Under the pieces are notes generated by a model, which saw only the letters and a list, made by a program, of their open reading frames with translations, ran no database searches and was not told where the DNA came from. Made by a program: the position numbers and the translations under genes. A stretch of 41,690 nucleotides of DNA from Thermoplasmata archaeon (lineage in GTDB: Archaea; Thermoplasmatota; Thermoplasmata; Lutacidiplasmatales; UBA184), in assembly GCA_021828665.1 (NCBI GenBank), contig JAJZDH010000002.1, forward strand, positions 1 through 41,690, read 5' to 3'. This document shows, piece by piece, positions 1 through 41,690 of this stretch (its first letter is position 1; every line of letters begins with the position of its first letter).

Positions 1-2
1 CT

Positions 3-164
3 CCACCGGCGGCGGCCGCCGCCGCGCCGGTGACCCGCGCCCCGGGGTCGGCCGGCGTCCAGGTCCAGTGCGCCGTCTGCCAGTTCCGGTTCTCGCCGGA
101 GCTGGGGTTCTGCCCCCGGTGCGGGCAGTACCTGCCGTCGGCCGCAGCCGCCCCGAGACCCTGA
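3..164 (+). CDS. 3' end of an upstream gene with a C-terminal Cys4 zinc-ribbon tail (partial; the 5' end lies outside the window)
   Basis: Frame 3 is open from the window edge to TGA at 162-164, and third codon positions are almost all G/C. The translation ends ...VQVQCAVCQFRFSPELGFCPRCGQYLPSAAAAPRP* (CxxC-x10-CxxC). It is absent from the ORF track because it has no in-window start. Confidence 0.35.
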   Translation, partial: PPAAAAAAPVTRAPGSAGVQVQCAVCQFRFSPELGFCPRCGQYLPSAAAAPRP

Positions 165-243
165 GACGCCGGCCCGGCGCGCGCGGTCGCGGTTCCCTCC
201 GCTCCGACATCAGGTTCATCCCCCCGGGGCCCCTCGGGTCGGT

Positions 244-990
244 GTGGCCGCCGCACCTCCCCGACCGCCCACCACCGCGGACGTGACCCGCGCCTACATC
301 GAGGAGCATCCGAGCATCCGGGATGCCCTCCGGGAGGACATCGTGAACTTCGCCTTCCTCGCCCGGAAGATCCAGACCGAACGCGGGCTGCGCCACGAGG
401 AGGCCATCGAGATCGCCCTCCGACGCTACCAGCAGGAGGCCGGGCGGCGGACGCCGGACTCCGAGAGGGTGCGACGGGTCCTCCGCGAGAGCCGTCTCGA
501 GGTGCACAACCGGGTCGCCCTGGTCCGGATCAAGGAGGACTGGCAGATCCTCGACCGGCTCTACCAGATCGGTCGCGGCCTCCTGCCGGAGCTCCGGCGG
601 CGAGGGGTCTTCCAGCTGTACCAGGGACCCCGGGCCCTGACCATCCTCTGCGACGACGACCTGCTCTCGGTGCTCCTCGAGGCGATCCCTCCGCGGAACG
701 TGCTCGACGTCGAGCGGGGGCTTGCCTCGATCGTGGTCCGGAGCGATGCCTCGGTCGCCGAGATTCCGGGGGTCATGGCCTTCCTGGCCGACGTCCTCTT
801 CCAGCGGGGCATCAACTGCCGCGACACGGTGAGCGTGCACACGGACTCCCTGTTCGTGTTCCGGGAGGAGGAGGTGCTCGGAGGGATGGCCGCCCTCTCC
901 ACGCTGCTCTCCGAGGGAGAGGGCTCCGACGGAGCCGGAAGCGCCGGGTCGGCCGAAGGCGGACCCCGCCGCCGGCCGTCTCACGCGTGA
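244..990 (+). CDS. ACT-domain protein, predicted amino-acid-responsive regulator (COG2150-like), paralog 1
   Basis: 248-aa ORF with a GTG start. The N-terminus reads TRAYIEEHPSIRDALREDIVNFAFLARKIQ. The C-terminus is ACT-like (EIPGVMAFLADVLFQRGINCRDTVSVHTDSLFVFREEEV). It is a clear paralog of 1991-2698. An A/T box, TTCAT (215-219), lies 24 nt before the start. Confidence 0.75.
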   Translation: MAAAPPRPPTTADVTRAYIEEHPSIRDALREDIVNFAFLARKIQTERGLRHEEAIEIALRRYQQEAGRRTPDSERVRRVLRESRLEVHNRVALVRIKEDWQILDRLYQIGRGLLPELRRRGVFQLYQGPRALTILCDDDLLSVLLEAIPPRNVLDVERGLASIVVRSDASVAEIPGVMAFLADVLFQRGINCRDTVSVHTDSLFVFREEEVLGGMAALSTLLSEGEGSDGAGSAGSAEGGPRRRPSHA

Positions 991-1373
991 ACGGTACCGG
1001 ACGAAGGGGTCTCGGCGGCTCCCTCGGAGGCGGCGGCCGCCCAGGCACTCTTCCCGGTCAGCGCGCCCTGGAGCAGCTTCGAACGTTCGCGCGGGCTCAA
1101 ACCGGGGTGCTGGCCGTACAGGTGGATCTCGAGACTGGTCCGGGTGGCGTACTCGCGGGAGCAGACCGGGCAGAGCAGCACGGTGGGGTCGCCCACGAAG
1201 CGGGAGCAGGCACACCCCATGACGTGGCATGGCATGGGTGTGCTCCGGTCGCGGGGGCGGCTGAAATGTCGGCGGTTCCGGCCCTGCTGGGGGGCCAGGA
1301 GGTAGTGGCTCGCGCGGAGATGGCTGCACCCCGTGCAGGCGAGAATCCTAAGGTGCCTCCGTTGGGTGACCAT
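981..1373 (-). CDS. Small zinc-finger protein with a classical C2H2 finger plus additional Cys/His clusters
   Basis: 130 aa counted from the ATG (complement of 1371-1373) inside track ORF 981..1964. It contains LLCPVCSREYATRTSLEIHLYGQH (C-x2-C-x12-H-x4-H), CTGCSHLRASH and CHVMGCAC. GC3 is very high in this frame. Its 3' end overlaps the stop of the convergent ACT gene by 10 nt. Confidence 0.55.
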   Translation of the reverse strand: MVTQRRHLRILACTGCSHLRASHYLLAPQQGRNRRHFSRPRDRSTPMPCHVMGCACSRFVGDPTVLLCPVCSREYATRTSLEIHLYGQHPGLSPRERSKLLQGALTGKSAWAAAASEGAAETPSSGTVHA

Positions 1374-1485
1374 TCGAGTTCCCGGACCGGTCCCGGCAAC
1401 CCCCCAAAAGCGGCTCCCCTCGCCGAGGACCGCGCTCTCCCGGAGGCCCGAGGCCGGACGCAACTGGAGGCTTGCATTGAGTGCC

Positions 1486-1510
1486 TCTATTTGACATGTG
1501 ACATCCTGCA
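1486..1510. promoter_or_regulatory. Isolated A/T-rich island in a long GC-rich divergent spacer; possible promoter or operator
   Basis: The sequence tctatttgacatgtgacatcctgca is the only A/T-rich patch between 1374 and 1950. It contains a TGACAT-G-TGACAT direct repeat and the ACATGT palindrome (1494-1499). Confidence 0.25.
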
Positions 1511-1789
1511 ATCCCGCGTTCGCCGACGCGTTGGCGGCCGTCGGTCCTGGAAAGATAGAAACGGGTCTCCGCTGCCCCAGCGGCCCCCGGGGCCCCGCGG
1601 AGCGGAGGGAGCCCGCCGGCCGGGCGGAAGAACCGTCGGGGCGCGCGGACCTCGGCTTCGCCGCGATCTCTCCGGGGCGGGACCACTTCCCATCCGCGCC
1701 GCGGCCTCTCCGGAACCCGATCCGCCTGGACGGAGGATCGGGTCGCGGGGCCGGCTCGGGACCGGCCCGCGCCGGTGGCGTCGGGCGCG

Positions 1790-1816
1790 GTTCGAGCGCC
1801 GTTCGAGCGCCGTTCG
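1790..1816. repeat. Perfect 11-nt tandem duplication GTTCGAGCGCC x2 plus a partial third unit
   Basis: gttcgagcgcc occurs at 1790-1800 and 1801-1811, followed by gttcg at 1812-1816. It lies in non-coding spacer. Confidence 0.6.
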
Positions 1817-1990
1817 GGGTGCCATCGACGATGGTCCCGTCGCGCCGGCCCGGAGATCCGCGCGGCCGGGCCCTCCGGAGAGAGGCGGGTGGGCCTCTCC
1901 GCCATCGGGCCCGGCCCGACACCCCGTCCGGGGGCGGCCGCCCGCGGACCGGGGCAATCTTCATCCGCCGTCCGCCGTTCGGCGGAGGGA

Positions 1991-2698
1991 ATGCGCATGC
2001 CTGCGGCGAAAGCCTCCAGCCCCACCGCCGCGGAGATCGCCCGCCGGTATATCGAGGAACACCCGTCGGTGCGGGACTGCCTCGGGTACGATATCATCAA
2101 CTTCACGAGCCTCGGTCGGAAGATACGGGCCGAGACCGGCCTCGCGAACCAGGAAGCCGTGGAGGTCGCCTGCCGCCGGTACCGGCGGCAGATGCGCGTG
2201 GAGCATCCGCTGGAAGGCCGGGTCCTCGAGGTCGTCACGGGGAGCCGGATCGAGGTCCGGACCCGGGTGGTCATCATCACGGCGCCCAACGACTGGGACC
2301 TCCTCGGGCATGTGCTCGAAGTGGGCCGCTCGCTCCTGGCCGATCGTCGCCACCTGCTGCAGCTCCTGCAGGGCCCCGGGGCGCTCACCGTCCTCTGCGA
2401 GGAGGATCTGGCGGAGTCGATCCTGGGGTCGCTCGGCCATCGGCCCTCCCTCCTGGTCCACCGTCACTTGTCGGCCGTGACGGTGCGCAGCCCCGAAGCG
2501 ATTGTCGAGACCCCGGGGGTGCTCGCCTTCCTCGCCGGGGCGCTGTTCCGGGCGGGGATCAACAGTTTGGAACTCATGAGCGTGTTCACCGATTCCACCT
2601 TCATCGTCCGGGAAGAAGACGTGCTCCATGCATTCCGTGTCCTGAACGATCTCGTCCATCCCCCGGAGTCGGCCGCGGCCACCCCGGGCTCCCCGTAG
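1991..2698 (+). CDS. ACT-domain protein, predicted amino-acid-responsive regulator (COG2150-like), paralog 2
   Basis: I use the internal ATG at 1991 (MRMPAAKASS...) of track ORF 1775..2698. ARRYIEEHPSVRDCLGYDIINFTSLGRKIR aligns with paralog 1. The ACT-like C-terminus reads TPGVLAFLAGALFRAGINSLELMSVFTDSTFIVREEDV. A TCTTCAT box (1958-1964) lies 26 nt before the ATG, mirroring paralog 1. Confidence 0.75.
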   Translation: MRMPAAKASSPTAAEIARRYIEEHPSVRDCLGYDIINFTSLGRKIRAETGLANQEAVEVACRRYRRQMRVEHPLEGRVLEVVTGSRIEVRTRVVIITAPNDWDLLGHVLEVGRSLLADRRHLLQLLQGPGALTVLCEEDLAESILGSLGHRPSLLVHRHLSAVTVRSPEAIVETPGVLAFLAGALFRAGINSLELMSVFTDSTFIVREEDVLHAFRVLNDLVHPPESAAATPGSP

Positions 2699-2819
2699 CC
2701 GGGACGGGCGGCGGGGAAGGTCCCATCCCGGGGAGGATGGCCCGGTGCCGCTCCCGGCCGCGCCGGCCTCCGCCCGGCGCGGAGGTCGGCGCCGGCGACG
2801 GGGCGCGCGACCCATGAGG

Positions 2820-2827
2820 TATAAATA
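2820..2827 (+). promoter_or_regulatory. Canonical archaeal TATA box (TATAAATA) for the PKD/SBP gene
   Basis: ggTATAAATAacc sits in an otherwise GC-rich context. A GGAG at 2861-2864 lies 9 nt before the ATG at 2874. The same octamer occurs at the tfb promoter. Confidence 0.6.
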
Positions 2828-2873
2828 ACCCCCTCCGGTAGTGCCATTCCCACGGCGGGCGGAGACCACGAAG

Positions 2874-5800
2874 ATGATTCAGTTATCGAGAGCGGAAGCC
2901 GGGAGCGGACGGAGTGTCGCAGGGCGCCGTCTCGGGCGTCGGGGCCTCACGCCGATATCGTCGATGGTCGTGGTCGTGGTGGTGCTGGCCCTCGTCGGGG
3001 TCAGCGCGTACGGGATTATTGGCGGGTTTTCGCCCGCCCCGACCCCGAGTTGCCAGCCGTCGAACTCCCCGGGCTGCAACTCGTTCCTGAACGTCCACGA
3101 CCTCACGGTCGTGGTGCCCTTCCAGTCCGTGCAGCAGGGCACCCCGGTGCCGTTCACCGTGACCCTGCCTTCCGGGGAGAGCGCCAGTTCCTACTCGTAC
3201 GCGTTCGGGGATGGCACCCCTGTGAACCACTCGTCGAGCCCCACCATGAACCATGCCTTCGCCCATCCCGGCGTCTATCTGGTGGGCGTGCAGGCGCTGG
3301 TCCAGGGCACCTACCACGACAACTACCACAACCTGATCCAGATCAAGGTCAACCCGTCGTTCGCGGCCGATGCGAATCAGAGCCTTCCCGGAATCTCCGG
3401 ATCGGTGGCCGCGAACTCCACGAGTTCTCCGTCATCCCCGCCCACCGCGGTCCTCCAGCCCGGCCAGACCGTGACCCTCAGCGCCCAGTACACCAACTCC
3501 CCCTCCAACCCCTCCTACGTGGAGGTCCCGCCCTCGGTCAATCTCTCGGCGGCGGCCGGGGCCACCGTGGTGGGCAAGACCCTCCTCTCGACGAATGTGA
3601 CCGAGTCGCTCCGCTTCGCGAACCCGGGAACCTACACCGTCACCATGGTCGGCGGCTCGACCCTCACCAATTCCTCGAACCCCACCCACCCTTCCGTCTA
3701 CCAGAACTTCACGTGGACGGTCTTCGTCGCGGAACCCACCTACCATGCCGGAATCCTGGGGGCCGCCAACCCGCGGAGCCCCCACCCGGGGACCATCCTC
3801 GTCTACGAGCTCGCGCCGGGCGGTGCCCGTACCGAGGACCCGGCCATCGCCTACGATACCGTCAGTGCGGAGCCCATCCAGAACATCTACCAGACCCTCA
3901 TCAGCTACAACGGAAGCGATGTGGGCCCCACGTACCAATCCTTCGTTCCGGTGCTCGCCACCTGCGTTCCGGGAAGCCCGCAGTGCCTCCAGCAGTACGG
4001 CAGCTCCCTCATCAACGGGACGAACTACACCTTCGTCATCAGCAGCGCGCCGCAGTTCTACGACCCGCAGACGCAGAACCACTGGGGCGTCTATCCCAGC
4101 GACGTGGTCTTCTCCATCGCCCGGACGCTCGGCTTCTCCACCCTCCCCTGCGTGAGCTGCAACAACGGGTGGATCCTGGGGCAGTCGCTCCTGTTCAGCG
4201 GGAACGCGACGTGGGACACCATCCACGAAAGCTACAACAACACCCCCCAGGGCATCCTCGATTCGATGACGGTGAACGGATCGCTCTGCCCGTCGGAGGC
4301 CATGGCGAGCGAGCACGGGTGCGTCACCTTCAATGCCGACGGGCAGCACCGCGCATGGCCGTACTTCCTGGAGCTCATCGCCGATGAGCTCGGCGGATCG
4401 ATCGTCCCCTGCGGGTGGTTCAGCGCCCAGGCGCAGGATGCGGGGATCCCGTACTGGACCGCCGGCAACTCGACCGGCAACGGGGACCACCCCTGCCAGA
4501 TGCCGGGCGTGACCGCCGGAGGGACCACCTGGGGCCGCCCCGTCTCCCAGATCCCCTACCAGGGTTGGGACCAATGGGAGACCATCGGATCCGGAGATAC
4601 CGGGCGGTACGGCGGCAAGGTCCAGTACAACATGGTCGGTTCGGGACCGTACTTCATGGCCCAGTACGAGGTCGGCCTTTCCTACGAGCTCCAGGCGAAC
4701 CCGGACTACGCCTCGAACCCCGACTGCACCTGGTCCGGCTGCTACCCGGCCGCCGGCAGCTACGCGAAGCTCATCGAGGTGACGTGGGAGACCGACCCGA
4801 CCCAGGGCGAGCAGGCGCTCGCGAGCGGAGTGGCCGACTTTGCCAGTGTCCCCTCCACGGACCTTTCGCTCCTCCTCCAGCTCATCTCCGAGGGAAAGGT
4901 GAACGCCATCAGCGCACCGACGCTGAACCTCGGGTTCATAGCGTTCACGATGAGTTTCAACCTCCAGGGAGCCGAGAGGATCTCCACCCAGCCCGTTACG
5001 GTGCAGTCGGATTTCCTGGGCTATCTCGGGATGCGCCAGTTCCTGGTGCACTCGTATCCGTACGCGACGATCCAGCAGACGATCAACACGAAGGACGGGA
5101 TCCAGCTGGGCTTCAACTACGGAGGGGCGATCCCGCAGTTCATGGGCAACTACTACCCGACGAACATCGCCTGGCCCAGCGGGGACCCCTGCACGGATGC
5201 GAGCAACCCCTCGTGCGCCGCCTACTGGTGGAATTCCATGCACGACCCGACGAGTCCGTACTTCGATCCCCAGGTGCTCAGCTGCTCCTCGGGAAACCCG
5301 TGCGAGTTCCCGCTCATCGGCCAGACCGGCAACCCCGAAGGGGACATCGTGAACGCCCTTTGGGTGAAGTGGATCTCCCAGCTGAGCGGAGGGGCCATCG
5401 TGGCCACCCCCGTGGATCTCAACTTCGCGACCATCGTCACGGACAGCACGAGCTCGTCGCCGGGTCAGAACCCGCTGCCGATGTACGGCCTGGCCTGGGC
5501 ACCCGACTATCCGGATCCCACCGACTACGTGCAGCCGCTCTACCTGGCGAACAGCACCTACACCTACAGCGATGCGGTGGCCCAATCCCTGTTCCAGTCC
5601 CAGTTCGGGACCGGCTGCCCGGCGCCCGCCTCGGACTACAGCTACTACGCGAACCTGACGACCCCCGTCTCCCAGGCGTGCCAGGCGGTGGCCTACAAGG
5701 CGATGCTGAACGTCCTCGGCCAAGCCGCGTACACCCCGGCGGGACCGCTCCGGGCGCAGCTCTACGATGAGGCGGAGAAGATCGCGAACCAGCTCGCGCT

Positions 5801-5939
5801 GTACCTCTACACCTCGCAGGCGAACGCCTTCAGTTCGGCGGCGGCGTGGATCAACATCAACTCGATCAACGAGAACGTGACGACGGGGGCGGGAGGCATC
5901 GCCTCCTACTTCTCGATCACCGGAAACGGCGTGGCCTAG
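2874..5939 (+). CDS. Membrane-anchored extracellular protein: N-terminal TM helix, PKD domain, family-5 (peptide/oligosaccharide/nickel type) ABC substrate-binding domain
   Basis: Track ORF 2841..5939; the ATG at 2874 (MIQLSRAE...) is favoured by the TATA and SD positions. TM segment: ISSMVVVVVVLALVGVSAYGII. PKD motifs: YAFGDGT...HAFAHPGVYLV. SBP_bac_5-like core: DPAIAYDTVSAEPIQNIYQTLISYNG...NYTFVISSAPQFYDP...YPSDVVFSIARTL. My hand count gives about 17 N-x-S/T sequons. Confidence 0.85.
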   Translation: MIQLSRAEAGSGRSVAGRRLGRRGLTPISSMVVVVVVLALVGVSAYGIIGGFSPAPTPSCQPSNSPGCNSFLNVHDLTVVVPFQSVQQGTPVPFTVTLPSGESASSYSYAFGDGTPVNHSSSPTMNHAFAHPGVYLVGVQALVQGTYHDNYHNLIQIKVNPSFAADANQSLPGISGSVAANSTSSPSSPPTAVLQPGQTVTLSAQYTNSPSNPSYVEVPPSVNLSAAAGATVVGKTLLSTNVTESLRFANPGTYTVTMVGGSTLTNSSNPTHPSVYQNFTWTVFVAEPTYHAGILGAANPRSPHPGTILVYELAPGGARTEDPAIAYDTVSAEPIQNIYQTLISYNGSDVGPTYQSFVPVLATCVPGSPQCLQQYGSSLINGTNYTFVISSAPQFYDPQTQNHWGVYPSDVVFSIARTLGFSTLPCVSCNNGWILGQSLLFSGNATWDTIHESYNNTPQGILDSMTVNGSLCPSEAMASEHGCVTFNADGQHRAWPYFLELIADELGGSIVPCGWFSAQAQDAGIPYWTAGNSTGNGDHPCQMPGVTAGGTTWGRPVSQIPYQGWDQWETIGSGDTGRYGGKVQYNMVGSGPYFMAQYEVGLSYELQANPDYASNPDCTWSGCYPAAGSYAKLIEVTWETDPTQGEQALASGVADFASVPSTDLSLLLQLISEGKVNAISAPTLNLGFIAFTMSFNLQGAERISTQPVTVQSDFLGYLGMRQFLVHSYPYATIQQTINTKDGIQLGFNYGGAIPQFMGNYYPTNIAWPSGDPCTDASNPSCAAYWWNSMHDPTSPYFDPQVLSCSSGNPCEFPLIGQTGNPEGDIVNALWVKWISQLSGGAIVATPVDLNFATIVTDSTSSSPGQNPLPMYGLAWAPDYPDPTDYVQPLYLANSTYTYSDAVAQSLFQSQFGTGCPAPASDYSYYANLTTPVSQACQAVAYKAMLNVLGQAAYTPAGPLRAQLYDEAEKIANQLALYLYTSQANAFSSAAAWININSINENVTTGAGGIASYFSITGNGVA

Positions 5940-6271
5940 GGGCGGAACGGCGGTCGGGCTCCGGGTCCGGTCCCACCGGAAGCCCCTCGCGACGCGGGAC
6001 GGGCGGCCCGGCGCTCGGCTCCCATCGGGGCGGCGGCACCGCCCGGATCCCACCGGGCGCGTCGATCCTCGGCGCATGGGCCACCGTCGGGGGACCGGCC
6101 CGAACCGTCGTCCACCGACTCCCCCTCCCGGCGCGTCCGTAACACCCTGGCGAGGGCTCTCCGGCGAGGGCCGATCCTCCGGGCGGAGCGTCAGGTCCTT
6201 CCGGAGCGGGGGGCGCGAACCCCCCCGAGGCACCGGGCTTGCGACGGAGGCGGACGCCGGCGGTGGGAGCC

Positions 6272-6877
6272 CTAACCCGACCGGTCTCCGTTCGGTGGCG
6301 GAAGGAACCCTCGCACCACGATTTCCCGGAGGATGTGGGCCACGCTCGCGTCGGGGGTCTCCCCGACGGTGCGCACCGTGACCTCGGGATCCGAGGGTAC
6401 CTCGAACGGATCGTCGACGCCGGTCATCTCGCGGAGCTCTCCCGACCGCGCCCGCCGGTAGAGGCCCTTGACGTCCCGGGCTTCGCAGACGGGCAGCGGG
6501 GTGGCCACATAGACCTCCACGAACCGTCCGATGGTCGCCCGGGCCGCCGCCCGGGAGGAGGCGTACGGGGAGATCAAGGTCACGATGGGGATCACGCCAT
6601 TCCGTGCGAGGAGCTTCGCCACGAAGGCCACACGGGTGGCGTGGGCCTCGCGCGACTTCCGATCGAACCCGAGGTCGGCACTCAGCCCGCGGCGGATCTC
6701 GTCCCCGTCCAGGAGTTCGGTGCGGTACCCGGACGGACGGAGGCGATCCCGGAGGATCCCGCCGAGGGTGGTCTTTCCCGAGGACGGCAGGCCGGTCATC
6801 CACAGGCAGAACCCCTCGAAGTCGGGTCGGGGGGGGCCGACGGGCGGGACGGCGTCGGAGGTCTCGGAGCCGGTCAT
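6272..6877 (-). CDS. cysC: Adenylylsulfate (APS) kinase
   Basis: 201 aa from the internal ATG (complement of 6875-6877) of track ORF 6272..8329. P-loop: WMTGLPSSGKTTLG. Other motifs: LDGDEIRRGLSADLGF, ISPY. The start overlaps the sat stop (ATGA). Confidence 0.9.
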   Translation of the reverse strand: MTGSETSDAVPPVGPPRPDFEGFCLWMTGLPSSGKTTLGGILRDRLRPSGYRTELLDGDEIRRGLSADLGFDRKSREAHATRVAFVAKLLARNGVIPIVTLISPYASSRAAARATIGRFVEVYVATPLPVCEARDVKGLYRRARSGELREMTGVDDPFEVPSDPEVTVRTVGETPDASVAHILREIVVRGFLPPPNGDRSG

Positions 6878-8037
6878 GGGAGGAGGACCGACGGGCCGGA
6901 GAGGACCCTCGCCACCTCCGGGCGGATGATCTCCGGGGGCAGCGGCGATCCGTCGCGGAGCGCCTGGCGGATCCGGGTCTGGCTCGTCGCCACCCGATCC
7001 TCCGCCGGGTGGGCGCAGGTCTTCGGGGAGGCCATGCCGCCGCACCGGCGACAGTGGAAGGTCTCCCCGTACCTCAGGGGAACGACCCCGATGTCGAATT
7101 CGTCGAAGATGGCGTGGGCGGCGAACGGCGGATAGTACGCCCCGACGCCGGCCTGGTCCCGTCCGACGATGTACAGACCGCAGCCGAAATTCTTCCGGAC
7201 GATCGCCAGGAAGAGCGCCGCCTTGGGTCCGGCGTAGCGCATGGCGATGGAAAGCGAGGCGAGGAGGACCCGGTCGGGCGGATAATACGCCGAGAGGAGG
7301 GCTTGGTAGGCCGCGAGGATCACCTCCGGCCGGTAATCTCCCGATTTCAGCCGACCCACGACCGGGTGCACGAAGAGCCCGTCCACGTCGGGGCGCTCGA
7401 GGGTGATCCGCTGCAGGTACTCGTGGGCGGTGTGGGGCGGGTTCCGGCACTGGTAGGCCGCCACCGAGGACCACCCGCGCCGGGCGAACTCCTCCCGCAC
7501 TTCCCGCGGGCCCATCTCGAGATCGCGGGCGGCGAGTTGGAGGGGCCGAACGAGCTCCACGGTGCCGGCGATCGCCGTCTCCCCGCCGGCCAGGAGGTCG
7601 GCCACGTTCGGATGGGCCGGGTCGACCGTCCCGAAGATGCTCCGGGCGATCCGGGTCCGGTCGAGGGTGAACCGTTCGCGGAACGAGAGCAGGCCCACCA
7701 TCCGTTCGGCGCCGTCGAGGAGGGCGACGGACTCGCCGGCTCCGAGGCGTCCGGCGGTCTCCCGATCCTCCCGGCTCCGGGGCGTGAGCAGGATCGGCAT
7801 GGACCAGGGCAGGTCGTTCGGAAGGCGACCGCGCCCGACGACGCTTTCGAGCTCCCGGGAGTCCATGAATCCCGTCAACGGGCTGTAGGCGCCGACGGCG
7901 ATCTTCTCCAGATCGAACAGTTCGTCCTCCGAAGGGTGGAGCCGGGGAAGGCTCGCCACCTCGGACTCCCGACGGGTCCGTTCCGGCTCCGAGAGCACGC
8001 GGTCGATGAGGCGACCGCCGTGGGGTGGAGGCAGCAT
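6874..8037 (-). CDS. sat: Sulfate adenylyltransferase (ATP sulfurylase)
   Basis: 387 aa. It carries the QCRNPPHTAHEYLQ motif, GRDQAGVG, and a C-terminal Zn-site-like FHCRRCGGMASPKTCAH. It is translationally coupled to cysC. An A/T box, CTAAGAG (complement of 8062-8068), lies 24 nt upstream of the ATG. Confidence 0.92.
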   Translation of the reverse strand: MLPPPHGGRLIDRVLSEPERTRRESEVASLPRLHPSEDELFDLEKIAVGAYSPLTGFMDSRELESVVGRGRLPNDLPWSMPILLTPRSREDRETAGRLGAGESVALLDGAERMVGLLSFRERFTLDRTRIARSIFGTVDPAHPNVADLLAGGETAIAGTVELVRPLQLAARDLEMGPREVREEFARRGWSSVAAYQCRNPPHTAHEYLQRITLERPDVDGLFVHPVVGRLKSGDYRPEVILAAYQALLSAYYPPDRVLLASLSIAMRYAGPKAALFLAIVRKNFGCGLYIVGRDQAGVGAYYPPFAAHAIFDEFDIGVVPLRYGETFHCRRCGGMASPKTCAHPAEDRVATSQTRIRQALRDGSPLPPEIIRPEVARVLSGPSVLLP

Positions 8038-8269
8038 GGCAATCGGCCCTACGGCCGCCCCCTCTTAGCGCCGCCCGGGGAGAGCCGCCCAGAGAGGGCG
8101 ATCGCTTCCCGCCTCCCGTCGACCCGGATTCCCGTGAGATCCGTCCCCCCGCGCGATCCCCTTCCTTCCCGGCACCCGCCGATCCTCCCCCGACGGCTCC
8201 GTCGATCCGGTGCCGCCCGCCGCACCGGGTCCGCCTCGGGGCCGCGCGCCATCGCGGCGGGTTGGACCT

Positions 8270-8297
8270 GCATATATAATACCTGATATGTATGCGC
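8270..8297 (+). promoter_or_regulatory. A/T-rich promoter region with TATATAAT and an imperfect inverted repeat
   Basis: The sequence is gCATATATAATacctgATATGTATGC. The arms at 8270-8279 and 8286-8295 match 8 of 10 as an inverted repeat. It contains TATA-like elements (8273-8280 and ATATGT at 8286-8291) upstream of the ATG at 8322. Confidence 0.45.
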
Positions 8298-8321
8298 AAA
8301 AAGCGGCGGAACTGGCTACCC

Positions 8322-8747
8322 ATGCACATTTCGAATGAAGCTTATGGGGGCCGCCGCTCGGGTCGATCCATGGACCGGGAAGCGTACCCACCCGAGGCAC
8401 CGCGAGTGGCCCGGGCCGGTGGGCCCCTCACCGTCCGTATCGAAGGGATCCCAAAGGGCCGGGAGGAGGAGGTCCGGAAGGAGTTCCACCGCTGGCTCCT
8501 CGCCTCGGAGCTGCCGTACCGGGTCGAGGTTGGGGCCGCCGGCCCGGACGGAGGGACGGTCTTCCTCCGGCCGGAGCCGTCCCGACCCTCCCCGATGGAA
8601 CTGGTCGTGGCGGCCGGCCCCATCCTCGCCACCGCTGGCTCCCCGGGACTCCTCGCCAGCGTACGGCATCGACTCCCGGAGGTCTCCGGGCGGCCGGACG
8701 ACGCCCCTCTCGAACCGGCCGTGCCGATGTGGTGCGACCCGGGGTGA
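8322..8747 (+). CDS. Hypothetical protein
   Basis: This is the frame of track ORF 8292..8747. GC3 is near-uniformly G/C in this frame, whereas the overlapping 8335 frame has many A/T-ending codons. The start is uncertain (8292, 8322 or 8370, the last giving MDREAYPP...). I recognised no family. Confidence 0.45.
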   Translation: MHISNEAYGGRRSGRSMDREAYPPEAPRVARAGGPLTVRIEGIPKGREEEVRKEFHRWLLASELPYRVEVGAAGPDGGTVFLRPEPSRPSPMELVVAAGPILATAGSPGLLASVRHRLPEVSGRPDDAPLEPAVPMWCDPG

Positions 8748-8766
8748 GGAGCCGGTCCTTGGACCG

Positions 8767-9010
8767 GGGCCGGGAGGAGCCGCTCCCTCCCTTCCCGACC
8801 GGAGACCGGAACGGGTGCCGGCACGCCGGGGCCGCCGCGGCGTCCCACCGCCGGTAGCGGCGAGCCCTCTCGGGAGCGGCGCGGGGAACGGCTCCCTCCC
8901 TTCCGGGAAAGAACTGCGACGAGCCGCTCGGGAGCTCCCCGGAGACCGGTAGCGACGGACGGGGGCCGAGGTCCCGGGAGGAGGTGTTCCTTCCCGACTT
9001 CGGCCGATGC
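8767..9010. repeat. Scrambled, degenerate direct repeats in the spacer upstream of pheS
   Basis: Exact repeated words are: GCTCCCTCCCTTCC at 8782 and 8891; CCGGAGACCGG at 8799 and 8939; CCTTCCCGAC at 8790 and 8989; CCGGGAGGAG at 8770 and 8974; CCGGTAGCG at 8851 and 8946. Confidence 0.45.
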
Positions 9011-9127
9011 TCCCGCCGAGAACGCGGACGGGCTCCGCCCTTCTTCCGGAGCTCCGGGCGGGGACCCCCGGGATCGATCGCGACGGCTCCGGCCCCCCGT
9101 GGGGGACCGGCGGCGGGGGTTCCTCCG

Positions 9128-9143
9128 CCCAAAGGGTTTAATC
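9128..9143 (+). promoter_or_regulatory. BRE/TATA-like element (CCCAAAGGG-TTTAATC) of pheS
   Basis: TTTAATC (9137-9143) lies 21 nt before the GTG at 9165. The CCAAAGG word recurs before the TATA-like boxes of the aglB and leu-operon promoters. Confidence 0.5.
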
Positions 9144-9164
9144 GCGTTCCCGGGTTCCCGAGGT

Positions 9165-10697
9165 GTGGTCGCGCCGGAGGGGAGCGGTCCCGACCCATCG
9201 GCGCTCGAGATCACCCTCTCCCCGCCCGAGCGCCAGATCCTCCGCCGGCTGCGGGACCGGCCGGGGCTCACCGAGGAGACGGAGCTCCCGTCGGCCACCG
9301 GGCTTCCCGAGGATGTCCTGCGCGGGGCGCTCCAGCGGCTCCGGGCCAAGCGTCTCGTCGTCGTCGAAGAAGAACACCGCGACCGGCCGGAGCTCACCCG
9401 GCGGGGCGCCGAGGCGCGGGCCCGATCGCTCCCGGAACGACGTCTGCTCGCCGCCCTGGAGCGGCGGGGAGGACTGCTGCCGACCGAGGAGCTCGTCTCG
9501 GATGCCGGGTTGGCGCCGGAGGAGCGATCGGTCGCCATCGGGGTCCTCCGACGGCACGGCTTCCTCGAGGAGGGGGTGCCGTTCCGGCTCCGCGCCGATG
9601 CCCCGGATCCCCGGAAACCCCTCCCGGAGGAGACCGCCCTCGAGGAGGCCGCCGACTCCCGGATGGGGGCCGACGCCGCGGTTCGGGCGACGCTCCTCCG
9701 GCGCGGGCTCCTCGAGATCGTGCGGGAGACCCGCCGGCGATGGGCGGCCTCTCCGGAGGGGGCCGCGCTCCCGCTGGGGGAGGGGGACCGACCCCAGGTG
9801 GGAGCGCTCACGGCGGCGCTCCTGAGAGACGGCTCCTGGCGGACCGCCGAGTTCCGGCCGTACGATGTCCGGGGGGAGGTCCCGTACCGGTCCGGCCCGG
9901 ACGATCATCCGTACGCGCGGTTCCTCGAGGAGTTCGCCGAGATCCTGGTCGGCCTCGGGTTCGAGGAAGCGGACGGCCCCCTCATCGAGACGGAGTTCTG
10001 GAACGCCGACATCCTGTACATGCCGCAGGAGCACCCCGCGCGCTCGGTCCACGACGTCTTCTTCCTCCGGGGCTTCTCCGGTCGGCCGCCGGAGGGGCCG
10101 CTCCTCGCCCGGGTCCAGGCGGCCCACGAAGGCGTCCCGCTCCCCGGCGAGCCCGAGGCGATCTCCACCGGGTGGCGGGCCCCGTACCGGACCGAGGTGG
10201 CCCGCCGACCGGTCCTCCGTTCCCAGACCACGGCGGTCTCCGCCCGCTTCCTGGCCCGGGCCCCGCGCCCGCCGTTCCGAATGTTCTCCCTGGGCCGCGT
10301 CTACCGGCCGGATGCCCTGGACGCCACCCACCACATCGAGTTCTTCCAATGCGAAGGGATCCTCGGGGGCGAGGGCACCAGCCTGAGAGACCTGCTGGGG
10401 ATCTTCCAGGAACTGGCCCGGGCCCTCGGCATCTCCGAGGTGCGGCTGCGTCCGAGCTACTTCCCGTTCACGGAACCGTCGGTGGAAGGGTATGTGAGGC
10501 ACCCGCGGCTCGGTTGGATCGAGGTCTTCCCGGGCGGGCTCTTCCGGCCCGAGGTGCTCCGCCCGCTCGGGATCGGGGTCCCGGTCGCGGCCTGGGGGAT
10601 CGGGGTGACCCGGCTCGCCATGGTCGCCCTCGGCCTCAGCGATATCCGGGATCTGTTCTCCCACGACCTCGGCCGCCTGACCGCGCGGGGGATGTAG
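9165..10697 (+). CDS. pheS: Phenylalanine--tRNA ligase alpha subunit (archaeal type)
   Basis: Track ORF 9099..10697; the GTG at 9165 is favoured by the promoter spacing (leaderless). Class II motifs: FRMFSLGRVYRPD, HHIEFFQCEG, SYFPFTEPSVEG, GIGVTRLAM. Confidence 0.9.
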   Translation: MVAPEGSGPDPSALEITLSPPERQILRRLRDRPGLTEETELPSATGLPEDVLRGALQRLRAKRLVVVEEEHRDRPELTRRGAEARARSLPERRLLAALERRGGLLPTEELVSDAGLAPEERSVAIGVLRRHGFLEEGVPFRLRADAPDPRKPLPEETALEEAADSRMGADAAVRATLLRRGLLEIVRETRRRWAASPEGAALPLGEGDRPQVGALTAALLRDGSWRTAEFRPYDVRGEVPYRSGPDDHPYARFLEEFAEILVGLGFEEADGPLIETEFWNADILYMPQEHPARSVHDVFFLRGFSGRPPEGPLLARVQAAHEGVPLPGEPEAISTGWRAPYRTEVARRPVLRSQTTAVSARFLARAPRPPFRMFSLGRVYRPDALDATHHIEFFQCEGILGGEGTSLRDLLGIFQELARALGISEVRLRPSYFPFTEPSVEGYVRHPRLGWIEVFPGGLFRPEVLRPLGIGVPVAAWGIGVTRLAMVALGLSDIRDLFSHDLGRLTARGM

Positions 10698-10706
10698 GGG
10701 CATCGC

Positions 10707-12392
10707 ATGCCGCAGAGCACCCTCTCCTTCGCCCGCACCTTCGAGGGGTGGGATCCGCCGCCCTCCCCCGGGGAGCTTCGGGAGATCCTGTTCCGTTCGT
10801 CCAAGGCGGAAGTGGTGGAGTGCGTCGGGGATTCCCTCCTGGTCGAGGTCACCCCGGACCGGCTGGACCTGTTGAGCGAGGGCGGACTCCGCCACCATCT
10901 CGAAGGGCTCCGGGACCGGGCCGTCGGCCTGCCGGCCTGGCGGTGGCGCCCGAAGGCCGATCCGTCGTTCGCGATCGAGGTGGCCGCCTCGGTGGCCCCG
11001 CTCCGGCCCTACCTCGGGGCGGTGCGGCTCCGGGCCCCGGAGGGCGACGGTCTCGACCCGGGGCTCCTCGCGGAGGCGGTCCGCTTCCAGGAGCTCCTGC
11101 ACGCGACCCTCGGCCTCGACCGGAGCTCGGCGAGCCTCGGGATCTATCCGGCCGAGGGGCTCCGGTCCCCCCTGCGCTACGAGGTCGCCCCGCTCGACGA
11201 CGAACTCCGATTCGTCCCCCTCGACGGGAACCGGGCCGTCCCCGTGGCGGAATTCCTCGGGGGGCATCCCCTGGCCGAGCGGTACGGTCATCTCGGCCGT
11301 TCCGATGTCGGGTGCCTCGTCCTCCGGGACGCCGACGGGGAGATCCTGAGCCTCCCGCCGATCCTCAACAGCGGCGACCGGGGACGGGCCCGACCGGGAG
11401 ACCGGGACCTCCTCCTGGAATCGACCGGCCGGCGCTCGAGCCGGGTGGAGGAGATCCTGGGGCTCCTCGAACTCCCCTTCCTCGCCCGGGGATGGGAAGC
11501 GGAGCCGGTGCGGGTCCGGTATCCGGACCGTACGGAGGAGGGCTCGGAGCGGGTCGGCCCCCGGAGCCTGGGGCTCGATCCGGCCCTGGTCGTCCGCCTC
11601 TCCGGGCTCGAGATCCCGGCGACGGAGATGATCCACGAACTGGAGCGTTCCCGCCTGGGGGCCCGGATCGAGGGTTCCGGGCTCCGGGTCGAGGTGCCTC
11701 CGTGGAGGCCGGATCTCCAGAGCCCCGTCGACCTCGCAGAGGATCTGCTCCTCGCCCGGGGGCTCCGTCCGGAGGAGGCGCGCGTGCCGCCGAGCCTGAC
11801 CCGCGGGCGCCGGCTGCCGTCGGTCCGCTTCCACCGGGCCGTCCGGACCCAGCTCCTCGGCCTCGGTTTCGTCCCGCTGCTCTCGCCGGTCCTGGTCCCG
11901 GAGCGGAACGTACTCCTCCTGGGTCGGGACCCGATCGCCGTGGCCAATCCGGTCTCCCTCGAATACGCCCGACCGCGGGACAGCCTTCTCCTCTCCCTCC
12001 TCGCCGCCCTAGGGGATAACATCCGCTACGGCTATCCCCAGCGGACGAGCGAGCTCGGTCCGGTGGTGACGCCCGACCCGGAGTCGGAGACCGGGGCGCG
12101 GACGGAACACCGGGCGGCGTTCCTGGTCGCTGCCGAGGGGGCCGGTTTTGCCGACGGTGCCGCCGTGGTGGAGTACCTTCTCCGCCGGGCCTCGGTGACC
12201 GGGGTGCGCGAGCCGGCCCCCCTTCCGGGCACCCTCCCCGGACGGGCGGCCCGGGTCCGGCTCGCGGGGGCGGTGGTGGCGGAGATCGGGGAGATCCACC
12301 CGGAGGTCCTCGTCCGGCTAGGGGTGCCGGTGCCGGCGGTCTGGGGGGAGCTCCACCTCTCCGCCCTCGAGCCGCTCCTCCGGGGAGAATAG
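10707..12392 (+). CDS. pheT: Phenylalanine--tRNA ligase beta subunit (archaeal type)
   Basis: 561 aa, starting 9 nt after the pheS stop. The length and N-terminus (MPQSTLSFARTFEGW...EVTPDRLDLLSEGG) are typical of archaeal PheT, and it is adjacent to pheS. Confidence 0.88.
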   Translation: MPQSTLSFARTFEGWDPPPSPGELREILFRSSKAEVVECVGDSLLVEVTPDRLDLLSEGGLRHHLEGLRDRAVGLPAWRWRPKADPSFAIEVAASVAPLRPYLGAVRLRAPEGDGLDPGLLAEAVRFQELLHATLGLDRSSASLGIYPAEGLRSPLRYEVAPLDDELRFVPLDGNRAVPVAEFLGGHPLAERYGHLGRSDVGCLVLRDADGEILSLPPILNSGDRGRARPGDRDLLLESTGRRSSRVEEILGLLELPFLARGWEAEPVRVRYPDRTEEGSERVGPRSLGLDPALVVRLSGLEIPATEMIHELERSRLGARIEGSGLRVEVPPWRPDLQSPVDLAEDLLLARGLRPEEARVPPSLTRGRRLPSVRFHRAVRTQLLGLGFVPLLSPVLVPERNVLLLGRDPIAVANPVSLEYARPRDSLLLSLLAALGDNIRYGYPQRTSELGPVVTPDPESETGARTEHRAAFLVAAEGAGFADGAAVVEYLLRRASVTGVREPAPLPGTLPGRAARVRLAGAVVAEIGEIHPEVLVRLGVPVPAVWGELHLSALEPLLRGE

Positions 12393-12423
12393 CCCAAATA
12401 CCCCGGACCCCCATCGGACCGGG

Positions 12424-14097
12424 ATGGTCGCCCGTCGTCCGGCCGCGGAGACCCCCCGCGCGCGGTGGGAGCGGGAGGCCGCGGCGGCGCTCGGCCCGAA
12501 CGCCCCGCCGGGCCGGATCCCGCTCGTGAGCGGGCCCTCCGGATCCCCGTTCGGCCCCGAGCTCGCCACCCGTGGCTTCCCGGGCCGCTACCCGTTCACC
12601 CGGGGCATCCAGCCGACGATGTACCGGGGACGGCTCTGGACCTTCCGCCAGTATTCGGGGTTCGGGACCGCCCGGGAGACGAACCGTCGCTACCGCTACC
12701 TCATGGAGAGCGGCCAGACCGGTCTTTCGGTCGCCTTCGATCTCCCCACGCAGATCGGGTACGACTCCGACCACGCGATGGCCCGCGGGGAGGTGGGGCG
12801 GTGCGGGGTGGCCGTCGCCTCGGTGGCCGACATGTCGACCCTCTTCCGGGGGATCGCGCTCGATCGCGCCACGGTTTCCATGACCATCAATGCGACCGCT
12901 CCGATCCTGACGGCCCTCCTGGTGGCGGTGGGGGAGGCCCAGGGGGTGCCGCGCCAACGTCTCGGCGGCACGGTGCAGAACGACATCCTCAAGGAGTACA
13001 TCGCCCGGGGGACCTACATCTACCCGCCGGGGCCGTCCCTCCGGCTGGCCGTCGACCTCATCGAATTCGCGACGCGGGAGATGCCGCTTTGGAATTTCAT
13101 GAGCGTCTCCGGCTACCACATGCGCGAGGCCGGGGCCACCGCGAGCCAGGAAGTGGCGTTCACGATCGCGAACGCCCTCGCCTACGTGGCGGCGGTGAAG
13201 GCCCGGGGGCTGGACGTCGACGAATTCCTCCCCCGGCTCTCCTTCTTCTTCTCCGCGGACCGGGATTTCCTCGAGGAGATCGCCAAGTTCCGGGCGGCCC
13301 GGCGGCTCTGGGCCACCCTGGCCCGGGAGGAGCTCGGCGCCCGGAGCCCGCGGGCCCAGCAGATGCGGTTCCACACCCAGACCGCCGGATCGTCGCTCAC
13401 CGCCCAGCAGCCCGAGCTCAACGTCGTCCGGACCACCATCGAGGCGCTGGCGGCCGTCCTGGGGGGGACCCAGTCGCTCCACACGAATGCCCTCGACGAG
13501 GCGCTCGGCCTCCCCACGCCGGAGTCGGCCCGCCTCGCCCTCCGGACCCAGCAGATCCTCGCGGAGGAGAGCGGGGTCCCGTCGGTCGTGGACCCGTTGG
13601 GGGGCTCCTACACCATCGAAGCGCTCACCGACCGGATCGAGTCGGAGGCCCGGGGGTACCTGGACCGGATCGCCGCGCTGGGCGGGGCGCTCGCCGCCGT
13701 CGACCGTGGATATTTCCAGACGGAGATCGCCCGGGAGGCGTACCGGACCGCCCGGGCCCGGGAGGCCCGCGAGGAGCTCGTGGTCGGCGTGAACGCGCAC
13801 ACCGAGGGCCGGGAGGCGTTCTCCCTCTTCCCGAAGCGGGGCCACGTGGGCGTCGAGGTCCTCCGGGTGACCCCGGCGCAGGAGCGGGCGCAGATCGCCG
13901 CGCTCCGGCGGTTCAAGGCGGCGCGGGACCGGCCCCGGGCGGAGGCGGCGCTCGCCGACCTGGGGCGGGCCACCGACCGCGGGGAGAATGTCATGCTTCC
14001 CCTCCTCGCCGCGGTCCGGGCCCGGGTCACCCTCGGCGAGGTCGCCGGGCTCTGGCGGGAGCGGTTCGGGGAGCATCCCCCCTCCCGCGCGTTCTGA
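12424..14097 (+). CDS. mcmA: Methylmalonyl-CoA mutase, large (catalytic) subunit; the B12-binding subunit is not encoded here
   Basis: 557 aa. Motifs: YPFTRGIQPTMYRGRLWTFRQYSGFGTARETNRRYRYL, GLSVAFDLPTQIGYDSDH, HTQTAGSSLTAQQP. An A/T box, AAATAC (12396-12401), lies 22 nt before the ATG. Confidence 0.92.
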   Translation: MVARRPAAETPRARWEREAAAALGPNAPPGRIPLVSGPSGSPFGPELATRGFPGRYPFTRGIQPTMYRGRLWTFRQYSGFGTARETNRRYRYLMESGQTGLSVAFDLPTQIGYDSDHAMARGEVGRCGVAVASVADMSTLFRGIALDRATVSMTINATAPILTALLVAVGEAQGVPRQRLGGTVQNDILKEYIARGTYIYPPGPSLRLAVDLIEFATREMPLWNFMSVSGYHMREAGATASQEVAFTIANALAYVAAVKARGLDVDEFLPRLSFFFSADRDFLEEIAKFRAARRLWATLAREELGARSPRAQQMRFHTQTAGSSLTAQQPELNVVRTTIEALAAVLGGTQSLHTNALDEALGLPTPESARLALRTQQILAEESGVPSVVDPLGGSYTIEALTDRIESEARGYLDRIAALGGALAAVDRGYFQTEIAREAYRTARAREAREELVVGVNAHTEGREAFSLFPKRGHVGVEVLRVTPAQERAQIAALRRFKAARDRPRAEAALADLGRATDRGENVMLPLLAAVRARVTLGEVAGLWRERFGEHPPSRAF

Positions 14098-14229
14098 GCC
14101 GTCGCTCGCGCCCGGCCCCGGCTCCCGGTCGGCGCGGGCCCGGGGGCCGATCGGGGCCCCCGCGAGCTCCGTCGGAGCCGCCCCGGGCGGCAAGGTCTAG
14201 TACCGGCGTCCGTATCGGCCGCCCGGACC

Positions 14230-14628
14230 ATGGAGATCGATCATCTGGGCCTCGCGGTCCGGGATCTCGCGGCCGTGCTGCCCTCCTGGGAGAGGATCTC
14301 CGGGAGCGCGGCGAGCCCGCCCGAGGAGGTGCCTTCGCAGAAGGTGCGGGTCGCCTTCCTCGAGGTCGGGGAGACGCATCTCGAGTTCCTGGAACCGACC
14401 GATCCGACCTCCCCCGTCGCGCGCTTCCTCGCCGCCCGGGGGGAGGGGATGCACCATGTGGCCTTCCGGGTCCCGAACGTCGACCAGAAGCTCGCTGAGC
14501 TGGCCCGGCAGGGCACCCGGCTCATCGATTCTGCCTCCCGTCCGGGCGCCCGGGGCCGGCGGGTCGGGTTCGCCCACCCCTCCGCCTTCGCGGGCACGCT
14601 CGTGGAATTCGTGGAGCGGGTCCCGTGA
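14230..14628 (+). CDS. mce: Methylmalonyl-CoA epimerase (glyoxalase/VOC fold)
   Basis: 132 aa. Motifs: MEIDHLGLAVRDL...VAFLEVGETHLEFLEP...GEGMHHVAFRVPNVD...GFAHP. It is adjacent to the mutase. Confidence 0.85.
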   Translation: MEIDHLGLAVRDLAAVLPSWERISGSAASPPEEVPSQKVRVAFLEVGETHLEFLEPTDPTSPVARFLAARGEGMHHVAFRVPNVDQKLAELARQGTRLIDSASRPGARGRRVGFAHPSAFAGTLVEFVERVP

Positions 14629-15839
14629 CCGCGGTGGCGGAGGTCACCCTCCGGCGGATCTACGACAGCCGGGGCCAACCGACCATCGAGGCGACCGTCG
14701 CGAGCGAGGCGGGCGTCCTCGGCCGGGCCGGGGCACCCTCCGGCGCCAGCACCGGAACGCACGAGGTCCGGGCCTTCCCGGAGGGGGGCGTGGCGGAGGT
14801 CCTCCGCCGCTTCGGGGCGCGGGAGCGGGAGAAGCTCGTGGGGGTCCCCCTGGGGGCCCAGGCCGACTGGGATCTCCTCCTGCGCACGCTGGACGGCCGC
14901 CCCGACCTCTCCCGGCTGGGGGGCAACACCGCGACCGCGCTGTCCCTGGCGTATGCCCGGGCGGGGGCGACCGAGTCGGACCGACCGTTGTGGGAGGTCT
15001 GGCGCCGCCCCGGGGTCGCGTCGAAGCAATTCCCGAACCTCGTCGGCAACTGCCTGAACGGCGGGAAGCATGCCATCAACGGACCGGAGTTCCAGGAGTT
15101 CCTCGCCATCGCCTCCGCGGAGCGCCCCGAGGATTCCCTCCGGGCCGCGCTCGACGTCCACCGGCGCGTCGGGGCGGCGCTCCGGGCCCGGTCGCCCACC
15201 GCGGCGCTCGGACGGGGCGACGAAGGAGGCTGGGTGGCCGCCGTGGAGAGCCGGGAGGGCCTCGAGATCCTGTCCCGGGCGTGCCGGGAGACCCGGGAGG
15301 AGCTCCACCTCCCCGTGCATCCGGGGCTCGACCTCGCGGCCAGCGAGTTCTACTCCGACGGCCGGTACCATTATCGCGGGACGACCCGGAGCCCCGAGGA
15401 GCAGCGGCGGTTCCTCGTTGACCTGGTCGACGAGTTCGGTCTCACGTACGTCGAGGACCCGTTCGATCAGGAGGACTTCGAATCGTTCTCCCGGTTCACC
15501 GCCGAGGTCGGGGGCCGCTGCCGGGTGGTCGGCGACGACCTGTACACCACCCGCCGGGAGCGGCTGGAACGGGGGATCGCGGCCCGGGCCACCAACGCGA
15601 TCCTGATCAAGGTGAACCAGGTCGGGACGCTCACCGACACCTTCGCCACCATCGACCGCGCCCGCGCCGCCGGGTGGGCGACGGTGACCTCCCACCGTTC
15701 CGGGGAGGTGCCCGAGGAGTGGCTCCCCCACCTCGCCGTGGCGAGCGGGGCCGCGGGGCTGAAATGCGGCCTGATGGGCGGGGAACGGATAGCAAAGCTA
15801 AATGAACTCCTGCGGCTCGCGGGCCCCACCGAGAGCTGA
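14625..15839 (+). CDS. eno: Enolase (phosphopyruvate hydratase), a divergent member
   Basis: 404 aa. The GTG start overlaps the mce stop (GTGA). Motifs: YDSRGQPTIEATV, PSGASTGTHE, LNGGKHA..QEF, LDLAASEFY, VEDPF, VVGDDLYTT, LIKVNQVGTLT, SHRSGE, LKCG. Confidence 0.88.
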   Translation: MTAVAEVTLRRIYDSRGQPTIEATVASEAGVLGRAGAPSGASTGTHEVRAFPEGGVAEVLRRFGAREREKLVGVPLGAQADWDLLLRTLDGRPDLSRLGGNTATALSLAYARAGATESDRPLWEVWRRPGVASKQFPNLVGNCLNGGKHAINGPEFQEFLAIASAERPEDSLRAALDVHRRVGAALRARSPTAALGRGDEGGWVAAVESREGLEILSRACRETREELHLPVHPGLDLAASEFYSDGRYHYRGTTRSPEEQRRFLVDLVDEFGLTYVEDPFDQEDFESFSRFTAEVGGRCRVVGDDLYTTRRERLERGIAARATNAILIKVNQVGTLTDTFATIDRARAAGWATVTSHRSGEVPEEWLPHLAVASGAAGLKCGLMGGERIAKLNELLRLAGPTES

Positions 15840-15842
15840 TCC

Positions 15843-16511
15843 ATGACCCCCCCGGCCGACGAAGTGATGTCCGAGGATGCCCCGCCCACCGACCACGAGG
15901 GCCAGGACACCGTTCCCGGGGAGCTCCTCATCCCCGAGGACACGTACCTGACCTCGGGCATCCACATCGGGACCCAGCAGAAGTCGGCGAGCATGCGCCG
16001 GTTCGTCTACAAGATCCGCTACGACGGCCTCTACGTCCTGAACATCAAGGAGACCGACCGGAGGATCCGGATCGCCGCCCGCTTCCTCAGCCGCTTCCGT
16101 CCCGAGCAGATCCTCTCGGTCAGCCAGCGGCAGTACGGCCAGAAGCCGGTGCGGATCTTCGCGAAGACCACCGGCGCCGTCTCCTTCTCCGAACGGTTCG
16201 TTCCGGGCTGCCTCACCAACCCCGCCCTGGTGGAGTACATCGAACCGAAGGTCCTGATCGTGACCGACCCCGCCACCGACCAGCAGGCGCTCAGCGAGGC
16301 GGTCTCCATCGGCATCCCCGTCGTCGGCGTCTGCGATGTCAACAACGAGACCCGGGACGTCGACCTGGTGATCCCGGCGAACAACAAGGGACGGGTGGCG
16401 CTCGCCACGGTCTACTGGCTGCTCGCCCGGGAAGTGCGGCGGGCCCGGGCCGGGGAGGGTGCGGAACCGTCCTACACCCTGACCGCCGACGACTTCCTGG
16501 CCGCGCTCTGA
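15843..16511 (+). CDS. rps2: 30S ribosomal protein S2 (uS2)
   Basis: 222 aa. Motifs: YLTSGIHIGTQQKSASMRRFVYKIRYDGLYVLNIKETD, VTDPATDQQALSEAVSIGIPVVGVCDVNN. It starts 3 nt after the eno stop. Confidence 0.93.
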   Translation: MTPPADEVMSEDAPPTDHEGQDTVPGELLIPEDTYLTSGIHIGTQQKSASMRRFVYKIRYDGLYVLNIKETDRRIRIAARFLSRFRPEQILSVSQRQYGQKPVRIFAKTTGAVSFSERFVPGCLTNPALVEYIEPKVLIVTDPATDQQALSEAVSIGIPVVGVCDVNNETRDVDLVIPANNKGRVALATVYWLLAREVRRARAGEGAEPSYTLTADDFLAAL

Positions 16512-16561
16512 GCGGTCCCCCGCCCCGGTACCGTTATTCGTCCGCCATCCCCTGAGGGGCC

Positions 16562-17833
16562 GTGACCCGGGCCCGCCCCAGCCTTGCGGATCATCTGGTG
16601 GCGCACGGGATCTCCGAGCCGGCGGCCCGGATCTATCTGGCCGCGAGCCGCGGGGGGACGATGACCGCCTCGGAACTGGCCCGAGCCACGGCGATCCACC
16701 GGGTCCACGGGTACCGGCACCTGCGCGAGCTCGTCCAGGCCGGCCTGCTCCGCCAGATCGGCTCCCGCCCGATGCGGTTCGCCCCCCTTCCCGCGGAGGA
16801 GCTCATGGACCGGTGGATCTCCGAGGCGGCCGCGGAGGTGGACCGGCTGCGGCGGGATCGGCCGCTGCTCCTCGAGGAGGTGGAGGACCCGAGACCGATC
16901 CCGGGAGGTTCCGACGGGCGGCGGTTCAACGTCGTGGAGGGCCAGGCGGCGATCCACGCCTTCCTGCGGAGAAGGTTCGGCACCGCCCGCCACGAGATCT
17001 GGGTGGCCGTGGGCGGGTTCGCCCTCGCCCGCGCGGTCGACGGCGGCCTCGACCGGGTCCTCCGGGAGGCCCGCGAGCGCGGGGTCCGGGTGCGGGTGGT
17101 CACGGAGGCCGGCCCCTCCAATCTCCCCGAAGTCAAGCTCTTCGGCCACGCCGTGGAACTGCGGCTCTCCCGCCGTCCGGTGACGAGCCGGGCGATCCTC
17201 ATCGATCGCGCCGAGGTGGCCCTCTTCGTGTCGGGCGAGGAAGGGTTCGGAGCGGCGGGCGACGCCCAGGTGCTCCTGCACACCACCGATCCCCGCTTCC
17301 TCTCCCTCACCCGGGAATACCAGCTCCGCCTGTGGGGTCATGCCGTGCCCGCGGCCCGCCGGATCGCGGAGATCGAGGGGGCCCCGGAGGGGCTCCTCCC
17401 CGTGGCCCAGGAGCAGATGTCGGAGACCTTCCAGCGCCTGCGGGAGATCACCGAGCTCGGGATGGCCGCCACCGGCCTCAAGGAGATCTCCATCGACCTG
17501 CCGAACCTCATCGGAGAGGTCGCGAAGCAGCTGGGGCGCCAGATCGGCGAGGAGATCGAAGGGCGCACCGCCCCCGAGGTCGGCCGGTCCCTGGTCGAAT
17601 TCTACGCCCGGCGGGGCGGCGGGAAGATGCAGGTGGTCCGCGAGGCGCCGCTCACCCTCAAGATCACCGGCTGCTTCGCGTGCAAGGCCTCCCCGGAGAT
17701 CGGCCGGGTGCTCTGCTCGCGCCTCCTCGCCGCGGCGATGGAACGGCGCACGGGAGCCTCCTGGGATGTCTCGGAACCCGACCCGACCCGCCATGCCGCG
17801 CGCGGGTGCCTCTTCTCGGTGACCTCGGGGTGA
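16562..17833 (+). CDS. TrmB-family transcriptional regulator with a central TrmB/PLD-like domain and a C-terminal V4R-like Cys motif
   Basis: 423 aa with a GTG start. Winged-helix region: GISEPAARIYLAASRGGTMTASELARATAIHRVHGYRHLRELVQAGLL. The C-terminus, ITGCFACKASPEIGRVLCSRLLAAAMERRTG (C-x2-C-x10-C), resembles V4R domains. A TTATTC box (16534-16539) lies 22 nt before the GTG. Confidence 0.8.
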   Translation: MTRARPSLADHLVAHGISEPAARIYLAASRGGTMTASELARATAIHRVHGYRHLRELVQAGLLRQIGSRPMRFAPLPAEELMDRWISEAAAEVDRLRRDRPLLLEEVEDPRPIPGGSDGRRFNVVEGQAAIHAFLRRRFGTARHEIWVAVGGFALARAVDGGLDRVLREARERGVRVRVVTEAGPSNLPEVKLFGHAVELRLSRRPVTSRAILIDRAEVALFVSGEEGFGAAGDAQVLLHTTDPRFLSLTREYQLRLWGHAVPAARRIAEIEGAPEGLLPVAQEQMSETFQRLREITELGMAATGLKEISIDLPNLIGEVAKQLGRQIGEEIEGRTAPEVGRSLVEFYARRGGGKMQVVREAPLTLKITGCFACKASPEIGRVLCSRLLAAAMERRTGASWDVSEPDPTRHAARGCLFSVTSG

Positions 17834-18239
17834 GAGGCGGCCCGGAGGATCCGGGCGGGCCGGCCGGCCCGGGGAGGCGGCGGGACCCCGTTGGCGGCCG
17901 CCGGGTCGATGGTTCGCGGCCCGTAACGGCCCCCGGCGGCACCATGGGAGGAGGAACGGGCCGGCGCCGCCGCCCATGGACCGACCACCGGCATCGACGC
18001 GACCGGGAACCCCGGGACCCGCCGGTAGCGGAAGACCGATGCTCCGCCTCCCCGGAGGGGTAGACCGGGCGCGCTCCGACCCGGTCGCGGCGCCGACCGA
18101 GGTTGGCGGGGACCGGGAGCTGCCGCCTCCCCGCCCGGAGGGCTCCGCTGCGGCTCTCCATCGCACCGGCCACCCCGATCCCCCATGGAGGGGCTCCCAC
18201 GAGACCGATCGGGCTCCTTCGGACCGTTCCCCATCTCGG

Positions 18240-18315
18240 GCTACGCTGTAGCGGCGCTTCCCGATGCCATGCTAGTCGGTCACATAGTGTAGCTTCTGTG
18301 CGTACATGAGCTACA
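18240..18315. promoter_or_regulatory. Two inverted repeats built from GCTAC/GTAGC half-sites upstream of the tfb TATA box
   Basis: GCTAC-GCT-GTAGC occupies 18240-18252. TGTAGCT (18288-18294) pairs with AGCTACA (18309-18315) across a 14-nt spacer. This patch is locally lower in GC. Confidence 0.3.
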
Positions 18316-18328
18316 TGTTACGGCTCAA

Positions 18329-18339
18329 GATATAAATAG
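18329..18339 (+). promoter_or_regulatory. Canonical TATA box (GATATAAATAG) of tfb
   Basis: TATAAATA at 18331-18338 lies 31 nt before the ATG at 18370. A GAGG at 18360-18363 could serve as an SD. Confidence 0.65.
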
Positions 18340-18369
18340 CCCGAACCCATAGAGTCGCTGAGGAAAAAG

Positions 18370-19428
18370 ATGGCGCGCACCCATTCCTTCGCCCCCAAAG
18401 TGGACGCTTCCCCCCGTGACCAAGTCCCGACCGAGGATGCCTGCCCGGAGTGCGGATCGACCCACCTGACCCGCGACGAGGTCCGGGGAGAGATCGTCTG
18501 CGCCGACTGCGGGCTCGTGGTGGATGCGAGCGCGCTCGTCTCCGACCGGGGGCAGCGGGGCAGCAAGGAGGACACGGGCCGGGAGGCCCGGGGCTGGGGC
18601 CCGGTCATCTCGCCGCTGATGCCGGACAAGGGGCTCTTCAGCGAGATCGGCGTCCCGACGCGCGATTTCCAGGGGAACTCGCTCTCCCGGAACACCTCGC
18701 TCAAGTTCTACCATCTGCGCAAGCTCAACCACCGCCTGCGGGCGGCCCGCACGCACCAGCGCAACCTCGTGGTCGCGCTCGGGGAGCTCAACCGCCTCGC
18801 CGGCGTCCTGGGCCTCTCCCGGGAGGTCAAGGAGTCGGCGACCTACATCTACCGCCGGGCGCTGGAGCACAAGGCCACCCGGGGCAAGAAGATCGTCGCC
18901 CTGGTCGCCGCCAGCGTCTACGCGGCGTGCCGCCAGTGCCACGTGCCCCGGACGATGAAGGAGATCATCGCCCACTCCAAGGCCACGAAGATCGAGGTGG
19001 GGCGCGCCTACACGCTGCTCGCCCGGGAACTCAAGCTGGGACTGAAGCCGGTCGAGCCCCGCGACTACCTGGTCCGGTTCACCCAGGACCTCAATCTCTC
19101 GAAGGAGGTCCGGGCCAAGGTGCTCGGTCTCCTCGAGCAGGTCGAGCAGGTGTATTCGACGAGCGGGGTCCTGCCGAACGGGATCCTGGCCACGATCATC
19201 TACATCGCGTCGAACCTCATGGGCGAACCCCGCAGCCAGGACCGGATCGCGGCCGTGGCGAATGTGACCCCGGTCACCATCCGGAACCACTACAAGGAGC
19301 TCCTCGACCTCCTCGGGCTTCCGAAGAATCTCGCGAACCCGCAGGCCCGCAGCCCGATGCCGGTGCCGCTCGCCCGGCCGGGGAACCCCCAGAAGCTCGA
19401 AGAACCGGTGCTCGCGACCGGACCGTAG
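18370..19428 (+). CDS. tfb: Transcription initiation factor IIB (TFB)
   Basis: 352 aa. Zn ribbon: CPECGSTHLTRDEVRGEIVCADCG. Two cyclin-like repeats follow (ESATYIYRRALE...GKKIVALVAASVYAACRQ and NGILATIIYIASNLMGEPRSQ...VTPVTIRNHYKEL). Confidence 0.93.
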   Translation: MARTHSFAPKVDASPRDQVPTEDACPECGSTHLTRDEVRGEIVCADCGLVVDASALVSDRGQRGSKEDTGREARGWGPVISPLMPDKGLFSEIGVPTRDFQGNSLSRNTSLKFYHLRKLNHRLRAARTHQRNLVVALGELNRLAGVLGLSREVKESATYIYRRALEHKATRGKKIVALVAASVYAACRQCHVPRTMKEIIAHSKATKIEVGRAYTLLARELKLGLKPVEPRDYLVRFTQDLNLSKEVRAKVLGLLEQVEQVYSTSGVLPNGILATIIYIASNLMGEPRSQDRIAAVANVTPVTIRNHYKELLDLLGLPKNLANPQARSPMPVPLARPGNPQKLEEPVLATGP

Positions 19429-19531
19429 GGCCGGGGAACGCCGTCCGCCGCGGGGGCGGTGCGCCCGCCCCCGGGGGTCCGCTTCCGCCGCGCGGCTCCC
19501 CGTTATGTGAGGGGATGGATTCGAGCGGGCC

Positions 19532-20758
19532 GTGGCGGCGGTTCCGGTCCTGAGCTACTCGGGGGTGCGGAGCTACCTCGAGTGCCCGCTCCGCTGGAAG
19601 TTCCTGTACATCGACCGTTTGCCCGAGGCGCCCCGGGGGTACTTCTCCTTCGGGCGGACGCTCCATTCGGTCCTCGAGGAGCTCGCCCGCCCGCTGGTCA
19701 TCCCTTTCCCCCGGAGGAAGGGCGACGCCACGCTGCAGCACACCCTGGACCACTTCGCCGGCGCCCCGGGCGCCGCCGGGGCCCCCCGCGGCGGCGTCTC
19801 CCCGATGGACCGCGAGGCGGTGCGCGCCGCCTACGCCCGCCTCTGGGTCTCCGAGGGGTACCCGACCAAGGAGGAGGAGGTGCGGTACCGGGTCCTCGGC
19901 GAGGAGATCCTGCTCCGGTTCTACGATGCCTTCGTGGCGACCCCGCCGCAGCCGGTCGCCGTGGAGGAGCACCTCGAGGCCCAATGGGACGGGATCCCGA
20001 TCCACGGATACGTCGACCGGATCGACCGCTCCCCGACCGGCGGCCTCGAGATCCTGGACTACAAGACGACGCGGAACCTGACCCGGGCGGACGCCGTCGG
20101 CTCCGACCAGCTCTCGTTCTACCAGGCCCTGGTGGAGAAGAACTACCCGGCGCCCGTGGAGTCGCTCGCGCTCTTCGATCTCCGCGGGGGCTCCGAGCTC
20201 CGCGTACCCCGCCGCAGCCCGCGGGAACTCGCGATGCTGCAGGACCGGGTGGGGAAGGTCGCCGACGGGATCGCGTCCGAGGCGTTCCATCCGACTCCGG
20301 GCCGCCAGTGCGGGCGGTGCGAGTTCCGCCCGCTCTGCCCGGAGTTCCGGGAGGTTCCGGCCGAGGAGAGGGCCCGGTTGGGGGGCCTCGTGGACCGGTT
20401 CCAGGAGCTCCGGGAGGAGGAGCGGCGGCTGGACCGGGACCTTCGGAGCACCGCGGAGGAGCTCCACCGGCAGGCCGAACGGCTGGGGGTCTATCGGGTC
20501 CCCGGCTCCCGGACGGTGGCGCACCGCCAGCGGGAGACCCGCCGGAGCTACCCCGCGGAACAGCTCCGCCCGATCCTGGAGGCCGAGCACCTGCTCGACC
20601 GGGTCAGTGCGCCCGATCCGGGGCTCGTGGAGCGGCTGGCGGGCGATCCCTCGGTCAGCCGCGCGGTGCGCCGGAAGATCTCGGCGGCGGGCACCCGGTC
20701 CGAGGCGTGGTATTGGGATCTCGAGGACGGCCCCCCGGCCTCCCCGCGCAACGGCTAA
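19532..20758 (+). CDS. PD-(D/E)XK nuclease, Cas4/AddB-like with a 4-Cys Fe-S cluster motif and an uncharacterised 138-aa C-terminal extension
   Basis: 408 aa with a GTG start. Cysteines: C18 (YLECPLRW) plus C260-x2-C263-x5-C269 (QCGRCEFRPLC). Nuclease motifs: GYVDRID, LEILDYKT, QLSFYQ. A TTATGT box (19503-19508) lies 23 nt before the GTG. Confidence 0.8.
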   Translation: MAAVPVLSYSGVRSYLECPLRWKFLYIDRLPEAPRGYFSFGRTLHSVLEELARPLVIPFPRRKGDATLQHTLDHFAGAPGAAGAPRGGVSPMDREAVRAAYARLWVSEGYPTKEEEVRYRVLGEEILLRFYDAFVATPPQPVAVEEHLEAQWDGIPIHGYVDRIDRSPTGGLEILDYKTTRNLTRADAVGSDQLSFYQALVEKNYPAPVESLALFDLRGGSELRVPRRSPRELAMLQDRVGKVADGIASEAFHPTPGRQCGRCEFRPLCPEFREVPAEERARLGGLVDRFQELREEERRLDRDLRSTAEELHRQAERLGVYRVPGSRTVAHRQRETRRSYPAEQLRPILEAEHLLDRVSAPDPGLVERLAGDPSVSRAVRRKISAAGTRSEAWYWDLEDGPPASPRNG

Positions 20759-20782
20759 ATCCCGATGGGGGTGGACCCAGTA

Positions 20783-21850
20783 ATGGGGATCCTCCTCGCC
20801 TCCGAAGAGCGCGTCCGTCCGCTCACCGAAGGGCCGATCACCGTGGCCACCCTCTGCTCGCACTCCTCCCTCCAGATCTTCCACGGCGTCAAGGCGGAAG
20901 GGCTGCCGACCCTGGGGATCGCCCGCGGGGCCCCGCCCCGGTACTACCAGGCGTTCCCGCTCGCCTGTCCCGAGGAGTTCCTGTCGGTGCCGACGCTGGC
21001 CGAGATCGGCACCCTCCTGCCCCGTCTCAAGGAGACCCACTCCGTCCTCGTCCCCCACGGCTCCTTCGTCGAATACCTCGGGGCCACGGAGTTCGCGGCG
21101 CTCGACGTCCCCGTCTTCGGGAACCGCAATGTCCTCGCGTGGGAGTCGGACCGCCGCAAGGAGCGCGAATGGCTGGACGGGGCCGGCGTGCCGATGCCGC
21201 GGCGGTACGAGGAGATCGACGAGGTCGACGGTCCGGTCATCGTGAAGTACTACGGGGCGAAAGGCGGCAAGGGGTTCGTCCTCGCCAAGAACCGGCTGGC
21301 GCTCAAGGACTTCCACCCCACCGGCCCCTACGTCATCCAGGAGTACGTGCTGGGGACCCGCTACTACGTCCACTTCTTCTACAGCCCGCTGTCGGAGACC
21401 GGCTACCGGGTCGGGTCGGGATCGCTCGAACTGCTCGGGATGGACCGGCGGGACGAGGCCAACATCGATGAGCTGTACAAGCTCGGGGCCCAGGAGGAGA
21501 TCCTGCGGGCGGGCATCCGGCCCACGTTCGTGGTCACGGGGAACGTCCCCGTCGTCCTCCGGGAGTCGCTCCTGCCGCAGGTCTTCGACATCGGGGCCCG
21601 GATCGTCGAGCGCTCGCTGGAGCTCTTCGGCGGGATGGTCGGGCCGTTCTGCGTGGAGGGGATCGTGACCGAGGAGCTCGAGTTCAAGGTCTTCGAGATC
21701 TCGAGCCGGATCGTGGCCGGGACGAACCTGTTCCCGTCCGGTTCGGCCTACTCCGACATGGTCGCCCCCCGGCTCTCCATGGGACGCCGGATCGCCCTCG
21801 AGCTCAAGGCGGCCCAGCGGACCGGCCGCCTCCGCGAAGTTCTGAGCTAG
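20783..21850 (+). CDS. purP: 5-formaminoimidazole-4-carboxamide ribonucleotide (FAICAR) synthetase, archaeal PurP
   Basis: Track ORF 20765..21850; the ATG at 20783 (MGILLASEE...) lies 22 nt after the A/T box CTAAAT (20755-20760). The ATP-grasp-like sequence is typical of PurP: TLCSHSSLQIFHGVKAEG, VIVKYYGAKGGKGF, IQEYVLGTRYYVHFFYSPL, FCVEGIVTEELEFKVFEISSRIVAGTN. Confidence 0.88.
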   Translation: MGILLASEERVRPLTEGPITVATLCSHSSLQIFHGVKAEGLPTLGIARGAPPRYYQAFPLACPEEFLSVPTLAEIGTLLPRLKETHSVLVPHGSFVEYLGATEFAALDVPVFGNRNVLAWESDRRKEREWLDGAGVPMPRRYEEIDEVDGPVIVKYYGAKGGKGFVLAKNRLALKDFHPTGPYVIQEYVLGTRYYVHFFYSPLSETGYRVGSGSLELLGMDRRDEANIDELYKLGAQEEILRAGIRPTFVVTGNVPVVLRESLLPQVFDIGARIVERSLELFGGMVGPFCVEGIVTEELEFKVFEISSRIVAGTNLFPSGSAYSDMVAPRLSMGRRIALELKAAQRTGRLREVLS

Positions 21851-22261
21851 CGGGGGGTTGCGGACGGAGGCGACCGCCTCCCTCCGGGCGGAGGATCGGC
21901 CATCGGTTCCCACCCGAACCGTGGTCGGTTCCCCCTTCCCGTTTCGTGGGATCGCCACCGCGCCCGGCATCCCGATCCACGTGGCGTGGCGGCGCCCGCG
22001 CCCCTCGAGACCTCTCTGTCCTCCGCGACCGCCCGGAGGAGCCCGGGCCCGCGGGGGAAGCTCCCCCGGAGGAGCGCCGGCGGCGGAGATGACCCGGTAG
22101 CGGGCTCGGACCTTCCCCGGGAGGGGGATCGATCGTCGGGGGGTCCCGCCGGCCTCCTCGGGGGGACGGGATGGATCGCCGGCCGCCCCGCGCGGCGGCC
22201 CCCCCGGCGGAGGCGGCCTCCCCTCCCTTCCCGTTAAGTCCCGCCGCTCCTCGGCGGGATC

Positions 22262-23203
22262 GTGGAGGAGGCGATCCGCGCCCGGGGCGTCACCCGGACC
22301 TACCGGTCGAAGGGCCGCGAAACGGTGGCGCTCGCCGGGATCGACCTCACGGTCCCGGCGGGGGCGACCTACGGCCTCATCGGCCGGAACGGAGCCGGCA
22401 AGACCACGTTCATCCGGATCGCCTCCACCCAGCTCCTTCCCACGTCGGGCTCCGTCGCCGTGCTGGGCCACGACGCGGTGGCCGATCCCCGCTCCGTGCG
22501 GAACCGGATCGCCGTGATCCCCCAGGAATCCCGCCCCCTGTATTTCCTGAACGTCTACGAGCTGGTCTACCTGTACCTCAAGCTCCGGGGGATGCCCGGG
22601 ACCGAGGCCCGCCGCCGGACCGAGGCGGTGCTCGTCGAGCTCAGCCTCGACTCGCGCCGGAAGACGCTCGTGAGCCACCTGAGCGGCGGGATGCGGCGGC
22701 GCGCCATGGTGGCGATGGTGCTCGCTTCCGATGCGGAGGTGCTCTTCCTCGACGAGCCGACCACCGGCCTCGATCCGGTGGCCCGCCGGGAGGTCTGGAG
22801 CGCCATCGAGCGGGCGATCCGGGACCGCCGCACCGTCCTGTTGACGACGCATTACCTCGACGAGGCCGAGGCGCTGAGCTCCCGGCTGGCACTCATCGAG
22901 GGAGGCCGGGTGCTCCTCGAGGGGACGCCGGCCGAGATCCGCTCCCGCATCCCCCGGCCGTTCCGCGTCTCGGTCCAGGGGCGGGTGACCCGGGAGGAGC
23001 TCCTCCCCTACGGGGAGGTGGCCGAGGTCCGCGGCGGCCACCTGGTCTTTGCGCGCGAGGAGGAGGCCCGGGAGCTCACCCGGCTCGCGCTCGCGAAGGG
23101 GTTCCCGGTCTCGATGGCCCCCGCCTCCCTCGAGGACGTCTTCCTCCAGCTGGTCGGCCGCCCCATCGGGGAAGACGACCCCGAGGAGGAGGGGACGGCA
23201 TGA
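22262..23203 (+). CDS. ABC transporter ATP-binding protein (ABC-2/DrrA-like)
   Basis: 313 aa with a GTG start. Walker A: GRNGAGKTT. Signature: LSGGMRRR. Walker B: VLFLDEPTTGLD. A TTAAGT box (22234-22239) lies 22 nt before the GTG. Confidence 0.9.
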   Translation: MEEAIRARGVTRTYRSKGRETVALAGIDLTVPAGATYGLIGRNGAGKTTFIRIASTQLLPTSGSVAVLGHDAVADPRSVRNRIAVIPQESRPLYFLNVYELVYLYLKLRGMPGTEARRRTEAVLVELSLDSRRKTLVSHLSGGMRRRAMVAMVLASDAEVLFLDEPTTGLDPVARREVWSAIERAIRDRRTVLLTTHYLDEAEALSSRLALIEGGRVLLEGTPAEIRSRIPRPFRVSVQGRVTREELLPYGEVAEVRGGHLVFAREEEARELTRLALAKGFPVSMAPASLEDVFLQLVGRPIGEDDPEEEGTA

Positions 23204-23955
23204 CGGTGCGCCACCGGCTCCGCTCCCTCGCCACGCTCGCCTTCATGAACGGCGTGGTGCCGATGCGGACCCAGCCGCTCTATCTGCTCAACACCATCGC
23301 CTCGCCGCTCGCCTTCCTCTTCTTCATCGATGTGATCTCGCGGGGCGAGCTCATCCTGTACGGCATCGCGGGGGGGTTCGTCCTCACGATGCTCTCCATC
23401 GGCACCGGCCTCCAGACCGACATGACCCACTACAAGCAGGACCTGAAGTTCCAGGACCTCATCGTCGCCTCGCCCGTCGAGGCCCCCGTCTACGTCGCCG
23501 GCATGGCGCTCAGCGAGCTCGTCTACGCGCTGCCGGGCCTCCTGATCTTCCTCGTCCTGTGGATCGACCGCGCCGGGGCGCCCCCCCTCGGCGATGCCCT
23601 GACCGTTCTGGGGGTCCTCGTGATGGTCTGGGCCTTCGCGTCGGCCCTCGGGTTCACCCTCGCCACGTACTTCGAGGATATCCGGGAGACGTTCGTCTTC
23701 TCCCCGCTGATCTCCCTGGGGCTCTCGACGCTGCCTCCCGTCTACTACTCGGCCGGGATCCTGCCGGCGTGGGCCCAGCCGCTCGTCTATCTCTCGCCCA
23801 CGACCTACGCCGCCGATCTCCTGCACCGGGCGTTCGGCATCACCCAGCTCGGCCCGTATCTCCTTCCGGCCGGACTGGACTGGCTCGCCCTCGGCGCGTT
23901 CACGGTGGCGCTCTTCGTCTTGGCGGCGTGGAAGGCGCGATGGCGCGAGCCCTGA
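23200..23955 (+). CDS. ABC-2 type transporter permease
   Basis: 251 aa from the internal ATG of track ORF 22171..23955 (MTVRHRLRSLATLAFMNG...). I read about six hydrophobic segments. The start overlaps the ATPase stop (ATGA). Confidence 0.8.
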   Translation: MTVRHRLRSLATLAFMNGVVPMRTQPLYLLNTIASPLAFLFFIDVISRGELILYGIAGGFVLTMLSIGTGLQTDMTHYKQDLKFQDLIVASPVEAPVYVAGMALSELVYALPGLLIFLVLWIDRAGAPPLGDALTVLGVLVMVWAFASALGFTLATYFEDIRETFVFSPLISLGLSTLPPVYYSAGILPAWAQPLVYLSPTTYAADLLHRAFGITQLGPYLLPAGLDWLALGAFTVALFVLAAWKARWREP

Positions 23956-24286
23956 CCGGGCCGCCGGTCCCGCCCCTTCGGCGGTAGATCCCGGACCGTC
24001 CCGCGGAGCCGTTCGCCGATCCCTTCGCCGACCCCTACCACCTCCGACGGGACCGCTCCCCCGTCCGGGCCGGGGGCGACGTTCCCGCCGGGGGGCGCCG
24101 GCCGTCGTGGACCGCGCCCCGACGGGCCATCGTCGTCGGCATTCCGCCGGGGGCCCCGGCGGCCTCCCGACCCGTTCCGGAGCGCGGCCGCGGCCCGAGG
24201 ACGGGTCCCGATCGGACCGGAACGGCCCACGTCGCCCGGATCGTGACCAAGCACTTATGTACCGGGCCCCTGTCCTTCACCTCGCC

Positions 24287-24523
24287 ATGCTCTCGTTCTC
24301 GGACGGGCGCGCCTTTTCGACACCGGAAGAACGGTTCCAGCCGTGCCTGTACTGCGGCAAGGCGCTCGTCCTCCTGCCCGAGGATCGCCGGGGCGGGGCC
24401 TGCTTCGACTGCCTCTCCCTCCTCGGCCCCGAGCCGCGGCCATGCCCGGAGTGCGGAGTCGAGATCGCCCCGTCGCGACGGGCCGCGGGGTGCGTCGTCT
24501 GCGGCTGGTCTCCGTGGCGCTGA
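24287..24523 (+). CDS. Small double zinc-ribbon protein (four CxxC pairs)
   Basis: This is the C-terminal part of track ORF 24107..24523. Cys pairs: CLYC...CFDC...CPEC...CVVC. GC3 is high. The ATG at 24287 lies 26 nt after a TTATGT box (24255-24260); an alternative ATG is at 24257. Confidence 0.5.
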   Translation: MLSFSDGRAFSTPEERFQPCLYCGKALVLLPEDRRGGACFDCLSLLGPEPRPCPECGVEIAPSRRAAGCVVCGWSPWR

Positions 24524-24779
24524 GCGCCCCGGTGCGATAGGCCGTCGTCGCTCCCGGGCCCCGGTCGGCCCGTCCCCGACGAAGGGGGAGACCCGCCTCC
24601 CCGCAGGGGCCCCCCGGGGCCGTTCCGGCCGCGGGGGCGCCGTGACCGAAGCGTCGCGATCGGCGCCGGAATCCCCCCGGCGGCGCCCCGGACCGCCCCG
24701 TCGAGGTGGCCGGGCCCCCGCGGGACCTCGGCCCGCCCCCACCTCGGGCCGGCGGCCGACCGGCCGCTCGGGCCGCGCC

Positions 24780-26087
24780 TCAGAGACCGAGATAGAGCGC
24801 GAGGAAGAGCACGCCCAGGGTGATCGCGGTGAGGGGCAACCCGTACCGGACGAACGGCAGCAGCCGGAAGGGGACGCCGCGGGCCTCCGCCTGCTGTCCG
24901 ATGATCAGGTTGCTGGCGGCGCCGAGGAGGGAGACATTGCCGACCAGAGTGCTGCCCGCGGCCAGGGCCGTCCACGCGACCGGGGTGGTCCCCGCGAACC
25001 CCAGCGAACGGAAGAGAGGGATCTCGAGCGCCACCCAGGGCACGTTGCTCACCGCCTGGGATCCCACGAAGCTCGCGAGAAGGATCGAGCCCACGACCGC
25101 TCCGGTGCCCCGGCCCGGACCGGCGATGGGAAGGACCGCCTGGAGGGCGCCGAGGACCCCGGCCTGCTCGGCGCCGGCCACGAAGACGAAGAGCCCCACG
25201 AACAGGAGCAGCACGCTCCATCGGATGCGCCGGTAGATGGCGAGGCGATCGGGGCGGAGGAGGACGACGGCGAGCGCTCCCACCAGCGCCACCTCGTCGA
25301 GCGGCCAGGCGGTCGTTCCGGAAACGGAGGCGTACAGATTGGAGCCGACGAGGACCGCCATGGTGGCGGGGAAGACCAGCAGGACCGGATGGCGGCGCCA
25401 CCGCGGGCCGTTCGGGCCGGCGGGCCAGAGCGGGATCCGGGGGAACCGGCGGATGCCGGGGGCGGACCCGGCCGGAAACCGGTCCCGGAAGGCCCACCGC
25501 AGGTACAGGCCGCCGAGGACGAGGTTGACGGCCGTCGGGATCAGGAGGTAGCGCAGGAAGACCGTGACGGGAGCGGAGAGGCCGCTATCGAGCGCCACCA
25601 GGAGGTTCTGGGGGTTGCCCATCGGCGTGAGCACGCTGCCGACCGTGACCGAAAAGGCGAGGGTGAGGAGGAGCGGGCCCGGATCGGAATCGAGCCGCCG
25701 GGCCACCGACAGGAAGAGCGGGACGCCGAGGAGCACCAGCGCATCGTTGAGGAGGAACGCCGACAGGCTCCCGAACCCCACGAACAGGTAGAGGGGCAGG
25801 TCCGCGGGCCGGGGGGTCCGCCCGAGGATCCAGGCGGCGAGATGGTCGAGCGCCCCCGACTCCTCGAGCGCCACCGCGAAGACGAAGAGGGCGAGCAGGA
25901 ATCCGAAGACCGGAGCGTTCTGCTCGAGCGCCGCGGCCGCGGCCGCCGGCGAAATCACGCCCGCGGCCACGAACGCCCCCGCGCCCGCGAGGAGGAGGAG
26001 CCAGATCCCGGGCCCGCGGCCGAGACCCTGCCGGAGGACGACCACCCCGAGGGTGACGGCGAACAGGAGGAGAGCCAGCGTTTGCAT
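24780..26087 (-). CDS. ArsB/NhaD (CitMHS-like) family anion permease
   Basis: 435 aa and highly hydrophobic throughout. Features: FLLNDALVLLGVPL, LTPMGNPQNLLV. A GGAGGAGGGGGG tract lies just upstream of the ATG. Confidence 0.8.
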   Translation of the reverse strand: MQTLALLLFAVTLGVVVLRQGLGRGPGIWLLLLAGAGAFVAAGVISPAAAAAALEQNAPVFGFLLALFVFAVALEESGALDHLAAWILGRTPRPADLPLYLFVGFGSLSAFLLNDALVLLGVPLFLSVARRLDSDPGPLLLTLAFSVTVGSVLTPMGNPQNLLVALDSGLSAPVTVFLRYLLIPTAVNLVLGGLYLRWAFRDRFPAGSAPGIRRFPRIPLWPAGPNGPRWRRHPVLLVFPATMAVLVGSNLYASVSGTTAWPLDEVALVGALAVVLLRPDRLAIYRRIRWSVLLLFVGLFVFVAGAEQAGVLGALQAVLPIAGPGRGTGAVVGSILLASFVGSQAVSNVPWVALEIPLFRSLGFAGTTPVAWTALAAGSTLVGNVSLLGAASNLIIGQQAEARGVPFRLLPFVRYGLPLTAITLGVLFLALYLGL

Positions 26088-26416
26088 GATGCGGAAATCC
26101 CCCCTCCTCCGGTCCCCCGATCGGCCCGGGCGCGGGCGTCAGGCCCCTCCGCGGTCGTGGGGCCGTCGGCGGCGTGCCGGGGACCCGGATCCCCGTCCGC
26201 GACCTCCCGTCGCCTCCCCGGGTCCCGGAGGCCGATCCGCCGCGGTGGCGGTGGCGGTCGCCGCCCGCATCGCGCGGGGCCGCGGGGATCCTGGAGGCGC
26301 CCCGCCGCCGCGCGCCGCCGGAGGAGCTCCTCCGGGCCGGGCCGGAGCGGCGTGGGGGGAGGCGGCCTCGCGGGAGCCGGACCGGGCCGGCACTCCCGAC
26401 CGATCCGGCGGAAGGG

Positions 26417-26433
26417 GCCGACCTAAGGTCGGC
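26417..26433. repeat. Perfect 17-bp palindrome GCCGACC-TAA-GGTCGGC
   Basis: Read directly at 26417-26433. It is the only A/T-containing patch in its part of the 26088-26547 spacer. Confidence 0.5.
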
Positions 26434-26547
26434 GGCGGCGCCGCCGTCGGCCGCCCGCGACCGGCGGACGTCCGGGATCCGGACCGCTCGGGACCCACGC
26501 CCTCGTCCCTCCCTCCGACCCGGCCGCCGCCCCTTCCCGGCGGGCGA

Positions 26548-27537
26548 TCACCCGGGCGCCGCGGGCCGTGGGATCCGGAACCATCCCGGTCGGGCCGACA
26601 GGTGCCCCTCGGGATCGATATCGACCCGGACCGATGCGGCCCGGCCGAGCAGGGAGTACTCGAGCGAGTACCATTGGACCGCCCACCCTCCGGGGACGGT
26701 CGGGGCCACCCGGGCGAAATGATAGGTGTCGTCGAGCATCGAGCTCGTGCGACGGGCCAGAGGGTAGGAGCGCTCGAGCGCCCCCGCGGCATCCCGGACC
26801 GGCCCCGCCGCCCCGGCGGCGGCCGTGAGGGGGACATCGACACGGTTCGGGCCCTCCACGATCCCCCGACCGAGCCGGTAGACCAGATAGCCCGTGCGCA
26901 GCCGGCCGCCCTCGCGGCGCTCGAAGAGCAGCATCCAGCGGAGCGGGTGGCCGGTGGGCACGATGACGGAGAATTCGGGGAGCCGACGGCGGACGGCCCC
27001 GATCCGCCACCGGCCGGCGAGGCGGAGGGAAACGTACCCCCCGTAGAAGATCAGGAGGCCGTCGACGGTGAGGGTGTACCACGCGAACGGCACCCGGTCC
27101 CGCTCGAATCCCAGGAGGAAGATGGACAGGAGGCTCGCGACGAGGGTGAAGAGGTTGATGGCCCGGTCGGCGTCGAGCTCGAGCGGCCGCTCGGAGAACG
27201 GAAGGAGCGGGGCGACGGAGAAGTGGGTGAACGCATCCCCGAGCATGTGGCCGATCCCCGCCGCCTCCATCACGAGGAAGTAGAGCCAGGGGTCCCCCGG
27301 GGCGATCCGGGGCGCGACGAGGAACCCCCCGACGAGGGCGACCAGGCTCACCCCGAGGATCGAATGGGTGATGCCGTGGTGGCGCAGCAGCGGGAACCGA
27401 CGCCGCAGCGGGAAGAAGAGGATATCCGCATCGGGGAGGCCGCCGGCCACGGCGCCCGCGGCCAGGTACTCGGGCCGGAACCCGACGATCCCGTAGCTGA
27501 CCAGATAGCCCACGAGGACGTGGGTGAAGAGGTCCAT
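26548..27537 (-). CDS. Membrane-bound metal-dependent hydrolase (YdjM/DUF457-like) with an uncharacterised C-terminal half
   Basis: 329 aa. Motifs: MDLFTHVLVGY...LPDADILFFP...HHGITHSILG...GHMLGDAFTH. The C-terminal roughly 150 aa match no family I recognise. Confidence 0.7.
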   Translation of the reverse strand: MDLFTHVLVGYLVSYGIVGFRPEYLAAGAVAGGLPDADILFFPLRRRFPLLRHHGITHSILGVSLVALVGGFLVAPRIAPGDPWLYFLVMEAAGIGHMLGDAFTHFSVAPLLPFSERPLELDADRAINLFTLVASLLSIFLLGFERDRVPFAWYTLTVDGLLIFYGGYVSLRLAGRWRIGAVRRRLPEFSVIVPTGHPLRWMLLFERREGGRLRTGYLVYRLGRGIVEGPNRVDVPLTAAAGAAGPVRDAAGALERSYPLARRTSSMLDDTYHFARVAPTVPGGWAVQWYSLEYSLLGRAASVRVDIDPEGHLSARPGWFRIPRPAAPG

Positions 27538-27562
27538 CGGTCCGGGCGGGAGAGTGGGCTCC

Positions 27563-27829
27563 CTACAGGAGCCCTTCCTCGATCACTTCGACCGATTCCA
27601 CGTTCTCGACGTGGCGGAGCGCCTCCTCGGTGGCCGGCAGGATCCCGCCGGTGTCGGCCATGACGATCGACACGAGGAGCGACTTGAGGCCGAAGGCGAT
27701 CTCCTTGACCTGCATCCCGCGGAGCTTCGCCTCGGGAGGCAGCGCGAGGCGGACCGCCTCGGCCACCGCCTTCATGTCCGTGTCCACGCCCGACGGCATG
27801 ACCCGGAACAGCACCGCCACCTGCCCCAT
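27563..27829 (-). CDS. Translation elongation factor aEF-1 beta
   Basis: 88 aa from the internal ATG (complement of 27827-27829) of track ORF 27563..27850. MGQVAVLFRVMPSGVDTDMKAV...IAFGLKSLLVSIVMAD...VENVESVEV matches the aEF-1beta pattern. Confidence 0.85.
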   Translation of the reverse strand: MGQVAVLFRVMPSGVDTDMKAVAEAVRLALPPEAKLRGMQVKEIAFGLKSLLVSIVMADTGGILPATEEALRHVENVESVEVIEEGLL

Positions 27830-27862
27830 CCGATCTCGCTCCCTCTCCACCCGTCCCGTCGG

Positions 27863-28036
27863 CTACGGACCGGTAAAGCCGCATTTCGGGCAACGATAGG
27901 AGACCGATTGGTCCCGGCACCGCGGGCAGCGGCCCAGCGTCTCCGCGCCGCAGTCGGGGCAGAGGAAGTGGGTCGACCCGTGGCCGGCGAGCGCCGACCC
28001 GCACGAGGTGCACCGCAACTCCCCGACGGCCATCAT
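27863..28036 (-). CDS. Zn-ribbon protein (COG2888-like, predicted RNA-binding/translation-associated)
   Basis: Not in the ORF track. My translation of the minus strand gives the 57-aa product MMAVGELRCTSCGSALAGHGSTHFLCPDCGAETLGRCPRCRDQSVSYRCPKCGFTGP*. It sits immediately upstream of aEF-1beta, which I recall as the usual archaeal arrangement. Confidence 0.7.
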   Translation of the reverse strand: MMAVGELRCTSCGSALAGHGSTHFLCPDCGAETLGRCPRCRDQSVSYRCPKCGFTGP

Positions 28037-28076
28037 GGTGTGGTGCCCCCTTCGCGTACGTCCGGAGAAGGGAGGC

Positions 28077-28889
28077 CTACCGCTTCCGTCCCCGGCGACG
28101 GTTGCCGAAAACGGTTAGCGATATAAAGATGGCGAGGACGAAGGCGAACGCCCCGGCCACGTACCAGAGCGTGTTGTTCGGCGGGGCCGAGGCCACGTAG
28201 AACGATTGGGAGTACTGGGTGGCGCCCCCGGCGAAGACCACCAGGCCGTGGGCGTTCGCGAGGCTGAGGGAGAACGTATGCCAGCCTCCCGCGAGGTCCG
28301 GGTTCACGTAGCTGTACCGGATCTGGTAGGACGCCCCTGCCGTGAGCGCCGGCACCTCCACGGAGCCGACGGGGGTGCCGTCGAGGAGGACCAGGACCGC
28401 GAAGGGGCTCGAGCCCATCCCGGAGGCCACGACGAGCGAGGCGGTGATCGTGTAGGGCAGGATGACGGTGATCGTATAGCTCAGGTTCGTCGAGGCGTTC
28501 CGACCGTTCAGGCCGCTCGTCACCTCGATGTTGAGGGTGAGCGTCTGGGTGAGGTTCGAGGTGGCGAGCGAGAGGGAGTGCGCGCCGTTCTCCAGGATCC
28601 CCGCCGTCGGATTCAGGGTGACGCCGGTGGTGTTGGCACCGATCACCGACGCCGAGAAGCTCACCGTCCCGAGGAGCGTCCCGTTGAAGCCGTAGGCCGG
28701 ACCGCCGCTCGCGGAGAGGGTGTAGTTGTAGGTGAGGTCGGTCCCCACGCTCGTCGGGCCGTTGACGGAGGCGCTGAGCGCGGGGTAGGCCGTGGCCCGG
28801 GCGTTCCCGGCGGCGAGGAGGGTGGCGCCCGCCCCCGAGGCGACCAGGAGGAGGAGCAGGACGAGGACGGGGACCGGCGAACCCCTCAC
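28077..28889 (-). CDS. Sequon-rich membrane-anchored surface protein (hypothetical), translationally coupled to aglB
   Basis: 270 aa from the GTG (complement of 28887-28889), which overlaps the aglB TGA (GTGA), inside track ORF 28077..29255. N-terminal hydrophobic signal/anchor: VRGSPVPVLVLLLLLVASGAGA. There are 7 N-x-S/T sequons. The C-terminus has a TM helix plus a basic tail (LWYVAGAFAFVLAIFISLTVFGNRRRGRKR). Confidence 0.6.
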   Translation of the reverse strand: MRGSPVPVLVLLLLLVASGAGATLLAAGNARATAYPALSASVNGPTSVGTDLTYNYTLSASGGPAYGFNGTLLGTVSFSASVIGANTTGVTLNPTAGILENGAHSLSLATSNLTQTLTLNIEVTSGLNGRNASTNLSYTITVILPYTITASLVVASGMGSSPFAVLVLLDGTPVGSVEVPALTAGASYQIRYSYVNPDLAGGWHTFSLSLANAHGLVVFAGGATQYSQSFYVASAPPNNTLWYVAGAFAFVLAIFISLTVFGNRRRGRKR

Positions 28890-31800
28890 CGGCGCCACCT
28901 CCGGGTCCGGTACCACCGCAGCGTCACGAAGAAGAGGAGCGCCGCCGCGGCCGGCACGAAGACCAGCGGATAGAGGAGCCAGGTGGGGTAGGCCGGCGGC
29001 GTCCCCAGGCCGGGCCCGGTGACCGTGAGCGTGCTGTTCGAGATCGAGACCGGCAGGAGGGAGACGGAGAGCGCGAGCGTGGAGGTGACGGCCGCGGAGC
29101 GGTTGACGACGGCGGCCTCCACGTGCACGACGCCGGGGTTCGACGGGTTCGACGGCCCCGTGGCGAGGAGGATGCGGTAGGAGGTGTTCGTGGCCGGCTG
29201 GAGCGTCACCGGTCCGATCACGGGCGTGGTGCCGCTCAGGATCCGGGCCGTCCATCCGAGCCCCTCAATGGCGACCAGGTTCGAGATGGAGAGGGAAACG
29301 GACTCGGGCGCATTGCCGGTGTCGAGGACCCAGAACGGAAGGGTCGTGGAGTTCGATCCGACGGTGCCGAGCGAGGGGCTCGCGCCCATCTCGATCCCGT
29401 AGTACGGCTCCACGGAGAGCGTCGGCGCCGGGGTGGCCACCCCCACGATGATCCCACCGGCGAGGACCGCCTCCAGGGTGATCGGCGGGACCGTCGTGGG
29501 CGTCGCCGCCGGCAGGTGGATGCGGAGGGAGCCCGTCGCCGACCGGTTCCCGGCGGCCAGGCCGAGCGATACATTCTCCGGGGTGAAGTTGAAGGTCCAC
29601 GTCGACGGCGCCCCCACCATGTGGAGCGCGAGCGGCGTGTTCCCCACGTTCGTGAGGCTGTACGCGAGGCTCACCGTCCCGCCCGGCAGGACGGTGAAGG
29701 CGTGCGGCCCCTGGATCTGGAAGTCGACCGTACGGGAGAGGAGCGGTGTCAGGGCGATCCCGGTGGCGGCGTTCCCGTTCTCGAGCTCCACCACCGCCGT
29801 TCCGGTCGTCGCGGTCCGCACCCCGTAGGGGTTCGCCGACGCGTTCGCCTGGAAGGTCCAGCTCCCCGGTGGGAGCGCGAGGGGGATCGGGACCCCGACG
29901 GGCACCCCCGTTTCCACGAGGTGCATCCCGGAGGGACCGGAGAGGGTGAGGTTCGCGGTGGCCGACGACCGCGCGGCGGCGCTGCTCAGCGTGAGGAAGT
30001 CGGTCCAGGTGGTCCCCACCGTGAGGGGGAGGGTCTCGGTCGGGTACGTGGAGAGCACCGCCCGGCCCATCGACGCGAGGGTCACCCCTCCTTCCGTCGC
30101 CGTGGCATACACCTCGTAGGCCCCGGGGAGGAGGAACGCCGCGAAGGATCCCGACACGACGGGGACCTCCTGGGCGGCCACCGAGGGCGACGGGCCGACG
30201 AACATCACGGTCCCCGAGAGCGGCCCGGGGTAGCTCGGATAGACGACGGTGCCGGTCACCTCGAGGAGATCCTTCGTCGCCAGGAGGACCACCGTGCAGT
30301 TCGACTGCGCCGACGCGACGGTGCAGGTCGCCCCCGACGCCGTCCGGTACGTCCCCTCCTCCGAGAATCCCCCGGGGCCGGGGCTGAAGAGGGTGGTGTT
30401 GAGGAAGGGGTGGACGACGGTGCCGAGGGGGAGCGCGAGGGAAAAGACCCCGCCGAGAAGGGGGACCGACAGCGCGAGCCCGGAGCCGGTCTCCAGGGCG
30501 AGTTCCCGGGTCCCGTTCAGCGGACTCCCGTCCGGGAGGCTCACGGTCCCGCGGAGGAGCCCGCCCGGTTGGAGGAGGCTCACGAGGGCCGGCCGCATCG
30601 CGCCCGTGGCATTGACGACGATGCGGGTGAGGTTCGAGAAGCTCGCATTGCCGAGCGCCGCCTGCGCGAGCAGGGTATCGGTGCCCGGGGGCGTGAGGAA
30701 CGGGAGGACGAACGCCGACCCCGTGAGGTTCTGCTCGAATCCGTCCCCCGAGAGGGACACCTCGACCGCGGCGTCGGAGACCCCCTTCGGGAGCGCGAGC
30801 TTCCCGGTCGCGGGGATCTCGAAGCGCACCGGCACGGTGAGGTTCGCCGCGCCGGAGCCGATGGGGATGTCGAGGAGGACCGGGGCGATGGTGCGGTAGA
30901 GTCCGACCGCGTGGGGGATCGGGGCCCAGGCGGCCACGGAGTAGTTGCCCGGGGTCAGCGACAGGGCGTAGCCGGTCCCTCCCGTCGCCTCCGAGCTCGC
31001 CGCGGGGGACCCGACGGCGGTCAGGTTGAGGTGCGTCGCGGTCCCGGCCGGCAGGCCGGTCACCACGATCCGGGTCGGCACCGGGGTGAGGTTCAGCGGG
31101 AGGATCCCGAGCGACGCCGCCGTCTGGGGGCTGAGGCCGCACTGGTCGAAGGGGGCGAAGCCGGGCGCCGTGACGTTCAGGCAGAGGCTCTCCCCGACGG
31201 GAAGCGTTCCCGGGATGAGGAGGGTGAAGTTGCCGGTGCGGTTGGTGGTGGCCGTCAGGTACGCCCCGGTCGGATCGACCGTCAGCCGCACGACCGACTC
31301 CGGGGCCGGGTAGATGCTGCCGCGCCCCAGGACGGCGCCCACCGTGGCGTGGAAGGTGGTGGCCGGGCCCAACCCGAGGGAGACGGAGGTGTCCGAGGCG
31401 ACCGAAAGGCTCGCCAGGCCCACGTACGCCGGGGCCCCCGAGGTGGGAGGGACGCTCGCGGAGAGGCCGTAGGTGCCGGCCGGTAGCAGCAGGAGCCAGT
31501 TCCCCGATTCGTTGTCGAAGGCGCTCACCGAGTATCCGTTCGACGCGAAGGCGGAGATGGAGATCTCGGTCGGGCTGACCGTGCTCGTGGGCGGCGGGGT
31601 GTGCCCGCTCACGAGGTAGGCCGGCACCAGGTTCGCGGCCGGGGCGACCGCGAGCGTCCCGGCGGCGGAGATCGTGACCCGGTCGATGGCGGCATACGGG
31701 CGGCCGTTGAGGAGGCCGGCGGCGTAGACCTGGTAGCTCCCGAGCGGCAGCGTCGCCACGATCGTGCCGTTCGCGGGGGAGACGAACAGCGTCGAGTTCG

Positions 31801-34800
31801 CGCCCGTCGTGTTCGTGACCGGGGCGCTCGAATTCGTGGACGACCGCGCGAGGGCGGAGGAGGCCGGGGTGAACCGCACCGGGAACCCGGCGACCGGGGC
31901 GCCGTTCCGGGCCACCGGGAGGAGGATCGAACCGACCGCGGTGAGCGTGAGATTCAAGTGGGCGGAGGCCCCCTTGGTGGCGAGGGAGACCACCGTCGGG
32001 ACCGACGCGAGGGAGGCGGAGGGCAGGCGGGCCTGGACCGTGTAGCTCCCCGGACCAAGGTCGCTGACCCGGAAGGCGCCGGAGGCGTTGACGGCGGTCG
32101 ACACCGACCCGGTCGGGTAGCTCACCCGGACCGTCGCCCCGGCCGTCGACGCGCCGGTGGGGAGGTTCACGGTCCCGAAGATCTCCCCCGGAGAGAGACC
32201 GACGCTCTGGTTGGAGTCGAGGCCGGGGGTGAGGTAGAGGTTGGGCTGGGTGTAGTTGGTGGCGCCGTCGGTCACGGAGAAGTTGTAGACCCCGGGCGCG
32301 ATGTCGGGGATCCGGAACGCCCCGCTCGCATCGCTCGCGAGGTGGTAGCTCGCGAGCCCGGGGCCCCAGAGATTGACCTCGGCCCCCGGCACCACGGTGT
32401 CCACGCTCGGCGAATAGCTCGAATTGTTGGCGGTGTTCCAGTACACCTCGCCTTGCACGGTGGCCGGGCGGAGGAGGATGTTCTGCACCTCGGTGGGAGC
32501 GTTGTCGGAGAGGGCGTAGGCGGAGGAGACCCGGAGGTGCAGGGTGGCGAGCACCGTGGTGCCCTGCTGGGTGAGGCCGTCGATGGAGCCGGTGGTCACG
32601 TTCACGGTGTCGTTCCCCGGCGGGAGGACGACGCGGTAGGAGCCGTCGGCGGCGGTGGGGACCACCATGTGCGGGATCCCCCAGCCGTCGTCCACCGTGA
32701 CGAACGCCCCGGGGACCGGCGCGCCGTTCGGCATCTCGACGGTGCCCGTCAGGGTCTGGCCGGGATAGTACTCGAGGATCGCCTCGCCGCCGTTGAAGTA
32801 GGACCCGGCCGAGGTGTCGGCCGTGCCGTTCGTGGCCTTGGCCCTGGAGACGGCGGTGGGGAGGTTCGCGGCGACGAAGCAGCCCGGGTGGGCGTTGGGG
32901 TTCGCGTAGGGACAGTAGTACGCGGTCCGGTAGACGACCTGGAAATGCTGGAGCATCCAGCCCGGCTCCGGGGAGCTCCCCTGCAGCGAGCCCGAGAGGC
33001 CCGGGATCCCGCTCCCCTGGCCGGTATCGGAGCCGTTGTAGCCGAAGTAGGTGCGGTAGATCATCGAGTTGTAGAACGGGGCGAAATAGTTGATGTTGTA
33101 GCTCACCGCCTGGACATTGGCGGGAACGTGCCCTTCGGGGTAGGTGTTCCCGTCGGAGCCCACCACGGAGACGTTGAAGAACGCCGAGGGGTTGCCGCCG
33201 CTGTCGATCGCCCGGTCGGTGAGATCCGCCGGCGCGTAGAAGATGCCGGTGTTGCTGCCCGAGAACGGGATCAGGCGGGAATCGACCATCGCGTAGCGGA
33301 TCGACCAGCCGGTGTAGGCCTGGATATCGTTGTACAGCTTCGCGATCTGGTTGAGCGAGAGGGTGTCGGCGAGGAACCAGGAGGCGGCCATGTACATCGC
33401 GTTCGTCGGATCGAGGTGGGCCGCGTTGACGGGAAGGTAGCGGCCGGGGTTCGCGATGACGAGCGGGACGTCCGCCGAGGTGTTGGCGAGGAGGTTGTGG
33501 AGCTCCGGGAGCGCCACCCCGTCGGCGGCGAGGAGCGCGTTCAAGGAGGCCGGCAGGTAGGGCTGGTGGGTCACGACCTGCTCGCCGGCGAGGAGCTCGA
33601 CCGCGAGCACGCCGATCGCCTCGCTCTCGTTCTGGCTCAGGAGGAACGCCCCGGAGGGGTCGATGCCATCCTGGAAGTTGTCCGCCACGACCGGGTGGCC
33701 GCCCTCGCCCAGGGTCTGGAACCCGTAATCCCACCAGCTCACGAGCGCCGGACGCTGGTAGAGCGGAAGATTGGTATCCTGCTGGGCGAGCCAATTGTAC
33801 CCGGCCTCGTCGTACTGGTTGGGGGTGTCCAGCGACGTCCCGGCGGCACCCAGGTAGAAGCTCGAGGCGTTGCCCGGCGAGGTCCGGAGCGGCGGGGGGA
33901 TCGTCTCGAAGATCTGGTCGTTGTACTGGCTCTTCAGGTTCCCGTAGGGGATCCCGGCGTCGATGGCGTACCAGACGTTCGGCACGATGATGACCAGGAC
34001 CAGCGCCATCACCAGCACGTGGCGCGGCTTGAAGGAGCGTCGGATGCTGGTGAGCTGGCCCCGGCGGTCGGAGAGGGAGGCCGCCGTGCGGCGGAGCTGC
34101 GCGTACCCCGCGATCTCGAGGATGAGGAGGATGACCTCGGCCGGCAGGAGGGCGAAGGTGGCGGTGCTGAGCAGGAAGAACTTCGCGGCGGTAATGGGCA
34201 GGTAGATCGTGATCACGGCGAAGACGAAGAACAGGACGTGCTCGCGCCGGAACTTCTCCCGTCCGATCCGGAACGCGAAGAGCACCAGCCCGACGAACGC
34301 CATGAAGAAGGTGACGACGCCGAACCCGAGGATGAGGGAGTCGATGGAGGGCGCCTGGGCCTCCGCCACCGTCGAGTAGACGAGGGTCTTCACGAAGTAC
34401 CCCTGGCCGGTGATGATGGTGACGAACGCCGAGGGGTCGACCGCGAGGAGGAGACCGACCGCCGCGAGACCGGTGAGGAGGAAGGCGGGGACGGAGACGA
34501 CCCACGGCTGGTCCCGGAGGAGGAGGAACGGCAGGAGCGCGACGAGCGTCCCGAAGAAGACGATGAGCGGGGTGTCGAACCAGCCCGCGAACAACCCCTG
34601 GACGATGTAGTACGGCATCGCCATCGGGAAGCCGATCAGCCCGACGATCCAGGTGGCCGAGTACAGGGCGAAGGAGTCCACCCGCCGGATCCGCTCCGCC
34701 AGCATCTGGACGATGAGGAAGATCACGAGGGCGGCGATGAAGAACGGGTACCCCTGCCAGCTCAGGGCGAGCGCCCCGAGGCAGACTCCCGTGAAGACCG

Positions 34801-35485
34801 CCCACTTGAGCCCGGTCCGCTCGTACCGGAAACAGGCGACGAGGGCGGCGGGGATCTCCCGGGGCCTCCGGTAGCTCGCAACCCATCGGCGGTGTCCGAT
34901 GGATTTCACCATGCGGATGTACGCATATACGGTGAGGAGCATGACGAATGTGTAGAAGGTCAGGTAATTGGCATAGCCAAGGGCCGACGATTCGATGCTG
35001 GACACCATGAACGGGTAGATCATGGCCGCGACGAGCCCCATCCGCCGCGAGCTGACCTCGCGGCCGATCAGGTAGACCGGGAAGACCCCCAGCGCCGCCC
35101 ACAGCGGCGACTGGATGTCGAGGAAGTAAGCGCCGGCGACCACGGCGGCGGACTGGCCGCCCGCCGGGGCGAAGAACCCCTGGAAGAGGATGCCGAGGAC
35201 GGCGTTCATCCAGTCGAAGAGCGGTTCCCGGGGGTTGATCTCCCCGACGGGGTAGTGGAGGCCGTAGTCCCGGATCAGGTTCGTGTGGTTCTGGATGATG
35301 TAGACCATCACCCGCGAGTGGTAGAACGAGTCCGATCCGCCGCCGTAGACGTAGAGCCACCCCCACTGCTGGAAGATCGAGTACGCCCAGAGCGAACGGA
35401 CCAGGATCGCGAGCGAGAATGCGGTCAGCAGGATGACGACGGTGAGCCCGTGCTGCCGCCACCAGCCCTTCGGCTCCTCTCCCAT
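28886..35485 (-). CDS. aglB: Archaeal oligosaccharyltransferase AglB (STT3 family) fused to a roughly 1,290-aa C-terminal beta-sandwich repeat extension with a terminal TM anchor
   Basis: 2,199 aa. The N-terminus is multi-TM with GGGSDSFYHSR and NPREPLFDW. WWDYG is encoded at 33722-33736 (aa 584-588). From about aa 905 come CarboxypepD_reg-like repeats (GTVEMPNGAPVPGAFVTVDD...DGSYRVVLPPG; ASGAFRIPDIAPGVYNFSV; ASGAFRVSDLGPGSYTV). S/T/A/G/V-rich repeats follow, ending ...PTWLLYPLVFVPAAAALLFFVTLRWYRTRRWRR. Confidence 0.9.
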   Translation of the reverse strand: MGEEPKGWWRQHGLTVVILLTAFSLAILVRSLWAYSIFQQWGWLYVYGGGSDSFYHSRVMVYIIQNHTNLIRDYGLHYPVGEINPREPLFDWMNAVLGILFQGFFAPAGGQSAAVVAGAYFLDIQSPLWAALGVFPVYLIGREVSSRRMGLVAAMIYPFMVSSIESSALGYANYLTFYTFVMLLTVYAYIRMVKSIGHRRWVASYRRPREIPAALVACFRYERTGLKWAVFTGVCLGALALSWQGYPFFIAALVIFLIVQMLAERIRRVDSFALYSATWIVGLIGFPMAMPYYIVQGLFAGWFDTPLIVFFGTLVALLPFLLLRDQPWVVSVPAFLLTGLAAVGLLLAVDPSAFVTIITGQGYFVKTLVYSTVAEAQAPSIDSLILGFGVVTFFMAFVGLVLFAFRIGREKFRREHVLFFVFAVITIYLPITAAKFFLLSTATFALLPAEVILLILEIAGYAQLRRTAASLSDRRGQLTSIRRSFKPRHVLVMALVLVIIVPNVWYAIDAGIPYGNLKSQYNDQIFETIPPPLRTSPGNASSFYLGAAGTSLDTPNQYDEAGYNWLAQQDTNLPLYQRPALVSWWDYGFQTLGEGGHPVVADNFQDGIDPSGAFLLSQNESEAIGVLAVELLAGEQVVTHQPYLPASLNALLAADGVALPELHNLLANTSADVPLVIANPGRYLPVNAAHLDPTNAMYMAASWFLADTLSLNQIAKLYNDIQAYTGWSIRYAMVDSRLIPFSGSNTGIFYAPADLTDRAIDSGGNPSAFFNVSVVGSDGNTYPEGHVPANVQAVSYNINYFAPFYNSMIYRTYFGYNGSDTGQGSGIPGLSGSLQGSSPEPGWMLQHFQVVYRTAYYCPYANPNAHPGCFVAANLPTAVSRAKATNGTADTSAGSYFNGGEAILEYYPGQTLTGTVEMPNGAPVPGAFVTVDDGWGIPHMVVPTAADGSYRVVLPPGNDTVNVTTGSIDGLTQQGTTVLATLHLRVSSAYALSDNAPTEVQNILLRPATVQGEVYWNTANNSSYSPSVDTVVPGAEVNLWGPGLASYHLASDASGAFRIPDIAPGVYNFSVTDGATNYTQPNLYLTPGLDSNQSVGLSPGEIFGTVNLPTGASTAGATVRVSYPTGSVSTAVNASGAFRVSDLGPGSYTVQARLPSASLASVPTVVSLATKGASAHLNLTLTAVGSILLPVARNGAPVAGFPVRFTPASSALARSSTNSSAPVTNTTGANSTLFVSPANGTIVATLPLGSYQVYAAGLLNGRPYAAIDRVTISAAGTLAVAPAANLVPAYLVSGHTPPPTSTVSPTEISISAFASNGYSVSAFDNESGNWLLLLPAGTYGLSASVPPTSGAPAYVGLASLSVASDTSVSLGLGPATTFHATVGAVLGRGSIYPAPESVVRLTVDPTGAYLTATTNRTGNFTLLIPGTLPVGESLCLNVTAPGFAPFDQCGLSPQTAASLGILPLNLTPVPTRIVVTGLPAGTATHLNLTAVGSPAASSEATGGTGYALSLTPGNYSVAAWAPIPHAVGLYRTIAPVLLDIPIGSGAANLTVPVRFEIPATGKLALPKGVSDAAVEVSLSGDGFEQNLTGSAFVLPFLTPPGTDTLLAQAALGNASFSNLTRIVVNATGAMRPALVSLLQPGGLLRGTVSLPDGSPLNGTRELALETGSGLALSVPLLGGVFSLALPLGTVVHPFLNTTLFSPGPGGFSEEGTYRTASGATCTVASAQSNCTVVLLATKDLLEVTGTVVYPSYPGPLSGTVMFVGPSPSVAAQEVPVVSGSFAAFLLPGAYEVYATATEGGVTLASMGRAVLSTYPTETLPLTVGTTWTDFLTLSSAAARSSATANLTLSGPSGMHLVETGVPVGVPIPLALPPGSWTFQANASANPYGVRTATTGTAVVELENGNAATGIALTPLLSRTVDFQIQGPHAFTVLPGGTVSLAYSLTNVGNTPLALHMVGAPSTWTFNFTPENVSLGLAAGNRSATGSLRIHLPAATPTTVPPITLEAVLAGGIIVGVATPAPTLSVEPYYGIEMGASPSLGTVGSNSTTLPFWVLDTGNAPESVSLSISNLVAIEGLGWTARILSGTTPVIGPVTLQPATNTSYRILLATGPSNPSNPGVVHVEAAVVNRSAAVTSTLALSVSLLPVSISNSTLTVTGPGLGTPPAYPTWLLYPLVFVPAAAALLFFVTLRWYRTRRWRR

Positions 35486-35515
35486 CGGTAATCCGGCGCC
35501 GCGCAGACGGGGGGG

Positions 35516-35532
35516 GTTATAAGAGCCTTTGC
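35516..35532 (-). promoter_or_regulatory. BRE/TATA-like element of aglB (minus strand GCAAAGG-CTCTTATAA)
   Basis: TTATAA at 35517-35522 lies 31 nt upstream of the ATG at 35485. CAAAGG lies immediately upstream of it on the coding strand. Confidence 0.5.
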
Positions 35533-35626
35533 GGAACGCGCCCCGGCTCCGGGGGCCGAACGGTCCGGGGGGCTCCGGCCCGGACCGGCGCCCCGGTCGG
35601 CGGGGGCCGCCACCGGCCGGCCGGGG

Positions 35627-36160
35627 TTACCCGGGCGCCCCGGGGGAGGCCGGGCGGGCGCGGAACCGGTAGAAGATGCGGCCGTCCGGGAGGTCGAAGC
35701 CCTCCACGTTCACCTCCGCGCCGATGGCGAGCTCCGTCCACGGCCGCCCTTCGATCCGGCCGAAGAGGCGGAGCGGCACCCCGTCGAGATCCACGAGCCC
35801 CACGGCGAACGGGACCGCCTCCTCCATGCCGAGGGGGGCTCCGGCGAGGACGGCGCTGAACGCGTAGATCCGTCCGTGCCGCGGCAGGTCGACCCACTCG
35901 AGCTCCGACCGGTGGCACTCCGGGCAGACGGTCCGCGGCGGCCACAGGAGCCGGCCGTCCCGCCGGCAACGGGTCGTGGAGAACCGTCCGGCCCGGAGGT
36001 GGTCGAAGAAGGCCGCGATCTCGGTGAACCGGGGGTCCTCGAGCGGGTGGAAGTCGAGGAGGGTGGGGATCGGCGCCGGGGAGGAGGGGGTGGCCGGGGC
36101 CGCCCGCGGACGGGCGGTGACCGCCGGCGCCTCGGCGGCGGGGGTGGTCGGGGGCGCCAT
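35627..36160 (-). CDS. DUF35 Zn-ribbon/OB-fold protein (thiolase-associated)
   Basis: 177 aa. Zn-ribbon motif: RCRRDGRLLWPPRTVCPECH. The OB-fold part reads GRIYAFSAV...PFAVGLVDLDG-VPLRLFGRIEG. The ATG lies 1 nt after the thiolase stop. The N-terminus is a P/A-rich 30 aa. Confidence 0.85.
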   Translation of the reverse strand: MAPPTTPAAEAPAVTARPRAAPATPSSPAPIPTLLDFHPLEDPRFTEIAAFFDHLRAGRFSTTRCRRDGRLLWPPRTVCPECHRSELEWVDLPRHGRIYAFSAVLAGAPLGMEEAVPFAVGLVDLDGVPLRLFGRIEGRPWTELAIGAEVNVEGFDLPDGRIFYRFRARPASPGAPG

Positions 36161-36161
36161 C

Positions 36162-37343
36162 TCAGCCGCCCCGCTGGTAGACCATGAGGGAATGGACGTT
36201 CGCGCTCCCGCTCAGGTTGTGGACCAGCGCCCATTCCGGGTCCGGCACCTGGCGCTCGGGCGGCACCTCCGCGGCGAACTGCCGGTAGACCTCGACCGCC
36301 TGGGCGATCCCGGTGGCCCCGAGCGGGTGGCCGCATCCGAGGAGCCCGCCCCTCGGGTTGACGACGATCTCGCCGCCGAGGGAGCTCTTCCCGTCCAGGG
36401 CGTAGGCGCCGCCTTGGCCGGCGGGGCAGAATCCGAGCGCCTCGCCGGCCACGATCTCGGAGATGGAAAAGCAGTCGTGGAGCTCGGCGAAGTCGAGGTC
36501 GGCCGGCCCGATCCCCGCGCTCCGGAACGCCTCCCGGCCCGCCTGCCGGAGCCCGACCCAATCGGTGAGGTCGCCCGCGTTCGCGAGGTTGTGCCAGTCC
36601 GAATACTGCCCCGTGCCCCGGATCCAGGCGGGGTTGGAGGTGTACTTCCGGGCGAGGTCGCCCCGGACCACGAGGACCGCCGCCGCGCCGTCGGTCATCG
36701 AGGAGCAGTCGCCGAGGCGGAGCGGCGGGGCGACGAGCGGCAGGCCGCGGAGCTTCTCCCGGGAGAAGCTCTTCGCGTGGAACTGCGCGTCGGGGTTCGA
36801 GTTCGCGAACCGGTGGTTCTTCTCGGAGACGGCGGCGAGCGCCTCCTCGGTCGTCCCGAACTCCCGCATGTGCCGCTGCGCGACCATGGCAAAGAACGGC
36901 GGGGCGGTCGCCCCGTGGGCCCCGTCCCACGGCCGGTCCATGACGCACGCCATCGACGTGTTCGCCTCGGCCATGCTGGGGAGGTTCATCTTCTCCACGC
37001 CGAGGGCGACCGCCACGTCGGAGAGCCCGGCGGCGATGGCGGCGTAGGCGCTCCGGATCGCCGATTGCCCGGAGGCGCAGGCGAGCTCCGTCCGCTGCAG
37101 GATGCGGCGGGGCTTCAGGCCGAGAAGCTCCGCGGCGAGCGGGGCGACGTGGGACTGGAAGGCGAACCGCTCCGGCTCGGCGGCGCCGACGAAGAGCGAG
37201 TCGACCTCCTCCGCCCGGAGCTCGGGGATCGCCTCGAAGAGGCGGCGGCCGGCCTCCTGGACGAGCTCGCTCCAGGTGGCGGCGCGCACGCCGAACCGGG
37301 TGGTGGCGCCGCCCGCGACGGCCACCTCCGGCCGCTCGCTCAT
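36162..37343 (-). CDS. Thiolase (archaeal acetoacetyl-CoA thiolase / SCP-x-like)
   Basis: 393 aa from the internal ATG (complement of 37341-37343) of track ORF 36162..38777. Active-site-like segments: ELACASGQSAIRSA, ELHDCFS, LGCGHPLGATG. The start overlaps the leuB stop (ATGA). Confidence 0.9.
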   Translation of the reverse strand: MSERPEVAVAGGATTRFGVRAATWSELVQEAGRRLFEAIPELRAEEVDSLFVGAAEPERFAFQSHVAPLAAELLGLKPRRILQRTELACASGQSAIRSAYAAIAAGLSDVAVALGVEKMNLPSMAEANTSMACVMDRPWDGAHGATAPPFFAMVAQRHMREFGTTEEALAAVSEKNHRFANSNPDAQFHAKSFSREKLRGLPLVAPPLRLGDCSSMTDGAAAVLVVRGDLARKYTSNPAWIRGTGQYSDWHNLANAGDLTDWVGLRQAGREAFRSAGIGPADLDFAELHDCFSISEIVAGEALGFCPAGQGGAYALDGKSSLGGEIVVNPRGGLLGCGHPLGATGIAQAVEVYRQFAAEVPPERQVPDPEWALVHNLSGSANVHSLMVYQRGG

Positions 37344-38476
37344 CCGACCGTCCCCCGGATCGCGGCGACCACCCGGTCGCCGACGTCGCTCGTGGAGAGC
37401 GCCCCGCCCTGGTCGTAGGTCCGGGCCGTACCGGCCTGGAGCTCGCGGGCGATCGCCTGCTCCAGCCGGTCGGCCTGCTGGAGGAGCCGGGAGTCGGTGT
37501 GCGTCTCCCCGAGGTGGCGCAGCATCATCTCCGTGGCGAAGAAGGTGGCGAACGGATTGACCCGGTTCTGCCCGGCGTGCTTCGGCGCGCTCCCGTGCAC
37601 CGGCTCGAACATGGCATGCGCCTCCCCGATGTTGCCGCCGGCGGCGAAGCCCATGCCGCCCTGCAGCACGCTCGCAAGGTCGGTGACGATGTCCCCCATC
37701 ATGTTGGTGGAGACGACCACGTTGTAGTGCTCGGGGTTCCGGACGATCCACTGGGCGAAGGCGTCGACGTAGGCGTAGTCGCGCTCGATCTCGGGGTACT
37801 CCGCCCGTCCGATCCGGTCGAACGTCTCCCGGAAGAACCGGCACCCCTCGAGGACGTTCGACTTGTCGACGCAGGTCACCCGGCGCACCCCGTCCTCGGG
37901 AGCTCCCCGGGACCGCCGGCGGGCCTCGGCGAACGCCCGGCGGATCACCCGCTCCGAGCCCTTCCGGGTGATGACCCGGGTGTCGATGGCGACCTCGGTC
38001 TCCCCGCCCCGGCGCAGGAGGCCGCGGGCGGGCGTGTAGAGCCCCTCGGTGTTCTCCCGGAGGATGACGAGGTCGACCTTGGCCGGCGACCAGACCTGCT
38101 TGTACTCGCCGCTGATCCGGTGGAGGACCCCCGGGTACAGGCGGCACGGCCGCACGTTCGCGTAGAGGTCGAGGTCGCGCCGGAGCCCGAGGACGAGCGC
38201 GGCGCCGGCGATGTCCCCGTTCGGAAGGTTCACGCCCGGCCACCCGACGGCCCCGAGCAGGATCGCATCGGCCTCCCGGGCGGCCTCCTCGGCCTCGGGC
38301 TCCCACTCCTTCCCGTGGTCGCGGTAGTAAACGGCCCCGCCGGGGTGCTCTTCGAGGGTCCACGGATGCGGTCCGCCCTCCGCGAGGGCGTCGAGGACCT
38401 TCCGGCCCTCCCGGACCACCTCCGGACCGGTGCCGTCGCCGGGGAGGAGGACCAGCCGGTAGCTCGAATCCTTCAT
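37340..38476 (-). CDS. leuB: 3-isopropylmalate dehydrogenase family protein (beta-decarboxylating dehydrogenase)
   Basis: 378 aa from the internal ATG (complement of 38474-38476). Motifs: LLPGDGTGPEV, LYANVRP, LVILRENTEGLY, DKSNVL, STNMMGDIVTDLAS, GSAP. The exact substrate (isopropylmalate, homoisocitrate or tartrate-type) is not resolvable by eye. Confidence 0.85.
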   Translation of the reverse strand: MKDSSYRLVLLPGDGTGPEVVREGRKVLDALAEGGPHPWTLEEHPGGAVYYRDHGKEWEPEAEEAAREADAILLGAVGWPGVNLPNGDIAGAALVLGLRRDLDLYANVRPCRLYPGVLHRISGEYKQVWSPAKVDLVILRENTEGLYTPARGLLRRGGETEVAIDTRVITRKGSERVIRRAFAEARRRSRGAPEDGVRRVTCVDKSNVLEGCRFFRETFDRIGRAEYPEIERDYAYVDAFAQWIVRNPEHYNVVVSTNMMGDIVTDLASVLQGGMGFAAGGNIGEAHAMFEPVHGSAPKHAGQNRVNPFATFFATEMMLRHLGETHTDSRLLQQADRLEQAIARELQAGTARTYDQGGALSTSDVGDRVVAAIRGTVG

Positions 38477-38988
38477 CCGGGCCTCCGCCCCCGGGCGAGC
38501 TCGGTGCGGGTCTTCTCGACGAGGCCGCCCACCTCGAGGAGCTCGAGGAGGTGGGTCGGGAGCGGGGGGAAGGCGAGGTGCGCGCCGGTCCGGAGGTTGG
38601 TGACGGTGCCGCGGGCCATCTCGATCCGGGCGGTGTCGCCGGCCTCGAACAGGGCGCGCGCGCCCCGGACCTCGATCGCCGGGATCCCGAGGTTGATGCA
38701 GTTGCGGTAGAAGATGCGGGCGAAGGAATCGGCGACCACGGCGCCGATCCCGAGGGCGCGGAGCGCCTGGGGCGCATGCTCGCGGCTCGAGCCGCACCCC
38801 AGGTTCTCGTCGGCGACCACGATGTCGCCGGCCCGGGCCGCCCGGGCGAACTCGGGGAGGGCGATCTCGAAGACGTGCTTCTTGAGCTCGTTCGGATCGA
38901 TGATGGTGAGGTACTTCCCGCTGATGATCTGGTCGGTGTCCACGTCCTTGCCGAGCGTCCAGACCCGGCCCTCGATGCGATCGCGCAT
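38473..38988 (-). CDS. leuD: 3-isopropylmalate dehydratase small subunit (aconitase-family swivel domain)
   Basis: 171 aa from the internal ATG (complement of 38986-38988). Motifs: GKDVDTDQIISGKYL, ENLGCGSSREHAPQAL, SFARIFYRNCINLG. The stop overlaps the leuB start (ATGA). Confidence 0.9.
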   Translation of the reverse strand: MRDRIEGRVWTLGKDVDTDQIISGKYLTIIDPNELKKHVFEIALPEFARAARAGDIVVADENLGCGSSREHAPQALRALGIGAVVADSFARIFYRNCINLGIPAIEVRGARALFEAGDTARIEMARGTVTNLRTGAHLAFPPLPTHLLELLEVGGLVEKTRTELARGRRPG

Positions 38989-39014
38989 GGTGGTGGGGAC
39001 CCCCTCCTTCCCTC

Positions 39015-40298
39015 CTACAGGTATTCCCGGGGATCCGTGATCTCGCCCCGGATCGCCGTCGCGGCGGTGGCCGCCGGGCTCATGAGGTAGATCCGGGCCT
39101 CCTTCGCCCCCATCCGTCCGGGGAAGTTCCGGTTCGAGGACGACGCGCAGGTCTCGTCGGGGGCGAGGATCCCCATGTTGCCGCCGAAGCAAGCCGAGCA
39201 GCTCGAGTTCGTGAACACGGCGCCGGCCTCCGTGAAGACCTCGATGAGCCCCTCCTTGAGCGCCTGCTGGTAGATCTTGGTGGAGGCCGGGGAGACGATG
39301 TAGCGCACCCCGGCGTGGACCTTCTGGCCCTTCAGGATCCGGGCGCCCTCCCGGAGGTCCTCGATCCGGGCGTTCGTGCAGGAGCCGAGGAAGACCTGGT
39401 CGACCCGGACATGCTCGCCGACGACCTCCGGCAGCGGCCGGACGTTGTCGGGGGAGTACGGGCAGGCCACCATCGGCGGCATGCCGTCCACGTCCACCTC
39501 CACCGTCCGCTCGTACCGGGCATCGGCGTCGGCGGCGGCGGGATGCATCGCATGCTTCGCGATCGGGCGGAGGTACTCCGTCGTGACGGAATCGGCCCCG
39601 ATCATGCCGCACTTCGCCCCCATCTCCGTGGTCATGTTGCAGACGGTGAACCGGTCGGTCATCGGGAGCGCCGCGATGGTCGGCCCCGAGAACTCGACGG
39701 CCTTGTACGTCGCTCCCGTCGTGCGGATCTCCCCGAGGACCTTGAGGACGAGGTCCTTGGCGGTCACGCCGGGGCCGAGCCGGCCCGTCACGTGCACCCG
39801 GATCGTCGGCGGGACCTTGAGCCAGATCTTCCCGAGGGCGAGCACCGCGGCCATCTCGGTGGGCCCGATCCCCGCGGCCACCGCCCCCATGGCGCCCAGC
39901 ATGTTCGTGTGGGAGTCGGTCCCGACGGCGAGGTCGCCGGGGACCACCCAGCCGTCCTCGGCCAGGATCTGGTGGCAGATCCCGTGCCGTCCGACATCGT
40001 AGAAGTGCGGGAGGTGCTGCTCCCGCGCGAACTTCCGCAGGATCTGGTGGAGCACCGCCGCGCCTTCGGTGGAGGCGGGGACCCAGTGATCGATGGCGAT
40101 GACGACCCGGTCGGGGTCCCAGACCCGCTCGGCCCCCATCTCGTGGAACGGACCGACGGTCTGGGCGCCCTGCTCGTGCATCATGGCGAGGTCCACCCGT
40201 CCGTCCACGATCTGCCCCGGCACGACCGCCTCGAGCCCCGCGGCGCGGGCCAGGATCTTCTCGGCGAGCGTGAGGCCCCCTCCCGTTCCCCCGTTCAT
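39015..40298 (-). CDS. leuC: 3-isopropylmalate dehydratase large subunit (archaeal-type, about 420 aa)
   Basis: 427 aa. Motifs: LAEKILARA, DLAMMHE, GICHQ, VGTDSHT, GSCTNARIEDL, SCSACFGG, SSSNRNFPGRMG. Confidence 0.92.
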   Translation of the reverse strand: MNGGTGGGLTLAEKILARAAGLEAVVPGQIVDGRVDLAMMHEQGAQTVGPFHEMGAERVWDPDRVVIAIDHWVPASTEGAAVLHQILRKFAREQHLPHFYDVGRHGICHQILAEDGWVVPGDLAVGTDSHTNMLGAMGAVAAGIGPTEMAAVLALGKIWLKVPPTIRVHVTGRLGPGVTAKDLVLKVLGEIRTTGATYKAVEFSGPTIAALPMTDRFTVCNMTTEMGAKCGMIGADSVTTEYLRPIAKHAMHPAAADADARYERTVEVDVDGMPPMVACPYSPDNVRPLPEVVGEHVRVDQVFLGSCTNARIEDLREGARILKGQKVHAGVRYIVSPASTKIYQQALKEGLIEVFTEAGAVFTNSSCSACFGGNMGILAPDETCASSSNRNFPGRMGAKEARIYLMSPAATAATAIRGEITDPREYL

Positions 40299-41542
40299 GG
40301 TTTCCCCGTCCTCCCGGAGACGGTCGCGACCATCTCCCAGAACTCGGCATCGGAGATGCCCGGCTGCTCATAGAGCGACCGGTACTCCGCGAGGAAGCGA
40401 CGGAGCTCCGCCTTGCTGCGCCGCTCCCCGGCCCGCTTGATGCTCCCCAGGAGCTCCGCGAGCTGGGGATCGGAAAGGACGATCGCCCGTTCCTTGAGCT
40501 TCTCCACCACGGCGGCCTTGCCGCTGTGCTTGCCGAGGATCATCCGCCGGACCCGCCCCAGCGTCTCGGGCTGGACCGGCTCGTAGGTGAGGGTGTGGGC
40601 CAGGATGCCGTGGGTATGGATCCCCGCCTCGTGGGAGAACGAGTTGAAGCCGACCAGCGGCTTGGTGGGCGCGAGGGGCACGCCGCTCAGCTCCTCGACC
40701 TTCCGGGAGAGGGCGTAGAGCCGGTCGGTGGCGAGGCCGGTCCGGACCCCGTAGAGCGCCTCGAGCGCCACCGCCACCTCCTCGAGGGAGGCGTTGCCGG
40801 CCCGCTCCCCGAGGCCGTTCACGGTGACGTGGGGGGCGGTGACGCCCATCTCGAGCGCGGTCAGCGTGTTGGCGGTCGCCATGCCGAAATCGTTGTGGCA
40901 GTGCACCGACCAGTCCCGCGGCCGCACCCGGCGTTCGAACTCCCCGAGGAACCACCGGAACGTGAGCGGGGTCATGATGCCCACCGTGTCGGAGACGACG
41001 AGCCGGTCGGCGCCGGCGTCCCGGACGGCGCCGTAGAGCGGCTCGAGGAAGTCGAACGGGGCCCGGGCCGTGTCCTCGGTCACGAACGCCACGTGGAGAC
41101 CGGCCTGCTTCGCCCGGCGCACCGACTCCACGGAGGCCCGGAGGACCTCCTCCCGGGTCATCTTGAGCTTGAAGCGGAGGTGCACCTCGCTCGCCGCCAC
41201 GAAGATGGCGATGTGGGTAGCGCCGCTCCGCAGGACCGCCTCGATGTCGCCGGGCACCGTCCGGGCGCTGGCCAGGATCTTCGCCCGGAGCCCCGCGTGG
41301 GCGAGGCGGTGGACCGCCGCCGCCTCCTCCTCGGAGACCACCGGGATCCCGGCGTCGATGACCGAGACGCCGGCGGCCGAAAGGTCCTCGGCGATGGAGA
41401 GCTTCTCCTCGGGGGAGAAGTGCACCCCCGGGGTCTGCTCGCCGTCCCGGAGCGTCTCGTCCCAGAAGACGATCGGCTGGGCGAACCGCCGCTGGGCGGC
41501 GGTGGCCTCGTGGTAGGACTCGACCAGGCGGGCGGACGCCAT
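40295..41542 (-). CDS. 2-isopropylmalate synthase / homocitrate synthase / citramalate synthase family enzyme (short form without a LeuA-type regulatory domain)
   Basis: 415 aa. DRE-TIM motifs: [55 protein letters not shown]. The stop overlaps the leuC start (ATGA). Confidence 0.88.
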
Positions 41543-41566
41543 GGGCCCCGGGACGGGGGAGCGGCG

Positions 41567-41579
41567 ACATAACCTTTGG
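41567..41579 (-). promoter_or_regulatory. BRE/TATA-like element (minus strand CCAAAGG-TTATGT) of the six-gene leu/thiolase operon
   Basis: TTATGT (complement of 41567-41572) lies 24 nt upstream of the ATG at 41542 and is directly preceded by CCAAAGG, the same word as at pheS. Confidence 0.5.
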
Positions 41580-41690
41580 TGGCTCCGGCCGGGGGGCGAC
41601 GCGCTAACGTACGGAGATGCCCCCGGCCCCGACGGTCCCGGGCGGGAGCCCGCCGGCCGGGATCGCCGCCGCTCCGCTCCGGCCGGCCGT

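Follow-up and report, generated by a model that had tools for sequence, protein, structure and literature searches.

A giant AglB with a sequon-rich beta-sandwich extension and a coupled CARDB-like partner gene in a Thermoplasmata archaeon

Archaeal N-glycosylation is usually presented as one AglB polypeptide of 600-1,000 residues. The stretch of DNA analysed here (the window, 41,690 nucleotides of contig JAJZDH010000002.1 of a Thermoplasmata archaeon) encodes an AglB of 2,199 aa, which raises the question of whether this protein is real and what its additional residues might do. The gene (28886..35485, on the minus strand, as are all features given with coordinates below) runs from ATG to TGA as a single uninterrupted frame of 2,199 codons plus the stop codon, with a GC3 of 0.95, and the 120 best homologues match it from end to end. 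The original prediction, made from the sequence alone, held that a complete AglB in the first ~900 residues is followed in the same frame by a large module of sequon-rich beta-sandwiches with a second membrane anchor, and that this architecture was not known from described AglBs.

The first ~900 residues do have the features of a complete AglB. A GT-C membrane domain with ~13 transmembrane (TM) helices (aa 1-511; 33953..35485) was identified from an AF2 model, Foldseek and a Pfam STT3 match to aa 49-500 (26.1 bits against a cut-off of 24.5), and an extracellular catalytic/globular domain (aa 512-900; 32786..33952) from Foldseek and from its alignment with 3vu0 and 3vgp, two C-terminal domains of AglB. 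The predicted GSDSFYH segment belongs to GGGSDSFYH, the acidic motif of EL1 (aa 48-56; nt 35318-35344), the EL5 motif is TVAE (aa 372-375; nt 34361-34372), and WWDYG is found where it was predicted (aa 584-588; nt 33722-33736), aligned with the WWDYG of both 3vu0 and 3vgp. D52, E375 and WWDYG584-588 are invariant across the 61 sequences of our alignment, in which aa 165 is D or E, directly after the invariant I164. D52, the D/E at aa 165 and E375 are the probable equivalents of D47, D161 and E360 of AfAglB.

In a Foldseek search with the AF2 model of aa 1-1100 (pLDDT 79, pTM 0.68), which covers the core and the first two domains of the extension (D1-D2), the best match was the A. fulgidus AglB-L chain 7e9s_A (E 3e-21, whole-chain TM 0.65), followed by human and yeast STT3 and then PglB. 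AfAglB-L (PDB 3WAJ, 3WAK, 5GMY, 7E9S) is a structurally characterised long archaeal OST, and it shares with the window AglB the 13-TM GT-C fold, the extracellular globular domain, the EL1 Asp, the EL5 T-x-x-E and WWDYG. The two proteins are only ~13% identical, however, and the solved AfAglB-L chains (793-867 residues) end after the globular domain, having neither a sandwich array nor a second anchor. They also appear to differ in the DK motif, which is canonical in AfAglB-L. When 3vu0 is aligned by HMMER at the sequence level, the K in its DDAAK stands opposite an Asn in the family consensus and an Ala in the window AglB (GIDPSGAFLL), which may have a variant motif at this position. NCBIfam TIGR04154 (archaeo_STT3, archaeosortase A system-associated) matches aa 17-814 with 191 bits against a curated cut-off of 450; by this score the window AglB is related to that subfamily yet lies outside it. 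Because the score is far under the cut-off and the DK motif appears non-canonical, OST activity and donor specificity are assumed here.

The fusion is widespread. All of the 120 best homologues have 2,117-2,231 aa and align at 46-58% identity with ~100% coverage, and an ORF of ~2,200 aa is found on hundreds of independent contigs (NCBI, JGI, ENA and Logan), with at least 135 species-level genomes carrying the fusion. A single ORF of ~2,150-2,420 codons is present in ~65 of the 80 species-level loci that we fetched; the others are cut by contig ends or have frame breaks with the tail kept in another frame. Giant forms occur in Thermoplasma volcanium, Ferroplasma, Oxyplasma, Cuniculiplasma and Caldiplasma, and collinear orthologues of 2,050-2,115 aa in T. 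volcanium GSS1, Ferroplasma, Cuniculiplasma, Oxyplasma and Aciduliprofundum. There are also shorter relatives, of 1,096-1,290 aa, which end after two to four sandwich domains and have no TM helix.

Four of the collinear orthologues were compared with the window AglB: T. volcanium GSS1 TVG1271204 (2,076 aa), Ferroplasma sp. WP_309214711 (2,056 aa), and those of Oxyplasma meridianum (2,113 aa) and Aciduliprofundum sp. MAR08-339 (2,081 aa). All have a core of ~900 aa, an extension of 1,170-1,210 aa containing 30-73 sequons and, at the C-terminus, a TM helix and basic tail. Their cores are only ~29-36% identical to that of the window AglB, their extensions are ~100 residues shorter, and their tails are RGRKK-like in place of RWWRTRRW. 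The window protein has each of the features of the Thermoplasmata-type giant AglB, namely the collinear extension (~1,170-1,330 aa in the subfamily), the TM helix with basic tail, and an overlapping CARDB-like gene.

On these sequence comparisons, the giant AglB is the standard form across the class Thermoplasmata and Aciduliprofundum, and is uncharacterised rather than new. Contrary to the original prediction, our survey of database orthologues found the fusion to be a common annotated AglB subtype: collinear orthologues occur in cultured strains, and several are already named as STT3 or AglB (existing names include "dolichyl-phosphooligosaccharide-protein glycotransferase", "Stt3" and "AglB"). 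The genome of T. volcanium GSS1 was published in 2000. The size and architecture of the Thermoplasmata AglB are not mentioned in PMC3750248, PMC5155288, PMC10354927, PMC9287336 or PMC7226565, which represent part of the literature, and they may have been discussed in print.

The extension consists of ~13 divergent beta-sandwich domains in the AF2 models. D1-D3 (aa 901-1207; 31865..32785) are CarboxypepD_reg/transthyretin-like (Pfam CarboxypepD_reg, E 1.6e-26, three stretches), and in the protein as a whole Pfam places this family in four stretches beginning at aa 911, in agreement with the at least three such units predicted. D4-D13 (aa 1208-2155; 29021..31864) are modelled as all-beta with a pLDDT of 86, the exception being a low-confidence loop rich in Ser, Thr and Asn at aa 1212-1228; they contain two invariant Cys pairs (1435/1449 and 1721/1730), and the last two sandwiches have CARDB-like "NxGN" strands. 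Pfam has no match in the extension beyond ~aa 1563. The ~900 aa of Ig-like repeats in the original prediction are thus beta-sandwich domains without repetition at the sequence level: the extension, searched against itself with BLAST, gave no match at E<10. D1 (aa 901-1000) is as conserved as the catalytic core (0.59 compared with ~0.63), and the distal part evolves at about twice the rate of the core. Over the 120 homologues the extension is 1,293-1,332 aa long and almost free of indels.

In the extension, Pfam, NCBIfam, a PDB sequence search and Foldseek found nothing but sandwich families, with no enzyme or lectin domain. Among the Foldseek matches listed for the extension were only generic multi-sandwich proteins (alpha-2-macroglobulin, pilins, TIE). 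Conservation in the extension falls on structural residues (Gly, Pro, Tyr, Trp, Cys) and on sequons, and no polar or binding-site-like cluster was found among the conserved positions.

The window AglB has 43 sequons (N-x-S/T, x not Pro), 36-37 of them beyond aa 900, close to the ~38 counted by hand in the original prediction, and most of these are in D4-D13. Composition-preserving shuffles of the extension gave 11 +/- 3 sequons, compared with the 35-37 observed. The homologues have 27-49, and 28 sequon columns are common to at least half of the sequences. The original prediction saw in the extension a possible substrate of its own enzyme. Sequon richness as such is not peculiar to AglB, given that other secreted proteins of the window are also rich in sequons; the excess over composition is much greater in the AglB extension (37 observed, 11.1 expected) than in the protein encoded downstream (7 and 3.5) or in a PKD protein (17 and 10.1).

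A membrane anchor and Arg/Trp tail (aa 2168-2199; 28889..28984) were identified by TM prediction, AF2 and comparison of the loci, as had been predicted. The helix at aa 2168-2193 is the only hydrophobic one after TM13 (aa 487-511), and is followed by RWYRTRRWRR (aa 2190-2199); a RWWRTRRWxRR tail is present in nearly all of the 80 loci. Within the codons of the tail (consensus CGGAGGTGGACCCGGCGATGA) lies the ribosome-binding site from which the next gene is read, GGAGGTG (nt 28896-28902 in the window); GGAGG is present in 46 of 78 loci. These overlapping start signals of the next gene account for part of the tail conservation, which is for that reason no proof of function at the protein level. 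We also considered the tail as an archaeosortase or sorting signal, and rejected this: the last 63 aa have no NCBIfam match to a C-terminal sorting signal (PGF-CTERM and similar) at E<=1, and the motif RW.[RK][TS]R[RK]W was seen in 70 of 81 scanned sequences, never more than once per ~20 kb locus, and is confined to AglB, being absent from the neighbouring genes.

The next gene (28077..28889) encodes a protein of 270 aa and is translationally coupled to aglB, its GTG start overlapping the TGA stop as GTGA. The N-terminus of the protein carries a hydrophobic segment resembling a signal, the ectodomain is a CARDB-like beta-sandwich containing an invariant GxNxTG sequon, and at the C-terminus there are a TM helix and a basic tail. 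A partner of this kind (~260-270 aa) follows aglB in 75 of the 80 loci, and an overlapping CARDB gene of ~260 aa lies downstream in T. volcanium and Aciduliprofundum as well; BLASTP between the window partner and the T. volcanium protein gives an E of 2e-20. It is the sole conserved neighbour of aglB, all other neighbours differing between loci, and every member of the family is named "hypothetical protein". This conserved, coupled, CARDB-like partner is the new point of our analysis. From its gene arrangement and conservation, the partner is likely a subunit of AglB. It has no Pfam match to the eukaryotic OST accessory subunits ribophorin I/II and OST48. The idea that it is a copy of the AglB C-terminus was rejected, as the two have no similarity.

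What is the extension for? We consider it fairly probable that the gene encodes a working AglB of an uncultured soil Lutacidiplasmatales-type archaeon, in the giant form found throughout the class, with a built-in glycosylated extracellular scaffold and the partner as a likely subunit. The core would carry out ordinary transfer of a dolichol-linked glycan to N-x-S/T. Since the globular domain of AglB is outside the cell and no TM helix intervenes, the 1,250-residue array should be extracellular, as the original prediction also had it, and the last helix would lead the basic tail back into the cytoplasm, making the ectodomain a membrane-tethered arch. The extension would most likely be a heavily N-glycosylated, non-catalytic scaffold, serving as part of the surface glycoprotein coat or as a spacer, and in addition as a docking platform for the co-translated partner. 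We infer this scaffold role from the absence of enzyme-like features in the sequence and from the pattern of conservation.

A whole archaeal class, including the cultivable Thermoplasma, Ferroplasma and Cuniculiplasma, keeps an AglB of 2,000-2,800 residues that is anchored a second time and accompanied by a small membrane protein from a coupled gene. If the additional parts aid glycosylation or build the surface, these organisms would offer a tractable prokaryotic OST with non-catalytic components and a way into the question of how acidophiles without a wall make their glycocalyx. If they are a passive spacer only, the protein amounts to an ordinary AglB whose tail is decoration. In either case the window gene contributes nothing beyond the existing public genomes.

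It is less likely, but conceivable, that the array, the C-terminal helix and the partner together have a role similar to that of the non-catalytic subunits in the eukaryotic OST or of NOMO at the translocon, holding nascent or unfolded substrates, positioning the enzyme at SecYEG, or binding the glycan or its lipid-linked donor. The obligately co-translated membrane partner is consistent with this, and NOMO, of the BOS complex of the eukaryotic ER translocon (PDB 9C7V, 9C7U), has a similar plan: transthyretin/CarboxypepD_reg-like sandwiches are lined up in tandem on the non-cytosolic side, ahead of a single C-terminal TM helix with a short tail. Human NOMO2 was the best PDB match of the family profile (E 1e-18; profile positions 1016-1249, within the D1-D3 part), although this is the sum of three generic domain matches of ~20 bits each, and NOMO exists as a protein of its own, with no STT3 joined to it. 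Homologues weakly match the Pfam families NOMO_5th and EMC7 beta-sandwich; for NOMO_5th they score 26.6-32.7 bits where the cut-off is 27, no single stretch being significant, and the window AglB itself matches no NOMO-specific Pfam family. The resemblance points to a generic domain family, and by sequence the window AglB would not be classed as a NOMO family member or orthologue. Ribophorin I/Ost1 and OST48/Wbp1, which accompany STT3, have lumenal beta-rich domains and a single C-terminal TM helix, a likeness in idea only: ribophorin I/II and OST48 have no Pfam match in the extension, and no OST accessory subunit was among the 50 Foldseek matches listed per model. The lack of conserved binding-site-like polar residues also speaks against an accessory role.

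A bolder version would replace the textbook single-subunit OST in Thermoplasmata by a composite one, made of the catalytic AglB, a covalent NOMO-like arch of ~13 glycosylated domains with its own anchor, and an obligate coupled CARDB-type subunit. The arch might double as a major constituent of the glycoprotein coat that stands in for a cell wall, such as the long-known ~150 kDa surface glycoprotein of Thermoplasma. We regard this composite as improbable.

Somewhat more doubtful is that the giant protein is a precursor, cleaved after translation to give an AglB of conventional type plus a surface glycoprotein held by the C-terminal anchor, which might be a major coat protein in this often wall-less group. 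Thermoplasma acidophilum reportedly has a major membrane glycoprotein of ~152 kDa, said to be the finding of Yang and Haug in 1979, which is close in size to what we would expect of the glycosylated extension. The low-confidence loop (aa 1212-1228) might serve as an exposed hinge, and the faster evolution of the distal part and the short relatives that stop early likewise count in favour of a precursor. The junction between core and extension, however, has neither a conserved cleavage motif nor a disordered linker, and the highly conserved D1-D2 share a single AF2 model with the core. The fusion has also been kept in a single frame since before the split between Aciduliprofundum and Thermoplasmatales, which argues for a covalent linkage that is needed, or at least for equal stoichiometry.

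A variable adhesin- or antigen-like appendage, attached to AglB by chance, is very improbable: Foldseek matches do include pilins, SdrD and other adhesin-type sandwich arrays, but the extension has a length fixed within 40 residues, few indels, no recent repeats, and a collinear order across orders, including with the extension of Aciduliprofundum, which is the opposite of what is seen in fast-evolving adhesins. Finally, a normal AglB joined to a downstream surface-protein gene by mis-assembly or a lost stop codon, an error that the original prediction had asked to be checked, can practically be discounted on the conservation of the fusion in those at least 135 species-level genomes, on its presence on independent contigs and in two complete genomes (T. 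volcanium, Aciduliprofundum), and on a junction domain (D1) conserved like the core, even though DNA of high GC yields long chance ORFs and the frame is broken in four related loci (L033, L051, L072 and L073), all of them "MFD" MAG contigs that retain the tail in another frame, breaks that would be typical of indel errors.

The neighbours of aglB in the window are housekeeping genes, with no other agl genes among them, and the pattern WWD[YWFN]G has a single occurrence in the window, as it does in each of the 80 loci, so that no second AglB was found nearby. An ORF of 871 aa upstream (36162..38777) was considered as one and rejected as a shadow ORF over the thiolase, LeuB and LeuD genes, which lie in three frames. 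An ARAGORN call of tRNA-Gly(acc) at 32298-32375, inside the aglB ORF, has no Rfam support and was taken as a false positive. The GC content of the window (72%) gives rise to long shadow ORFs of 2,065, 1,296 and 787 aa in other frames over the aglB gene; compared with these, coding-type composition (GC3 0.95, GC2 0.53) is confined to the AglB frame, which is also the only one of the overlapping frames for which homologues were found.

Because the GC content of the window is 72%, long open stretches occur in all six frames. At the giant AglB gene, coding-type composition was found only in the minus-strand ORF at 28886..35485, whose GC at the three codon positions is 0.62, 0.53 and 0.95. This ORF runs from ATG to TGA, encodes 2,199 aa and ends in LLYPLVFVPAAAALLFFVTLRWYRTRRWRR. 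It carries GGGSDSFYH at aa 48-56 and WWDYG at aa 584-588. Pfam places an STT3 match, barely over its cut-off, at aa 49-500 and a weak AglB_core-like match in the WWDYG region, and the NCBIfam model TIGR04154 (archaeo_STT3) covers aa 17-814 with 191 bits, under its 450-bit cut-off. The single frame, motifs and domain order of the original prediction were thus described accurately. A tRNA-Gly(acc) called by ARAGORN inside the coding sequence, at 32298-32375 (-), is probably a false positive, with no tRNA found by Rfam at the gathering threshold.

An AlphaFold2 model of aa 1-1100, built with 61 sequences (pLDDT 79, pTM 0.68), divides into a helical membrane domain (up to aa 511), a mixed globular domain ending near aa 896, and two sandwich domains. 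In a Foldseek search of the PDB, its top match was the Archaeoglobus fulgidus AglB-L (7e9s_A; E 3e-21, TM 0.65 on the target), followed by human and yeast STT3, PglB and other GT-C enzymes. Asp 52, Glu 375 (in T372-V-A-E375) and W584-W-D-Y-G588 are invariant in the 61-sequence alignment, and the first external loop contains a long invariant NPREPLFDW block; the DK motif appears to be non-canonical. The fold match and the invariant motifs uphold the proposal that the first 900 residues form a complete AglB. We infer that the enzyme is active, and its catalytic part should work as in other AglBs.

The rest of the protein is built of beta-sandwich domains. The AlphaFold2 model of aa 1001-2199 (pLDDT 86, pTM 0.52) is all-beta save for one long helix at aa 2168-2193, with low confidence only in an S/T/N-rich loop (aa 1212-1228) and in the segment directly before the helix. 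Judged by strand groups there are about 13 domains: D1 (aa 901-990), D2 (aa 1008-1107), D3 (aa 1118-1207) and ten more to about aa 2140, where a hairpin follows. The "repeats" proposed for the distal 900 residues therefore stand as beta-sandwich domains and not as sequence repeats, a BLAST of the extension against itself having given no match. Pfam recognizes CarboxypepD_reg in four stretches starting at aa 911, in D1-D3 and again near aa 1393-1448, and has no match in the extension beyond about aa 1563. Foldseek returned only generic multi-sandwich proteins (TM at most 0.11), including the MG domains of alpha-2-macroglobulin and complement, hydin, Gram-positive pilins, SpyCEP and the B. anthracis TIE protein. 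In 120 homologues the length of the extension stays at 1,293-1,332 aa, with hardly any indels. Their identity to the query declines along the chain, from about 0.63 (core) and 0.59 (D1) to 0.30-0.42 in the distal extension. The invariant residues are Gly, Pro, Tyr, Trp, sequon Asn and the Cys pairs 1435/1449 and 1721/1730, together with the CarboxypepD-type Asp 1029 and Asp 1052 in D2; no active-site-like pattern was found among them.

The WWDxG domain faces outside in the solved structures of AglB, PglB and STT3. Since there is no hydrophobic helix between TM13 (aa 487-511) and aa 2168, the extension must be extracellular as well, and not cytoplasmic; in the model, the moderately hydrophobic stretches that a Kyte-Doolittle scan finds within it are beta strands of high confidence. 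Both the conserved Cys pairs and the density of sequons fit an extracellular location. The C-terminal helix supplies the second membrane anchor that had been proposed, and the Arg-rich tail after it is predicted to be cytoplasmic, consistent with the positive-inside rule.

The sequon richness claimed for the extension is genuine: 35-37 N-x(not P)-S/T sites were counted against 11 +/- 3 in shuffled sequences, compared with 1 observed and 0.7 expected in the membrane domain. Homologous extensions have 27-49, with 28 sequon columns common to at least half of the homologues and two invariant. In cytoplasmic proteins of the window the count is 0-3. Sequon richness is shared by two further proteins of the window that are predicted to be secreted, with a smaller excess over composition than the extension: the 270-aa partner encoded downstream (7 against 3.5 expected) and a 1,036-aa PKD plus SBP_bac_5 protein (17 against 10.1). 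The latter, at 2829-5939 (+), lies in a stretch with a GC content of 0.66, against 0.72 for the window, and with strongly negative GC skew; it may be a further surface glycoprotein and may have come in by transfer. Their abundance marks the extension as a surface glycoprotein; such richness does not in itself demonstrate glycosylation in cis.

We consider it somewhat probable that the extension is a scaffold, that is, a rigid ectodomain that is glycosylated, has no catalytic role and is tethered at both ends. Among several candidate roles, it may be a surface-coat part or spacer, or it may serve as a platform for the partner. The extension could alternatively be an accessory module resembling an OST subunit such as NOMO or ribophorin. 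Human NOMO2 is the best PDB match of the AglB family profile (E 1e-18), a score to which three matches to generic domains contribute about 20 bits apiece, and we regard this alternative as unlikely. It is improbable, too, that the protein is cleaved after translation into two proteins, the sequon-rich extension being the precursor of a separate glycoprotein.

The best 120 database homologues, from independent NCBI, JGI, ENA and Logan contigs labelled "Thermoplasmata archaeon", are all 2,117-2,231 aa long and align over about 100% of their length at 46-58% identity. A scan with one genome per species found the extension in at least 135 genomes. We fetched 80 related loci from soil and peat MAGs, Candidatus Lutacidiplasma silvani among them. 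About 65 have a single unbroken ORF of roughly 2,150-2,420 codons (stop to stop), with WWDYG mostly near codon 580-620 and a tail of the RWWRTRRWTRR type. Contig ends truncate the gene in 11, and the frame is broken in four (L033, L051, L072 and L073). These four come from "MFD" MAG contigs and still encode the tail in another frame, which looks like an assembly indel error and not genuine gene fission. This conservation excludes a mis-assembly or lost stop codon joining two genes, and we give almost no weight to an artefact; the continuous frame from AglB into the extension is real.

With the AglB core alone as query, a full HMMER search across 1.84 billion representative proteins gave 277 clusters at E<=1e-30. 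Even where core identity is only 30-36%, the relatives are again 2,060-2,775 aa long. They include TVG1271204 of Thermoplasma volcanium GSS1 (2,076 aa; UniRef name "dolichyl-phosphooligosaccharide-protein glycotransferase"), a "Thermoplasmatales archaeon" protein named AglB, and a 2,081-aa protein of Aciduliprofundum sp. MAR08-339 annotated "required for N-linked glycosylation". The giant form also occurs in Thermoplasma sp. Kam2015, Oxyplasma meridianum, Caldiplasma sukawensis, Cuniculiplasma and Ferroplasma sp. All of these are sequon-rich and end in a TM helix and basic tail. This is a common annotated subtype across the Thermoplasmata and Aciduliprofundum, an outcome that the original prediction had itself named as refuting it; the implied novelty of the architecture is not supported. 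The literature examined, with coverage too limited to tell whether the form has been discussed in print, does not mention it. The architecture is real, under-studied and already annotated in public genomes, including those of type strains; with the window gene, an uncultured soil lineage has its own orthologue of the giant AglB that serves throughout the Thermoplasmata. Since the window and Aciduliprofundum extensions align collinearly at both ends, the fusion is older than the split of these orders.

Length varies among clades. Four proteins (P0166, P0194, P0218 and P0237) reach 2,667-2,775 aa, and some lineages have extensions of 1,600-1,750 aa or insertions upstream of WWDYG, which then lies at aa 700-820. 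An Acidiplasma protein (P0306; 1,425 aa) retains about 540 aa of the extension and the C-terminal anchor, and some relatives of 1,096-1,290 aa stop after two to four sandwich domains without a TM helix. Many "short" matches are partial sequences.

The most useful new lead on the giant AglB is its coupling to the partner gene directly downstream, at 28077..28889 (-). The 270-aa product begins with a signal-like segment, matches CARDB weakly and ends in a TM helix with a basic tail. The GTG start of the gene overlaps the AglB TGA stop as GTGA, and a homologue follows AglB in 75 of the 80 loci. The family, CARDB-like type-I membrane proteins of about 257-270 aa, extends from soil Thermoplasmata to T. 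volcanium (259 aa; 12228-13007 of locus L081) and Aciduliprofundum (257 aa; 11243-12016 of locus L082). Both of these have a CARDB match and a 4-nt overlap with the AglB stop, and at both loci every other neighbour differs. A full-length alignment of the window and T. volcanium partners gives 26% identity (E 2e-20), and the family shares an invariant GxNxTG sequon, an LDG motif and a GxH motif. All database members are named "hypothetical protein". That the two genes stay adjacent and coupled in different orders is the strongest hint of a joint function of the partner and AglB.

The AglB 3' consensus from 78 loci is CGG-AGG-TGG-ACC-CGG-CGA-TGA, which contains a ribosome-binding site, GGAGG(TG), located 8-9 nt ahead of the stop-overlapping ATG or GTG; the site reads GGAGG in 46 loci and GGTGG in 16. 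In this consensus AGG is the Arg codon at -5, and the remaining tail Arg codons are CGN. The conserved RWWRTRRWxRR tail, which corresponds in the window to the last 10 AglB codons (28889-28918, minus strand), is encoded by ...CGGAGGTGG...CG[A/G]TGA and so includes both GGAGG and the overlapping start of the next gene. The striking conservation of the RRW tail thus reflects, at least in part, constraint at the nucleotide level from the GGAGG and start codon used for coupling.

Upstream of AglB, 35627-37340 (-) encodes a thiolase and a DUF35-type protein (ChsH2-like OB fold, zinc ribbon), a pair familiar from the mevalonate pathway, where it belongs to the archaeal thiolase/HMG-CoA synthase complex; a gene for HMG-CoA synthase does not adjoin it here. 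Homologues of the pair lie inside the fetched flanks of 54-58 of the 80 loci. An 871-aa ORF at 36162-38777 (-) is a shadow ORF, resolved by codon-position GC into three genes in three frames: the thiolase, an isopropylmalate/isocitrate dehydrogenase and an aconitase-family small subunit. After these three come, at 39015-41689, genes for the large subunit of an aconitase-family enzyme and for a LeuA/homocitrate-synthase-like protein.
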